Of a DNA stretch of 64,000 nucleotides, positions 1 through 64,000 are shown piece by piece. The notes under the pieces were generated by a model. The model saw nothing but the letters and a program-made list of their open reading frames with translations, was not told where the DNA came from and did not search any database. A program made the position numbers and the translations under genes. Origin of the DNA: Mizuhopecten yessoensis (Eukaryota). The stretch lies in the NCBI RefSeq assembly GCF_002113885.1, contig NW_018408848.1, positions 868,502 to 932,501 on the forward strand, written 5' to 3'. Positions within the stretch are counted from its first letter, which is position 1; each line of letters starts with the position of its first letter.

Positions 1-67
1 CACCCTATAGTATCCCCCCACCCTATAGTATCCCACTCCCTCCCACCCTATAGGACCAGACTATAAC

Positions 68-101
68 CACGGACTTAGATAACATCTAATCTAATTCCGT
101 G
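68..101. mobile_element. 34-bp palindromic mini-element (CACGGA...TCCGTG) with 7-bp TSD CTATAAC
   Basis: CTATAAC at 61-67 and 102-108 flanks an imperfect palindrome; CA-start termini with a 7-bp TSD resemble the P superfamily. Confidence 0.6.
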
Positions 102-688
102 CTATAACTTTAGGTGCCCAAAACTAGACTAGTGTCCATGTATTCACTATTCTGATGCATAATGCTTCCATAATATGTATATACGTTTACGTTATATTGG
201 CATCTTAATCGTTGGATTGGGATCAAGAAAGGGATTATATGTATCCATGTGGAAAGCTCACCAGAAAATGGAAAAAGGGAAATTGAATGCTCACTGAAGC
301 AGTGAAATGCTTGACTATGGGTAGAATATAGCGTATCAATTCTGAGGTATGATGTTTAAGATGTTACTCATCATTATACCTACACTTTGGTATGTGCATG
401 TTAATGTACACCTACCAAGTGGTGGACATTACTACGTATTGACCAGTACGCCACAGCCAATACATGGTGGTCAGTTGTGGTCATTTCGACTAGTAGTACT
501 AGCGTTTGTTACCCGCAGGTCATTACAATTCGGGAAGTCGCTCTTACGATAACACGACAAAAATAAGTAGACATGGCGCTAGTAATAAACCTTCACGGAC
601 ACAGACGACGAAAATTCTAAAACATGGAGAAAAGAGGACAATAAGCACTAAACAAACCATCGAGTTCAGACACGACAGCCAGCCTACT

Positions 689-948
689 ACAGTAATGGAT
701 CCGTACTAAACATATACTAAAACATCGGATACATATCTATATACGACAGTAATGGATCCGTACTAAACATATACTAAAACATCGGATACATATCTAGACA
801 CGACAGTAATGGATCCGTACTAAACCTATACTAAAACACCGGATACATATCTAGAAACGACAGANCCGTACTAAACATATACTAAAACGTCGGATACATA
901 TCTAGACACGATACTAATGGATCCGTACTAAACATATACTAAAACGTT
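689..948. repeat. 57-bp tandem repeat, ~4.5 copies, interrupted by an N
   Basis: ACAGTAATGGATCCGTACTAAACATATACTAAAACATCGGATACATATCTAGACACG units start at 689, 746, 803, 860 (short, contains N) and 911. Confidence 0.9.
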
Positions 949-2395
949 GGTAGAGACAACACAGAGACATTAATTGAATTACCATCAAGAGACAAAAAAA
1001 TACAATTTTGCGTAAAACATTATTATTATTCTCTTTATTGCCTCCAAAGATGAATATTACAAAGTAATGTGTAACATATATACTAAGTATTTGGTACATA
1101 TATACACGATACTTAAAGTGTAAAATAATAGAATATTTTAGAGTATACCTAAAAAGTTTCAATATACAGATTGTATATTGATTTGCACAAGCCAAGTAAA
1201 TTATAATAAAATGTATTGATACGTGGTGGGTAATACTGATACATGACTTTGCATAGACATCAACGTATCAACAATCAGAACCAGCAAAATATAGATAAAA
1301 GGGTATACTACAAAATTGTATAAAACGGAGAGTATTTACCTGTTGTCACTCCTGTCCTGGTCCAGTATACTGACCTGTAAGAACCCAATACAGGTGTGTG
1401 AGGTGAAAAATAGCGGAGGGTCAATCAACCGAATCGAATCTCTAGTCCTGACCTAGATCTATACACACGTGTGCGAGAGGTAAGCAAACAATAGTTCACG
1501 GTTAACAATAGTGGTCGGTTGAACTAAAACCACACCAATCTGGTCTAATTTTCTTGTTACTAAATATAGACACACAAACGCCTGGTTTGGAATATAGCTG
1601 TCACTACACAACAAAAGTTCTAAAAATCACATTTATATTTTAAGGAATTTCAGGTTTAAATAAGAGAGATTTTTTTACGTCGTTTTTCACGGCCAAAACC
1701 CCCAGCTATCTTTTCCCACAAAAGTAAAGAAATAAAATACAAATTAATAAGTAAGAAATTTTGTTTTAACTTTGGTAAATTGTTTTTGTACAAACTATAA
1801 TTATAGTAGCTACAATACATGCAGCATAATTTTACAAAATAGAATATCACATACAGGAATGTAGTTGAGATATACTGAAGAAGCATATGTTAAATTAGGA
1901 AATTTAGTTGAACATGTTCATATTCAGTTATAGTGGCCATATCACTACTGATTTTACTTTAATTTGTATGTTTTGATGAGTTTACAAGGATAACACTTGG
2001 CTTTGTTCATTTACATTTGACTTCTGGGCAATGTAATAGAATCTTGAAACAGTTAGAAGCAGTTGTTTAACAATATGAGAAAAATCTAAGACTCCATGTG
2101 AAATTGAAAGTGGTTCACTGCCGTTCGTTTGAACTTCTTAGATAACCCCTCATCTTAGTTGCTATTGGCCAAACTTTTTCATCCTCTTGGGTATTCAGGA
2201 ATGTTTTTTAAACGGTTTTAACATAATTGACCTCTATATTAATGCATGACCTTGATATTGTGTCGATTTTATTCATTCGAATAAACTTGATACACGTCCC
2301 AGTATGCTTTTTGCCAAATATCACAATCCTAGTACAAAAACTGAAGGTTATATTTTTGAATAACAATGCACCAAAACTTTAATCATAAGTCCTCA

Positions 2396-2426
2396 CAGGG
2401 ACAGTATATAGGTGTATACGTCCCTG
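2396..2426. mobile_element. 31-bp palindromic mini-element (CAGGGAC...GTCCCTG) with 7-bp TSD GTCCTCA
   Basis: GTCCTCA at 2389-2395 and 2427-2433; perfect 7-bp inverted termini. Confidence 0.65.
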
Positions 2427-4319
2427 GTCCTCATTGTGATCAAGCAGATGTCAGACTCCAATCGCTTGATCTAACAAATTCTATCCAAAATTAGGAGTTA
2501 CCTCCCGTTGAACGATACACACTATATAAGACTAAGACCACAATTAATTTTACTATATGTTTCATTGTAACATTTAATTTCATAACAAACTCCCAATATC
2601 CGATAGCCAACTTTCCATCTAACCTGGTCAAGAGCAACATCTTGGGAATAAAATATCAAATTTCAACATAGCATGTTGGCCTTTTTCTTGAGATAATCGT
2701 CTGCATGTGTCACCAATGTCAAAAATAAACATCCGGGTCAGGGGTAGAGGTAAACACAGGACTTTTCACGCAGCATCCTGCACCAAAAAATAAATGCACA
2801 ATACAAAAATTTGACACAGAAATTGTTAGATTGATATCTCCACAGTATTTTAGCACCAAAGTTTTACACAAACACCAAGTTCTAAGAGGCATAGTATAGT
2901 TTTTACTAAAGTACCTTTATTTCTAAGGGACTTAATTCGTGGGTACTGAACCAGGAAGCATTTAATTGTGACCTCAGTCCATATTGTGCTAAATTTGAAT
3001 TAAATTTAATATCTCAATATATTCGTTATTTTGCGTATTTAAAACTACAAACTTTCATTTAATTCATTCCACCGTGAGATGGGACTATTTTGTGTAAATT
3101 GGTATTAACTCTCCTTAACTTGTGTCAATTTAGATGAGTTCCATTTACGAAGCTTTTCCTTTGAAATCGATTGTTGTCAGATTAAATTCAAATTATTTTA
3201 ATACTTTAGGCCTTACGGCCCATATGTTCACATGCAAAATACAATTATTATCAATAACATGGCATCTATGGGAGGATGAGGTAGCTATACCTTTACAACA
3301 TATAGGAACAAAGGAACAAATACATCTAAATAGTGGTATGCTATATTCCAGGCACAGACTTATAAAATGAATATCTTTTACACGAAAATACATTATCATA
3401 GACGCGAGTGGCTACCCAGGGACTCCAGGTGGTTGGCCAATCTGTAAATCACTCAAGTCAACATATTAAATGGATGGAATAAGGTAAATTCAAATNCCCC
3501 CCCCCCCCCCCGACGAGGTTTCCATGGATATACCACTCAAGTCAACGTTATTGTAATGGAGAATAAACACTGGATTGAATTAAATTAATTATATATGCTA
3601 ATATTTCAAATTCTTCTTTTATAGATTTCCCCATACATTACATCATTACATCATTAAATTCATATAGAAATACCAGATAAGAGTATAGTATTACAAGTGC
3701 GGCAAATACTAGTCTCGTTCAACCAGACTCTTCAGATTCAGATTGTTTTATTCCTTGTGTAACACACATCGGAGAGTAGACATACAAATAGTACAGTATA
3801 TTACAAATTTACAATGATACATGGATACAATAATATTCATTAATCTTGCAGTACTTCAAAATGACATATAATAAGAGACAACATTTTACACTGCAATACA
3901 CCAACATCGTAAGGTTCCGATACAGTGCAAGCATAACAATAGTATAACTTTCAATGACGTACGTTACAGGTAATGATAACTGGATTAATATAGTTACATA
4001 CATTGTATCGCACATATGTCACGAATAAATACTCTCTAGTAGAACAGTAAAAAAAAACAATAAAATACACTGCCATAGTGTAATAAATACGATGTTACAC
4101 CTGACGTTAGTGACAGTGATATTACGATATAGAAAATACTCGTCGATGTTTCGAAGTTGTTAATTATGATTAATTTACCATATAATTTATATCACATAGG
4201 AAAGGAAATGAACGGGCACAATCACCTTTTTTTTTTCAACACAATATACACATAATACAAATATCTTATCAAATATGGTATACTGAAATGAACATTTACA
4301 GGAAAAATGAGATAAAATA

Positions 4320-7300
4320 TTATACAGTGTTATTACGACGTTTTAAACTTAAAAACAGGAATTTTCCTAATTTATTTAATTCCTTAATGTTTTGAGTAGT
4401 AAATAACTGTATCAATTTGAAAACACTTGGTCGTTTGTAATAAAAAGGCTTAATAAACTCGCGCCTTAAGTCGTTATAAAAGTTACACTTTAATATAAAA
4501 TGAAATTCGTCTTCAATATCATTAGAGTTACATAAGTTACAGAATCTTTGTTCTCTAGGAAGGTTTCTATATCTTCCCTGTTCAATATTTAAATTATGAG
4601 AGCTAAGTCTAAAGCGAGCTAAAGTCTTTTTATATGAATTATCAATTGGTTTTATTAAATATGATTGCAAAGAAAAATTGTCTATTAGATGTTGATAAAG
4701 GAATCCTTTCGGAGTTGTTTGGATATTAGTTAATATTTCCTGCCGGTAAAAGTCAAAAAGTCTTTGCTCAATGATTGTATAGATATTTCTATCATTTCTA
4801 ACATTTTCCCAAAGGTAAGTTAAACCTAATTTGTTGAGTTCTGTGCGGATATCAAGAATCCAATTATCATTTGATAAAATTCTTTCCTCGTAACATGTTT
4901 TTAAAATGCAATTATTCGAAGTTTTTAATTTTAACCAATATTTAAAAACTTTCAGTTTTCTACATACAGACAATGGTAATCTTCCTAACTCACAATAAAC
5001 TAAATTATTACACGTACTCTTCTTGACTCCGAGTAGCCTTTTACAGAAATGTAAGTGTATCTTTTCAACATCAAGAGCTTTATGAAAGCCCCATACTTCT
5101 GCACTGTAACTTAAGACGCTATTAATATAAGTGTCGAATACAGAACATTGTGTTTTGATATTAAAATTATGATTTTTGAACTTATTACAAAGCGCATAAT
5201 ATGCCTTATTACCCTGATCTGCAACATGCTTTTGAGTGACATAAAATTTACCATTGTAATTAAAGAGCATGCCTAAGTAATTAAACTGGTCGACGACTTG
5301 GAGCTCTTTAGTGTCGTAAAACCATTTTTCGTTGTTTCGTATCCCGCCACCATTCCTGAAAACTACTATTTTCGTCTTATCAGTGTTCAAATTGAGTTTG
5401 TACTTGTTATTATATGATTTCAGAGCTTCCAGAATATGTTGTAACTTTTCTGGCGTTTCTGCAAATAGCACCGTATCGTCAGCATACATTAAAAGAAAAA
5501 TGTTAATTAAATTAATTTCAATAGATGGACAACCTTCTTTTATAAAATGAATTTCACAGTCATTGACGAACATGGAGTATAAAATGGGTGACAAAATTTC
5601 ACCCTGAAATAGACCGATTGTATTTGAAAAAAAATCTGAATACAAACCATTGTGCTTTACACATGACTTAACTGAACTATACAACGATTGAATTATACGT
5701 AACATTTTCCCTCTAACACCCTGCTTAATCAATTTGCACCACATATGAGATCTGTCGATTAAGTCAAAAGCTTTCTTGTAATCAACAAAGCAACAGTAAA
5801 GTCTACCACCTTTTTTACTTAAATATCTATTAATTAAAGTCTGAAGTACAAATATTGCATCAACGGTTGAATGTCCGGGTCTAAAACCAAATTGAGCATC
5901 TGTTATTACATTATTTTTAACATCCCAATTAACTAGTCGCTCATTCAAAATGGAGGTAAACAACTTCCCCATGCAACTGACTAGAGTAATGCCCCTGTAA
6001 TTATTTGTATTTTCTATATCGCCTTTCTTATATACGGGGGTAATACTCCCAGTAGACCAAGCTTCAGGGAAAATCCCTAATTGAAAAATATAATTAAAAA
6101 GTTTGATTAAATATGGAACAAGTATATCATTGCAATCAATAAAAAGTTCATTAAGCATTTTGTCCTCACCACAACTTTTATTTCTACTTAACTTATGTAT
6201 TGCAGAAATAACTTCTTTTTCTGTGATATGGGAGTCGAGTTCTTCAAATACACATGATATATTATTTTCATCTAAAGTTGTTTCGCCTATCTCGTGAACT
6301 GGATTACCTTGACAACTTAAATCTTTAAAATGATTGTAGAATTTGTCAAGAGAAATTTTGTTAGAAACTTTAAATTTTCGTTTCGAAAAGTATTTATAAA
6401 AATGTTTCGGGTTGTGTTTTCTAAGATACTCCATCATATCTCCCTCCTGTCGCTGATATTCTCTCTTCAGTCTTAACTCAAATTTCTTATAATCAGTTTT
6501 TTTCTCAATTAATATTCTATGATTATCAGCAGTTTTAAAATTGTTAAATGTATGTAAGGCATCTTTGTATATCTTATATATCTGCTTACATGGAAGATTA
6601 AACCAGGGTTTATCCTCATGCTGAATACTTTTTTTCTTTGAGACATTATCAGTTATAGTTGACTTACATCTATGTACATCACACAGTGGTAAACACATCT
6701 CATTTAGAAAAGAACAAAGTTTGTCAACACATAATTCGACATCTGACTTGTTTAACAAAGGTGTAACGAGGAGTTCACTTAATACATTGATATTTTGACT
6801 AAGATTCTGTCTAATGGAGTTTACATTATCATCATTCCACTTTACATTTTCACAAACGCATCTAGCATGAGCTTGATTTCCAGGTAAATCTTCATCAAAA
6901 TGTATATCTAATCTCAATTTAAAAGATAAAGGTGAGTGATCAGACATAGTTACAAAATTACCAGACTTAAATTCTTTTACATTTTGAAAATTGTCCCCCT
7001 CAACTAAAAGGTAATCTATAAGGCTTGTACCAATAGAACTAAAGAAAGTAACACTTCCATCCGGGTCACCTGAGTGACGTCCGTTCAATATCCTAAAACT
7101 AGTAGATTTGCACAGAGACAATAACTTTCTTCCAAAAGAGTTTACAGATTTGTCCATGCTTTTCCGCTCAGTAAGATCATACACACTGTCAGATTGATAG
7201 TCAACAGCATCAAATAATACATTACCATCTTTACCCAATCCATCATTAATTATCATATCAGGTCTGGTACCAGTTCTGGCATTGAAATCTCCAGTTATGT

Positions 7301-7763
7301 ACACTTTACCATTTGATCTATAATTTATAATGGAATCTTGCAAAGTTTGAAATAAATCTATTTCTTCTGTGTTATTTTCATAGAAAACACTTTTTTCGGG
7401 GGGAAAGTAACAAAACACAATGTAGCTATAACTTAAATTTCCTTCAAGTTTTAACCATATTATGCTATCGTGAATATTTTCAACTATCGATATATTGTTT
7501 TTTAAGCAGTTTTTATAGAATATAACAATACCCCCACCGATACCAGTTTTCCTCGGGAAGACATATTTACAATAACCATCTAACTCAAATTCATCTTTCT
7601 CAGATCACCAACATTCACTGAGACACGCAATGTCATAATTGTTGATAATATCTAGAAAGTCTCTATTACAGACCTTTCCTAATAGGCCTTTACCAATGCT
7701 CCACGACAGTACCAACAGGTCTCGCTCAGCCGTATACGGTTGCGCGTCACTCTCCGCGTGATC
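4320..7763 (-). CDS. LINE A ORF2: AP endonuclease + reverse transcriptase + C-terminal Cys/His motif; one in-frame TGA at 7605-7607
   Basis: The 1032-aa ORF (4320-7418) has GDFNA, IDY, SDH, QFGFR, FVDYKKAFD, QGEILSP, YADD. The frame extends 115 codons upstream to the ORF1 stop and encodes the APE N-terminus (LLVLSWSIGKG..DIACLSECW*..GGGIVIFYK). Confidence 0.9.
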
Positions 7764-8997
7764 CTATGCACGATGATCCTCCCAAGGCCGCTGGGGGCCC
7801 CTGTTGTTGGACTGTGGATTCGCCGAAGTGGCAGGTCTGTTCATCGCGCGAGGCTGGGTTGGTGGTGAATATCTCTGACGCGGAGCAGCAGTAGGCTGTT
7901 GACGTCCTCTGTCAGGTGCTGAGATGGACCGTGTGTCCGCCTGTCCTGTAGAAAATCCACTTGATCTGCTGGTATGCTGGTTTGCGCGTTTGTTAACATA
8001 ACTGGCCTGGTCGCTGTGGGTGATCCCTGGTTGTTCCTCGTATAGCCTACCGTCTATGTACAGCCTGTCTCGGATCAGTTTTGCGGTGTTCCCAGCTTGT
8101 TTGCTACGTTTGAGGACTGGATACAACCTTTTCCTTCTTTCCTCTATTTCTGCCGGATACTGTTCATGAATGCCAAACATGGTCCCTTTCAGATGGAATG
8201 ACCTGCTTTTGACCAGTTGGAGATCTTGGTTGTACACGAATCTGGCAACAATCGGTCGGGGCTTGCCACGTATGTGCCTACCAAACCTATGGACGTTGAC
8301 AAAGTCAATCCTATGCTCAATACCAAGTTCTATATATATGAAGTCCCTGATGAGAGCCAAGGTATCCTCATTGCGGTTTTCCCCTGAAAGTCCGGTGAAA
8401 ACAAGGTTGTATTTCATAGACCTGCACTGTAGATCTAGAACAGTCTGTTTCATATTGTCGCGGTCCAGTCTGAGTGTATCAAAATCACTACAAAGTCCAC
8501 TGATGACTGCCTCCTGTTCTTTTACTGCCTCTGACAACTCCTGGTAACTAACCAAATTGGCACTGAGTTCGTCATACTGGTCCGATACAAAATTAGCTGT
8601 AGATTGGAAATCTCCACACTTCCGTTCGGCATCTGAAACACGTCTCTCAACCTCATTTACTCTGATAGTTAAACGAGAAAGATGTTCTTCAATCGTATCT
8701 AGCTTGTCTAGCTTCTCCATTTTGCTGAGTATAAAGTCAAGTTTACGGTTTGTTTCGTCGTGAAACTGATAATGACATTCGATTTCATCCTTGACTCTAA
8801 AGGTCGGTTTCGGAGTCGAAGATGGGGGGATAGGGGCCTGCTTGGTAGTGCTGCCGTACAGTACACCACTCACAGCGTTCAGTATGCTACTCACAGTCGT
8901 TCAGTATGCTACTCACAGTACCTATAGAGTTGTTACTGCTCTCGCTTTGATCTCCATCTTCTGTATCCTTCTTCTTCCTTTTCTTGCTCTTCCCCAT
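7764..8997 (-). CDS. LINE A ORF1 (coiled coil + RRM-like nucleic-acid-binding protein), frameshifted by a 22-bp duplication
   Basis: 376-aa ORF with heptad region and NLVFTGL..HRFG..PRPIVARF; ATG at 8997 (MGKSKKRKKK) joins in frame if one copy of the 8876-8919 duplication is removed (403 aa). Confidence 0.85.
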
Positions 8998-11185
8998 GTT
9001 TACACAGTTGACGTTCCAGAGGTAAGTAAAATCTCACAAACACTATAAATAGTTATGTCGCGGCTATCTACACAATCTAACAGTAGCGCGTCGATGAAGC
9101 GTGACAGATTTTCGGCCGTGCGTCGTGACGTGTCTCAGAACAGGTGAGCATCGGGGTCATGGTTCAGAACGTTCACTATATATATATATAGGCGATATAA
9201 TAAACACAGCACCCAATATAACAAAGGTACATAAGTCACAAAATAAATCACGGATACAGCTACATGCTTACGTAGTAACAACCTGCCGCCGTCTTCTGTC
9301 CAAAATAAATGTCAGAAATCATCATGAAAAGGCACAAATAATGTCGAAGAATACGGAGCTCATCCAACCTGGACACTAATGGGCGTCGCCAGTACTGTAA
9401 AATCACGGATTCGTGACTGATTACCACTGTTAAACTATAGGTGTCTCGGTACAAATTACACACTTAGTACCTCTCACGTTGATACACGCTGTTAGCATCT
9501 TGTCTCAATCTTGTTGCCTGCGCAAGCTACGCCGAATCTTGAATTACAAGTGATCAAACGTCTGGTTGAACGAGACTAGGCAAATACCAGTACTGGATAT
9601 GTCGTACAGAAATATATGATTTAAGAAAACTTACGGAATTAATTCAATTTTAGTTTATTAGCCTCGTATACAAAGTTACCTAACATACATAGTTCCTTGG
9701 TATTTTCAACACTCAACAACTGTATAAGTTTATACACTGATGGATTTGTCCAGTAGTAAAAAAAAATTGAAGCGTTTTCTTAAATTATTGTATGCATTGC
9801 ATTTCAAAATAAAGTGGTATTCATCTTCTATGTCGTTTAAATCACAAAATATGCAGAGTCTAACATTTCTGGCTATATTTCTGTGTCTTCCTGTCTCGAT
9901 TGCTAAAGTATGGACAGACAAGCGTAATTTTGTTAAAAAAAATCTATACTTCATAGGAATATACTTGCTTAAATAATATTGAATCGAAAAATGATTTACA
10001 ATATGCTAATATAAAAGGCACTTAGACGACGACTCTAACAGACTCCTTAAGTCTTGCAGTGCATGGTCGAATATTCTTTGACCTATCAGCTTTATGACAT
10101 TTTTGTATTTAATTGTCGATTGCCTCAACCATATGTCGCCGAAACCCAGTTCGAAAAGTAACTGCTTGACTTGGTTTACCCAGTTAAAGCATGTGCCAGT
10201 ATTGTTGCCTAATAAGAGTGTATATGCACTTTTTACAATACCATTTTTTGAATCAAGTAATTTAAACCAGAATTTTATCATTTGATATTTCCGTAAGTAT
10301 TCTAGAGGATAACACCCGAGTTCAAAGTATATCATTGCACTACTAATAGATTTATTTTACTTTCATGATCTGTTTACAAAAATGTAAGTGCACTTTTTCA
10401 ATGTCTAGACATTTACTTGCTCCCCATACTTCACTGACATAAAACAATATACTGTTTACATAAGTGTCAAATAGGTTTAACAAAGTTTTCACAATAAGAT
10501 TCAATGTTGAACATTTTTAGAATAAGGCAAACATAGCTTTCGCCCTTGTTCCGACAATTGTTTTTGCATGCAACTAAATTTATTATTGAAATTACAATGT
10601 AAATATGTTCTCGACTATTTCGACAACTTCACCATTTAGGTACTACAGTTCATTATTTCTCACCTTTCCGCCTCTACGGAACAACACAATCTTTGTTTTG
10701 TCTGTGATAATGGTCAGATTCTATTTCTTTGAATAATCTGCTAGATTATCGAGTAATTCTTGCAATCCTTCAATAGATTCAGAAAATGGCACCAAGTCGT
10801 CCACACATCGCATTAAAAGCAGACTCAGTTCTTCAAATTCATAGTGATTTTTACATTTGGAGATAAAAAAACGATTCAAAGTCGTTATTATACATAGAAA
10901 CATTTCGCCTTGAATTAAACCGACAGTATTGTCAAAGAAGTCCGACAAACTTCCTTTGAACTTGACACAAGATTTAACTTTAGTATATATAGACTTAATT
11001 ACATTAAACGTTTGCCTCTAACCCCTAGCTTGGACAATTTGTACCACAGATTCATTCTATCAACATAGTCAAAAGCCTTTCAGAAATCAACGAAACAACA
11101 ATAATTCGTCCGGGGCGAAATCCAAATTGAGCATCGGTTTTTACGTCATATGTTTCTGATTATGACATGCATCGTATACCATATA

Positions 11186-13305
11186 CCAAGACTGTCCTAT
11201 TACGGTGTATGAGATAGCTAAAGCGATAGGTAACATGAAACGGGGTAAATCACATGGACTTGATGGAATTTTAAATGAATGTATCGTATTTGGTAAAAAT
11301 GTACTATTGCCTGTTTTGAGTGTACTATTTAATGGCATTTTTAATTCTGGATGTTTTCCGTCCGAATGGTCTATAGCTGTTATTACGCCAGTTCATAAGA
11401 AAGGAGATAAAAGTGACCCTAATAATTTTAGAGGTATTAGTTTGGTAAGTTGTCTAGGCAAACTGTTTACATCAATTTTGAATACGAGGTTGGTAAAATG
11501 GTGTCTTATGATAATATTACTGACGCACAGTTTGGTTTTCGCCCTGGTCTTAGCACTGTTGATGCCGTTTTCGCTCTGCATTCAGTTATTACAAAATCTT
11601 TTAGCGAAAATAAAAAGCTATATTGCTGTTTCGTGGATTTTAGAAAGGCGTTCGACTACGTTGATAGGATCAACTTGCGGTATAAGTTATCGAAGTTGGG
11701 AGTAAGAGGGAAGCTGCTGCAAGTCATCAAGTCTATATATAATCATGTTAGGTCTTGTGTAAAATTCAAAGGCTGCTTATCAGACTTTTTTGATAATGAT
11801 ATCGGATTATTGCAAGGAGAAATTCTGTCTCCGATACTTTTTTTCCATGTATGTGAATGATTTTGAATCGTTTTTTTATCTCGAATTGTAGTAGCTATTA
11901 TACCTTTGGAGAATTAAGCTATACGCAGACGATTTAGTGTTGTTATCGGAGACGGTTGAGGGTTTACAGGAACTGTTGGATAATCTCCCTAGTTATTCTG
12001 AGAAATGGAAATTAACTGTCAATATTGACAAGACAAAAATTGTGTTTTTTTTCGAAAAGGCGGGAAAGTTCGAAATAATGAAATTTGGTTTTATGATGGC
12101 AAGACGGTTAGTTGTGTTGATCAATTTACATACCTAGATGTGCAATGTAAGTTTAACAATAAGTTCAATAGTATTCAGAAACAATTAGCTGACCAAGGTC
12201 GTAAAGCTATGTTTGCTTTATTATCAAAATGCTCCAACCTTAGTCTTAATTTTAAGACCATGTTACATTTGTTTGATACCTATGTTATTAGCATATTAAG
12301 TTACGCATGTGAAGTATGGGGATCCACAAAAGGAATAGACATTGAGAATGTGCACTTGAATTTCTGTAAGAGACTCCTCAAAGTTAAAAAAATCCAACTG
12401 TAATGCAATGGTATATATCGAACTTGGTCGCTTGCCTTTAGAATGTATCAGAAAATACAGAATCATTGGTTTAAGTTACTCGACTCGAAAAATTGTATTC
12501 TGAACTGTGCATATTCTTTTTTCATCAAAACAGATTACATGTTATTGCTTTAACTGGGTACACCATGTAAAAAATGAATTATTTGCTTTGGGCTTTGGTG
12601 ATGTATGGTTAAGCCAATCGTCGACTAATGTTAAATTAATTTTACCGCTTATTCGTCAAAGATTTTTTGACCAAGGTCAACAACATTTAAGAGGTTTACT
12701 AGAGACTTCCTCCAAGTGTTTTTTTATACAAGTGTATTGNGTCAAAGAATTTTTGACCAAGGCCAACAACATTTAAGAGGTTTACTAGAGACTTCCTCTA
12801 AGTGTTTTTTATACAAGTGTATCGTAGACCACTTTTCCATTCAGTATTATTTAACCAAATATATTCCTAAGAATTATAGAATTAGTCTAACAAAGTTACG
12901 AATGTCTGCACATTCATTAGCAATCGAGACCGGTAGATATCGCAACGTTATTCGAGAACAGAGATATTGTACGAACTGTAATTCGGCTACAGAAGTCGAA
13001 GATGAATACCATTTTATTCTGATATGTAAAACCTACCAAAACTTAAGAAGTCGCCTTATTAAAAAGTACTATTGGAAAAAGCCATCCATGTTTAAATTTA
13101 TACAATTATTGTGTGTTAACAATACTAAGGAATTATGTCAACTTGGTAAATATATTTTTGAAGCTAATAAGTTAAGAATCTAATTTATTTACTCCACTCT
13201 CTCAATGTGTATTGTGAGCCGTGTTATTGTGTATATTATGCATTGTATTGATATGTTTGTACTGATCGGCCGTAAGGCCGAAAGTTAATAAATGAATTGA
13301 ATTGA
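11186..13305 (+). mobile_element. LINE C: decayed 5'-truncated RTE-X-like LINE
   Basis: Frameshifted RT ORFs 11205-13183; hairpin TCGGCC-GTAA-GGCCGA 13266-13281, AATAAA, (TTGAA)n tail; TSD ATATA at 11181-11185/13306-13310. Confidence 0.88.
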
Positions 13306-13380
13306 ATATATCTTTTAACTTAATTTTATTACGTAACAGGATGAACTGGTCTTACCAGGTCGGACACTGCATTCAGTCTC

Positions 13381-13418
13381 TATTCAATTAATTCAATTAG
13401 TTTATTCTGTAGGCCTTA
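13381..13418 (-). mobile_element. 38-bp extreme 5'-truncated LINE 3' end
   Basis: Absent from the paralog (30238/30239 junction); minus strand reads AAGGCCTA-CAG-AATAAA-..TTGAATTAATTGAATA. Confidence 0.7.
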
Positions 13419-13728
13419 GACAAAGGACAGCTAAATTGGCTTACCTGGTCGGGTACGGCTGTTACGGCACGATTTCTCACCCCGACACGATTTCTCAATA
13501 ACATACGGCCTTGGCCATAGAGATTAAGAACAAGTTCATCTGAACTTTTGTAAGAAATTATTAAAAGTAAAAGAGTCATCAAATGATAATATGATATGTT
13601 CTGAATTGGGACGCTTTCCGTTAGAGGTTATCAGAAAATTTAGAAGGATAAAATATTGGTTTAAAATTTTACATTGTGAAAATTGTATTGTCACCAATAG
13701 TTATGATTTTCTAATGCTGGTGTGGTGG

Positions 13729-16464
13729 TTTCAAGATTTGTATTAACACTCAGACACATAATATGTGTTACATGAGGAAATAAAGTTGCAGAGGTGGAAA
13801 ATGAAGTACAATATACATATTTGTAGAACTGAAAGAATGGACAGTTCAATTTATAGCCGATACGGTATAGTAACATGTTGTGACATACAATGGAAATTAC
13901 AAAGCAAACATAAATAAACATACATTTAATTCACAAGTTATCTAACTATTAACAGTTATACATATGCATCATTCACAAAAGAGGAGCCGTTTTGATTAGG
14001 AAAATAGATAAACTTGTCAGAACTCGTTGATTGCATAATGATAAAAGACCTTTAAACTTGTAAATATTTGGGTTTGTACAATATATTTGTTACGTAAGGT
14101 GGATATAGTTATATTATTGCATTCAAATGGATAATGAAATTCATCCCCGACACTTACCGCGCACAAATTACATAGTCGATTATCTCGGGGTATGTTATAC
14201 CATCTACCTGTTTCAATCGGAAACTTTAAATTCGAAGTGCGCAGTTTTGTTATTGGTGTTCTGATATGTTCTGGCAAATTTAATAAATATCTTTCTAGAC
14301 TAAATTCCGTTTTAAATGTACTGCCCACTAGATGAGCTAGTAATGTCATCGAACCATTGCCGTACAAAGTGATCAATAAGCCTTTGTTTTAAAATGCATT
14401 TGTAAAATCCATCAGGCGTGTGTAATTTATTATCAAGTATGTAAGAAAAACCCGTTTCGTTAAAGATACATGTACCTTTTATATGGTTAATCCATTTGAA
14501 CGGAAGAGTATCATTGTTTTGCATATGTAAAGCCAGTCGTAGTAATATACTGCTGAGTTTGTTTTCATTACTAATTATTCTATTCCAAAAACCTAACATT
14601 CTTAGTTTAACATTTATTTCCAAGTTTTCAAGTTTTATTTTTACACTCACGCCACACATATACGTGCGTAACAAGAGGTCACATAATACATAATATACAT
14701 TGATGGACATAATACTCACATAATATGACACATGATACAATTCATACAATAACAACCCATTTCAATAATTCATTTAGCTAAATTCTTTTAGATATTAAGT
14801 AGCTTCATTACTCTTTGTATAAATGTACTTACTTTTGTTAAGAGTACAGTGTTACAAATTGAGAACATTCCTTTCATTTTGATATAAGTTGGGTTGACAT
14901 AATAATAATTTGGTACATAAAGTTGTCTAAGAGCTACAACAGATACATTAGTACATTGGTATAAGTAGTGGTATTCGTCCCCAACACAGTTATTACATAG
15001 GGGACATAACCTTTCCTCGCGTGGGACTCCATTCCATCTTCCTGTTTCTATAGGAAATTTTATATTTGATGTTCTAAATTTACATATTACTTTTCGTTCA
15101 TTACGATTTAGCTTTAAAAGATATGGTTCAATATTAAACTGAAATTTGAATAAGGAGTAAACTTGCCCTCGCGAGGAGGTTTCAACATCATGAAACCAAC
15201 TTTGAATGAATTGATCGCATAATCTCTGCTTAATGATATTTTTCAAGCATTGTCTATTAATTGTACATGATATTTGGAAAGTCCATAAATTATTAAATCC
15301 AGTATTGTTTAAGATATCTCGTATATACGTTAACCATTTAAAACTTAATAAAGAATTCTGGTGCAAATTGTACATTAACTTATACATTACACTAGATAAT
15401 TTCGATCCACCCGTTATAAGCTTATGCCAGAACATAACCATTCTAACACTGATTTCAATTTCTAGGGGATACCTTCCTAACTCACCATATACCATATAAT
15501 TTGGGGTGCTCTTCCGAATGTTAAGAATTTCCTTACAAAACTGTAAGTGTATTTTTTCGATACTTTTTGTATTTTCATAGCCCCAGATTTCACATCCATA
15601 TAATAAAATTGGTGACACAAGTGCATCAAATAATTTCAGTTGAAGATCTACAGGAATGGAAATATTTCTAATCTTAATATACAATGCATATAAAGCTTTT
15701 TTTGCTTGCTCTGTTAGTTTACTTTTGGCTTTTGTAAAAACACCATTGTAGTTTAATAGTATTCCAAGATATGTGTACGAATCTTGTATTTCTAAAATCT
15801 CATTATTAAACGTAAATTGATGGTCTCTTTTACTTTTTCTTTTTTCAAAAGTCAAAACTTTAGTTTTTTGGGTATTAACTGTTAATTTCCATATATTACA
15901 ATAATTTTGGAATTCATTCAATGCGTTTTGTAGGCCATCTGGTGTTTCTGACAAAAGCACTGTATCATCAGCATATAATATAATAAACAATTTTAAGTAC
16001 AAACCTAAATTTTGATCACTAAGAGCATACACTTCATTCAAACAAGAAACATTACGTTGATTGAGGAAATCCTCTAAATCGTTAAGAAAGAGGGAAAACA
16101 AAAATGGCGATAAGTTTTCTCCTTGTTTTACCCCGACATTGCACATGAAAAAGTCGGATGGCACACGACCTAGCTCGCCATAAATCATAAAATGAGGCAA
16201 TGTAGATCTCACTTTAAGAATTCTTTTATAAAACTTAAGATGAATCTGTTCGATAATTTTCAGGTTTTCGAATCCCCTTACATCCGATCCATATAGTAGA
16301 ATCGTTTTCACTAAAGAATCAAATAATTTTAATTGTAAATTTAAAGGAAGAGAAAGGTTCCTGATTTTTTTGTAAATAGCAAATATTGACTTTTGGGCCT
16401 GGTTGATCAATCTGCGTCTTGCTTTTACAAAATTGCCATTGTAATTAAATGTTATTCCTGAGTA
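13729..16464 (-). mobile_element. LINE D: decayed RTE-X-like fragment (13729-14623 + 16159-16464), split by LINE E
   Basis: YGELGRVP (ends 16159) continues as LEINVKLRMLGFW (from 14623); C-terminal IETGRW..CNLC..GDEFHY; CTTGAA tail at ~13730. Confidence 0.82.
14621..16158 (-). mobile_element. LINE E: young 5'-truncated RTE-X-like LINE with uninterrupted ORF2 C-terminal half
   Basis: Open frame SDFFMCNVGVKQGENLSP..YADD..CPLCNNCVGDEYHY to stop at 14788; AATAAA + AACTTGAAAACTTG tail. Confidence 0.88.
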
Positions 16465-18433
16465 TTCATGGCTATAGAGGCTGGAAGGTATAGAAATGTG
16501 CCTCAGGAGCAACGACATTGTAGAGAATGTAACTCCACTGATGTAAAAGATGAATACGATTTTTTATTGATCTGCAGTAAATTCAAAAATCTTAGAGAAC
16601 GGTTTATTAAGAAATTTTATTGGAAAAATCCCTGTCTTTAAAGCTATTCAATTGTGAAGTGTCCAAAATTGTAAAGCGTTATGTATGCTAAAAAAATATA
16701 TGTTTGAAGCAAACAAATTAAGAAACCCTTATTTTTTTCACATGTCAATATCCACTGTATTTATATCAGAGAATCGTGTATATATATTATGCACGGATTC
16801 TAAGGCCTAACGTATGAATAAAAACTTGAAACTTGAATCGTGGGGGCAATTAAACGGACATCGGTGCCGAGTTCTGTATTATAATACGTATAGTAATACG
16901 TTCTGACTTGCTATTTTAACTTCTGTTTATGACTTGATCAATATAAATTGTATCGATTATGATTTTTTTATGAGTTTTAGTGTCTCATAAGCCAACCAAT
17001 AATGGCTGGGTATTGATCGCTTTTTACTTTGTACATTTTATAATTGTGATTTGTATTTTACTGTCGATCAATGCGTGACACTTTAATAAACTATTATTTA
17101 TTAATTATTTATCATTGCTATAAATGATAGATGTCACTCAAACTAATTACTTAATTGTTATCGTGTAAATGTACTTAACAACATGCTTATATTTGTGATA
17201 TCAGTTAATTAAGACCTAGGTCTCGGACTGTATGGGTGTGGTTTTGGATACTCTAGAAATCACCCATCGATCAAGAGAAAGTTATTCTAATAAATTTATA
17301 CTTAGACCATATTCATTATCTCCAAAACTTTTACTTTTCAAATTGTATAACAACACCCTACACAATTGTTGTGTTAATACAATGTATCAACATTATCCTG
17401 ATGTATTGTATTGTAAGATGGACGTCACACACAATGTTTAATCTCAGGTTTTCTCTATATCCCATAAAACCCATAAAACATGTAAAATTACTCTGAACAC
17501 CTTAGTTTAGGTCCACATATAGCTGTAACAAATGTTCAGGTCCCTGTGATCAGATACTGTAATTGAACGTTACAATTTGGTTATTGATATAGTATGCCAA
17601 GCATGAATCACACTACATCTAATATCGTGCTGAGTCACCTTAAAATCTTTAGACATGTTTCAATTTTTGACTATCTGTGCGAGTAACTCCCCTTTATGGT
17701 CACACGTCAATTTGAAATTATTTCAAAATCGATATGGCGTACTTTGATTGAAATAACGAAACACATCCGAGAATAAAATTGTATAAAATTGTTTAATGCA
17801 GAACGTGGCGTACACAGATCTTTTATGAGCTAGGTTATGACAAGATACCCAAAATCATTTGTTTTGAAATAAATATGAAACAATGTGCGTAGAAATAAAT
17901 TTTGGAAAACAATATCTATTTTCCACATTTGTTTATTGATATCAAGATATCTAGATTGTGTATGACCAGTCAGATGCCGACCTCCGTAAACATTACAACA
18001 GACATGAATACTTACAGGATCAGGGCGTTTCAATCACTATTGACTTGTAAGATATGCATAGTTCATTGCTATAGTGACTCGCGTTGATCGAAAAACATTT
18101 TGGTTCAACTGACAATTAAGTGTTTGTGATAAAGAAGATAATTTGGACATAATGCTATAGTATGTTACAGAACGACAGAACTTTTCTTGCTGTGCACTAA
18201 CAAGCTTGTTCAGTGAATATTCCGGGATGTACGTGGCCAATCAAACACGTCTACTGTATTGACCCTGTACCAGCTTACTGTGTCAAACAAATGTATCTAT
18301 ATATATTTGCACTCTATCGTCTAGTGTAGGTATAACAACTGTATAATAATGGAACTTCCTTTATGAATTAGTAACGTCTTTATATGTGTATTAAAACAAC
18401 AAAAAGACGATATGTTTATATGAAAACAACAGA

Positions 18434-18439
18434 TTTATT
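18434..18439 (-). terminator. Candidate polyadenylation signal of the TTC25-like gene
   Basis: AATAAA on the minus strand followed by a GT/T-rich tract, 1.6 kb after the stop. Confidence 0.35.
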
Positions 18440-20032
18440 GTACAGGGTCTTATAAACAGTGGCAAACAACGGAAACTACTGAATGATGCTAGCAAAGTCA
18501 AACAACAGAACAACATGTAAATAATGAAATGAAATCGGCAATCCAAGGTTATGTATTATTACACAACTCGACGACGTATATCATTACGAAACGAAATAAA
18601 AGCGAAAGAGAATTTAACATAACCTTGAATTTGCCAACATGCACATTAAAGTGACGTAATTTTGATATGGCTACTGTGAATCTGCGAACCGACAGTGTTC
18701 GAGGCGGTTCACGTGCGTAGATAGTAATGACGTCATGCCAAACCACTCCTCTTTTCCTTTGTAAAAAAGAGGAGGTTATCAACATCGCCACGAGAAAAAT
18801 AATTACTGAGTGCGCATGAACTCATTCAGTGAGGGTCATATTATACTGTTCAAGAGTGTGATACTATTTGCCTTATAAGAATTTTCGTTGCGAAAAAGTG
18901 CACGTGTTTGGAACAATTTTTTAACATTACCGTTACTTAATCTTTTTCATGTTATAAGTCAGCGTCTCGTTCAAGGTAGCCTGTCTAATCCGAACGTTGC
19001 AAAATCCGGAAAATTGCGCAACCAGACAGTCACAATCTACAGCCCTACGTAAACTTGTGAAGATGTGTAAACTTCAGCATGATCTGAAGAATGAGATTTG
19101 ATCCTGAAGTCTTCGGCTTAGACAGGCTTACCCGCATATTACAGACAATGCCAAAACATGCAGCAAACGATCGACTTGTTTTATAATTGGACTGACCGGA
19201 CAGATACAAGGTCAAGGTCCGGAAACAATTGTTCACAATAGTGCACGCATCACTGGACAACGTTAATGATAAAATTGGACCAGTAAGTCGAAAATAACTC
19301 GAAATGATTGTAACGAAAACCATTTAATCAAACAAAGAGATGTTTGCCTAGTCAGGTGATTTGATACTACTTTATAAACATGGTAGTTTCCCCATGCATA
19401 CGAAAACAAAGTAGTCATCTCATCACAAGCTCACATTTGTTGACACTAAATTCCGGTACTTTTACATATAAAATCTACATTTTAAACGCCATATTTTGGA
19501 AATCTTAACTGCGAAACGAAAATTGAAGATTTTATAACCAAAAATGCGTTCACATGTCAAAATTGTGTCAGATATGTAAGTAAAACAGCGCTTATTTTTC
19601 TGTAAGTACTAAAACACTGGCACATTAATAATTGCAATAAATCGTTTGTACATGTACATTGTCAATCAGACCCGTGTATTTTGATAATCATAGATTGGAA
19701 GGTGTTGATGACCTCGTCATCAAGTCTCTAGAGGTCACTCTTACACAAAAAGTCATCAGCTAAATAGTAAACTATTTTTTTACTGATCGACCATCAACAC
19801 CTTTCCCCGATGAGAAATATGTTCAATATCTTTATACATACATAATGTAATATCAATCACTGCCATTTCGTTGTCTTTTCACATTTCTAAGAAATGTTTG
19901 TCGTTATAAACCTCTTATTGGAATGCAGCGTTTCTTTCTTCAAAACTTTCAAAAACTTAAAAATGCAAAATCAAAAATGAATATCTCCCTTCGAATAATA
20001 ACGCTTCACTTATTTGATGACGTAATGTACAC

Positions 20033-20451
20033 TTATCCCATGGCTGTGCTACACCTTATGACAGAGTTTGTGACAGAGTTACGCCCAGACATCTGAACAT
20101 TTTGCAAGGATTTTTTGAGTTCCGAGGACACATGACCTCCAGATTTTCTGCCATTTTCTTGTAATTGTGCAAATGAGCCAAACATGGCGGTGTCAAGGTC
20201 ACTTCTAAGACGATCGAGTTCAAGTTGTAAGTTTTCGGTGTCATATCCGGTTTCGGTCAATGACACGTCACCGTCGTCTTCTGGAATATAGATACTAGAA
20301 TAGTCAGACCACTCCGTGCGAGATTTAGCATACTCCGCTCTTGACCTTGTTAAGTCGGCCTGTGACCTAGACCTCGTTTTGAGTTCCTCGACGATTTTGT
20401 CATTTACATCATTCAAAGCGTCTCGGATAGCAGTTTCCGCTTTGTTGTCTC
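20033..20451 (-). CDS. TTC25: TTC25-like last coding exon
   Basis: DNKAETAIRDALNDVNDKIVEELK.. to TAA at 20033. Confidence 0.85.
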
Positions 20452-23400
20452 CTGATAGCAAACAAAATATACATGAAATTATCACTTTTTAATCGCTATT
20501 TCATTAAATGCCATATTTTGTTTTTAATTATTATAATTTTGTATAGCTATCTGTAGTGTTTTCCGTATTGCTGTTTGAAGGTTTCCATGGTATCAACACA
20601 CACGTGATAAATCGACAAGAGAGAAACTAAAGATATTTTAAATAAGGACATATACAAAAATGATCGGAAGCCTTCAGAATTATAGCATCATACAGTGTAT
20701 AAAAAGTTATCTTGTATTGCGTTACCTTGCATTCTAGCCTGATCCATCGCTCTTTCGAAAGTGTTGAAGGCCGCATGGTACTGACGCAGCTTAACTGTAA
20801 AACAGAGAAACAATAATGACCATAAACAGTGAGACATGACATTACATAAACTGGCAGTATAGCATGTTACACGAAAATTAGAATACATAATTTTTCTGAC
20901 TTAGTATGTATTTCAGAGTGCCACTGGCTTAGGTTTCTCTTGAGTGATTCGGAAAATGATATGCACAATCACATTTTGGTGAGGTCTTACAAGGCCTTTA
21001 GATTCCGACTGTTTATGACTTGTTATGTTTTCAGCAGTGTGTTTCGCTTTTCGTTTTCTTTACCTTCAGCGACCCCTAGGAGAACTGAACTCTGAAGCTG
21101 GTAGTTCCAGTCGAGTGCCTCTTCAGCCGCCTCAACGGAACGACGCGCCGCCTCTCGGGCGTACTCGTACTGGCCAAGTACCAGGAAACAGTTCCCGAGC
21201 TCGTGGTACAACCATGCGGACTCAACACGGGTTGTACAAAGCTGTATCTTCCTGGAAAATCTGTGAGCGGAACCAGAAATATAAACACATTTGCACGGAC
21301 GTATTATAATTAGGAAAGCTACAAAGCGTTACTACGAGTTATATTTAGAATATCAAGTTTGAAAAGCAAGGGAACCGTATTCTGAACAAAAAAATGGAAT
21401 GTTAAGCACGGACAATGTCTAAGCACATATGAGTGTAATGTCATTTAGAAAGAGAGAACTAATAACAATATGTTATGTTATACTGAAGTAGCAATTGGTT
21501 ACAATAATGACATTTATTATGAATACTTTCTATAATGCTGGCTCTACTATAAATTATATGTATATATTTGACGCTGAAAACGATATTCATGATTGGTTAA
21601 CACTAGTATTGTGATATTCAATACACCTCGTATTAAGTTATACCATCGTTATATATTTCCCCGTAATTATTAAGTAAGGATTTTACAATAGATACAGACT
21701 GATTTAGTTTCGATTGAGTACTTACACATCTAGAGCCTTCTGGTGCTTGCTTTGGAACACGTAAATTCTCCCGAGATTTCCTAGAGCACGTGATATGGCC
21801 TCAGAATCGTTACTGAAAGTACAAGTTCAATATTATGATTTTACCCGCACTATAACGTGTAAATAAGTAAATTCTGTACACTACAACAAACATTCCCATG
21901 TTTTCAGGTCTTTATCCATGAACTAACCTAAACGATGCTGTTAAACATCGATATGATGTCCTACGTTCAATTTACCATCTCGTTTACCGCCAGCGTATTT
22001 CATGTTTTCTTAACCACTCGTTTACATACCGAACCCTTTATAACGCCAACATGGAACATTTGTATCAGTATAACAAGGTTTTCCTTTACATGTTCAGCAG
22101 TTATCTCATGGTTTACAGTATATTATGGTAGCTTACTTCCGTTCGCCGATGTCGAGATCTCGCTTGTGGTATTCGAGACCAGTGACGTAATCCCTCATTT
22201 CGATGGCGGCGTTTCCTATGTAGGAGTAAAGCTTGGCAGTGAGAGACATTACGTTCGGAATTTCCTCCATATTGTAGCTGTTCATAGTGTTCAAACAAGA
22301 TTCGGCTTTCCTGGCGCATTCGGAATATTTTCCTTCTACGTAGGCTGTAATGATAAAGTGATGAAACTTCAGTGCATTGTACATGTAATCGATGAACTTA
22401 TTATTATTATACTTCACTTTTAACAGTGTTGAAATATGTACAACAAATGATATCATGATGCCAATAAACTTTTTTTCTGATTGAAAAATCTAAAGAAACA
22501 TTGCAGCAATTCATTTGCATTTTGGAAAACTTTTTCCGTGATGCTAATCTTCATTTGAATATCTGGAAACCTGGAATGACAAATTTTCCGACACTTACCG
22601 AATTCGACATCCTCCATGACTTTATTGATATACGAAATGATTGGTTCTCTTCTGATGCGACGTCGACCCCGATTGTATTTTGACATGTCCGTATTAACAT
22701 AAGGGAGTTTGAGGGTATTTGTCGGAGTCATAGTTTCCTCTGTAACATCCTGACTCCTACGTCGTGCGCTTCCGTTCGATTTAAGGTCAATTTCGCTGTG
22801 ACCTTTATAGGTGCTAAAGCTGATGTTGAGTCCGGAGTCGGAGTCAGATGACGTGTGATGTTGACTCAGGTTATCCTTGAGTGTGTTGTTTCGCCCGCGC
22901 TTGACCTTCAGGTTATTTTCCTGTCTGGGTCTCCGTATGATGGGTCGCTGGGAACGTTGTGGGTCCAATGTGTCCTTCAACTGTACTTTCTGTCCTTCAA
23001 GGACATGAACGAACTGGGGCGGGTTGGCTTTGCGAGAGTTGGCCTCAGCGGCCTTTTTCTTGTCAAGATACCTGAACCAAGATCCTGGTGGCATGGGATC
23101 TTTTTCTTTGGTTTCTTTACCATCCTTGTGTATCTTTGTCGACTTCGCCTTAACAGTGCTGGCATTGCTCGTGGATTTTAAAGTAGAAGGTCGTGTGCCG
23201 GGAGCTTCAGGGGGGATAATCCGTCCCTGGCGTACCCAGTACAACACACGGTCATACAGGAAGTTTAAACCCGTCTCCGCCATGTTGGTAAGGTCTACAC
23301 TTCCACGAGGTACGTCTACAATACAAGTAAATAGTATGGTAGCAGTATACAGTAGAAATGGCCCGACTCTGATAAGCAAGGCACATGTCGAGGAAATGTA

Positions 23401-26400
23401 AACACAGCGGATTTATCCTACACAACACATGTATACATGTATATATATTTGTAAACTGCATTACATTTACAATACATATAAAGTACTGAGAAGTGTATAA
23501 ACCTCTTTTTTCTATGTGGGTCACTTGTGTGAAAACCATGGTTACCACATCAAATATTACCAAACAATGCCAAAAATTGCTATTTTTGACCCAAAATTTG
23601 ACCCCCGCAACTAGTAATTTTTTTCCTAAGTTCTGTCTGAGATTAAAGATTACCTACCTGGTTGCAGAATTATCTGGCTCCCAGTAAAGTTGTAAAATTT
23701 GATTTTTAGCAATTTTGCGTCGTGTGCTGTTGTCAACATTTTACCTCCTGTAAGGCTAGCTTTTCATGTGTAGGCACCCTTTCGGATTATGGCCAAAATT
23801 TTATCCTCGAACCAAAAAAAACTTCTTTTTTTTACAAATGTGAAGCTCACATAGCCCACTTGATCATGCTTATACCAATTTTAGTACAGTTTTTTTTTTT
23901 TTTTTTTTTACATATCATTATACAGGGGTTAGCCATTTAACAAAAATATCCCCCATGGCCACAACCTTCTACTGTATACTGCTACCTATGTATAAACGGA
24001 AAAAATCATGTCGTCATATCCGTTATATAAAGTAATTAAGTATCTTAACCAGTCTTCGTCATTCTGAGTTCAAACAATTTCAATCTATTAATAAATGCTT
24101 AATTGGTTGCAGCTTGCACTGGTGTCAGTGATTTTTAGTGGATTTGTCGTAAATCGTATTTTTATTTCGAAGAGACCTGTTTTTTTTAAATATTTGCGTT
24201 TGTCTGAATGTCTCTGTCATGCCACATCAACGTCTTCCTGTATAACATGTATTTATAGTTATTTTATTGTTTCTATATTACCATACTAGATTTAGCAGTT
24301 ATACAAATTCCCTAATTACAAACCTGCCTGCTCCATGAGTTTCTCTAGGTACTTTTTATCGCTGTACATCTTCCCCAGCACCTCCTTTATCCGTTTCTCT
24401 GTTACATCCTGGTCATCCGTGACCTTGGGAGGTGTTGGCGAGGGTTGGTTTAAATGTTCGTTGGAGCCACGCCCCTGTTCCATGCGGACCAATGGGTTTT
24501 GTTGTCTCTGAGGGAAGGTGGGTGTTGGTGCATCTCTCTCAGATGAGTTAGCAATCGGGGAGAGCTTTGTTATGTTGTTCCGTCTTCTGATAGGATCCTT
24601 GCGGTTCTAAAATGCGAATTTAAATACCAAATGTCATTATATCTACATTGTAATCAATACGGGACAATAAACATATATAAAAATTAACCTTGAGGGAGTT
24701 TCTAGAGAAATATACCGACTATCGCTATAGAAATAGTCTTACCTTGGAGTTGTTCAGGAGCATAGACAAATCACCAGCTTGTGTTATATTCCTTCGTCGA
24801 CCTGTTTAATGTAAATAATGAATACAAAAATAAGTAAATATGACACTGCATATCACAACCACAACACGCCCTTTAAAGACCATTCCTTTTTACATTTCTA
24901 TAAATCCCCACCTTTTTTGAGGATACATGTTAAAATGAATGTTTTATTTAAACTCAATCGTCCAAAACAACAAGCCATTCAAGTACATTTCTTCGTTTTT
25001 ATTTAAAATTATTCTCAGTTTTCCCTCCAAATTGTCAATAGAGTACATTTCGATTTTCTGATATGAAAACATCGACCATTATATGTACCAATATATTGAT
25101 GACGTAAGTCTGACCACGATAATTACCTGATGTCGTCAGCCTTACTTACCTTCGACAGGTACTGAAAACATGGCTTCCCTGCGATTCATAAGTCATGATT
25201 ATAGATTGAATTTTTGTTCTTTCGAAAAAAATCAGTCGTAAGATAAGAAATACATTTATTTTATCTGAGAAATGTCTTCACGTTAAATAACTCTAGAGAT
25301 ACCCATTATATCAATATGCTATCAAAAGATGATACCAGACCATTGAAGCTACCCCAGTAACGTGACATCTAATCAAATTGAGTTTTAATATGAGAGTTTC
25401 ATTAGCTAGTATATAGCTACATACAGGTGAATAGTTGTCTCTACAGAATCAGTATCGATAGTTTAACTATCTTGCAAACAAACATGAATTAATGAGGATC
25501 ACACAAAATGTTTAAAATCTGACCGGAAGTACCGCTGTTAAGGGCTTCCGAGGATTTGTCGACTCCCTCCTGGAACTTGCGTAGGTCCGGTCTCTGTCTA
25601 TATCCTTTACCATAGTACACAAGCGCCGACTCATAGTTCCGTTCTGAGAATTGCAATTCCGCCTTTTGGTAAAGAGCCTGAAACAGTTAATCAGAAAATG
25701 GTGTGTTTGGTACAAAAATCTTCTTATTTTTCTCTTACACTTACTTTGTGACTGAATGGACACGTAAAATCTATATTTGGACGTGAAGATGTCTGCTGTA
25801 GTATACCACGTATCACATGTATACTTTTGTAAAGGATGACTAAACGTATATACCAGTTTTACACGTACATGTACACTATTGTAAGGTATTAGGACGTAAC
25901 GTTTGTAAAGTAAGGTCTTTTCTCGTATACCATCTTTACGCGTATGTATATAAGGACGTAATGGAAGGTCTGCTACAGTTACTCACCTGTACTCACCTGT
26001 AACGTAAGTAACTGTACCTATAGTTCTCTGGAATCAACGTTATCTGAACTAACGTTTAGAGATGATACACTGTAAGTTGGAATATTAGGGAGAAATGTAG
26101 TTGTTGGAGTAGATCTAGTCAATCAATAGTTTATTTACTCATCACTTTCTTAGTTAACTTACTGTTTTGTAATCAGTATAGACTAGTTATCTTCCTCTGA
26201 CGTCACTGTATCACTTACTGTCATCCACTTACATGCCATAGAGAGTTTGTTATATTGACCTGAGTATCGTTTGTTGCTAGATTTCTATTATCTGGACAAT
26301 CGCAGGCATAAGACTATCATCTTTAAACATCGGAACGTGTTATAGGAGAAGGTGTAGATAAACAGTATAACTTGGACCTAATCATAAGTTCATGTTTGGG

Positions 26401-29400
26401 CAATTTTGTTTAAACTCTCATGTATTAAAAACAATTCCACAATGATTTTGACAGATAGTTCATATGTATTTTACATGAATGAAAATAAGCTGTTTTCACA
26501 CGCCTATAGTATATACTATTAACACTGCCTCCTATACAGCTCAGGACAAGCAATACACCCATTTATACAGATATAGTCATGTTTAAATAAATTGTTTTCG
26601 ATTCATTGGTTAAAACAAACTCTTTTGTTTTCAATATCACGACATTTTTTATACTGTGAGATATCTGATCACGTGATTGTAGCATTTTATGACTTTAATG
26701 CATAACGTCAAAAAACCTAAATCACCGTGTAACAATGTACAAAACCCCTCTCAGTTGTTCAGAGACACGGCAATGTGTGATGGCCGCAATTTCATTTCAG
26801 GTCAGGATCAGGCGGTATTCCAAATGTCATTTTTCTAAAGTTGGCTCCACAAAACATTAATATAAATAAAAAAATCTTTGTCGTCAAAACACCAGGCTTA
26901 ATTCGATATGCGGTTTATTAGATATTTGGCGATTTTCCTGCGGCTCTATACATGCAAGTTAAAACTTAATCAGATTTTAGCAGGCATATACAATGTGTCC
27001 ATGTATTAATTCGTGTCAAATAAAATTTGAAAAGAAAATGAAACTTAATTAGATTAAAATTATTTGAACATGACATTTCCTTTTGGAGACAAGCCCATAT
27101 TTTGAGGTAACTATGTTTATTTGTTGCTTAAGGTCGTGGCGTGATCTAATGGAAAAAAAACCTACGCATTTCATTGTGGCCATAGAAATGAAAAAACAAA
27201 TGCATCAAATGATCAATTATCAGACACCTGAGTAGATTTAATTAACAAGAAATTTACATACACTGTATTTCAGTAGAATATGCCGAATACCAGGCATCTA
27301 TTGTTTCTCAGCCATACTATTTTGATGATGTAAAACATGTTAATATCAGTCAAACGATATGATTTGTTCCATTTAGATGATAAATCTAATTGAAATTTGC
27401 GAATTTCAGTTCATTAGGAAAGAAAAAAACATTATTTACAAAGCTGACGAATCTATCTAGCTTAAATTAATGACCATACTGTTAACAATTAAGAATGGCA
27501 TTATAATAGTTTGTAAGATAATTGGAGACGGGAATACTGATGTGTGAATAGGGCAATACTTACTATCATTATCAAAGAATTTGAAACATTATTTATGAAA
27601 CAATTCAGTTCGTGTATAACCTACATCGAACCTTCAGTCTTAGAATACAGTGACAACCGACAAAACATAGTATACAAGCCATTTTAGTAGATTTGGGTAT
27701 TGGTGTTGTTTGACAGCTTCGTACATGTATTTTAACCTGATTCTATCAGCAAATTTGATTGTCGGCGATATCCTTGGTATACACGTACCATAGTCTTTAC
27801 TCCTCCTAACTCGACCATTGACAGCAAACGCTCACGTGAGCACGAGCGCTTATCATGTTGACGATCTGGACAGTAAGAACAGGAGCCCCCTAGACGTCCA
27901 AGTACTCCGTGGTCGATACGTAATGTAATGTTTTATTTATTTATCAGCCTCATTTAGTTCAGAAGGTTTAACGATAACAGCTCTGACGACCAACGAACAA
28001 TGGACCCTTTCTTCCCTTTATTGTGGAAAACGCAACAAGACGTAAGGATAATACATAAATTTCATGCAAAAACAGATTTGCATAAAACGGATGATAAAAC
28101 GATAGAAATGTGGACATTTAACCTTTGTTATCAGCCCTTTGTTCAACAAACCGAGGTTTTTATCTAATTTAATTAAGCTATCTACCGTGTTTATTAACAG
28201 ATACACGGTACACAAATCTTTATTAAGAAACAATGTCAGGGTTGAAAATAATGTAAACTATAATTTGCATGCTTACAAGTTTTAGCTTCGAAATGACGAG
28301 TCAAAATATGTTTGGATTTGAAGATCATATATGTACATGTAGTTGAAAATATGTTAATCTTAGTTTATCTAACCACTACATTGCTAATTTCCTTTTACCT
28401 ATTAAGCAGCATACTAGTTTGGCTGTGTATTATACAGTAATAACATTTCGCCGAACGAAACACACAGCGTATGACATAACTATGTGCTGATATCGGGTAT
28501 TTTGGCAAAAGCCCACTTGGTAAGGTTGTACATTTTGAAAGCTCTCCCGTTTCAATACAGCACAATTGTCCTACAAGCATGCCTCGCGGCGATTACGTTA
28601 ATTACGGACGTATCTCCTTCCTACATAAATAACATATATCAGTACACTGTTTATTTTACTGCAGAGAACCAGTATATGGAAGGAGAAATACTGAATGTGC
28701 TTGGAATTGTATAAGACATTGCCAGATTGTTACAACATTTATTCATACTTTGTATTAATGTGATATAAAAATATAAATTTATTACCTCAAGACAGGTGGG
28801 ATCCAGAGCTAAAGCTGAGTCCACATCTAACATCGCCTTCCGGTTCCGGCCCAGCAGCTGATTGCAGCGTGACCTGGCGACGAAAGTCTCCGTGTTGTCC
28901 GGAACAAGTTTCAGCGCCTGTAAATATAATGAATAACAGGATATCTGTTACTGAAAGTACTTAAAACATCATAGGAGCTTCAAAAATCCATTATGGTTGT
29001 GATATCGAGTCTTCAGCTACCTCAACATCAGTATCATGCTTTATGATAAAATCTGCTTCGATTTATGAAAGCGGAAAGTAATAAAACAAACTATAGTTCC
29101 TTTCAAACTATTTAAAATAACAGAAGCATAGATGAAACCGTGTCCTTCCTGCCGGGTACCACCGTTTTAACGTTGATATGCATACCTTGCGTTTCGCCGC
29201 CCCGGTGGCAGGGAACCGGCCCTCCATGAATATTATTTTCATTTTGAATATCCAATGTGTCCTCTACATCTAAGCAATAAATACACTGACATCCCTTTCA
29301 AATGTTCAAAACGTGTACACATCTAGTGACGCATCACAAAGTGTACGCTGACTTCTCTCTGCGGTGAAATCTTAATGTATACATGACCCGGTGCTTAGTC

Positions 29401-32400
29401 ACTTACAGAAACAGTTCATGTTATGTTTCATAACTAAAGCGTCGTCCAATTCCGTATCGTTGAGATAAACAACGGGGATTTAGGTAAGATTTTGCATTAA
29501 GCCTTTCACCTGTATATGTATATGCGCTAATGCCGTGTAACGATATATTGTGTATAGTAAGTCCAAACTTAAAACCAGGTAATCCTTGGATTAGTTCAAA
29601 CATAAATGTTCTATAGAGGTAAACACACTGATTATTATATTTTGTAACACAAGCATGTTTAACATTATTAATTGGTTACCTTTCCGGACTATAACGAGCA
29701 TCACCACCGTCTAACTGTAACCCAACTTCAACATGCAATACTTTACAATGAAAAAATTGAGTCACTGATATTTTGAAGCTTTTAAGAAGACACATACTGT
29801 CCTGGGTTAAAACGGATAGTATTAGATAGGCAGTTTGTTATACTTTATTATAAAAAAATGTGAAAAGTATTAACTTCATATATGTACATTGGATGAAACT
29901 ATCATAAAGAATTTTATGATAAAAGTGCTAAATTTGAACTTTGAATTAATATATCATTACATGTATATTCGTTATTTTGCGTATTTTAACCTACAAACTT
30001 TTATTTAATCTATACCATCGTGTGACATAAATATAATTAATATCCTGGAACTATTTGTGTAAATTGTTTGTATTTAACTTGTGTCATTTTAGATAAGTTC
30101 TATTTATGAAGCTATTCCTTTCAAGTCGACATGCGTCATTGTTGTCATATTAACTCATGCATTTACTTTGTCCATCTTATACCATATATCTTTCAACTTA
30201 ATTATATTACGTAAGAGGATTAACTTGCATTCAGTCTCAGACAAAGGACAGCTAAATTGGCTTACCTGGTCAGGTACGGCCGAAGTCTGAAAGGCCGATT
30301 GCTATGAATGACAGATGTCACTCAAACTGATTACTTAATTGCTATATATTGTGTAAATGTACTTAGGACACGATTATGATTTGTAACTTCAGTTAGGAGC
30401 AAGGCATCGGACTGTACGGGTGTGTTTTTGGATACTCAGGAAATCACCCACCGACCTAGATAAAGTTATTCTAATAAATTTATATTTGGACCATACCACA
30501 TCTCCAGAAACTTTTACTTTTCAAATTGTATAACAATACCCCACAAAAGTGTTGTTATAAAACTATCGATTCTAGATCTGGAGGGAACAGACTATATAAT
30601 ATTAAGACGTTTCCTTGTTAATTTCTCTTCGAGTTGCTATCTTCAATGGTATCAATCATACGATAAGTTGTCACACGACTTTGTGTTTATATTATATATA
30701 CATATGCTTATAATTACAATAATAAATCATCTAAGTTATACAAAAAAGTTCAGTGACCTTTGGCGTCTGAAGTCCCCATAGCACTTGTAATATAATCTTA
30801 TTATCAGTGGCTAACGGCTCGTGTATATTTAGACCACTTATTCTGAAAAGCCCTGTCCTTATCGATGCGGCAGTGGTATCTGCATCAACGATTCTGTACA
30901 ACAACAAGAGTATAATACACAGAAAAAAACATGACCCCCGATTCGTGTCTAAACAGTGTCAGTACAACTTGAACAGCTTTTCCAGAGATCAAATCAGATA
31001 TCAATGGATGTAAGAATACGCTGTCAGATGAGTTTCCATATCTAATATGAACATTGTTCGGTTGGGTAATTATTCATCATATTTTGAATAAGTATTCAAA
31101 TAAATGGTCCTAGTGGGGGATTAGGTACGAGTTAAGTACGGTAAGTAAAAAATTATGAAACGCTGCTTACTTTTGGCGGTCAAACGTATTTCAATATTCT
31201 TCATGGTACCCTATCTAAGCTTGATTTATTTAGTTTTTTCTTTATTTTCTGTTTACAATTATAGTTATCTTTGGTCTATCCGGCATATACCTGTGACGTA
31301 TTGTTATCTATGTCTTAGTTTGGGGTCTGAATTTGACGAGAGACACGACTAACGCCAGGTAGAGCGCCTGGTTGATGATGTCTCTGCTTCAGGTGTTTAT
31401 ACTGGTTAGACTTGTTCATTATTTCGACAACGGTAGTCACAGCATGTTACAGGAAAAACCGAATATGTTTTAATGTTTGAACCGTTCGTTACTGATGCGT
31501 GGAAGATACGGATTACGCTTCAATAGTTTTTGTCTTTTGAATTCGTTGGCGACGAATATCAGAAGAGAAACAATAGGACGGAAAGCTATAGAAAAAAAGT
31601 AAAGGATAAATATATAAGTATTGTAACGATGGCTGCAACGTATTGTTTTTGTATCTGTCCTATCCAAATATTGTCATGGTGAGTGTAACTCATTGTTAAT
31701 GGTGTGTCTGATCACGAATATCATTATGGTAATATGGCGTTGTTCTTCTGTATGTTGTTGGAGTTTCCGATATGCCCTCAACAGAGAACAAAGATTGCAG
31801 CTCTGGTAATGTATGGAGAAAAAAACATATCGGTGTGTCAGTTTTTGTAACTTAGGTAGAATAGACAATAATGCCATTATTGTACTGCTTGTGTTCTACG
31901 TAAACCTTCATGCTGTTTTTAGAAATATAATCACAACATCATATAAATAACTGGAAAGACATAACCGTATCTTGCGTCGCATCTTTAAAGGTGTGTTTTT
32001 TCGTAGGCATGGGTGTTTAAAATATTTGCAAATTATTGCAATGCACCATTCGGAAGCATTAACAAAACCGCGTTAAATGAACTCCGGTATAAAAAATGCA
32101 AAAAAGCCGCATTTTTGTAGATAGTTGGTGTAGTCATGACAACCAACAATCTCCCCACACGGAATGCTAGCGGTTATATTGATATCATAGTGAACATTTA
32201 AATGACACCGTCTAGAGGCGACACACTGGTGAATTGTTTGTAGTAGCCACAATATGGGCGGTAAATGGCATGCGTTTTATATCAATCCAATTTATCAGAT
32301 CCGATATTAATGACAGGTCAAACAGGGGTCAAACCGATATCATGTCATGACGTAACTTCCGTTACGGAGTATCATGTAACCGTATATCAGTTAATGTATA

Positions 32401-35400
32401 CCCCCTGTAAATCATTAGGAAGACCCGAATGTTAAAGCCTGATTAGCTTCACATCAAATTAACACGAGCCAAAATATTTCTAACGGGTACATTTTTAAGA
32501 TCATGAACACATACCAATATTTTTGAATAAATAAAAATTGAATATTAATATCTGAAATCGAAATAATAATAATAAATACTGTTTGTGATGAGCTGTAATG
32601 AGAGTCTACCAATTGACACCTTCCCCGTTTGATAAAGTAAAAATCAACAGAAATTGACATACAATTCTCCTCGTGTTACGTTTTGATAAGGTCGGATATA
32701 TTCTATACATATAATTATATATGCTTATTGTTTTAAATACATAATGTATTTCTTCCTTGCATTTTACTTGCTAGAGGCGATCTAGATACAGTCATTCTTA
32801 TATACGTACTATTGAAAAATGATCACATTTTTATGGGATTTATTGGGATATATATTAATTTGAATATGTCAGCGATGTGGGCCTCGACAATTACAGGTCA
32901 TAGGCATTATGGTGATAAAACAATGTTGTGTACCCGAGTAACGTTCCCTTTGTTTGTTTGTACCCGATGTTTTGATTTATCATTGGATAGAATGCTGTCG
33001 TCTTATTCTTAATGTTTTAGAAATGGTGCAGACCACCCGAACAGATGACAGATAAAGAGGTTGCATCGTTACTTTCACAGGAGAGTCTAACACCGTCTAT
33101 GTTTATATTTAATTATGTGACTTTACTTGTGTTTGTTATTTGTAGTTGACGAATTAAAAACCTTGCAATTAAGTATCATGAGTACACTTTCGTAAAACTA
33201 AAATGGAAATAATAACTTGTACTGCTGGTGACATTATTTAGGATATGACATAAAGTCGTAACGGTATATTCGTTATATACGTTATATTTGGAGCCACAAA
33301 GTACCGAACTATAGACAGATGTATTGTCAACATGTTTTACAGTTATTAGACATGGGTAGTCGGTGAAATCCTCTTGATTTATAGTATAAAGTGCGATTAA
33401 CTTAACGACTTATTTGGCAATTCCAGTCTTGATCCAGTTTCTATGTCATCGGCAAAGCAGAGGACGCTTACCCTTCCGTAACATTTAGTGTAATTATCCT
33501 TGTAATTTTTAAAGGGTATTCGTGTTAATGGTTCGAGTTAGAATTACGGGTTTGCTGAAAATCCGGGTTTTTTTTTTATTCAATAGTGATCAGCATGGGG
33601 TGTTAATTTATATTTAATTTAATTGAACACAAGATATACGAAATTTAGCGACCACAATTATGCATATTTAGGCATTTCCCTTCAGGATGTCGGAGTTCAA
33701 AATCGTAAAGAGTTTTAAAAGTGTAAGATTATAGCAAGATACATATCCAAACAACTGGAAGTATAAATCAGAGATCTATGTGCTGAAGCCGCCTAGATAG
33801 TATAATTTTAAAATTCAGACATTGCATCAAAGGTAAAATAGGATTTCCACATAAGTCGTTATTTATGTTCATCACACTTGATACAATATAACCAAGAGGA
33901 TTTGTTCGACTACCAACTTAGCAACCTTAAAGCCTTTAATTATACCTCGTTCGAAGATATTGGGCTTACAAACGTACCATAAGCGTATGTGTGGAACCTT
34001 GATATCCCTATCTAGACCAAACTAACCACTAGTGTTATCTGTGTAATTCGGCCCGGTCATCAATATGTATCGATCTCAGCTCTGAATACAATACAGAAAA
34101 GAGCCGGTCTATCCTGTTTATTAATTTCAATGTTTACCAATGTGGTATTGTAAATATTCCATACATAATAGTAACTACTTTAAGCTTTTGTTCCAAGTAC
34201 TGGGAATCCATAACGATTGTGAACTTCAATTAGTGTGTAGAGTGAAAACGATGAGTTAAGCGAGGTGTACACAATATTGATTCTTCATGCCATAACTTGT
34301 CAAACAATACGTTTAATAATGAATATGAATTCATTATCAATTAGGAATAGAGCAAACGTGGATGAAAAAAACACCAAAAAATGTCTTAAAATAATAATAA
34401 ATGTAAAAAGTGAAATTATATTACAAGTTTCAACAAACGCATTAATAAGTTGATAGAGGAGACATGCCTCTTGTTTCTGATATTCATGAGTCATACCTTT
34501 TTTTCTTTCGATGTCTATGTATTTCTCGATATTGCCTTTTCCTTTCAACCTTAATCTCAAAGTTTTCTTGAGTGGTAACCCTAATTTTTGTCTAATAGAC
34601 CTTTTCCAAACCCTAAACGTCATATTCTTGACATATATGTATTCCATTTGCTTAAGGAAAATTGAAGATGACCTAAACAGAATAGTAGCTACACAGTATA
34701 GCGGTTATATTAAACTGTAGGAAATTGAAGTCATATGTTAAAGAATTAAGAGAGTAAGCTGGAAAAGAATCTTAAACCACTTCAATACACAATTACAAAA
34801 GCAGAACTCGTTTGCGATAAACAAAATGCAAGAGCTGTTATTTGCTTACGCCTATTGTGGTTGGTTGACAATGGTGTCCCCACATGAAGGAGTAAGTCCA
34901 GGGTCGTATGAGAGTGTTGTGTCACAAAAAAATGTCATAACCTGGATACGGTGTTGTGATACCAATCATCTTTCATATTTTTAAAGTTAGAGGTAAATAG
35001 TTGTTAATGAAGTGTTAAAAGAGGTGCAGTAAATTAACGTATATATATCAGTACATATTTATGTCAGAAAATTGCTACTTTTTTTTTTAAATTATGAGAG
35101 GTTGAATTGGAATACATTCCCGTTATGGGTCAATACTGTTGATTAAACAGTATTTTCATGAGTTAGGTCCACTCAGTTTTAATCAACATTAAATTCTAAT
35201 AGATGGTAAACGTTCTTAGAGCCTATTTTAAACTTGCATTTTGTATAGCTTAAGGATGTACTCTTCTGAGGTTTCAGTCACGTTCAAGTCTCGTTTTGAT
35301 CTGGTGTAACGGGTTTGTAATATTTAATAAATTATGATAGGTTTAATAGCAAACACACATCTGAAAAACGTGTCAAAAAACTGGATGTCTGTTGTGTGTA

Positions 35401-38400
35401 GATTTTTTTTACAAGAACTTGAAAAATATTACCAATTTTGAAAAAGTGTATTTATGTGAATTTCTTGCGCTTCACAAAGGGCAAAATTTCACCTTTTTGA
35501 CACTAGATTAATCACTTAAATTGTCATTGTGTCACCATATTTAAATGCAGCAGGTTCAATTTTGCTGTTCAACTTTATAATGTTCAATATGATTAAAATA
35601 ATATGCAAAAAAGTGGAAAGTTATATATTATTGGTGGTTTTTTTTTACATGTTAGGGTAACTGAAGCACTTTTGATTTTTGACCCCGAAAAAGGTGAAAA
35701 ATAACACAAATAATAATGGGACTAAAAAAGAAGCACACCGACCCCCCCATTTTTGTGGCTGTTTTAGAAAGAGAAACACAGTTTCTTTTGATTCATTGAA
35801 TACCAAAATAAGTTTAATACAGGATTTTTTTTTATATCAAGCGTTTAATCTGGAAAAAATGGTGAAAAAATGTGCATTTTTCATTGAAAAATAAGGGGTA
35901 GGGGTAACTAAAATCGTATTTCTGAGTAAAATGAATAAGATTAAGAAATTTTACTTCTATAATTTAAAAGAAAATAATATTTTTATCAATTCTATAAACA
36001 TTCATACAAAACCCGAAAATTCACCTAAAATCACCTATTGTGTTAAATTGGTATCTTTGACCGATCATAGCACAAAAACGAACACACGGACATGTACATT
36101 TTTTTGGCATTTTCTACTATGCCGTTATCACCTTTTTACAAAAATCAATATAAGAAAAAAATTAATACAAGAATTTTTTGACTTCTCAGAGGTGTACATC
36201 CGTAACGTAATGTTTGTTGATAGTTTCAATATGTGTAAGGCAATAGACATCGCAAGTGTTACGTTAATATTATTGACTCTAAGGGGAATTAATAAACAAG
36301 TCAAGTTGAAATAATTTTAAGAAGTCGGCAAGTTAGAAATTGTCAGTGTAAAGTAGAATGATATAATAAACATGTGATTTATAAGGCATTTCTCGGTTGA
36401 TTATACACCAAAGGAATCGTGTAGATATAGTACATTTACAGGTTTGCAATGTAGTAAACCATTGCAGGTTCCTGTCCATATTCAAAACTTTTGACAAGGC
36501 CAAGGTGACCTTAGGTCACAAACATTATTTGTTATTCGTGACTTTTAACGTTTGGAAGTTAAACACTTAGAAAAATTACCCTATGACCTAATGACCCTTC
36601 CACTCATGATGAAACTTTCAAACTGTTACTATACAAATGCTTTAAACCCCTTTAAAACCTGATTTAACGATGTTTACGTGGGGAGTAGCGACAAACCTAG
36701 CCGCACTTCTGATAGGTAAGGCGACAATGTATCAAGTGGACAGCAAATATCTAAACGTGTTGACATTTCAAGCCTTTTCTAGTAGTGTCATGATAAACCC
36801 GTGTATTCTAACCATCTTGAAGTACTCGGCAACGACTCGAAGTCAAATAGTTAAATGCGACACTTCAATGGAACCTTAAGAAACGGACCAACCTAAATCC
36901 CTCCCGTAAATTAGTAGATACCATACAAGTCAATTGGTACTTGTGATATGTTGTACTCTTCGCCCAAATGTACATAATAGAATCACCCAAATGTACATAA
37001 TAGAATCGCCTTTCTTTTGATCTCGATTATTCCGATTGGTGTAAGGGAATGTCCAAGGTATAATTAAGATAGTGCTTGTCGCTAACACACACGTCTATGT
37101 ATTGGTGTACATAGAGGTGTGTCGTAGCGACCATATCTCATCATTTAGACGGATGTTTTACGTTTTCATTTAAGTGTTTTGACACTAGTTTACATTTATG
37201 ACTTTGGTTAGAGTAAAGCTGTTTTATAGATGATTTATTTCTACAAATAACTTTTCACTGTTTTTCCTGCTTAAATAAAAAAAAAAAAACGAAACATATC
37301 AAAAACTCGCACACATTAGCCTTGATAGTTTTTTTTTGAAATATAACAAATGGTCAATTTGGTCAAAACATTATTTCTTCATTGCAGCGATGATTGACAA
37401 AATATCACAGGTATAATCTTCACATATAATGATATGTCTCACTCGCATTTATAATGACTAATTTATACCGTTTTGTTCTGCAATTTATACTGCTTTTCCT
37501 TTCCTTATGCTTTTTAATGCCACTAAAAAGGAAACGATCCGTACGCTAGAAACTAGGTTTCTCAAAATATAACAAACAGATTAGTCAATGATTTATAATT
37601 GATGCCAATTATATTTCACTCATGTGAAAGATTATCACTGTAGCCTCAATATATCCTGTTATTAGCATTCATATTACCAAATATAGAAAAGAGACTCAAA
37701 ACTAAACAGAAATACATATCAATATTTTTTTTATTTTTTAAAATGTAGTCAACTAGCCCATCTTACGGTATCAAGTATAAATATAAGGAATACAGTAAAT
37801 GAAAACAGCAGTGTCAGTTTTATGCCTTGATTTTAAATCTCTGCTAAGATTTAATTTAATTTCTGCTGAAATATACCCATCTCGAATCGATTCAAGTTCC
37901 TGATACAATATTCCATACGGGTTTCACACTTTAATTTCCAACATGTGCCTTCATTTCAGATCCCAATTACAAGCGCATAAAGTCAGGAAAAGTGTTCCCA
38001 TTAACGTTTATAAAATAGCAATAAAAGGAGACATAATTTATATATGGCATTTAGAGAACAATGCTTAATAGTTCCTAAATGACTTCCGATGTTTTATAAT
38101 CTACTTGTTTCCTAAAGAGACACGTTATGATTATGTTTGTGTTGTTAGAATCAGGAGAGTAAGTGGACAGGATTTCCTTTCTGTATCTTAGTTCTTAGTG
38201 AACTCAACACACAGTCCTACTGTGGAACTGTGTTCTCGAAAGATATTAATAATCTACTCCTGTGATTATATACATCTAGTCAACAAAACGTTCAAGGCGA
38301 GGAACTATAGTGATTTAGTATCTTTCCGTCCGCTCAATTTAAAGAAAGAGATCAGACATTGGAGAAATGTATAAGCATACTAACTAACTTAGATACATCC

Positions 38401-39426
38401 ATGAATCCACATTTAGCAACATGTAGACTCTATTTTTCTATTTTAGGCAGCAAAATTCATTTTGAAGCCGCCTGATGAAAACCCTTAACTGCATATATTT
38501 TCTACCCCGTTTCAATGATATCGTCATATTCCTTACTGATATATGTGTGATAAAAGAATGCCATTCGTTTCATTCTAAAAGAAAATAAGGACGTCTTTGA
38601 CATTACTGCAGATCCATTGTTTTCAAATTTCAAACAACAGGATTGAAGTACAGCTAGTAACGTATTCGTTATGTTAGTGCAATCACACTATGTTCCTATA
38701 GTGTCATGATTAAATGCTATTTAGGACATAGGGTGTTTTATAGAAGATTTAGCCTGTACATGTGCTCAAACTGATGTATAGACCCATACACGAGTTTGAC
38801 TTGTCATACATGTACTACTTTTATGATTATTCTTGTTATTTTTGATATTGATTCTTCTATCGTCATGTTTGTCTGAATAATAACACCATATCAAAGAAAC
38901 AACCCCTTGTTTTGATATTATCAAAATAATCAGTTATACCACTGATATCTAGTACATGGAGTTGGATACTTACTGAGCTGTAGGAATCCATGGCATTTTC
39001 GTACTCCGCTTCCCCCATAAACTTATCACCCTCCCCACGGTACATCTCTAACATGTACTGCTTCCGCTCCTGCGCCTTGCCGCCTGCGGCTGGCACTTTC
39101 GGAAGCTGACGTGGATGCCGGGGAAGAGTGGGAACTGCAGCAGGGTTGACGTCACGGCCATGGAGAGCAACCGTATCGGTACTACTGAGGATGTTCACTG
39201 ATATCGAGTTGACCGACGTCCCCGTGGGTCGGGGAACTCGAGGCAAGGCACGTGTTTGGCGGGCACCAGTTTGAGCTTCCGGTGGTTTACATGGTGGCAC
39301 CGGAAGCATTCTACCCGATCGGGGTATGTGCGCGTCATTGAAGTTGTGCTGTAACTTGCGTAGGTTCCTGGAATGGTTGCTAGGTTTCGGCGAGGAAGCC
39401 CGGTGTCCGAGCAGGGTCACGGTCAT
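20033..39426 (-). CDS. TTC25: TTC25/ODAD4-like TPR protein (outer dynein arm docking complex subunit 4-like), 11 coding exons, ~925 aa
   Basis: Exons 39426-38974, 28917-28786, 25677-25524, 24801-24743, 24606-24324, 23315-22599, 22344-22137, 21812-21726, 21260-21064, 20794-20726, 20451-20033 (2778 nt, GT-AG, phases consistent). Motifs FVARSRC, LYQKAE..ALVYY.KGY..RPD, GDLS, LGKMYSDKKYLEKL, SRALGNLGR, WLYHELGNC, QLQSSVL match TTC25 as recalled; may be a paralog. Confidence 0.85.
20726..20794 (-). CDS. TTC25: TTC25-like coding exon 10
   Basis: VKLRQYHAAFNTFERAMDQARMQ. Confidence 0.88.
21064..21260 (-). CDS. TTC25: TTC25-like coding exon 9
   Basis: ESAWLYHELGNCFLVLG..QLQSSVLLGVAE. Confidence 0.9.
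21726..21812 (-). CDS. TTC25: TTC25-like coding exon 8
   Basis: NDSEAISRALGNLGRIYVFQSKHQKALD. Confidence 0.88.
22137..22344 (-). CDS. TTC25: TTC25-like coding exon 7
   Basis: AKLYSYIGNAAIEM..YHKRDLDIG TPR. Confidence 0.88.
22599..23315 (-). CDS. TTC25: TTC25-like coding exon 6 (long basic low-complexity region)
   Basis: Within ORF 22453-23379; GLNFLYDRVLYWVRQ; AG/GTAAGT flanks. Confidence 0.82.
23338..23986. mobile_element. 649-bp MITE, 20-bp perfect TIR, 3-bp TSD TAT (PIF/Harbinger- or Zator-like)
   Basis: GGTAGCAGTATACAGTAGAA 23338-23357 / TTCTACTGTATACTGCTACC 23967-23986; TAT on both sides. Confidence 0.85.
24324..24606 (-). CDS. TTC25: TTC25-like coding exon 5
   Basis: ..EKRIKEVLGKMYSDKKYLEKLMEQA. 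Confidence 0.85.
24743..24801 (-). CDS. TTC25: TTC25-like coding exon 4
   Basis: GRRRNITQAGDLSMLLNNSK, phase 1 to 0. Confidence 0.8.
25524..25677 (-). CDS. TTC25: TTC25-like coding exon 3
   Basis: ALYQKAELQFSERNYESALVYYGKGYRQRPD..; donor GTCAGA (alternative GT 9 nt earlier). Confidence 0.85.
28786..28917 (-). CDS. TTC25: TTC25-like coding exon 2
   Basis: ALKLVPDNTETFVARSRC..ALALDPTCLE, AG/GT flanks. Confidence 0.88.
29925..30556 (+). repeat. Uninterrupted copy of the ~630-bp repeat that is fragmented at 2986-17376
   Basis: Colinear similarity to five fragments; 3' hairpin TATAACAA..TTGTTATA. Confidence 0.8.
35254..36201. mobile_element. ~950-bp non-autonomous DNA transposon, Kolobok-like
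   Basis: TTAA|GGATGTACTCTTCTGAG ... CTCAGAGGTGTACATCC|GTAA (15/17 TIR match, TTAA-like TSD). Confidence 0.7.
38974..39426 (-). CDS. TTC25: TTC25-like coding exon 1
   Basis: ATG 39426; ..YRGEGDKFMGEAEYENAMDSYSS then GTAAGT donor. Confidence 0.8.
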
Positions 39427-42400
39427 TATGATAACGTTTACTCGTTTATAGCTCAAATGTTTGTTACAAAAGAAAAACAATATTTCTAAAATAAACGAAC
39501 TACCACCACCAAATATTGCAATAACTGTCACATCAAACTAATCACGACAGTCGTCGGTGCTAGGAAAATCCAAGCTAGCGCATAAAAGCGTCACATTTTG
39601 ATTGAGATATTAAAATCACAGACTAAGAATCCGAACTTCCAGATGTGTTACACCGTAAATGGGTAAATGAGGTTCCATCTTTACAAATTACTACCTCGTC
39701 TTTTTGTTGCAGTGTGAATCATCCAAGTCTCTCAATTTGATTCTCGAAAACGCTCCTCTCTGCGCATGCCAACGCTCGTGCTGATAGGGAGCCGGAAGCG
39801 GTCAATGGCCAATCTGAAAATGAAAGTTATCAGTAATAGTGTTCTTATCGTTGAGGTTCAAATGTTCTGCTACAGCGTGATGAAAATGTCTTTGTGTGCG
39901 AGTTCGATACATACATTTAAATGGCCGCGTTAATATTTGTTCCCAAGATTATATTTGTCGACCGGCCCGGTATGATGTTCTGATATAATGTCGAATAATG
40001 ACACATTGTACCCCCACCATACCAAGCTAAGTGCTGTGATATAACTGTAGACTACTATCTAGAAGATAAACAAAGTATATCACAAAATCAGACCATGGCA
40101 TGATTCAAGTTTATTTACTCGATATAATCTTTAATCAAACAGAACCTGGAATTTTATGATTTCGTACCTGATCACTCTGTAATTCGGTAAGATAATATCA
40201 AAATTTACAAAAATTGTGACAGGAGAAAAAAATGAAAAAGAAACATTTAAATGCGAACTATACAGAGCTACAAATCAGGCCAAATCTACGTATATCAGAT
40301 TTCTGTTTTGAAGCGGAAATCTTGAATTTTCACAGTGCGTTGCTTTTTTTTTTAACTAAATTGATTTTTTTTGTCGCGCAGGTGTCACTATATAAACTGT
40401 GATTGTTAACCTAAAAAAGTTAAGGTTTTATCCACCCATACATTGCAAAATATGATATCTCAGTTAATATATCGTTCTCAATATGCGTAGCTAAATTCAT
40501 TAAAACAAGTAGAACAGAATGCTGAGAGTTACATATAAAAGTTACCTGTATACCAATCGCGCACCTGTGTATTACGGTACTGTTGAGTGTGTAGTCAGTT
40601 TTCGCCAAATAATGTAATTTATTTGAGAGAATTATACTGGTCGTTTGGTATTTATAGTTCCAGATGATTAGTGAGCATTACCAATATAGGTAGTGAAATA
40701 ATTTCCATTTCCAATAAAACTGCAATATGACTGTTGGTCAGAGGTGTATGTGTTATTGTGTGGCGAGGGTTTTCACCGAGGTTAACCTTTTCACACGATA
40801 ATGCTATAATCTTAATCCTCTGATATGTTTAACCAGGCCGCGGTCATCAGCCTGTCAGACTTGACCCCACACTAATTACAAAGTATCAAAACAGAGACTA
40901 TAATAAAAAAAAGGAGACACTCGTATAATCTTCTCTAACTAGACTCCTTTTTATTAATTATTACATGTAGGTAATATTTGCCAATTTGAATATCAAGTCA
41001 TTTATCGAATATCATGATTTATTATGTAACATGATATGTATAAATGGATGTGTAATCATGAAGAGTTGAGTGCATAGATCAATATTTTCTTTGGTAAATA
41101 AAATAATTTATTTTTTATTTTTTAATTAATATGGTTAAATTAGTCGAGTAATCTTGTTGAAAACAATCGTCCAATATTATTTATTTAATGACGAACGATC
41201 AATGAATTGATTTGTTTTTATTTGTTATAATGATATTGTTCTCTGATTTTGTGATATTTTTTTCTCATTTAGAGCGTACAACACTATATATGGATACGCA
41301 GTACATTTTTATTTGATCTTGAACGATTAAAAATACGAAGATTGGCAAGAAAAAGCAAGATAGATGTTAGAATCTAAACAATATTACCAATATCGTATCG
41401 AATATATTCAATAAATGCTGTTTGCTCAAGTTTGTCAGGGATGGTCTGCCGAACATTCTTAGTATGATAATAAACATGTATGGAGATGGGTTGTTCATTT
41501 CATAGTGGTTTTAAATTGAATGTTAATGGACATGATAAATAAGGAATGATATCACCATCATCGTCATCATCTCGTTAAAAGGATCCAGTTATGATATAAA
41601 CTGCGCCCTCCACTATACCTGATAATATTCAAATTGTGTTATTTACGCAGTTGTTGATAGAATTGTCAATAATGTTCGGTTGTACAGTTTCTAATAACTT
41701 ATGTGATAATAAACTCATATGCATATAGGTAATTATCATAACGGCGATGAAAAAAAAAAAATGAAATGTTTAATATGAAATCATCATCGTCATCATTTTG
41801 TTTATATGATTATGATTACAAATAAATTACGTTTTCTGCTATACATGATAATATAACATTATCGCACCTAGCATGTGCCTTGTCGATGTAGGGTATCTAA
41901 ATATAGGCCTACATTGCTTGTGTAGATCAACTGCATGAACGATTGTAATGATCGGTCTCCATCGTCTCTCATGTATAGTTTGTTAAAACTAATAAATAAA
42001 CCGCATTTGTTCTAATATCGATTTTGTTTTAAATTCAAACTGTGCATTTCTTGTGACGTATATCAAATCATAACATCAGACTATAATTTAAAGTCGTAAA
42101 AGCTGACACTTCAAATATGTTTGCGGGATTATTTATGTTTTATGGGTGTTGTGTTTTATTGAAATGAAAATACAATGTATGTTTTCCATTCCGTTGCTAA
42201 AAAGTCAAGATAAAACAGTATGATATAACAATTAGTTAAAGGTTATTTTTCTAACTTAAGGATAGCAGAACTAAAGCTTTTAATGGATGTAAATATAAAG
42301 TTTTGTTTGGATATTTTAATGGTTTTTTGTTGTTGTTTCCGGTCTTAATACAGGGAAGATAATCATGTTTTGTATGTCTTTATCTATATATCTCCACAAT

Positions 42401-44165
42401 CAAGTGATGACAAAGAGGTAAGTTAAGTACACTGTAGTATGCCCACAATGCCGGTATGTGACAGTATGAGAGAAAACTTGAAGTTACTGATGACATAGAG
42501 TTAAGTTAAGTACACTATAGTATGACCACAATGTCCGGTCGTAGTCAGCCGGAGTTGACTTTACATTATACTGGCCAATTATTGAGTACATTCTTCAATG
42601 GAACGACGAAAACATCAACATTACCAAAGATAAACAAACACGATTTAAACCCCGGACTCGTGTTTTTATACATAGTATGAAAGAAATCTAATCCATTTAT
42701 TTGTATACACAAATTCAATGTGTCAATATTTACCCTCCGTAAACACCATATACCAATTTTATAAACATATTGATACAAACGGCGCCCATGTAAAATAAAC
42801 GACAGCATCGGAGTTCAGTATATCGAAAGCTATGAATCCGCTTGTCAATCGAATCAGACAAAGATTCATTTGCATGTGTGATACACCAATTGTACATACA
42901 TTATTATATTGAACTGTAATGACCCACTTATAGATTCATCATTTTATTTGCTGTCAGCTTTTGATTTTTTTCTCACACAAATGTTATTTTCTGCACACGA
43001 GAATAACATACTATGGAATTTAAGAGATATATCACTGATAATTGATTAATATTAAGTATGTATTTGACGAAGTAAATTAACCACATCAAATTTTAGAACT
43101 TTTATTCACTATAATTTTGGGCATATTATTTGGTTAATCTGATAGTTATGGCTTAATAATGGTACACAAAATGAGGTAAAGAGGCTGTCCAAATGAAAAT
43201 ATTCTTGTGAATAGAATTTCGATTGCTTTTAACGTGTGTTATTAAAAGGAAATTTATCACTATTAAAATGCGTTTTGGGAAGTAACGACCGTAATATATT
43301 TATTGTATGTGATCATTGACATGGCGAGAATGATTCTAAATGTAAATCACAACCGTTTGCAAAGGAGATAGGGTCACTTAAAATTTCTCAAAGGGTTAAG
43401 ATCCTATATACCATACAGCTGACAAGCATAGAAGATCGTGTCATTATATATCAGGAAAATATCACAATGGGTTATTATAAACGAAGATAACGTTTAGAAT
43501 TAAGACCAATAGGGAGAGTTTTCCTGTTCCCAAAAAAATGCAGTTTATTATGATAGATAATTAATATTACTTTATACAAATTCAAATGTGAAAAAAGAAT
43601 ACAGTCAAAATAAGAAAAAGCAAATTGAACCTTAAGCATATTGAAATTTTCAGCTGCAGGAAATTCTTATAATGGCACAAAATTGTATTAACGTTATAAC
43701 AAGGTTCAACTAATCTGGATACATCATATGTTTTGCATTATCAATAAAAAATTACTTGCACGAGAATTTAGTACAATTCTGCTTAAAGTAAGAGGTGTTT
43801 AGATATTTTATACAAATTAGACACACACGGAATTTCTTTTAGTACGACATATATAATATAAGAATCGAATGGATATCCTTTAGCACAAATTTGATATTGA
43901 TTTTAATCATAGCAGTAGTTTGACGTGGCACTTATCACTACTTATACAATAAAAAGCAAATCTATCACAGTACTTCTCTATCTGTATACCATCCACCATG
44001 GGTATGGTGTAAAAACAGCATAAATATTTGTTTCACTAGACTGATATTCTAATTTCCTACAGTATATTTTTATGATACAATGTTAGTCAATGCTTATGCA
44101 TACAGAAGACACTTCTTTCGATTTAACATATGTATAATATATATCGGGTCTCATTTGATACTCAC

Positions 44166-44291
44166 TGTGGTCAATCACTGCTGTGGTCAGCTTCAGCGGA
44201 CACTTGAGGTCAATCCGTAGCGTCCAGCGCTCCGGTCGTACTCCCTCTGTTACTATGTATACACAGGATCAACTCGGGGATAAATTAAAAT
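44166..44291 (-). other. Candidate non-coding (5'UTR) exon
   Basis: TTTTTCTACAG acceptor, GTGAGT donor; upstream 83-nt GT-AG intron 44374-44292; stops in all three frames. Confidence 0.4.
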
Positions 44292-45807
44292 CTGTAGAAA
44301 AACACATTAACCAAATTTTAAAACAAAAGAAACGCACTCATTAATACCGGTTTACTAGAACCTGTATTAGTTACCTGTGAGCAGGACGATTAATAAGTAC
44401 ACATAATCAGTCATTAAATTACCCTACTCACAATGGGTAACTGGTCGGTTGTGCGATCAAACGGGGTACATGTGCTGATATTCCGGCTACGCAGCGATGC
44501 GCTCCAAAGAATTACAAAGGATCTGGGTTTATGAGGAAACCCTACACTGCTACAGTAGCGTAAATATAACTCACTATGGAACCTGGTCAGGGCCGGCTAG
44601 GGGTAACGCTTCGATCAGCAGGCTTGATCAATGATTTATACAGTAGCTATACCAGTACTGAATGCAACTTCAATTGATTTAGTGTTACAAGAGGCAATTA
44701 TGTCAGTATTTAAAATATTTTAGAAAATGATTTATTGTATTGTTTATCGTGTGAGGTCGATAGAAACATTTGGTGTCAAAGCATATATAAAGGGGAAAAG
44801 TTGCTAGACATTATTTCCTAATGTCAGCATCGTCATACATTGGGGAGTGGGATTCTGATCCAATACGAAATTAATTTCTTGCCTGGAGTTTTGATTGCAG
44901 TTGTTGCAGATTATACATGTTTTACCTAGGAAGCATTGAGCAGGTGCAACTGAGCAATATACGTGCTCTTCTAATATAATACAGATGAAATATTTATTAA
45001 ATCCAAGAATTTATAATGAAAAATGATAATTGCATAATTTTGCTTTCATGCTGGCTTCTTGTTCTAATGCTAAGTTCATCTTCACTTTTGTGATCGATAC
45101 ATTGGTATGCATGGGTAGGTGCGAAAAGAACGTCGTTTGTTCGTTGATGATGAAAATGTTCTATACAAAAAGATTGTGTCATAGCTTTATTCTATTACAG
45201 TTAAAGTATCACTGTTGGCTCGTCATTTAGATTTTGTTCCAAGTTTTTGTGCTGTATCGTTTCACAGTAAGCTCAAATATATTTTTGCCCGGCCAGTCTT
45301 CCATATAACACACACATTGTTCGGCCCGAGTCGCTAGGTACGAATCAAAATTTCCCATACGTATGACAGTGTATTGATTGGCTAGGTAGTATAGATCTAC
45401 TCTGTGTATAATTGCGATCTGAGCGCAATAGATATCCGTGTACACAAACCAACAGTTAAAACAATACCCAACTACTGTCAGTTATACACGCCATCCATAA
45501 CGAGGCTCTACACGTAGCGTACGACTCATCAGCTATTCACGAGTAAGGTACAGACAGGAGATGTATGCAATATTATTTCTAAAATAAACTACACACACGT
45601 TATTTTTTTAAAGTTTAGGATCATTGTATGTGCTGTATTTCTGATAAAGTAAAAATATATTTATGAATCGTTTAATCAAAATTATCACTGTATATTAAAC
45701 ATCTGACCACAATTATAGTTATTTATTACAAATTTGAAAAAACACAAGATATTTACACTTAAAATCCTCACCATATATAAACGAAATATAGCAATCATCA
45801 TATATTT

Positions 45808-45891
45808 AAAATTCATAATGTCCATCACATATTGACGAAATATAAGGTATTCATTACATTTCGTCAATATGTGATGGACATTATGAATTTT
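45808..45891. repeat. Perfect inverted repeat, 34-bp arms, 16-bp spacer
   Basis: AAAATTCATAATGTCCATCACATATTGACGAAAT (45808-45841) and its reverse complement (45858-45891). Confidence 0.9.
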
Positions 45892-48800
45892 CATCATCAT
45901 ATCCATAAATACATTCTTCTTTAATTTGATACTACCAAAATATAATTACCAATAAAAACAGTTTTACTCCTGAATGCTTTTGATTTTTATGAACGCACCA
46001 TTTTTCGCATTGATAATGTCAAAACGATTAAACATAATATAAACCATAATATTGATGAAATGATAGCGGATATTGCTAGATAGCAAAGGTTATATACAGA
46101 CTGTAGAAGAAACGAAATGCTGAATACAGGTTTACATTAACCCTCTCCTCTCTAACCCAAACCTAATTTAAGGTACATTTTTGATACACAACGTTATAGG
46201 TCCCGTGTAAAGCACGTGTTGATACCATTAGTATGGACCAGTGATTATGTATGCCATCAAAGGACGACCGCCCAACTCGCGGCCAGCCGACCTGTCACAT
46301 TCCGTCGCTGACAGTGACACATGCATGTTGATGTGACCATTTTTCATTGATTTGTTGTACCTTGGCTATTTATCAAATGTCTCTTTAAACAAAACCATTT
46401 TGTATTGATCTCACGGACACGGCTAACAATCTACTTAATTGTAACATTTTATCATAAATCCCAAACAAGTTGGATGCACTTCCTTATTAGCGTGGTGAAG
46501 CTGACTTTCAAGTGTCAAACATGTTTAGCAGCAAACCTACTCTCTAAATGGAATTATTGCAGACATAGCTTGATTACTTCCTTATTGCTGTGTTTATTCC
46601 TCTACATTTATATTGGTTTTGTCAGATATATCTGACAGAAAGTAACTCTACAACGTTTTGACTAAAACTGAGAATGGAGTACATGTTAAATGATATGTAT
46701 TATACGTTATAACGCACCATTGTGATCTGTGATATATCGATTCCACTTAAATAACATATAATTAGCATCATATCATAATCAATCATACATGTAACTTGAG
46801 TATCAGCAATGCATATACAGATTACATTGATGAAACAAGCACTTAAATTAATACACATGTACTCGTTCGCAAAACGTATGATTAAGACAAGACATTAATT
46901 ATGATATGCACAGGCTGCTTGGGTTAAGTGAAGAACCCTTTTGAAAAGACGATGCTTGTCAGAAACAGGTATTGGGTTATAGTGTACATGTAGTATTGTA
47001 TGTGTTAAATGATGTAACGTGAAGGTTCGATAGAAATTACGTTTGAATCTTATATTGTTTGTGTTTGTACAATGATGAAAACGGACGAACTCAAACAAAG
47101 ACCCGTGAGTCTGACTCGAGAACCCCATCGTATTACAACAGTTCAACAGTCCTTATAATCAGTTTGTGTAAACAGATTTAACCCAAGATTGTTTTGATTT
47201 TGTTTTCAAACTTAATTCATATAGCAGACACAATGATATGTAATATTTGATAAATTATTGCTTCGATCTGATACAATATAATATCATCGAACGCATATTG
47301 AGCTGTAAATCTGACTTGTTTGACTTAAGCAAAATTGCAATTACAATAGTACTATCTTCTGAATCACACTGATCTTACTGATTGATTCTGGCAAGTATGA
47401 CTTGGCGTAAATACAAAATATATGCTCATAAACATTTCAACTATATTGTGGAATATTCTTGGAATTTTGAAATCCAGTGTGACCTCTACTTAATGAGCAG
47501 TATATGTTTAGTTCTAGCATGCCCATGTATATAACTACTCATGTTATATATTGTAAACCGGGAAACGTTTGGCCTGTCAACTTTTCGCAATTCGACAGTA
47601 AAGTTCATTTTCGCCTTGTATAAAATGGCGCCCTTCTTATTTAATTTATTTGTATATTATGTTGCTTAATCATTTATGCTTTAAAGATAAATTCGTAACA
47701 ATTACGTACGTTTGATAGTCACCTGTAAAACCTGTTAGGTCCGACAGGGAAACTGATACTCCTGTCTGGAATCCAATGTATATTTCAGAACCGGCTTTCA
47801 TTCACCTTAACAGCTTATTATCAAAATATGTTAAACTATAAGGAATACGAGGCATATTTTAAATGTCGGCCTATTTTTAAATCGGGCTGATTATAAAGAT
47901 TTTATGGTATTCAATTTGAAATTGTACTGTTTGGGCAACTTGGCGAATATAGCTAAATTAAGAACCTTGAAAATCCATTTCCAGTCTCTAAATCGAAAAA
48001 TCCAATTAAGCGAGACAGTTAAGAATAAAGTCCTTATTTGAATGTTGTGTCATATTTTAATATTTGTACTTGTTATAAAAATGAGCGTTTACCTCATGTG
48101 CACTTTACAACGACATGGTCAACTGCACATATATTAAGCTGAGTTAAAAAAGGAAATTCATCTAAAACTTCAAACCCCATTGTTATGCGAAAATGAGCTT
48201 CAATTTAACAAAATCAAGCCTACTATTCATTTTAATAAATTTTCAAAAGACATTGCATGGACGAAAGTTGGAATAAAATAATGTTGTATAAGCTCTTCTT
48301 AATTTGAGCATATTCAGTTAGAAAGATGAACTTTTCGTTTGTCAATTGTCCCATGTTTTTATTTGATTTTGTCAATTTTAGTACTCATATTGTACTGGTA
48401 AGACAATAATTATGTATTTCATTAAGATTATAAACACATCCGATTTCAGTTTAATTTATCTAGTCATGAAATTAAACGTTTTCCTAGTGGCATGCTATTC
48501 AAGTTCAGCTATCTCAGGGCCTACCCTTATATTAAGCTGTACGCACATATATCCTATCTTAATTCTACCTGACCGATTTTCCAATATAACCTTGTAACTC
48601 AATTTTTTCAAACGTAGCAGCTCCTTCATTCTGGCTACTTCATATGTTGGTACGTGTTTGGAACAATATCATCAAATAGTTTGTATGCGAAAACTAGGTC
48701 ATATTGTCAGGCAAATTTGTGTGTTATACAAAATATAATCATCACAACAAAAGCTTTTAATCTAGTATCTATATCAGTATGGTCCGTGGTCGATGGATCT

Positions 48801-49344
48801 CTAACCATGGCTCTCAAGAGTTCTTTTCATAGAATCGAATTGAGCAGAAAGTAAAACGATATAAAACATATTCAAATAATACATTGGATCTATTTGACAC
48901 CCACATTTGTTCCCTACTTAAGCTTGGTATTGATTGGTATTGAGTCCCAAACGACAGCACAATGGAGTTCATTTCATAAATAAAGTTCGAGTTTAAAATC
49001 GATTTCAGTTTGTGTTAGATTTTATGTTGGGATGGCATAAGATATCGCATGGATAATTACTATTGCTTTTCGCTTGTATATAGATTAATGAACGCAAGGT
49101 CACACGTCTCTTCAAAAGTTGATGTGGGAGGGAGACTATAGATTAGACTCCATATATGCACTTACATCAGGTTTCATTCAACAAATAACACATCATATAG
49201 AAAAAATAAAATTTACTTTTCAGAAGCGTTAGGTTTTAGTTTCGTTTATATTGTAAACATTATAGATTTAGGGTTTGAGTGAAATCCCGGACAATATCTA
49301 GTTGTATGAAGCTTTAAAAAACAGTGCTAAGAATACAATACTAT

Positions 49345-50260
49345 TCAGGATCCAGACAACAGAGTTCAGGATACAATTGTAACACGCATCAGACAAACAG
49401 TTATGCATAGTCGAAATATGATCTAAACACCAGGGTCCAGGATACAAATAAATCAAGCATCATACAACAGGGTCCAGGATACAAATAAATCAAGCATCAT
49501 ACAACAGGATCAAAAATACAGTTGTATCAAGCATCAGACACCAGGGTCAAAGATACAAATGAATCAAGGCATCAGACACCAGGGTCAAGGATACCGTTGT
49601 ATCAAGCATCAGACAATACGGTCAAATATACAAATGAATCAAGGCATTAGACACCAGGGTCTAGAATACAGATAAATCAAGAATCATACAACAGGATTAA
49701 GGATACAGTTGAATCAAGCATCATACAACAGGGTCAATGATACATATGAATCAAGCATCAGACACCAGGGTCAAGGATACAGTTGTATTAAGCATCAGGT
49801 CAAGGATGCAGTTGTACCAAGCATCAGACACCAGGGTCTAGAATACAGATAAATCAAGAATCATACAACAGGGTTAAGGATACAGTTGAATCAAGCATCA
49901 TACAACAGGGTCAATGATACATATGAATCAAGCATCATACAACAGGGTCAATGATACAGTTGAATCAAGCATCAGACACCAGGGTCAAGGAAACAGTTGA
50001 ATCAAGCATCAGACACCAGGGTCAAGGAAACAGTTGAATCAAGCATCAGACAAAAGGGGGTCAAGGATACAGTTGAATCAAGCATAGGAAAAACGAGTCC
50101 AGGATACAGATGAATTAAGCATCAGAAAAGGGAATCCAGGATACAATTTGTTCAAGCAGCAGAGAAAAGGGTCCAGGATCTAGTTGTATTAAGCATCACA
50201 CAACAGAATCATTGATACACCTACGTGATACATCATAGAAGAAGGTCCAGTATACAGTTG
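49345..50260. repeat. 37-bp minisatellite, ~24 copies
   Basis: Consensus CACCAGGGTCAAGGATACAGTTGAATCAAGCATCAGA; e.g. starts at 49977 and 50014. Confidence 0.92.
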
Positions 50261-51662
50261 TTATCGAATTGTTTCACTCGATGGAATTTGCTGGTGAAAA
50301 AACCCACATTATCGGCTATTTAATAAAAACTCTTATTTTAAAATGTCGAATTAACGCCTCGTCGCCCTAATGCGGCTTGAAACACACGCCAGCTATTACA
50401 TACAAATGTATCCATATACCTAATGTCCGTATGTCTCATTGTGTAATGATAAAGACCGCTGATTTCAAGTTACGCTCTATTACTTCGTACATGTAATTCC
50501 ATTTTATGCGAGACGGGGCCTCATTATAGACTTGTGATTGTTCCAGGAGATTGCTGTGGCATGTACATTGTAGTTGATACCCTAACAGCATTATCAGCAG
50601 GTAGACGATAAAAATGCAAATTTACGCTCGAGGAGCAAGTCGTTACTGTTGGCATTAGCTTAATGATGCAGTATTCCGAAGAGTTGATTATCAAAACCAG
50701 CAAAAAAGCACATTTATCCTTTCTAAAAAAAGTTGGTAATATCATTATTTAGACTTGTTGGGAGACGCCGGCGTGAAGTGGAGATTGAATTCGAGAGGCC
50801 CCAGATTAATCCTTGCCGACTCCCCGGGTCTTCAATAACACAATTAATAACTTGAAAGTTTATTTGTAGTAAGGATAGTTTTACAAACAAGGACGTGTGT
50901 TTGTGTTTGTATTATACGGGGATTGATTTTACTCATAGTTCATGTTTAACATGTTCATGAGACAGCTCCAGTAGAACACGTCAACTTTGACACTCTAAAA
51001 TCAACCAATATGAAACCCCTGGTAATGCCACTGATATCATGTTATTGTAGAGCATTCGCTCACTTTCTTTTTACTTTTACCATACGTATTTCAAAAGTCC
51101 TAGCTTTACAACGATGATGCACATTGATGTTCACCTTTTAGACAAAATCAGGTGAGATAATATTTGTTTTATTTTTTAATTCAGACACGCTAGTAAAAGA
51201 TTTATGGTATCAATTTTTCTATTGAATTTGTTATTATCGTTAAAACTAACAAAACAATAAAAGCACGTTAAGGCAGGTCAGCTTTAATTATCAAATGAAT
51301 TTTCGGTGGGGACAACTTTTGTTCCACTGGATCAAATCGATCATTCTTGCATAAAAGTGATTGCTATCGTTTTAAAATATACCTTTGTACTTGTAGTTTA
51401 TCACTTGAACAATTACAGAAAATGTGATGTATTTTCCATTTCTCAGCAACCGTTGTGATTGGTCAATTATGCAATGATATTTTTCATCTAGTGATATCAG
51501 CTGCACATATGATAAATATAATGAAGCATCGATGTATACATGATTCGTACAGAAAGATACGATATTCGTGGTGAAGGCTGGAGGTATTATCTCCCTTCAT
51601 ACACAGCTGTTTTGAAGTCTGCCTCACATGCACACTACTGTGTACTAGCGAGTTATAATTAA

Positions 51663-53387
51663 AACAAGAGGCCCAGAGGGCCTGTATCGCTCACCTGGAT
51701 ACCTAGGCAATCATGGCAAACTATTCTCCAAATGAGATCTAGGGAATATGCCAGACCCCAAGGCCAATCCTTGTAGCATAGCTATATTAGATTTTTCATG
51801 CCCAGCAATTTTATGTATGGTTATGGGGTGGGGATCTCAACTGTTTCCAGGCTTTGACTCAGAAACTAGGTCCCTAGAGTTGTGGCCAGACCCCAGGATC
51901 GATTCTAATATCGTGACTGCATTTGTCTCTTTTTGCCAAGCATTTGTATATATAGTTTTGGGGTGGGGATCTCAACCGTTTCAAAGTTATGACCCAGGGG
52001 CCAAGTCTGCAAGGGTGGGGCAGACCCTGGGATCAATTCTAATGTCATGACTGCATTCGTCTCTTTATGCCCAACAATTGTATATATAGTTTTGGGGTGG
52101 GGATATTAACCATTTCAAAGTTATGACCCAGGGGTTAAGTCTCCAAGGGTGGGGCAGTCCCCAAGGCCAACCTGGAAGCATATGTGCAATCATCTCTTTA
52201 TACTCAGCAATTGTATATATACGGTTATAGGGTGGGGCTCTCAACTGTTTCCAAGCTGTGACTAAGAAACTAGGTCCCTAGGGGTTCGGTCAGACCCCAG
52301 GGTCTATTCTGATATCATGATTGCATTCGTCTCTTTATGCCCAGCATTTGTATATATAGTTTTGGGGTGGGGATCTCAACCGTTTTAAAGTTATGGCCCA
52401 GGGACTATGTCTCCAAGGGTGGGGCCAGACCCTAGGGACATCCTGGAAGCAAATGTGCATTCTTCTCTTTATACTCAGCAATTGTATATATGGTTATATG
52501 GTGGGGATCTCAACCATTTCCAAGTAATACATTTTATTGGCCCCACCCCTTAGCCCGGGGGGTCAGCCCCACCATTTGTACAATTTTGAATCCCTGCCTC
52601 CCATGAATACTTCCGACCAAATATGATCAATATCCATGGCATAGTTCTGCAGAAGAAGTCATTTATAGCAATATAACCAAATTGCCCCCTTTTGGCCCCG
52701 CCCCTCAGCCCCCTGGGGGGTCAGCCCAACCGTTTGTACAATTTTGAATCTCCACCACCTAGAGATGCTTCCAGTCAAATAAGGTTGATATCCATCACTT
52801 AGTTCCAGAGAAGAAGTCACTTAAAGCAGTATAGCCAAATACCCTTTTTGGCCCTGCCCCTCAGCCCCCTGGGGGGTCAGCCACACCATTTGTACAATTT
52901 TAAATCCCTGCCTCCCAGGAATGCTTTTGATCAAATATGATTGATATCCAGTGCACAGTTCTACAGAAGAAGTCGTTTGTAGCAATATAGCCAAATTGCC
53001 CCCTTTTGGCCCCGCCCCTTAGCCCCCTGGGGAGTCAGCCCCACCATTTGTACAATTTTTAATCACCACCACCTAGGGATGCTTCCAGTCAAATATGGTT
53101 GATATCCACTTCTTAGTTCCAGAGAAGAAGTCGCTTAAAGCAGTATAGCCAAATACCCTTTTTGGCCCTGCCCCTCAGCCCCCTGGGGGGTCAGCCCCAC
53201 CATTTGTACAATTTTGAATCCCCACCACCTAAGGATGCTTCCATTTAAATTTAGTTTAATTCCAACCAGTGGTTAAGAAGAAGAAGTCGTTTAAAGAAAT
53301 TGTTGACGTACGGACGGACGGACGGACGACGGACGCCACGGTATGGCATAAGCTCACCTTGGTCCTTCGGACCAGGTGAGCTAAAAA
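51663..53387 (-). mobile_element. Non-autonomous Helentron/HINE (pearl/DINE-1-type) element with internal tandem arrays
   Basis: AACAAGAGGCCC..GGGCC..GCTCACCTG at one end; (GACG)n microsatellite and AGCTCACCT-TGGTCC-TTC-GGACCA-GGTGAGCT palindrome plus A-run at the other; ~135-bp x6 and ~157-bp x5 arrays. Confidence 0.85.
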
Positions 53388-53439
53388 TGTTGCAACTCTT
53401 CACTGTTTTCATCGTTTCTGAATTGAACTATTGGCATGT

Positions 53440-54440
53440 TAGTGACGGTACCGCTAATTGGAATGTTTGTGATCTGTCCTGTGTCCCTTATTGGAAATTC
53501 TGGTTTTGATGACATTATTTATTAAACTAAAAACTAAGAGTGCAACTACTGAAACAGGTTGTTATAGCGCGTAATGTAGTACATATATCTTAATACAACA
53601 ATATAACCTTAATTAAACGAATAAATGATGTTCTCCGTTTACCATATTTAGAATTCAGCGAATAAAACTCTTAAAGGCATGGATCCGGATCTAACATCGT
53701 GTACATGTAACGCTTTGTCTTTCGGCTGAATAATATCGGGAAACGAAATGCCAGTCCTTTGTAATTAATTCTGAATATTGAAACAAATTTTTACCGTCAG
53801 ATTCACCAAATCATGGTTACTTTTAAAAGATAAATGACGCTACAAGAAAATTTACTATGTTTTCATATGATCATATATTTCTAAATGAAAATCAAATTCA
53901 ATTATTGGCATGTGATCTGTACGACAGACCTATAAAACAAAAGTCGATAAAACTTCAGAATAATTCGGACTAGTTTATAGTGAAGGTACCGCTGACTGTA
54001 ATGTTTGCTATCTGCCCTATCTCCCTTCCTGGAGTGCTATATGTAACTAAAAAATAAGAGAATAACTCCTAAAACAGTTGGTATAACGTGGAATGTAGTA
54101 TATATATCATATAACCTTACTGGGTAATTAAACGAGTATGTGATCGTTTAGCATATTTAGAATTCTGAGAAAACAACTGTACAAGACATAGATACAACAC
54201 CGAGGTAACGCTGTCTTTTGGCTGAATTCTATCGGGAGACGAAATGTTAAGTAATTTGAAATGAACTCTGAATATTGATTAAAAGCTTTTACCTGCCAGA
54301 TTCACCAAATACTGTTGGTTTTTTTTAAATATAATTGACGCTACGTGAATTTTTTTATAAATAATGTCCCACGTGAACAATGACCGAACACTGACATCAT
54401 AAAAAACAATATTTCATGTTTCTAAATGAAAACCAAATTC
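53440..54440. repeat. Diverged tandem duplication, ~540-bp period
   Basis: TAGTGA.GGTACCGCT at 53440/53978; CAGATTCACCAAAT, TGACGCTAC and CTAAATGAAAA.CAAATTC recur in the same order. Confidence 0.8.
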
Positions 54441-56018
54441 GCAGGTTAAAAAACACAATTTTGTTGAAAACGAAGTGTCCAAACATGTATATTTAGTAAC
54501 AAGATATCTCAGTTATTCTAAAACGAGTCGAAGGTATTCATCACAAGAAAACACTGATAAAGCACAAAATTGTTAGTACAATGTCACTGGTTTCAAACAA
54601 GGCTGAAAAACAGTTGAATGAAAACTTAATTATCTTTATGACAACTTGATTTAATGTCTTAATACATTTTTCACTATATATATGATTATAACTATACAAA
54701 AAATTTGCAATGCATGCCGTGGGATATTAAAACAAAACGACTATATATGAAGGGCTTATGAAGAATGATAAAACAAATTAACTCCACAAACATTTTGTTA
54801 CTTGGATTTCATTAAACAACGTACCATTAACTTAAGCAACGAACCAGATGACTGATGTTAAAACTTTTCGTTGACCTCACAGATGTATTCCACTTGTATT
54901 CTTTTTAAAAATCGAACCAATCAGTAATCTCATTTAACTGAGCTCAGCATGTTGTCCCAGGACAATACAAATACATCTTATTATCTGTGTCGGCTCTATA
55001 TAATTCATAACCAACTGACAGACAGCACTGATTATAGTAAAGCTGCTTTCACAATGGAATTCAAATAAAGCAGAACAGTCATAGCCTGGGATATTGGACT
55101 CAATAATGTCCATCGAGTCATGATACAGCCTAAAGTATCAGAACCTGTTCCCACCTTTCTATACAATGTACAATGTTTACTGATAAATAGTGTATAACAC
55201 GCATCACTCATCAATTATATTGTATTATGTGAATCCATCGGTCAACGACAATTTTCATCATTAATCTAAATGTTCTTAATAATGTTAATAACTTTGCTTT
55301 AATATTGCATGTATCGTGTCTTTTCTCCTGATGAACGTTCTATGTTGAAAGTAGTTTTCAGACGATCCATAACTAGAACTTCATAACACACACTATCACT
55401 TCTGTAAATGATCATTGTCCTCGGAAAACATAAAGACAAGTTTCAATTTAAAAACTGAACATACTAATGAAAGATACCACAAATAAGAGATAAAAGCATT
55501 TGTTCCTACATATTTTTATTGGTTAGCAGCGGTAAAGTACTGTCCAAAAATGCCCTGGTTGGTATGGATATTAAGTTACCTTTAACCAAAGCAAAACAGA
55601 CAGTGTCGTATAAAACCGTGTAAAAAGGTAGATTTTGAAAAATACCTGTTTTCACTGTACACAAACAACATGTAAAACACAAACATCTCACAACATACAT
55701 ATATTCACACAATAATTTGCCAATAATTTGCACAAACGTTTTATTCACAATATATTACATTTATTCTAATTGACCAAATTGTGTAGAATTGTTCTAACAA
55801 ACATTTAAAAGGTAGTAATGTATTCCTCATTCTTTTATCCAAGAAAGTGAACTGTAATATAGATTATGCAGACCTTCAATCTAACCTTGGAAGTGAAACG
55901 TATAAGTCCTTCTTTTCCAATGTATTAAAATGGACATTCAGGAATTTCAATTGAAGGACAAGATTCCTCAGTGAATCCTAAATGAAATATTTTGTTTTCA
56001 GTGCTGAAAGTTTAATGC

Positions 56019-56268
56019 TTTCTGGTGACATTCTGCAATGAAGACAAATCACATATGTACTTTCTGGTGACATTCTGCAATGTATCACATATGTACTTCC
56101 TGGTGACATTCTGCAATGAAGACATATCACATATGTACATTTCTGGTGACATTCTGCAATGAAGACATATCACATATGTACTTTCTGGTGACATTCTACA
56201 ATGAAGACAAATCACATATGTACTTTCTGGTGACATTCTGCAATGAAGACAAATCACATATGTACTTT
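56019..56268. repeat. 42-bp tandem repeat, 6 copies
   Basis: TTTCTGGTGACATTCTGCAATGAAGACAAATCACATATGTAC. Confidence 0.92.
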
Positions 56269-57525
56269 CCTTCGAAAATGTCTTCCTCAGACATCAAATA
56301 GACAACATGCTTTTGCTTTCTGTTGTAAATATTTTTCAAGTGAGTTTGTCCGACGTGCGCCTTCTTCAGATTATTAAGGATGATTGTTTTGATCCAGGAT
56401 GATTTTAAAGGATTTTGAATTTTTAAATGAATTGTATAAAGACTCTTTTATAGATATATTTTTTGGAAAAAAAACCACGACAATTATATATCATTTTTAT
56501 TTATAAATTGCCTTTTTTAGGATTACTTTGAACACCTGATTCAGAAATCGTAAATTATTGTAATATGATTGTGTCCTCTGGATTAAACATACTTTTATAT
56601 AATTTCAGAAAATAATTAACTCAAAAATAGCAATCAAATATGGCTACCACATAATTCCTTTTGTCTTCAAAGTTTTTTTTTTTCTTTTTTTTTCTAAATG
56701 TCATGATTATTTAGATGCACTTGCACTTGTTCATTTTTTTTTTTTGAAATTCACAATTAATATCAGTATTAATAAATGTATACTATCCACATGCAAGTTA
56801 TATATTATGCATCATTGAATAAAATTTTAAACTATTCACACTTACTATTTACTACCGTAAAAACCCATGTAATCTGCGCACCTGTGTAATTTGCACAGGT
56901 ACTTTTTGAAAACATTGTTACTAACTTGAAAATCGCACCTCAAAAATCGTATCGCAGCAATGATCTTTCATAAACCGAGTTGTAAACACATACATGTTCT
57001 AGTTGTCTAAATGTACATCATAGATCTATAGGTCAATAACATGAACATATGTATACTGTGTCCATTTCCGATGAGGTCTTTTTTATCTGGAAACCTCGAT
57101 ACAATAATATCATTTTATTTACTGATTTGTTTCAGAAATCACCTCTGCATAAACGTAACTTACACAAGTTTTTTTTAGCTTTTCATACAATTTCATACCA
57201 TCCCTAAGCTTCCTGTAACCATTGCAAGATTCGCTTTTAATGACAAAAAACAACTGTTTTGCAATAGAAGTAGTTAACCGGTAAGAAGTTTTTTATATAC
57301 ATAAGTATGGCACTTCAAAATATTTGATTATTCTCAACTTTTAATGGATCTCCTTTGGGTTTGAATGTACTATTTACTATTATTCATGTGTAACAGCACT
57401 AAAAACTACACAAACCCTATACCTGTATGCTTCTCCAAAACATTTTGTCCTAAATATACTACTCATTATAACTAGGGAACAACAAGCAGTATGACAATTG
57501 AAGATCAGAATAACCTCACCATGTA

Positions 57526-57670
57526 CAGTGAAACGTTTCTAAACCAGACAGAGAAATCTAAACCTTTACATAAGTTACATAGAAATGCTTACAATGCGAC
57601 CTCAGTCATATAAAATAACATCGCACAAGGGACTACATCTGGGTGTGGCTTAGGCTGGCAGGTTACACTA
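57526..57670. mobile_element. Old Tc1/mariner (pogo/Tigger-like) MITE remnant
   Basis: TA|CAGTGAAAC ... GTTACACTA|TA degenerate TIR with TA TSD. Confidence 0.35.
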
Positions 57671-59750
57671 TACTAATGGGTAGTAAAACAATACACTACT
57701 TCTTTATTTACCTACATTGTATAGACAGTTCTAGCCTTTATCATATTGAAGTGAGGGAATTTTGAACTTAAAGTAAAACTGATGTGCTACATTTGTATAT
57801 ATGATATCCACTTGGATCACATCACTTTAAAAATAAATACGTAAGATAAAGTTGATACAAGACAGGACATCTGACTAACCTCCACCATCTGATAATGTTT
57901 TGAAGGGCTGTACATGTTTTTGCACTTGTTGACTTCTTTTGTAAATAATAACATGTAGCTTTAGGACTACTGAACTTTCTACATCAGATGATTAGCAAAA
58001 TAATGTCCTATATATTGCACACAATAGAGGATGGATATCATATCTAAAATACAGAAACAAAATAACATTTTATAGAGATAAATATTGTTAAGTGGTGTTC
58101 TATTGAACACAAAGAAGATTATAATGTTAATGCTTGATTTCTCATCCTATTTGTAATAACATTTAAAAAATGTTGGCTAATTTATTAAATAAAATATAAG
58201 CAAATTCACAAACCAGTTGTTCTTTTCCGATAAAGACACGTGTCACCAATCTTTTGTACAAAATTGACTGATTTAATTCCAATGCTTTCTGACCAAATAT
58301 CTGGGTATACTGGCTCTAGGTTCATAATACCTTCTCAAAATAGAGGAGCTTCTTTCTTTTTTCACCACAACCAGAGTCTGGGTTTTTTAACATACACAAA
58401 TGGAAAACATACACAAATGGAAACCTACCAATATTGTTAGAAAATTAACAAACTATATACGTTGATGTCTATTAATGACTATTGCATACAAGATCAAATA
58501 TTCTCCCTCATCTCCACGTTATTATTATTTGTGAAGCTTGGACTTTACCAGCAACATGAAACATAAGATAATTCAAAATGTAAAAAAAATTGTCAGGCAT
58601 TTCACACCAGCTGGTCGTTAAATTTGAATGTGTTCGTGAATTTTCCATCAAAACTGAAGAAATTTGATCATGTTTTTCCAATTCTGATATTACTCACTTA
58701 AACCTACATATGATTAAATTGGTTAATACTTCAAAATAATTGTCTTGGAACAAACCTTTCATTATAGATGCATGGATAAGCAAACAAAATATGCTATCAA
58801 CAATTTCTTTTAAAGATGAGACGTGGTCCCTAGAGTTTGTTATTGTTTTACTGTACAAATGAATTGCCTGTTTATGACTCAAATACATCTGCTCCTAATA
58901 ACTATAATTAATTAAAACCTTTCCCCTTTCACTCTCGGAATCTTGATGGGATCTAGAAACTGTGTGATGGTCTACAGATCCTTTTCTGCTATACACAACC
59001 AAAGCATGGCATGAATTTGTACATCAATACAATCACGCCATATGTATCCTATACACAACGCATGCTACAATAATGAGTGTATTTGTGACAGACACATACC
59101 ATCATACTAATTGCACATTTTTAAAATCCCAAAATATTATTGATAAACTAGGTAACTGACCTGGCCTCAGGACCCAAAATGCAATGGTTAAAAACATGCA
59201 TGGACACTTTATCTAATAATTTCATAAGTAGTTAAAAAGGGTCCATTGTTTAACACCAGTGTTGTGAAGAACTAATAGAAAAATATTTATCACATTACTT
59301 CCTGGTTGTCATACAGTATATTTAATGCAGGTAGATTTTATACTTGTTCACCTGACATGATCTATTACGTACATTCTGTAAATAGTTTTAGGTAATTTCA
59401 TCTGAAGTGCTTTGCAACCATGCTGCCTTTTATCATCAAATGTACATTGTTATGTTTTATTCTTCAACTATAATCCATGCATCTAAAATACTATTTTAAG
59501 CCAACATAACCAGATACATATCAGATAACATGTGAAGATGTTGTTTTACATAATTTTTGGAACTAACCGACTTAAAAATTGTCACATAAAACATACAGAT
59601 ATGTCTTGAGACTCAGAGTAGAAACATATTAAGTGCCTCCAAAAGTTAGGGTCATATCCTACCTCACTAGTCAAAAATACCAGGCACAAATACACCTGTA
59701 GCAGCTACAAACATCTAGTATGTTGAAGATATTCCTACTTTATGATAGTC

Positions 59751-60150
59751 CATCAGACTACCTGGTTTTAGAGTAAGATCCATGCCCTCAATACAACCAT
59801 TAAGCAGACACAAACAATCAAGATCTCTGAGATACTCAGATAAGTTATGGTCCATCAGACTCCACTACCTCATTTTAGGAGTGTGACCCCTTCCCTCAAT
59901 ACACCCATTCACAAACATCCAGAATCTCAGAGATACTCGTATATATTACAGTTCATCAGACTCCACTTGATGCTATCTTGTTTTACGAGTGTGACCCCTA
60001 ACCCCAATACACCCAAAAACGAGTGTGACCCCTAACCCCAATAAACCCATTTATCAGCCACAAACATCCAGGTTCTCCATCATGTTGTACATCAGACTCC
60101 ACTACCCCGTTCTATGGGTATGACGCCTACCCCAACGCCACCTTCATGGG
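59751..60150 (-). repeat. Degenerate ~100-bp tandem array derived from the KLHL18 terminal codons and proximal 3'UTR
   Basis: CATCAGACT at 59751, 59853, 59954 and 60090. Confidence 0.75.
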
Positions 60151-60487
60151 CCATCATTGGAGCCACAAATATCCAAGTGTCAGTATCAGGGCTATACATT
60201 TCAACTGATGTCAAGTTACTGATCCCGTCGTAGCCACCTATGGCATACAACTTTCCATAGACTGTTACCAAGGCAACACGGCTACGCCTTACTTGCATGG
60301 ATTTGATCTCTGTCCATTTGTCTGTCAGTGGGTCATAACACTCAACTGTATTGAGAAACACCGACCCATCGTATCCTCCTGCAGCATATAGTTTCCCATT
60401 TAAAACAGCAACGCCGAGACGACACCTCTTGGTCAGCATTGGAGTCACATAAGCCCAGTGGTTGGTTGATGCATTGTAACATTCCAC
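60092..60487 (-). CDS. KLHL18: KLHL18 last coding exon
   Basis: [25 protein letters not shown]. Confidence 0.93.
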   Translation of the reverse strand: MECYNASTNHWAYVTPMLTKRCRLGVAVLNGKLYAAGGYDGSVFLNTVECYDPLTDKWTEIKSMQVRRSRVALVTVYGKLYAIGGYDGISNLTSVEMYSPDTDTWIFVAPMMAHEGGVGVGVIPIERGSGV

Positions 60488-63400
60488 CTGATTAAGGATA
60501 AAGAGTATTTTGATCAGCCCCAATGTTCACATAGACAACTCCTGATAACAAATCAATTATAAGTATTATTTTGAGTTCACAAGGGCTAATTTTTACTATC
60601 TTTTGTGCTTTAAAATTGCTCAAACACATTAAAAAAAAAATAACAAAAAAAAAGAAGAATAGAATTAATGAGAATAGAAAAACTCCTTTCCCTCTTTATC
60701 TAACTGAAAGAAATTATTCCACCTTATATGATTAAAGAATAGATAAATTATTTGAAACCTTTATGAGGTATCTTGAAATGCATCACTTACAGAATCAAAA
60801 ATGGAGAGTCCATCATGCCCTCCACAAGCATAGATAAGACCGTCCAAACAGGCCACACCTGACGCACTCCGGGGCTTCAGCATGTTACACAAGGGGTTCC
60901 ATCTTTAGAAATTGTAATTTTTATAGTTATATACTGATATCACATAGCAGTAACTGTTTATGTACAGGTATATAAACAAACCATTACAATGAACTTGGTT
61001 ATAACTTTACCAGCTGTCACACTGTATTATCACATAGTGTCAGTTAATTAAGGTTTGATCAAGATGAGGCCACAGGTAAAACATTTACCATCAAGAACAC
61101 TTAATGTATATAAATGTCTTTTCATTACAAAGTTGTCCATACTCTGTGGATATTGCAAAATTACACTACAAAGGTAGCGTCTTGCTTCAAACCTTTTCTC
61201 ATTTATAAATATTTATTTAATTAAGTAAGTTTAGATCATAATTTATGTAGGTTTGCAATAGGAATGCAATAGGAAACGACAAAAATATCTGAGAATAGAA
61301 AACAGATGTCACAAGCAAATACATTACAAGATAATTCCAATGAATGACATTGATGCTGACTGCGACACCAATACCAAAATGGATCCTATACTCACTGGTC
61401 CCGTTCAGTATCGTACTTCTCCACCGACCGCAGCGAGGACAGGCCATCATAGCCACCACATACATACAGGTGACCATTCAGTGCCACTGATCCCAGAGCA
61501 CTGGCAACATATAAAATATCTTAACATGTATCTATTATACATATATATTGTTGGAAAAGTGGCAGCAGAGTTTCTTGTACCAGAAAAGTGGAGCAGAGCT
61601 AATTATGTCCATATACAAAGATGTACTGTACTGTACATAAAGTATTTCAAATTCTTACAGAAGTACAGCAACTCTTTTGGTCAATATTTGATAGCTAAAA
61701 TGACTTACTTCATTTTCAATGTGACTCTGAGAAATTTTGCAGGTAATATATACCCACTTTTGTCCTTAGTCAGTGAACTTGTTTGATCTAGTTTGCAAAG
61801 TCCTGTATGTAAAGAATTTAGCAAATGGATACGAGTGTACAATGTTCCAATATATTTATTATTACAATTCACAATGCTAAAGTCAACATATAACAACCAA
61901 GTGGTTCTTGGATGACCACAGGCATCATGAGACAAACATCAGAGAATCAATATTAAATCAATCTCTTCATTGGAGTTAAACACTTTCACTAGTTTTCCTC
62001 TAAGATACACACCTTCTCTTACAGTTCATGCTGGCTACACACTTCCAGGTCTTGCTGTCTCTGTGAAAAACCTCTACCGTGCTTAGGCGCTCAGACCCAT
62101 CATACCCTCCTATGGCATACAGACAGCCTGCAGTAGGAAATATGATTTGTTTATACCATGTGTGGCATGAAAAAGTATTTTGTTATTCAGTAATATATAA
62201 TAGATTTTTTGTTAAATATCCTTATCTATTTGTGGTCACAAGTAATTATAAGTCTGTTTGTTATTTTCATAGTTCTTACACTTCCATGCTACTCTTACAT
62301 GACATGTCTAAATATTATCAGCTGATTAATCAGGTATGGAGTGGTTAAAAATATAAAATCAGGTATGACAAGTAACAATATGCTATACCTAATAACAGCC
62401 TTGTCATAGTGGAGACAAAAATATCTAAACTACGAAGCTTATACATGCATTTGCAGGCCTCTGTCAGTTCCAGTATGTAATTGGCTGAGTAACAAAGCTC
62501 CTTTATTTTAAAAAGGTACTACTTCTCTTTAATATTGAACCAAGTCTTACATTAATGTCTGGAGCTGAAAGTATTTCTCTAGAATGTTGAATTTATGGTT
62601 AAAACCTACTGTGGAAAGCATAAAACAACACTGCCACGATAATTATGCAGTATATAGTAACTCACCATTGAGGATAGCGACACCCACTCTGCTTCTTATG
62701 GTACTCATGGCCTCAGCTACAGACCACCTGTTGACTATGGGGTCATAGTTTTCAACCGTACTGAGCGAGTCACCTAGAAAATGAACATTTTTATACATGC
62801 ACATATTATATTTATATATAAAATTAAAGAATCAGCTACAAAAAAAAAAATCTTTTAGAAACAACAAAAAATTATAAGTAGTGCTGTCACAAAACTCTGA
62901 TAAAGGTTCAATGCTAGCCATTATCTTGGCTGTGAAAAGCCAAGTACTTCAAAGTGGGGTTTAGAAATTAATTCAATTTATATAAGTGCAGGTTGTCATA
63001 ATGCATCCAGCTTTTATTTCACATATTTTTACTTGAGTTATTAATTAGTTTTGTAGAAAATTATAACTGTTGAATTTATGATACTGATATTAGAAAATCA
63101 AAAGTGGTACTTGATCCCAAATGATGTAAAGTGTTAACTTGTAGATTCACTTTACTGCAAACAATCACAGCTGTGACATAACCCAGTATAGAAAGTGATA
63201 CAGTGTATAGGATTAATTATCACTAGCTTCATATGGTAACTAAACGCAATGGTGTACCAGAAGAGGTGAGGCCGCCAACAGCATATATAATTCCTGGAAT
63301 GTCTGAACAGCAGCGAGGCCGAGCCTTGAATGTTTGAAGGAGATAGCGACGCTCTGGCATCAGGTGGTAGTCTTTGGCTTCATCAACAAGATCCCTGGGC

Positions 63401-64000
63401 GACAAAACAATTTGTATATCAATGAAAACATTGATGTGCAAAAACAAGCATATAAGTTCATTTTATTAACATTTTTTGTTCCCATTAATAATATTCAAAA
63501 GGTTTAGTTTGAACTGAATGTTGCCCGTTAAATAACATAAATCAGGTAAAATATAATATAACTTTTTGCATTAAGTCATTTTTTCAAGGATATTGCATAA
63601 CTATAATTGAATTATCTAACATGAAAGAAACAGATATATATCTGTTGTTACTTCTTCTGCATACAAAATCCACTTCAGTAATGCTTAATTTTAATGCTGG
63701 ATCAGAACTATCGAAAATATTGACAATGTGCATTGGTGTTTTTTCAACTTGAAATGTGTACTAAATACACCGAACGTGTACATGTCTCCAAGTTTGCACC
63801 ATGATGATTATTCCCTCTAGTTGTTTTTAAGGTTCAAAGATCTAGTACATTAACAAACCTGCACAGAAGGCAGTTTTTGATGAGATCCTCAGAAGCCACT
63901 CGATCAGACAGGTACTGTGGAGTGAGGAGAGGCAGTCTCACGTTAATCATCAGCTCAGGTAGAATCAGCTTACGGTCAATGTCATCTTCCTTCTTCACCC
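60092..64000 (-). CDS. KLHL18: Kelch-like protein 18 (3' part: end of BACK domain + six kelch repeats); 5' part lies beyond the window
   Basis: Exons 64000-63859, 63394-63258, 62773-62666, 62127-62013, 61500-61396, 60902-60791, 60487-60092; [34 protein letters not shown] matches KLHL18 as recalled. Confidence 0.93.
60791..60902 (-). CDS. KLHL18: KLHL18 exon
   Basis: [27 protein letters not shown]. Confidence 0.92.
61396..61500 (-). CDS. KLHL18: KLHL18 exon
   Basis: [29 protein letters not shown]. Confidence 0.92.
62013..62127 (-). CDS. KLHL18: KLHL18 exon
   Basis: [23 protein letters not shown]. Confidence 0.92.
62666..62773 (-). CDS. KLHL18: KLHL18 exon
   Basis: [26 protein letters not shown]. 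Confidence 0.92.
63258..63394 (-). CDS. KLHL18: KLHL18 exon
   Basis: [26 protein letters not shown]. Confidence 0.92.
63859..64000 (-). CDS. KLHL18: KLHL18 exon (partial, BACK domain)
   Basis: [27 protein letters not shown]; GT donor at 63858. Confidence 0.88.

What the first reader, a model, noticed from the sequence alone, without database searches (positions are those of the whole stretch)
2986..17376. Retrotransposon sink: a ~630-bp repeat hit four times within ~130 bp and inflated to 14.4 kb, with the empty paralog 13 kb away
Seen: five fragments reassemble colinearly into the sequence at 29925-30556. The insertion points map to ~30152 (LINE B), ~30188 (LINE C), 30238 (38-bp tail) and ~30280 (element G). 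Secondary insertions nest further (B>MITE>A and G>F>D>E) in both orientations and at different decay levels. No comparable RT-bearing LINE was recognised in the other ~47 kb. Known: APE-type LINEs are usually only weakly site-specific, and piRNA clusters accumulate nested TE fragments. Inference: either RTE-X-like LINEs home to this repeat and to each other (a self-reinforcing safe haven), or this is a small dual-strand piRNA-source trap.
Basis: partly seen in the sequence, partly recalled or inferred. Interest (0 to 1): 0.8.

Follow-up and report, generated by a model that had tools for sequence, protein, structure and literature searches.

The report
LINE pile-up in old solo LTR
An old solo LTR in what is probably a bivalve genome was split by four separate LINE insertions, which were then hit again, giving a 14.4-kb transposon nest; this is an ordinary kind of structure, but there is a hint that the middle of this LTR attracts LINE insertions.

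Summary
Window 2986-17379 is one copy of a 669-bp repeat cut into five colinear pieces by four direct insertions: LINE B, LINE C, a 37-bp LINE tail, and G. Three of the four insertions have target-site duplications. Secondary nests B>MITE>A and G>F>D are confirmed. Element "E" was not found, and "G" is two elements sharing one duplication.

The host repeat is the LTR of a roughly 2.5-kb gag-only LTR retrotransposon with at least 262 candidate copies. The "empty paralog" is therefore an independent, younger solo LTR.

Family-level homing is not supported. Junction-spanning searches found no second LINE-LTR junction for three LINE families (192, 374 and 169 first-look candidates; the best 40 of each were scored). 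D elsewhere is not inside F, and A elsewhere is not inside the MITE.

The piRNA idea could not be tested because no small-RNA library was offered. Two raw RNA-seq runs gave zero reads on the unique old parts.

One result remains unexplained. Three different hairpin-tailed LINE families inserted within 7 bp, in the same orientation, in three independent LTR copies (p about 0.01). Six of eight breakpoints in other copies fall in the same central 170 bp.

My verdict is passive accumulation with weak target preference. A real LTR landing pad remains a live rival. The scan had already noted 3701-9587 as a possible composite element; my checks argue against that reading.

The parts
2986..3185 (+). 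Solo-LTR fragment F1 (consensus 26-248). The first 25 bp of the LTR are missing.
3186..3708 (-). LINE B, 3' UTR and tail. It has a GGCC-GTAA-GGCC hairpin, an AATAAA-like signal and a GAATT tail next to F1. It is old: at most 86% identical to 28 genomic relatives.
3709..3730 (.). Left end of a hAT-like MITE: 19-20-bp terminal inverted repeat, with 8-bp duplication GCAAATAC at 3701-3708 and 9580-9587.
3731..9391 (-). LINE A, full length at 5.66 kb and 94-99% identical to other copies. ORF1 is 7764-8894 (376 aa, coiled-coil-like). ORF2 is 4320-7763 (APE+RT) with one in-frame stop at 7605-7607.
9392..9579 (.). Right part of the hAT-like MITE. Its terminal 70 bp is abundant in the genome at 87-98% identity.
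9580..11144 (-). LINE B, 5'-truncated coding part (RT and C-terminal region, matching aa 541-1022 of A's ORF2).
11145..11185 (+). Solo-LTR fragment F2 (consensus about 230-284). It overlaps F1 (B's duplication) and F3 (C's duplication).
11186..13305 (+). LINE C, 5'-truncated and young: 98% identical over its last 246 bp to about 40 scored copies out of 180 candidates. Same hairpin and (GAATT)n tail as B. The 86-bp duplication around the N at 12740 is probably an assembly artefact.
13306..13380 (+). Solo-LTR fragment F3 (consensus 279-353).
13381..13417 (-). 37-bp extreme 5'-truncated LINE tail: half a hairpin, an AATAAA-like signal and AATTGAATT repeats when read on the minus strand.
   Evidence: reads from other LTR copies skip exactly 13381-13417 (table 5)
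13418..13478 (+). Solo-LTR fragment F4 (consensus 354-418).
13479..13731 (+). LINE G1, 5' piece (matching RT aa 783-844). Old and single-copy.
   Evidence: (X15 contig 13468-13767 at depth about 10 bridges the G1|F junction)
13732..14620 (-). LINE F, 3' part, 86-91% identical to genomic copies (673 candidates).
14621..16160 (-). LINE D, 5'-truncated and young: mostly 94-99% identical to other copies. It sits inside F.
   Evidence: (joint 14622/16158 in X15)
16161..16465 (-). LINE F, 5' part. The 576-aa ORF 14788-16518 is a chance in-frame fusion across the F|D junction.
16466..16840 (+). LINE G1, 3' piece, ending in AATAAAA(ACTTGAA)2.
16841..17113 (+). G2, a separate short retroelement family. 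Genomic hits start uniformly near 16849. G2 shares one 6-bp duplication with G1.
   Evidence: (X15 contig 16714-17022 bridges G1|G2)
17114..17379 (+). Solo-LTR fragment F5 (consensus 413-669).
29900..30559 (+). Independent, uninterrupted solo LTR of the same family: 96% identical to the consensus, with 4-bp duplication AAAC. It lacks 22 bp of the consensus.

Best explanation
An old solo LTR of a small gag-only LTR retrotransposon family received non-LTR retrotransposon insertions over a long period. It is about 11% diverged from its family consensus, roughly three times more than the uninterrupted copy 12.5 kb away.

Four target-primed reverse-transcription events hit the LTR itself: B, C, a 37-bp tail, and the G1+G2 composite. 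Four more transposon insertions (three LINEs and one MITE) landed in the newcomers: a hAT-like MITE in B's 3' UTR, LINE A in that MITE, F in G1, and D in F.

The LINEs are several families of one clade. They have an APE+RT ORF2, and their 3' ends carry an AATAAA-like signal (in B and C preceded by a short GGCC hairpin) followed by a short tandem-repeat tail. They insert at many places in the genome.

The clustering is best read as neutral accumulation at a dispensable, old site. The weak preferences of APE-type endonucleases, for TA-rich patches and microhomology to the tail, probably helped. It does not need sequence-specific homing or a dedicated trap.

Shown here: the anatomy, the duplications, the ages, and the absence of family-level homing. 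Inferred: the neutrality of the site and the endonuclease preference.
For: - **Colinear fragments and duplications:**
- **LTR nature of the host:** paired copies 1884 bp apart, 4-bp duplications, a TGG-type primer-binding site and a polypurine tract, and a 384-aa ORF with a weak zinc-knuckle hit.
- **Staggered ages, so not one burst:** B at most 86% identical to relatives, F 86-91%, G1 and G2 at most 90%, C 98%, D mostly 94-99%, A up to 99%.
- **The host copy is old:** about 89% identical to the consensus, against a mean of 97% for 49 other LTR alignments.
- **No family-level homing:**
- **No similarity between LINE 3' ends and the LTR:**
- **No Pol III cassette in the LTR:**
- **No notable DNA structure in the LTR centre:** z = -1.6.
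- **Microhomology:** the L035 family's own 3' end shares 8 nt with the LTR site.
Against: - The age-scaled expectation for this copy is only 0.5-0.7 insertions, against 4 observed (P 0.002-0.006).
- Three different LINE families hit cons 272-279 in the same orientation in three independent LTR copies (p about 0.01).
- Breakpoints in other copies cluster in the same central region (p 0.005-0.014).

These small-sample signals point to something beyond uniform random insertion.
Confidence: 0.5

Rival explanations
1. The centre of this LTR is a real landing pad for the hairpin-tailed LINE clade. The candidate features are a TATA-like alternating patch at cons 272-284 and its neighbourhood. The cause would be intrinsic DNA features recognised by the endonuclease, or open chromatin at the LTR promoter in germ cells. 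Old solo LTRs would then be hit repeatedly and grow into LINE nests. This preference would act at the level of the site. It is not family-wide homing, because each LINE family places under 1% of its copies there.
For: - Three independent insertions from three families lie at cons 272, 274 and 279, all in the same orientation. The simulated chance of such a triple among 10 junctions is about 0.01.
- Six of eight breakpoints in other copies lie within the region defined beforehand by the nest.
- The hairpin-tail motif count is 2 in about 25 kb of other LTR copies against 0 in about 250 kb of non-LTR DNA.
- The nest has 4 hits against 0.5-0.7 expected.
- The LTR family is transcribed: many X21 reads continue from 13459 into intact-LTR sequence (table 7).
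Against: - The numbers are small.
- Only the 40 best of 262 candidate LTR copies were scored, which may favour centrally split copies.
- Nothing places the three sites at one phosphodiester bond, and the ten target sites share no motif.
- C entered long after B had already cut the LTR's upstream half away, so promoter activity is an unlikely cause for C.
- No background LINE density could be measured genome-wide.
Confidence: 0.3
2. The nest is a small piRNA-source locus (a trap). Its mixed-orientation LINE fragments would be transcribed into precursors that silence the active families A, C and D.
For: The nest holds fragments of at least seven LINE families in both orientations, including close relatives of currently abundant young families. 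This is the composition seen in known piRNA clusters, which I state from general knowledge.
Against: - RNA depth was zero on the unique old segments 13512-13712, 13914-14516 and 16326-17100 in two raw RNA-seq runs, each sampled to about 1.7-1.9 billion letters. The 13713-13913 bin had only trace depth (0.25, one run, one strand).
- The reads that did map carry the signatures of other copies, shown by loose ends and skipped insertions.
- The nest is only 14.4 kb, and no other RT-bearing LINE lies in the remaining 47 kb.
- The tissue of the runs is unknown, and no small-RNA library was offered. This is therefore weak evidence.
Confidence: 0.07
3. The structure is an assembly artefact: a short-read scaffold chained repeats together wrongly.
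For: The assembly is fragmented (82659 contigs). Single-N joints sit at 3496 and 12740. An 86-bp duplication flanking the N at 12740 is skipped by contigs of two other runs.
Against: - The five LTR pieces are colinear, and their overlaps behave as target-site duplications.
- The MITE has a perfect 8-bp duplication.
- Single-copy-depth contigs of run X15 bridge the G1|F and G1|G2 junctions (table 8). X15 may be the assembly's own sample.
Confidence: 0.03

Closest known systems
Nested transposon clusters, such as the layered retrotransposon nests between maize genes and the TE nests of Drosophila heterochromatin (general knowledge)
   Same: Successive insertions into earlier insertions, with mixed orientations, mixed ages, and duplications preserved at each layer.
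   Different: Here the base layer is a 669-bp solo LTR hit four times directly within about 165 bp. The inserting elements are almost all non-LTR elements of one clade.
Site-specific or self-targeting LINEs: R1/R2 in rDNA, Tx1L in Tx1D, Zepp nesting in Chlorella, Dictyostelium TRE near tRNA genes (general knowledge)
   Same: Repeated LINE insertion into another repeat. Three families use the same 7-bp stretch of the LTR.
   Different: In those systems most copies of a family sit at the target. Here junction-spanning searches found no second LINE-LTR junction among 192, 374 and 169 candidates (best 40 scored), and the LTR carries no Pol III gene.
Stringent-type LINEs with a 3' stem-loop and short tandem-repeat tail, such as eel UnaL2 of the L2 clade (general knowledge); bivalve RTE-X, Proto2 and CR1-Zenon lineages (PMC10294476)
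   Same: APE+RT ORF2. B and C carry a hairpin, an AATAAA-like signal and a 5-nt repeat tail; A, D and G1 have the signal and 6-7-nt repeat tails but no hairpin was shown for them. Heavy 5' truncation. A's length of 5.66 kb falls within the range reported for the bivalve lineages.
   Different: Clade membership was not tested, because no reference RT set was available.
piRNA clusters such as Drosophila flamenco and 42AB (general knowledge)
   Same: Dense fragments of many transposon families in both orientations.
   Different: The nest is small (14.4 kb) and isolated, no precursor transcript was seen, and small RNAs were not examined.
Non-autonomous LTR retrotransposons and their solo LTRs (TRIM- or LARD-like elements, gag-only elements)
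   Same: 669-bp direct LTRs flank 1235 bp of internal sequence. There are 4-bp duplications, a TGG primer-binding site, a polypurine tract and many solo copies.
   Different: The LTR termini read TAT...ATA rather than TG...CA. The internal region is one 384-aa ORF with only a weak zinc-knuckle hit.

Membership tests
Solo LTR of an LTR retrotransposon | The same repeat occurs as two direct copies flanking an internal region elsewhere in the genome. | tested here: met
   Five loci have copies 1851-1906 bp apart (1884 bp in three). L041 holds a full element.
Solo LTR of an LTR retrotransposon | A short target-site duplication flanks both solo copies and full elements. | tested here: met
   4-bp duplications: AAAC in the window copy, and GATC, GTAA, GCTA, GTAC and others at solo copies; CTAC and ATAG flank full elements. 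For the nest copy itself this cannot be checked, because its first 25 bp are missing.
Solo LTR of an LTR retrotransposon | A primer-binding site lies after the 5' LTR and a polypurine tract before the 3' LTR. | tested here: met
   TTGGTGGA follows the 5' LTR and GGAGGGAAAT precedes the 3' LTR in several elements. No tRNA match was sought.
Solo LTR of an LTR retrotransposon | TG...CA termini. | tested here: not met
   The consensus begins TATCAT and ends GTTATA. This departs from the rule but not from the other features.
APE-type non-LTR retrotransposon (LINE) | A reverse transcriptase domain, with an apurinic-like endonuclease upstream in the same ORF. | tested here: met
   RVT_1 E = 7e-36. 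Exo_endo_phos_2 scored 22.6 bits, below its cut-off of 27.4. Homologues carry PF03372 or PF14529.
APE-type non-LTR retrotransposon (LINE) | Variable 5' truncation, a fixed 3' end and target-site duplications. | tested here: met
   B, C, D, F, G1 and the 37-bp tail are all 3'-anchored. Duplications are seen for B, C and G.
RTE-X clade | Placement of the RT domain inside the RTE-X clade in a phylogeny with reference elements. | not testable with these tools
   No reference LINE protein set is available. Named homologues are lacking, and only one hit carries a name, from Pinctada imbricata.
Site-specific (homing) LINE | Most or many copies of the family sit at the same target sequence. | tested here: not met
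   In junction-spanning searches only the query locus itself spanned the LINE-LTR junction, for families with 192, 374 and 169 candidates (best 40 scored). None of 29 fetched C copies is flanked by the LTR.
piRNA cluster | Uniquely mapping 24-31-nt small RNAs with 1U bias and a ping-pong signature. | not testable with these tools
   No small-RNA library was among the 24 runs offered.
piRNA cluster | A long precursor transcript across the locus. | tested here: not met
   Depth was zero on the unique segments in two raw RNA-seq runs, apart from one trace bin (0.25 at 13713-13913). The tissue is unknown, so this is a weak test.
hAT-type MITE | Terminal inverted repeats and an 8-bp target-site duplication. 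| tested here: met
   20-nt perfect inverted repeat at 3709-3728 and 9560-9579. GCAAATAC lies on both sides. The end piece is abundant in the genome.

The most novel reading that the evidence does not exclude
The central part of this LTR family would be a preferred landing pad for several families of hairpin-tailed LINEs. The candidate features are a TATA-like patch at consensus 272-284 and the roughly 150 bp around it. Dispensable solo LTRs would then act as self-enlarging sinks that absorb LINE insertions in a bivalve genome. This would be a site-level preference without family-wide site specificity.
Probability: 0.25. Interest if true: 0.55.

Novelty: new member of a known kind. Interest (0 to 1): 0.3.

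Why it matters
As it stands, this is a well-resolved example of a layered transposon nest in an understudied animal genome. It is useful mainly as annotation. It defines a gag-only LTR family, about nine LINE or short retroelement families with their 3' ends, and a hAT-like MITE.

If the hinted preference of these LINEs for the centre of the LTR is real, it would show something further. It would show how weakly specific endonuclease-type LINEs can still concentrate in harmless places, which bears on how genomes tolerate active retrotransposons.

The test needs only a whole-genome breakpoint map for one LTR family.

Tried and rejected
- **Pol III cassette in the LTR.** Earlier notes on this genome describe tRNA- or 5S-like LTRs. 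Rfam at permissive E-values and ARAGORN found none inside the element. The only tRNA-like hit lies in the flank of L041.
- **Homology between LINE 3' ends and the LTR as a targeting mechanism.** Local alignments of nine tails to both strands of the consensus scored no better than shuffles.
- **Hairpin or cruciform in the LTR centre.** The DNA fold gave z = -1.6, which is unremarkable.
- **The element's internal region as a same-age control for insertion density.** Only 31 candidates exist and most are near-identical, so this was too few to use.
- **A nick-site motif from truncated C-family copies.** No clear duplications or motif emerged.
- **Repeat content of the rest of the window, measured against all fetched loci.** The sample was too small: only the nest and the second LTR matched.
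- **RNA evidence for a precursor.** Reads on the nest come from other copies, and the unique parts had none. This was my slip, and the call ran.
- **Other notes on hotspots or sinks in this scan.** A word search of earlier findings returned nothing.
- **Fetching flanks of B-, D-, F- and G-family copies.** Only coordinates were available after that.

Full report
**Observation.**
A BLAST of 29700-30800 against the window recovers 2986-3185, 13415-13459 and 17114-17383. A short-word search adds 11170-11185, 13306-13347 and 13368-13380.

I built a 669-bp consensus from 24 genomic copies. Against it the interrupted copy resolves into five colinear pieces:

| Piece | Window coordinates | Consensus positions |
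|---|---|---|
| F1 | 2986-3185 | 26-248 |
| F2 | about 11145-11185 | 230-284 |
| F3 | 13306-13380 | 279-353 |
| F4 | 13418-13478 | 354-418 |
| F5 | 17114-17379 | 413-669 |

It is not an insertion in the nest.

The overlaps F1/F2, F2/F3 and F4/F5 behave as target-site duplications of about 15-19, 5-6 and 6 bp. The LTR therefore took four direct, separate hits, at cons 248, 279-284, 353/354 and 413-418. All RT-like matches in the window lie within 4323-16638.

**What the host repeat is.**
The own-genome search found 262 candidates. Several pairs lie 1851-1906 bp apart, most at 1884 bp, in the same orientation. Alignment of flanks extends the repeat 25 bp to the left. It also shows 4-bp duplications at solo copies and at full elements, TTGGTGGA just after the 5' copy and GGAGGGAAAT just before the 3' copy.

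The 1235-bp interior is one 384-aa ORF with a weak zinc-knuckle hit. Four full elements are identical over it. The repeat is therefore the LTR of a small, recently active, gag-only LTR retrotransposon, and both window copies are solo LTRs.

The copy at 29900-30559 has its own duplication (AAAC) and is 96% identical to the consensus. The nest copy is about 89% identical. They are independent insertions of different age. They are not a filled and an empty version of one site.

**The inserted elements.**
- **LINE A (3731-9391, minus strand)** is full length and 94-99% identical to other copies. One of those copies spans the same 5.65 kb on contig C4538. It has a 376-aa ORF1 and an APE+RT ORF2. 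ORF2 carries one in-frame stop at 7605-7607, so the '1032-aa intact ORF' is only the part downstream of that stop.
- **The MITE.** A sits 2 bp inside the left end of a roughly 220-bp hAT-like MITE (3709-3730 plus 9392-9579). The MITE has a 20-nt perfect terminal inverted repeat and an 8-bp duplication.
- **LINE B (3186-3708 plus 9580-11144, minus strand)** holds the MITE in its 3' UTR. B is old: at most 86% identical to 28 candidates. Its continuity is supported by relatives on C5445 and C3489.
- **LINE C (11186-13305, plus strand)** is 98% identical to many copies. B and C share a GGCC-GTAA-GGCC hairpin, an AATAAA-like signal and a (GAATT)n tail.
- **The 37-bp insert (13381-13417)** is the reverse complement of such a tail. 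Reads from other LTR copies skip exactly those 37 bp.
- **G is two families**. G1 is 13479-13731 plus 16466-16840 and ends in (ACTTGAA)2. G2 is 16841-17113. One duplication encloses both, so either one inserted at the edge of the other or they arrived as one template-switch chimera. I could not tell which.
- **F and D.** F (13732-14620 plus 16161-16465, minus strand, 86-91% identical to relatives) sits in G1. D (14621-16160, minus strand, mostly 94-99%) sits in F. A contig of run X15 joins 14622 to 16158, which is F without D.
- **No element 'E'.** I found no separate E. The 576-aa ORF at 14788-16518 reads across the F|D junction by chance.

The closest named homologue of A's ORF2 is from the pearl oyster Pinctada imbricata. 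An assembly of 988 Mb matches the top of the range quoted for scallop genomes (PMC12121003). From memory, and unverified, these statistics fit the Yesso scallop assembly.

**Tests of homing.**
- None of 29 other fetched C-family copies is followed by LTR sequence, and their flanks are all different.
- Queries spanning a LINE tail plus the adjoining LTR should rank any second such junction first. They returned only themselves for the C family (192 first-look candidates, best 40 scored), the L036 family (374) and the L035 family (169).
- All other D copies end at D's own borders and do not continue into F.
- All other A copies end at A's own ends and do not continue into the MITE.

No LINE family here is site-specific for the LTR or for another LINE.

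**What remains odd.**
Other LTR copies also carry insertions, most of them retroelements:

| Locus | Position (consensus) | Inserted sequence |
|---|---|---|
| L031 | 503-508 | 104 bp, retroelement tail |
| L032 | 398-403 | 144 bp, a D-like tail |
| L033 | 384-386 | 662 bp |
| L034 | 318-342 | 346 bp, GC-rich, not a LINE |
| L035 | 274 | LINE tail |
| L036 | 272/273 | 627-bp LINE with ORF |
| L038 | 336 | LINE tail |

- **A recurrent site.** C in the nest, L035 and L036 are different families in independent loci. Their 3' junctions are at cons 279, 274 and 272, all in the LTR's orientation. Among ten junctions placed at random, a same-strand triple within 7 bp arises in about 1% of simulations.
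- **Central clustering.** Six of eight breakpoints in other copies fall inside cons 248-418, the region the nest defines (p 0.005, or 0.014 if the ends are undetectable).
- **Motif contrast.** A regular expression for the hairpin tail finds it in the nest (B and C), in L035 and L036, and in the loci fetched with C's own tail.
- **Age-scaled expectation.** Scaling the insertion count in other copies by substitutions gives 0.5-0.7 expected hits for the nest copy, against 4 observed (P 0.002-0.006).

There are caveats. Only the 40 best of 262 candidates were scored, the samples are tiny, and I could not measure the genome-wide LINE density. The scan also reads many windows, so a rare pile-up will be met somewhere.

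The L035 family's own 3' end shares 8 nt (ATACCATA) with the LTR site. This suggests microhomology-guided priming for that event.

I found no common motif at the ten sites, no LINE-LTR similarity, no Pol III gene and no marked structure.

**piRNA reading.**
No small-RNA run was offered. I laid two raw RNA-seq runs, one RNA contig set and one probable DNA contig set on 11100-17100.

Depth appears only on the young multicopy parts and on LTR pieces. Loose ends and skipped insertions show those reads come from other copies. The unique old segments 13512-13712, 13914-14516 and 16326-17100 have zero RNA reads in both raw runs. The 13713-13913 bin has only trace depth (0.25 in one run, one strand).

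This gives no support for a precursor transcript. The tissues are unknown, so it is not a refutation.

Single-copy-depth contigs of X15 bridge the G1|F and G1|G2 junctions, which speaks for the assembly. The 86-bp duplication at the N of 12740 is skipped by other runs' contigs and is probably an artefact.

**Verdict.**
The locus is a real, well-layered transposon nest built on an old solo LTR over a long time. Its kind is well known.

A weaker reading, that the middle of this LTR is a preferred landing site for one LINE clade, is suggested at about the 1% level by several small and partly dependent samples. It deserves the simple genome-wide test described under next steps.

No N was filled.

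Noticed in passing
L041:1011-3543 (G000:C5415:1026310-1028842): Full copy of the host element: two 669-bp LTRs around a 1235-bp interior. The interior is almost entirely one 384-aa ORF with a weak zinc-knuckle hit. Four genomic copies are identical over the interior, so this gag-only element looks recently active.
   Followed up: partly
window 7605-7607: A single in-frame stop lies in the endonuclease part of LINE A's ORF2. ORF1 and ORF2 are in the same frame, separated by the stop at 7764-7766.
   Followed up: yes
window 12650-12822: An 86-bp tandem duplication flanks the single N at 12740 inside LINE C. Contigs of two other runs skip it, so it is probably an assembly artefact.
   Followed up: partly
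window 14788-16518: The 576-aa open frame with an RT hit is a chance in-frame fusion of LINE F and LINE D across their junction at 16160/16161. It is not a gene.
   Followed up: yes
window 13473-13478 and 17114-17119, enclosing 13479-17113: G1 (with F and D inside it) and the unrelated short element G2 lie between one pair of 6-bp duplications. This may be a template-switch chimera, or an insertion exactly at a tail-target junction.
   Followed up: no
L034:1806-2151 (G000:C4071): A 346-bp GC-rich insert in another LTR copy is flanked by a 22-25-bp duplication of cons 318-342. The same 22 bp are deleted in the window's intact LTR (29900-30559). This may be an indel-prone spot.
   Followed up: no
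L035:2030-2045 and about 30 other genomic copies: This LINE family's own 3' end runs 8 nt (ATACCATA) into what looks like LTR sequence. The junction with the LTR at cons 274 therefore has 8-nt microhomology.
   Followed up: partly
No other genomic copy of the LINE continues into the MITE ends, so it is not a mobile composite.
   Followed up: yes
window 49427-50206, 51798-53300, 56018-56269, 689-945: Several tandem arrays with periods of 37 (also 187 and 401), 134 (also 270), 156 (also 314), 42 and 57 bp. I did not examine them.
   Followed up: no
window 60092-60523 (minus strand): An open frame with three Kelch repeats (E = 3e-44), probably an exon of a Kelch-repeat gene about 43 kb from the nest.
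   Followed up: no
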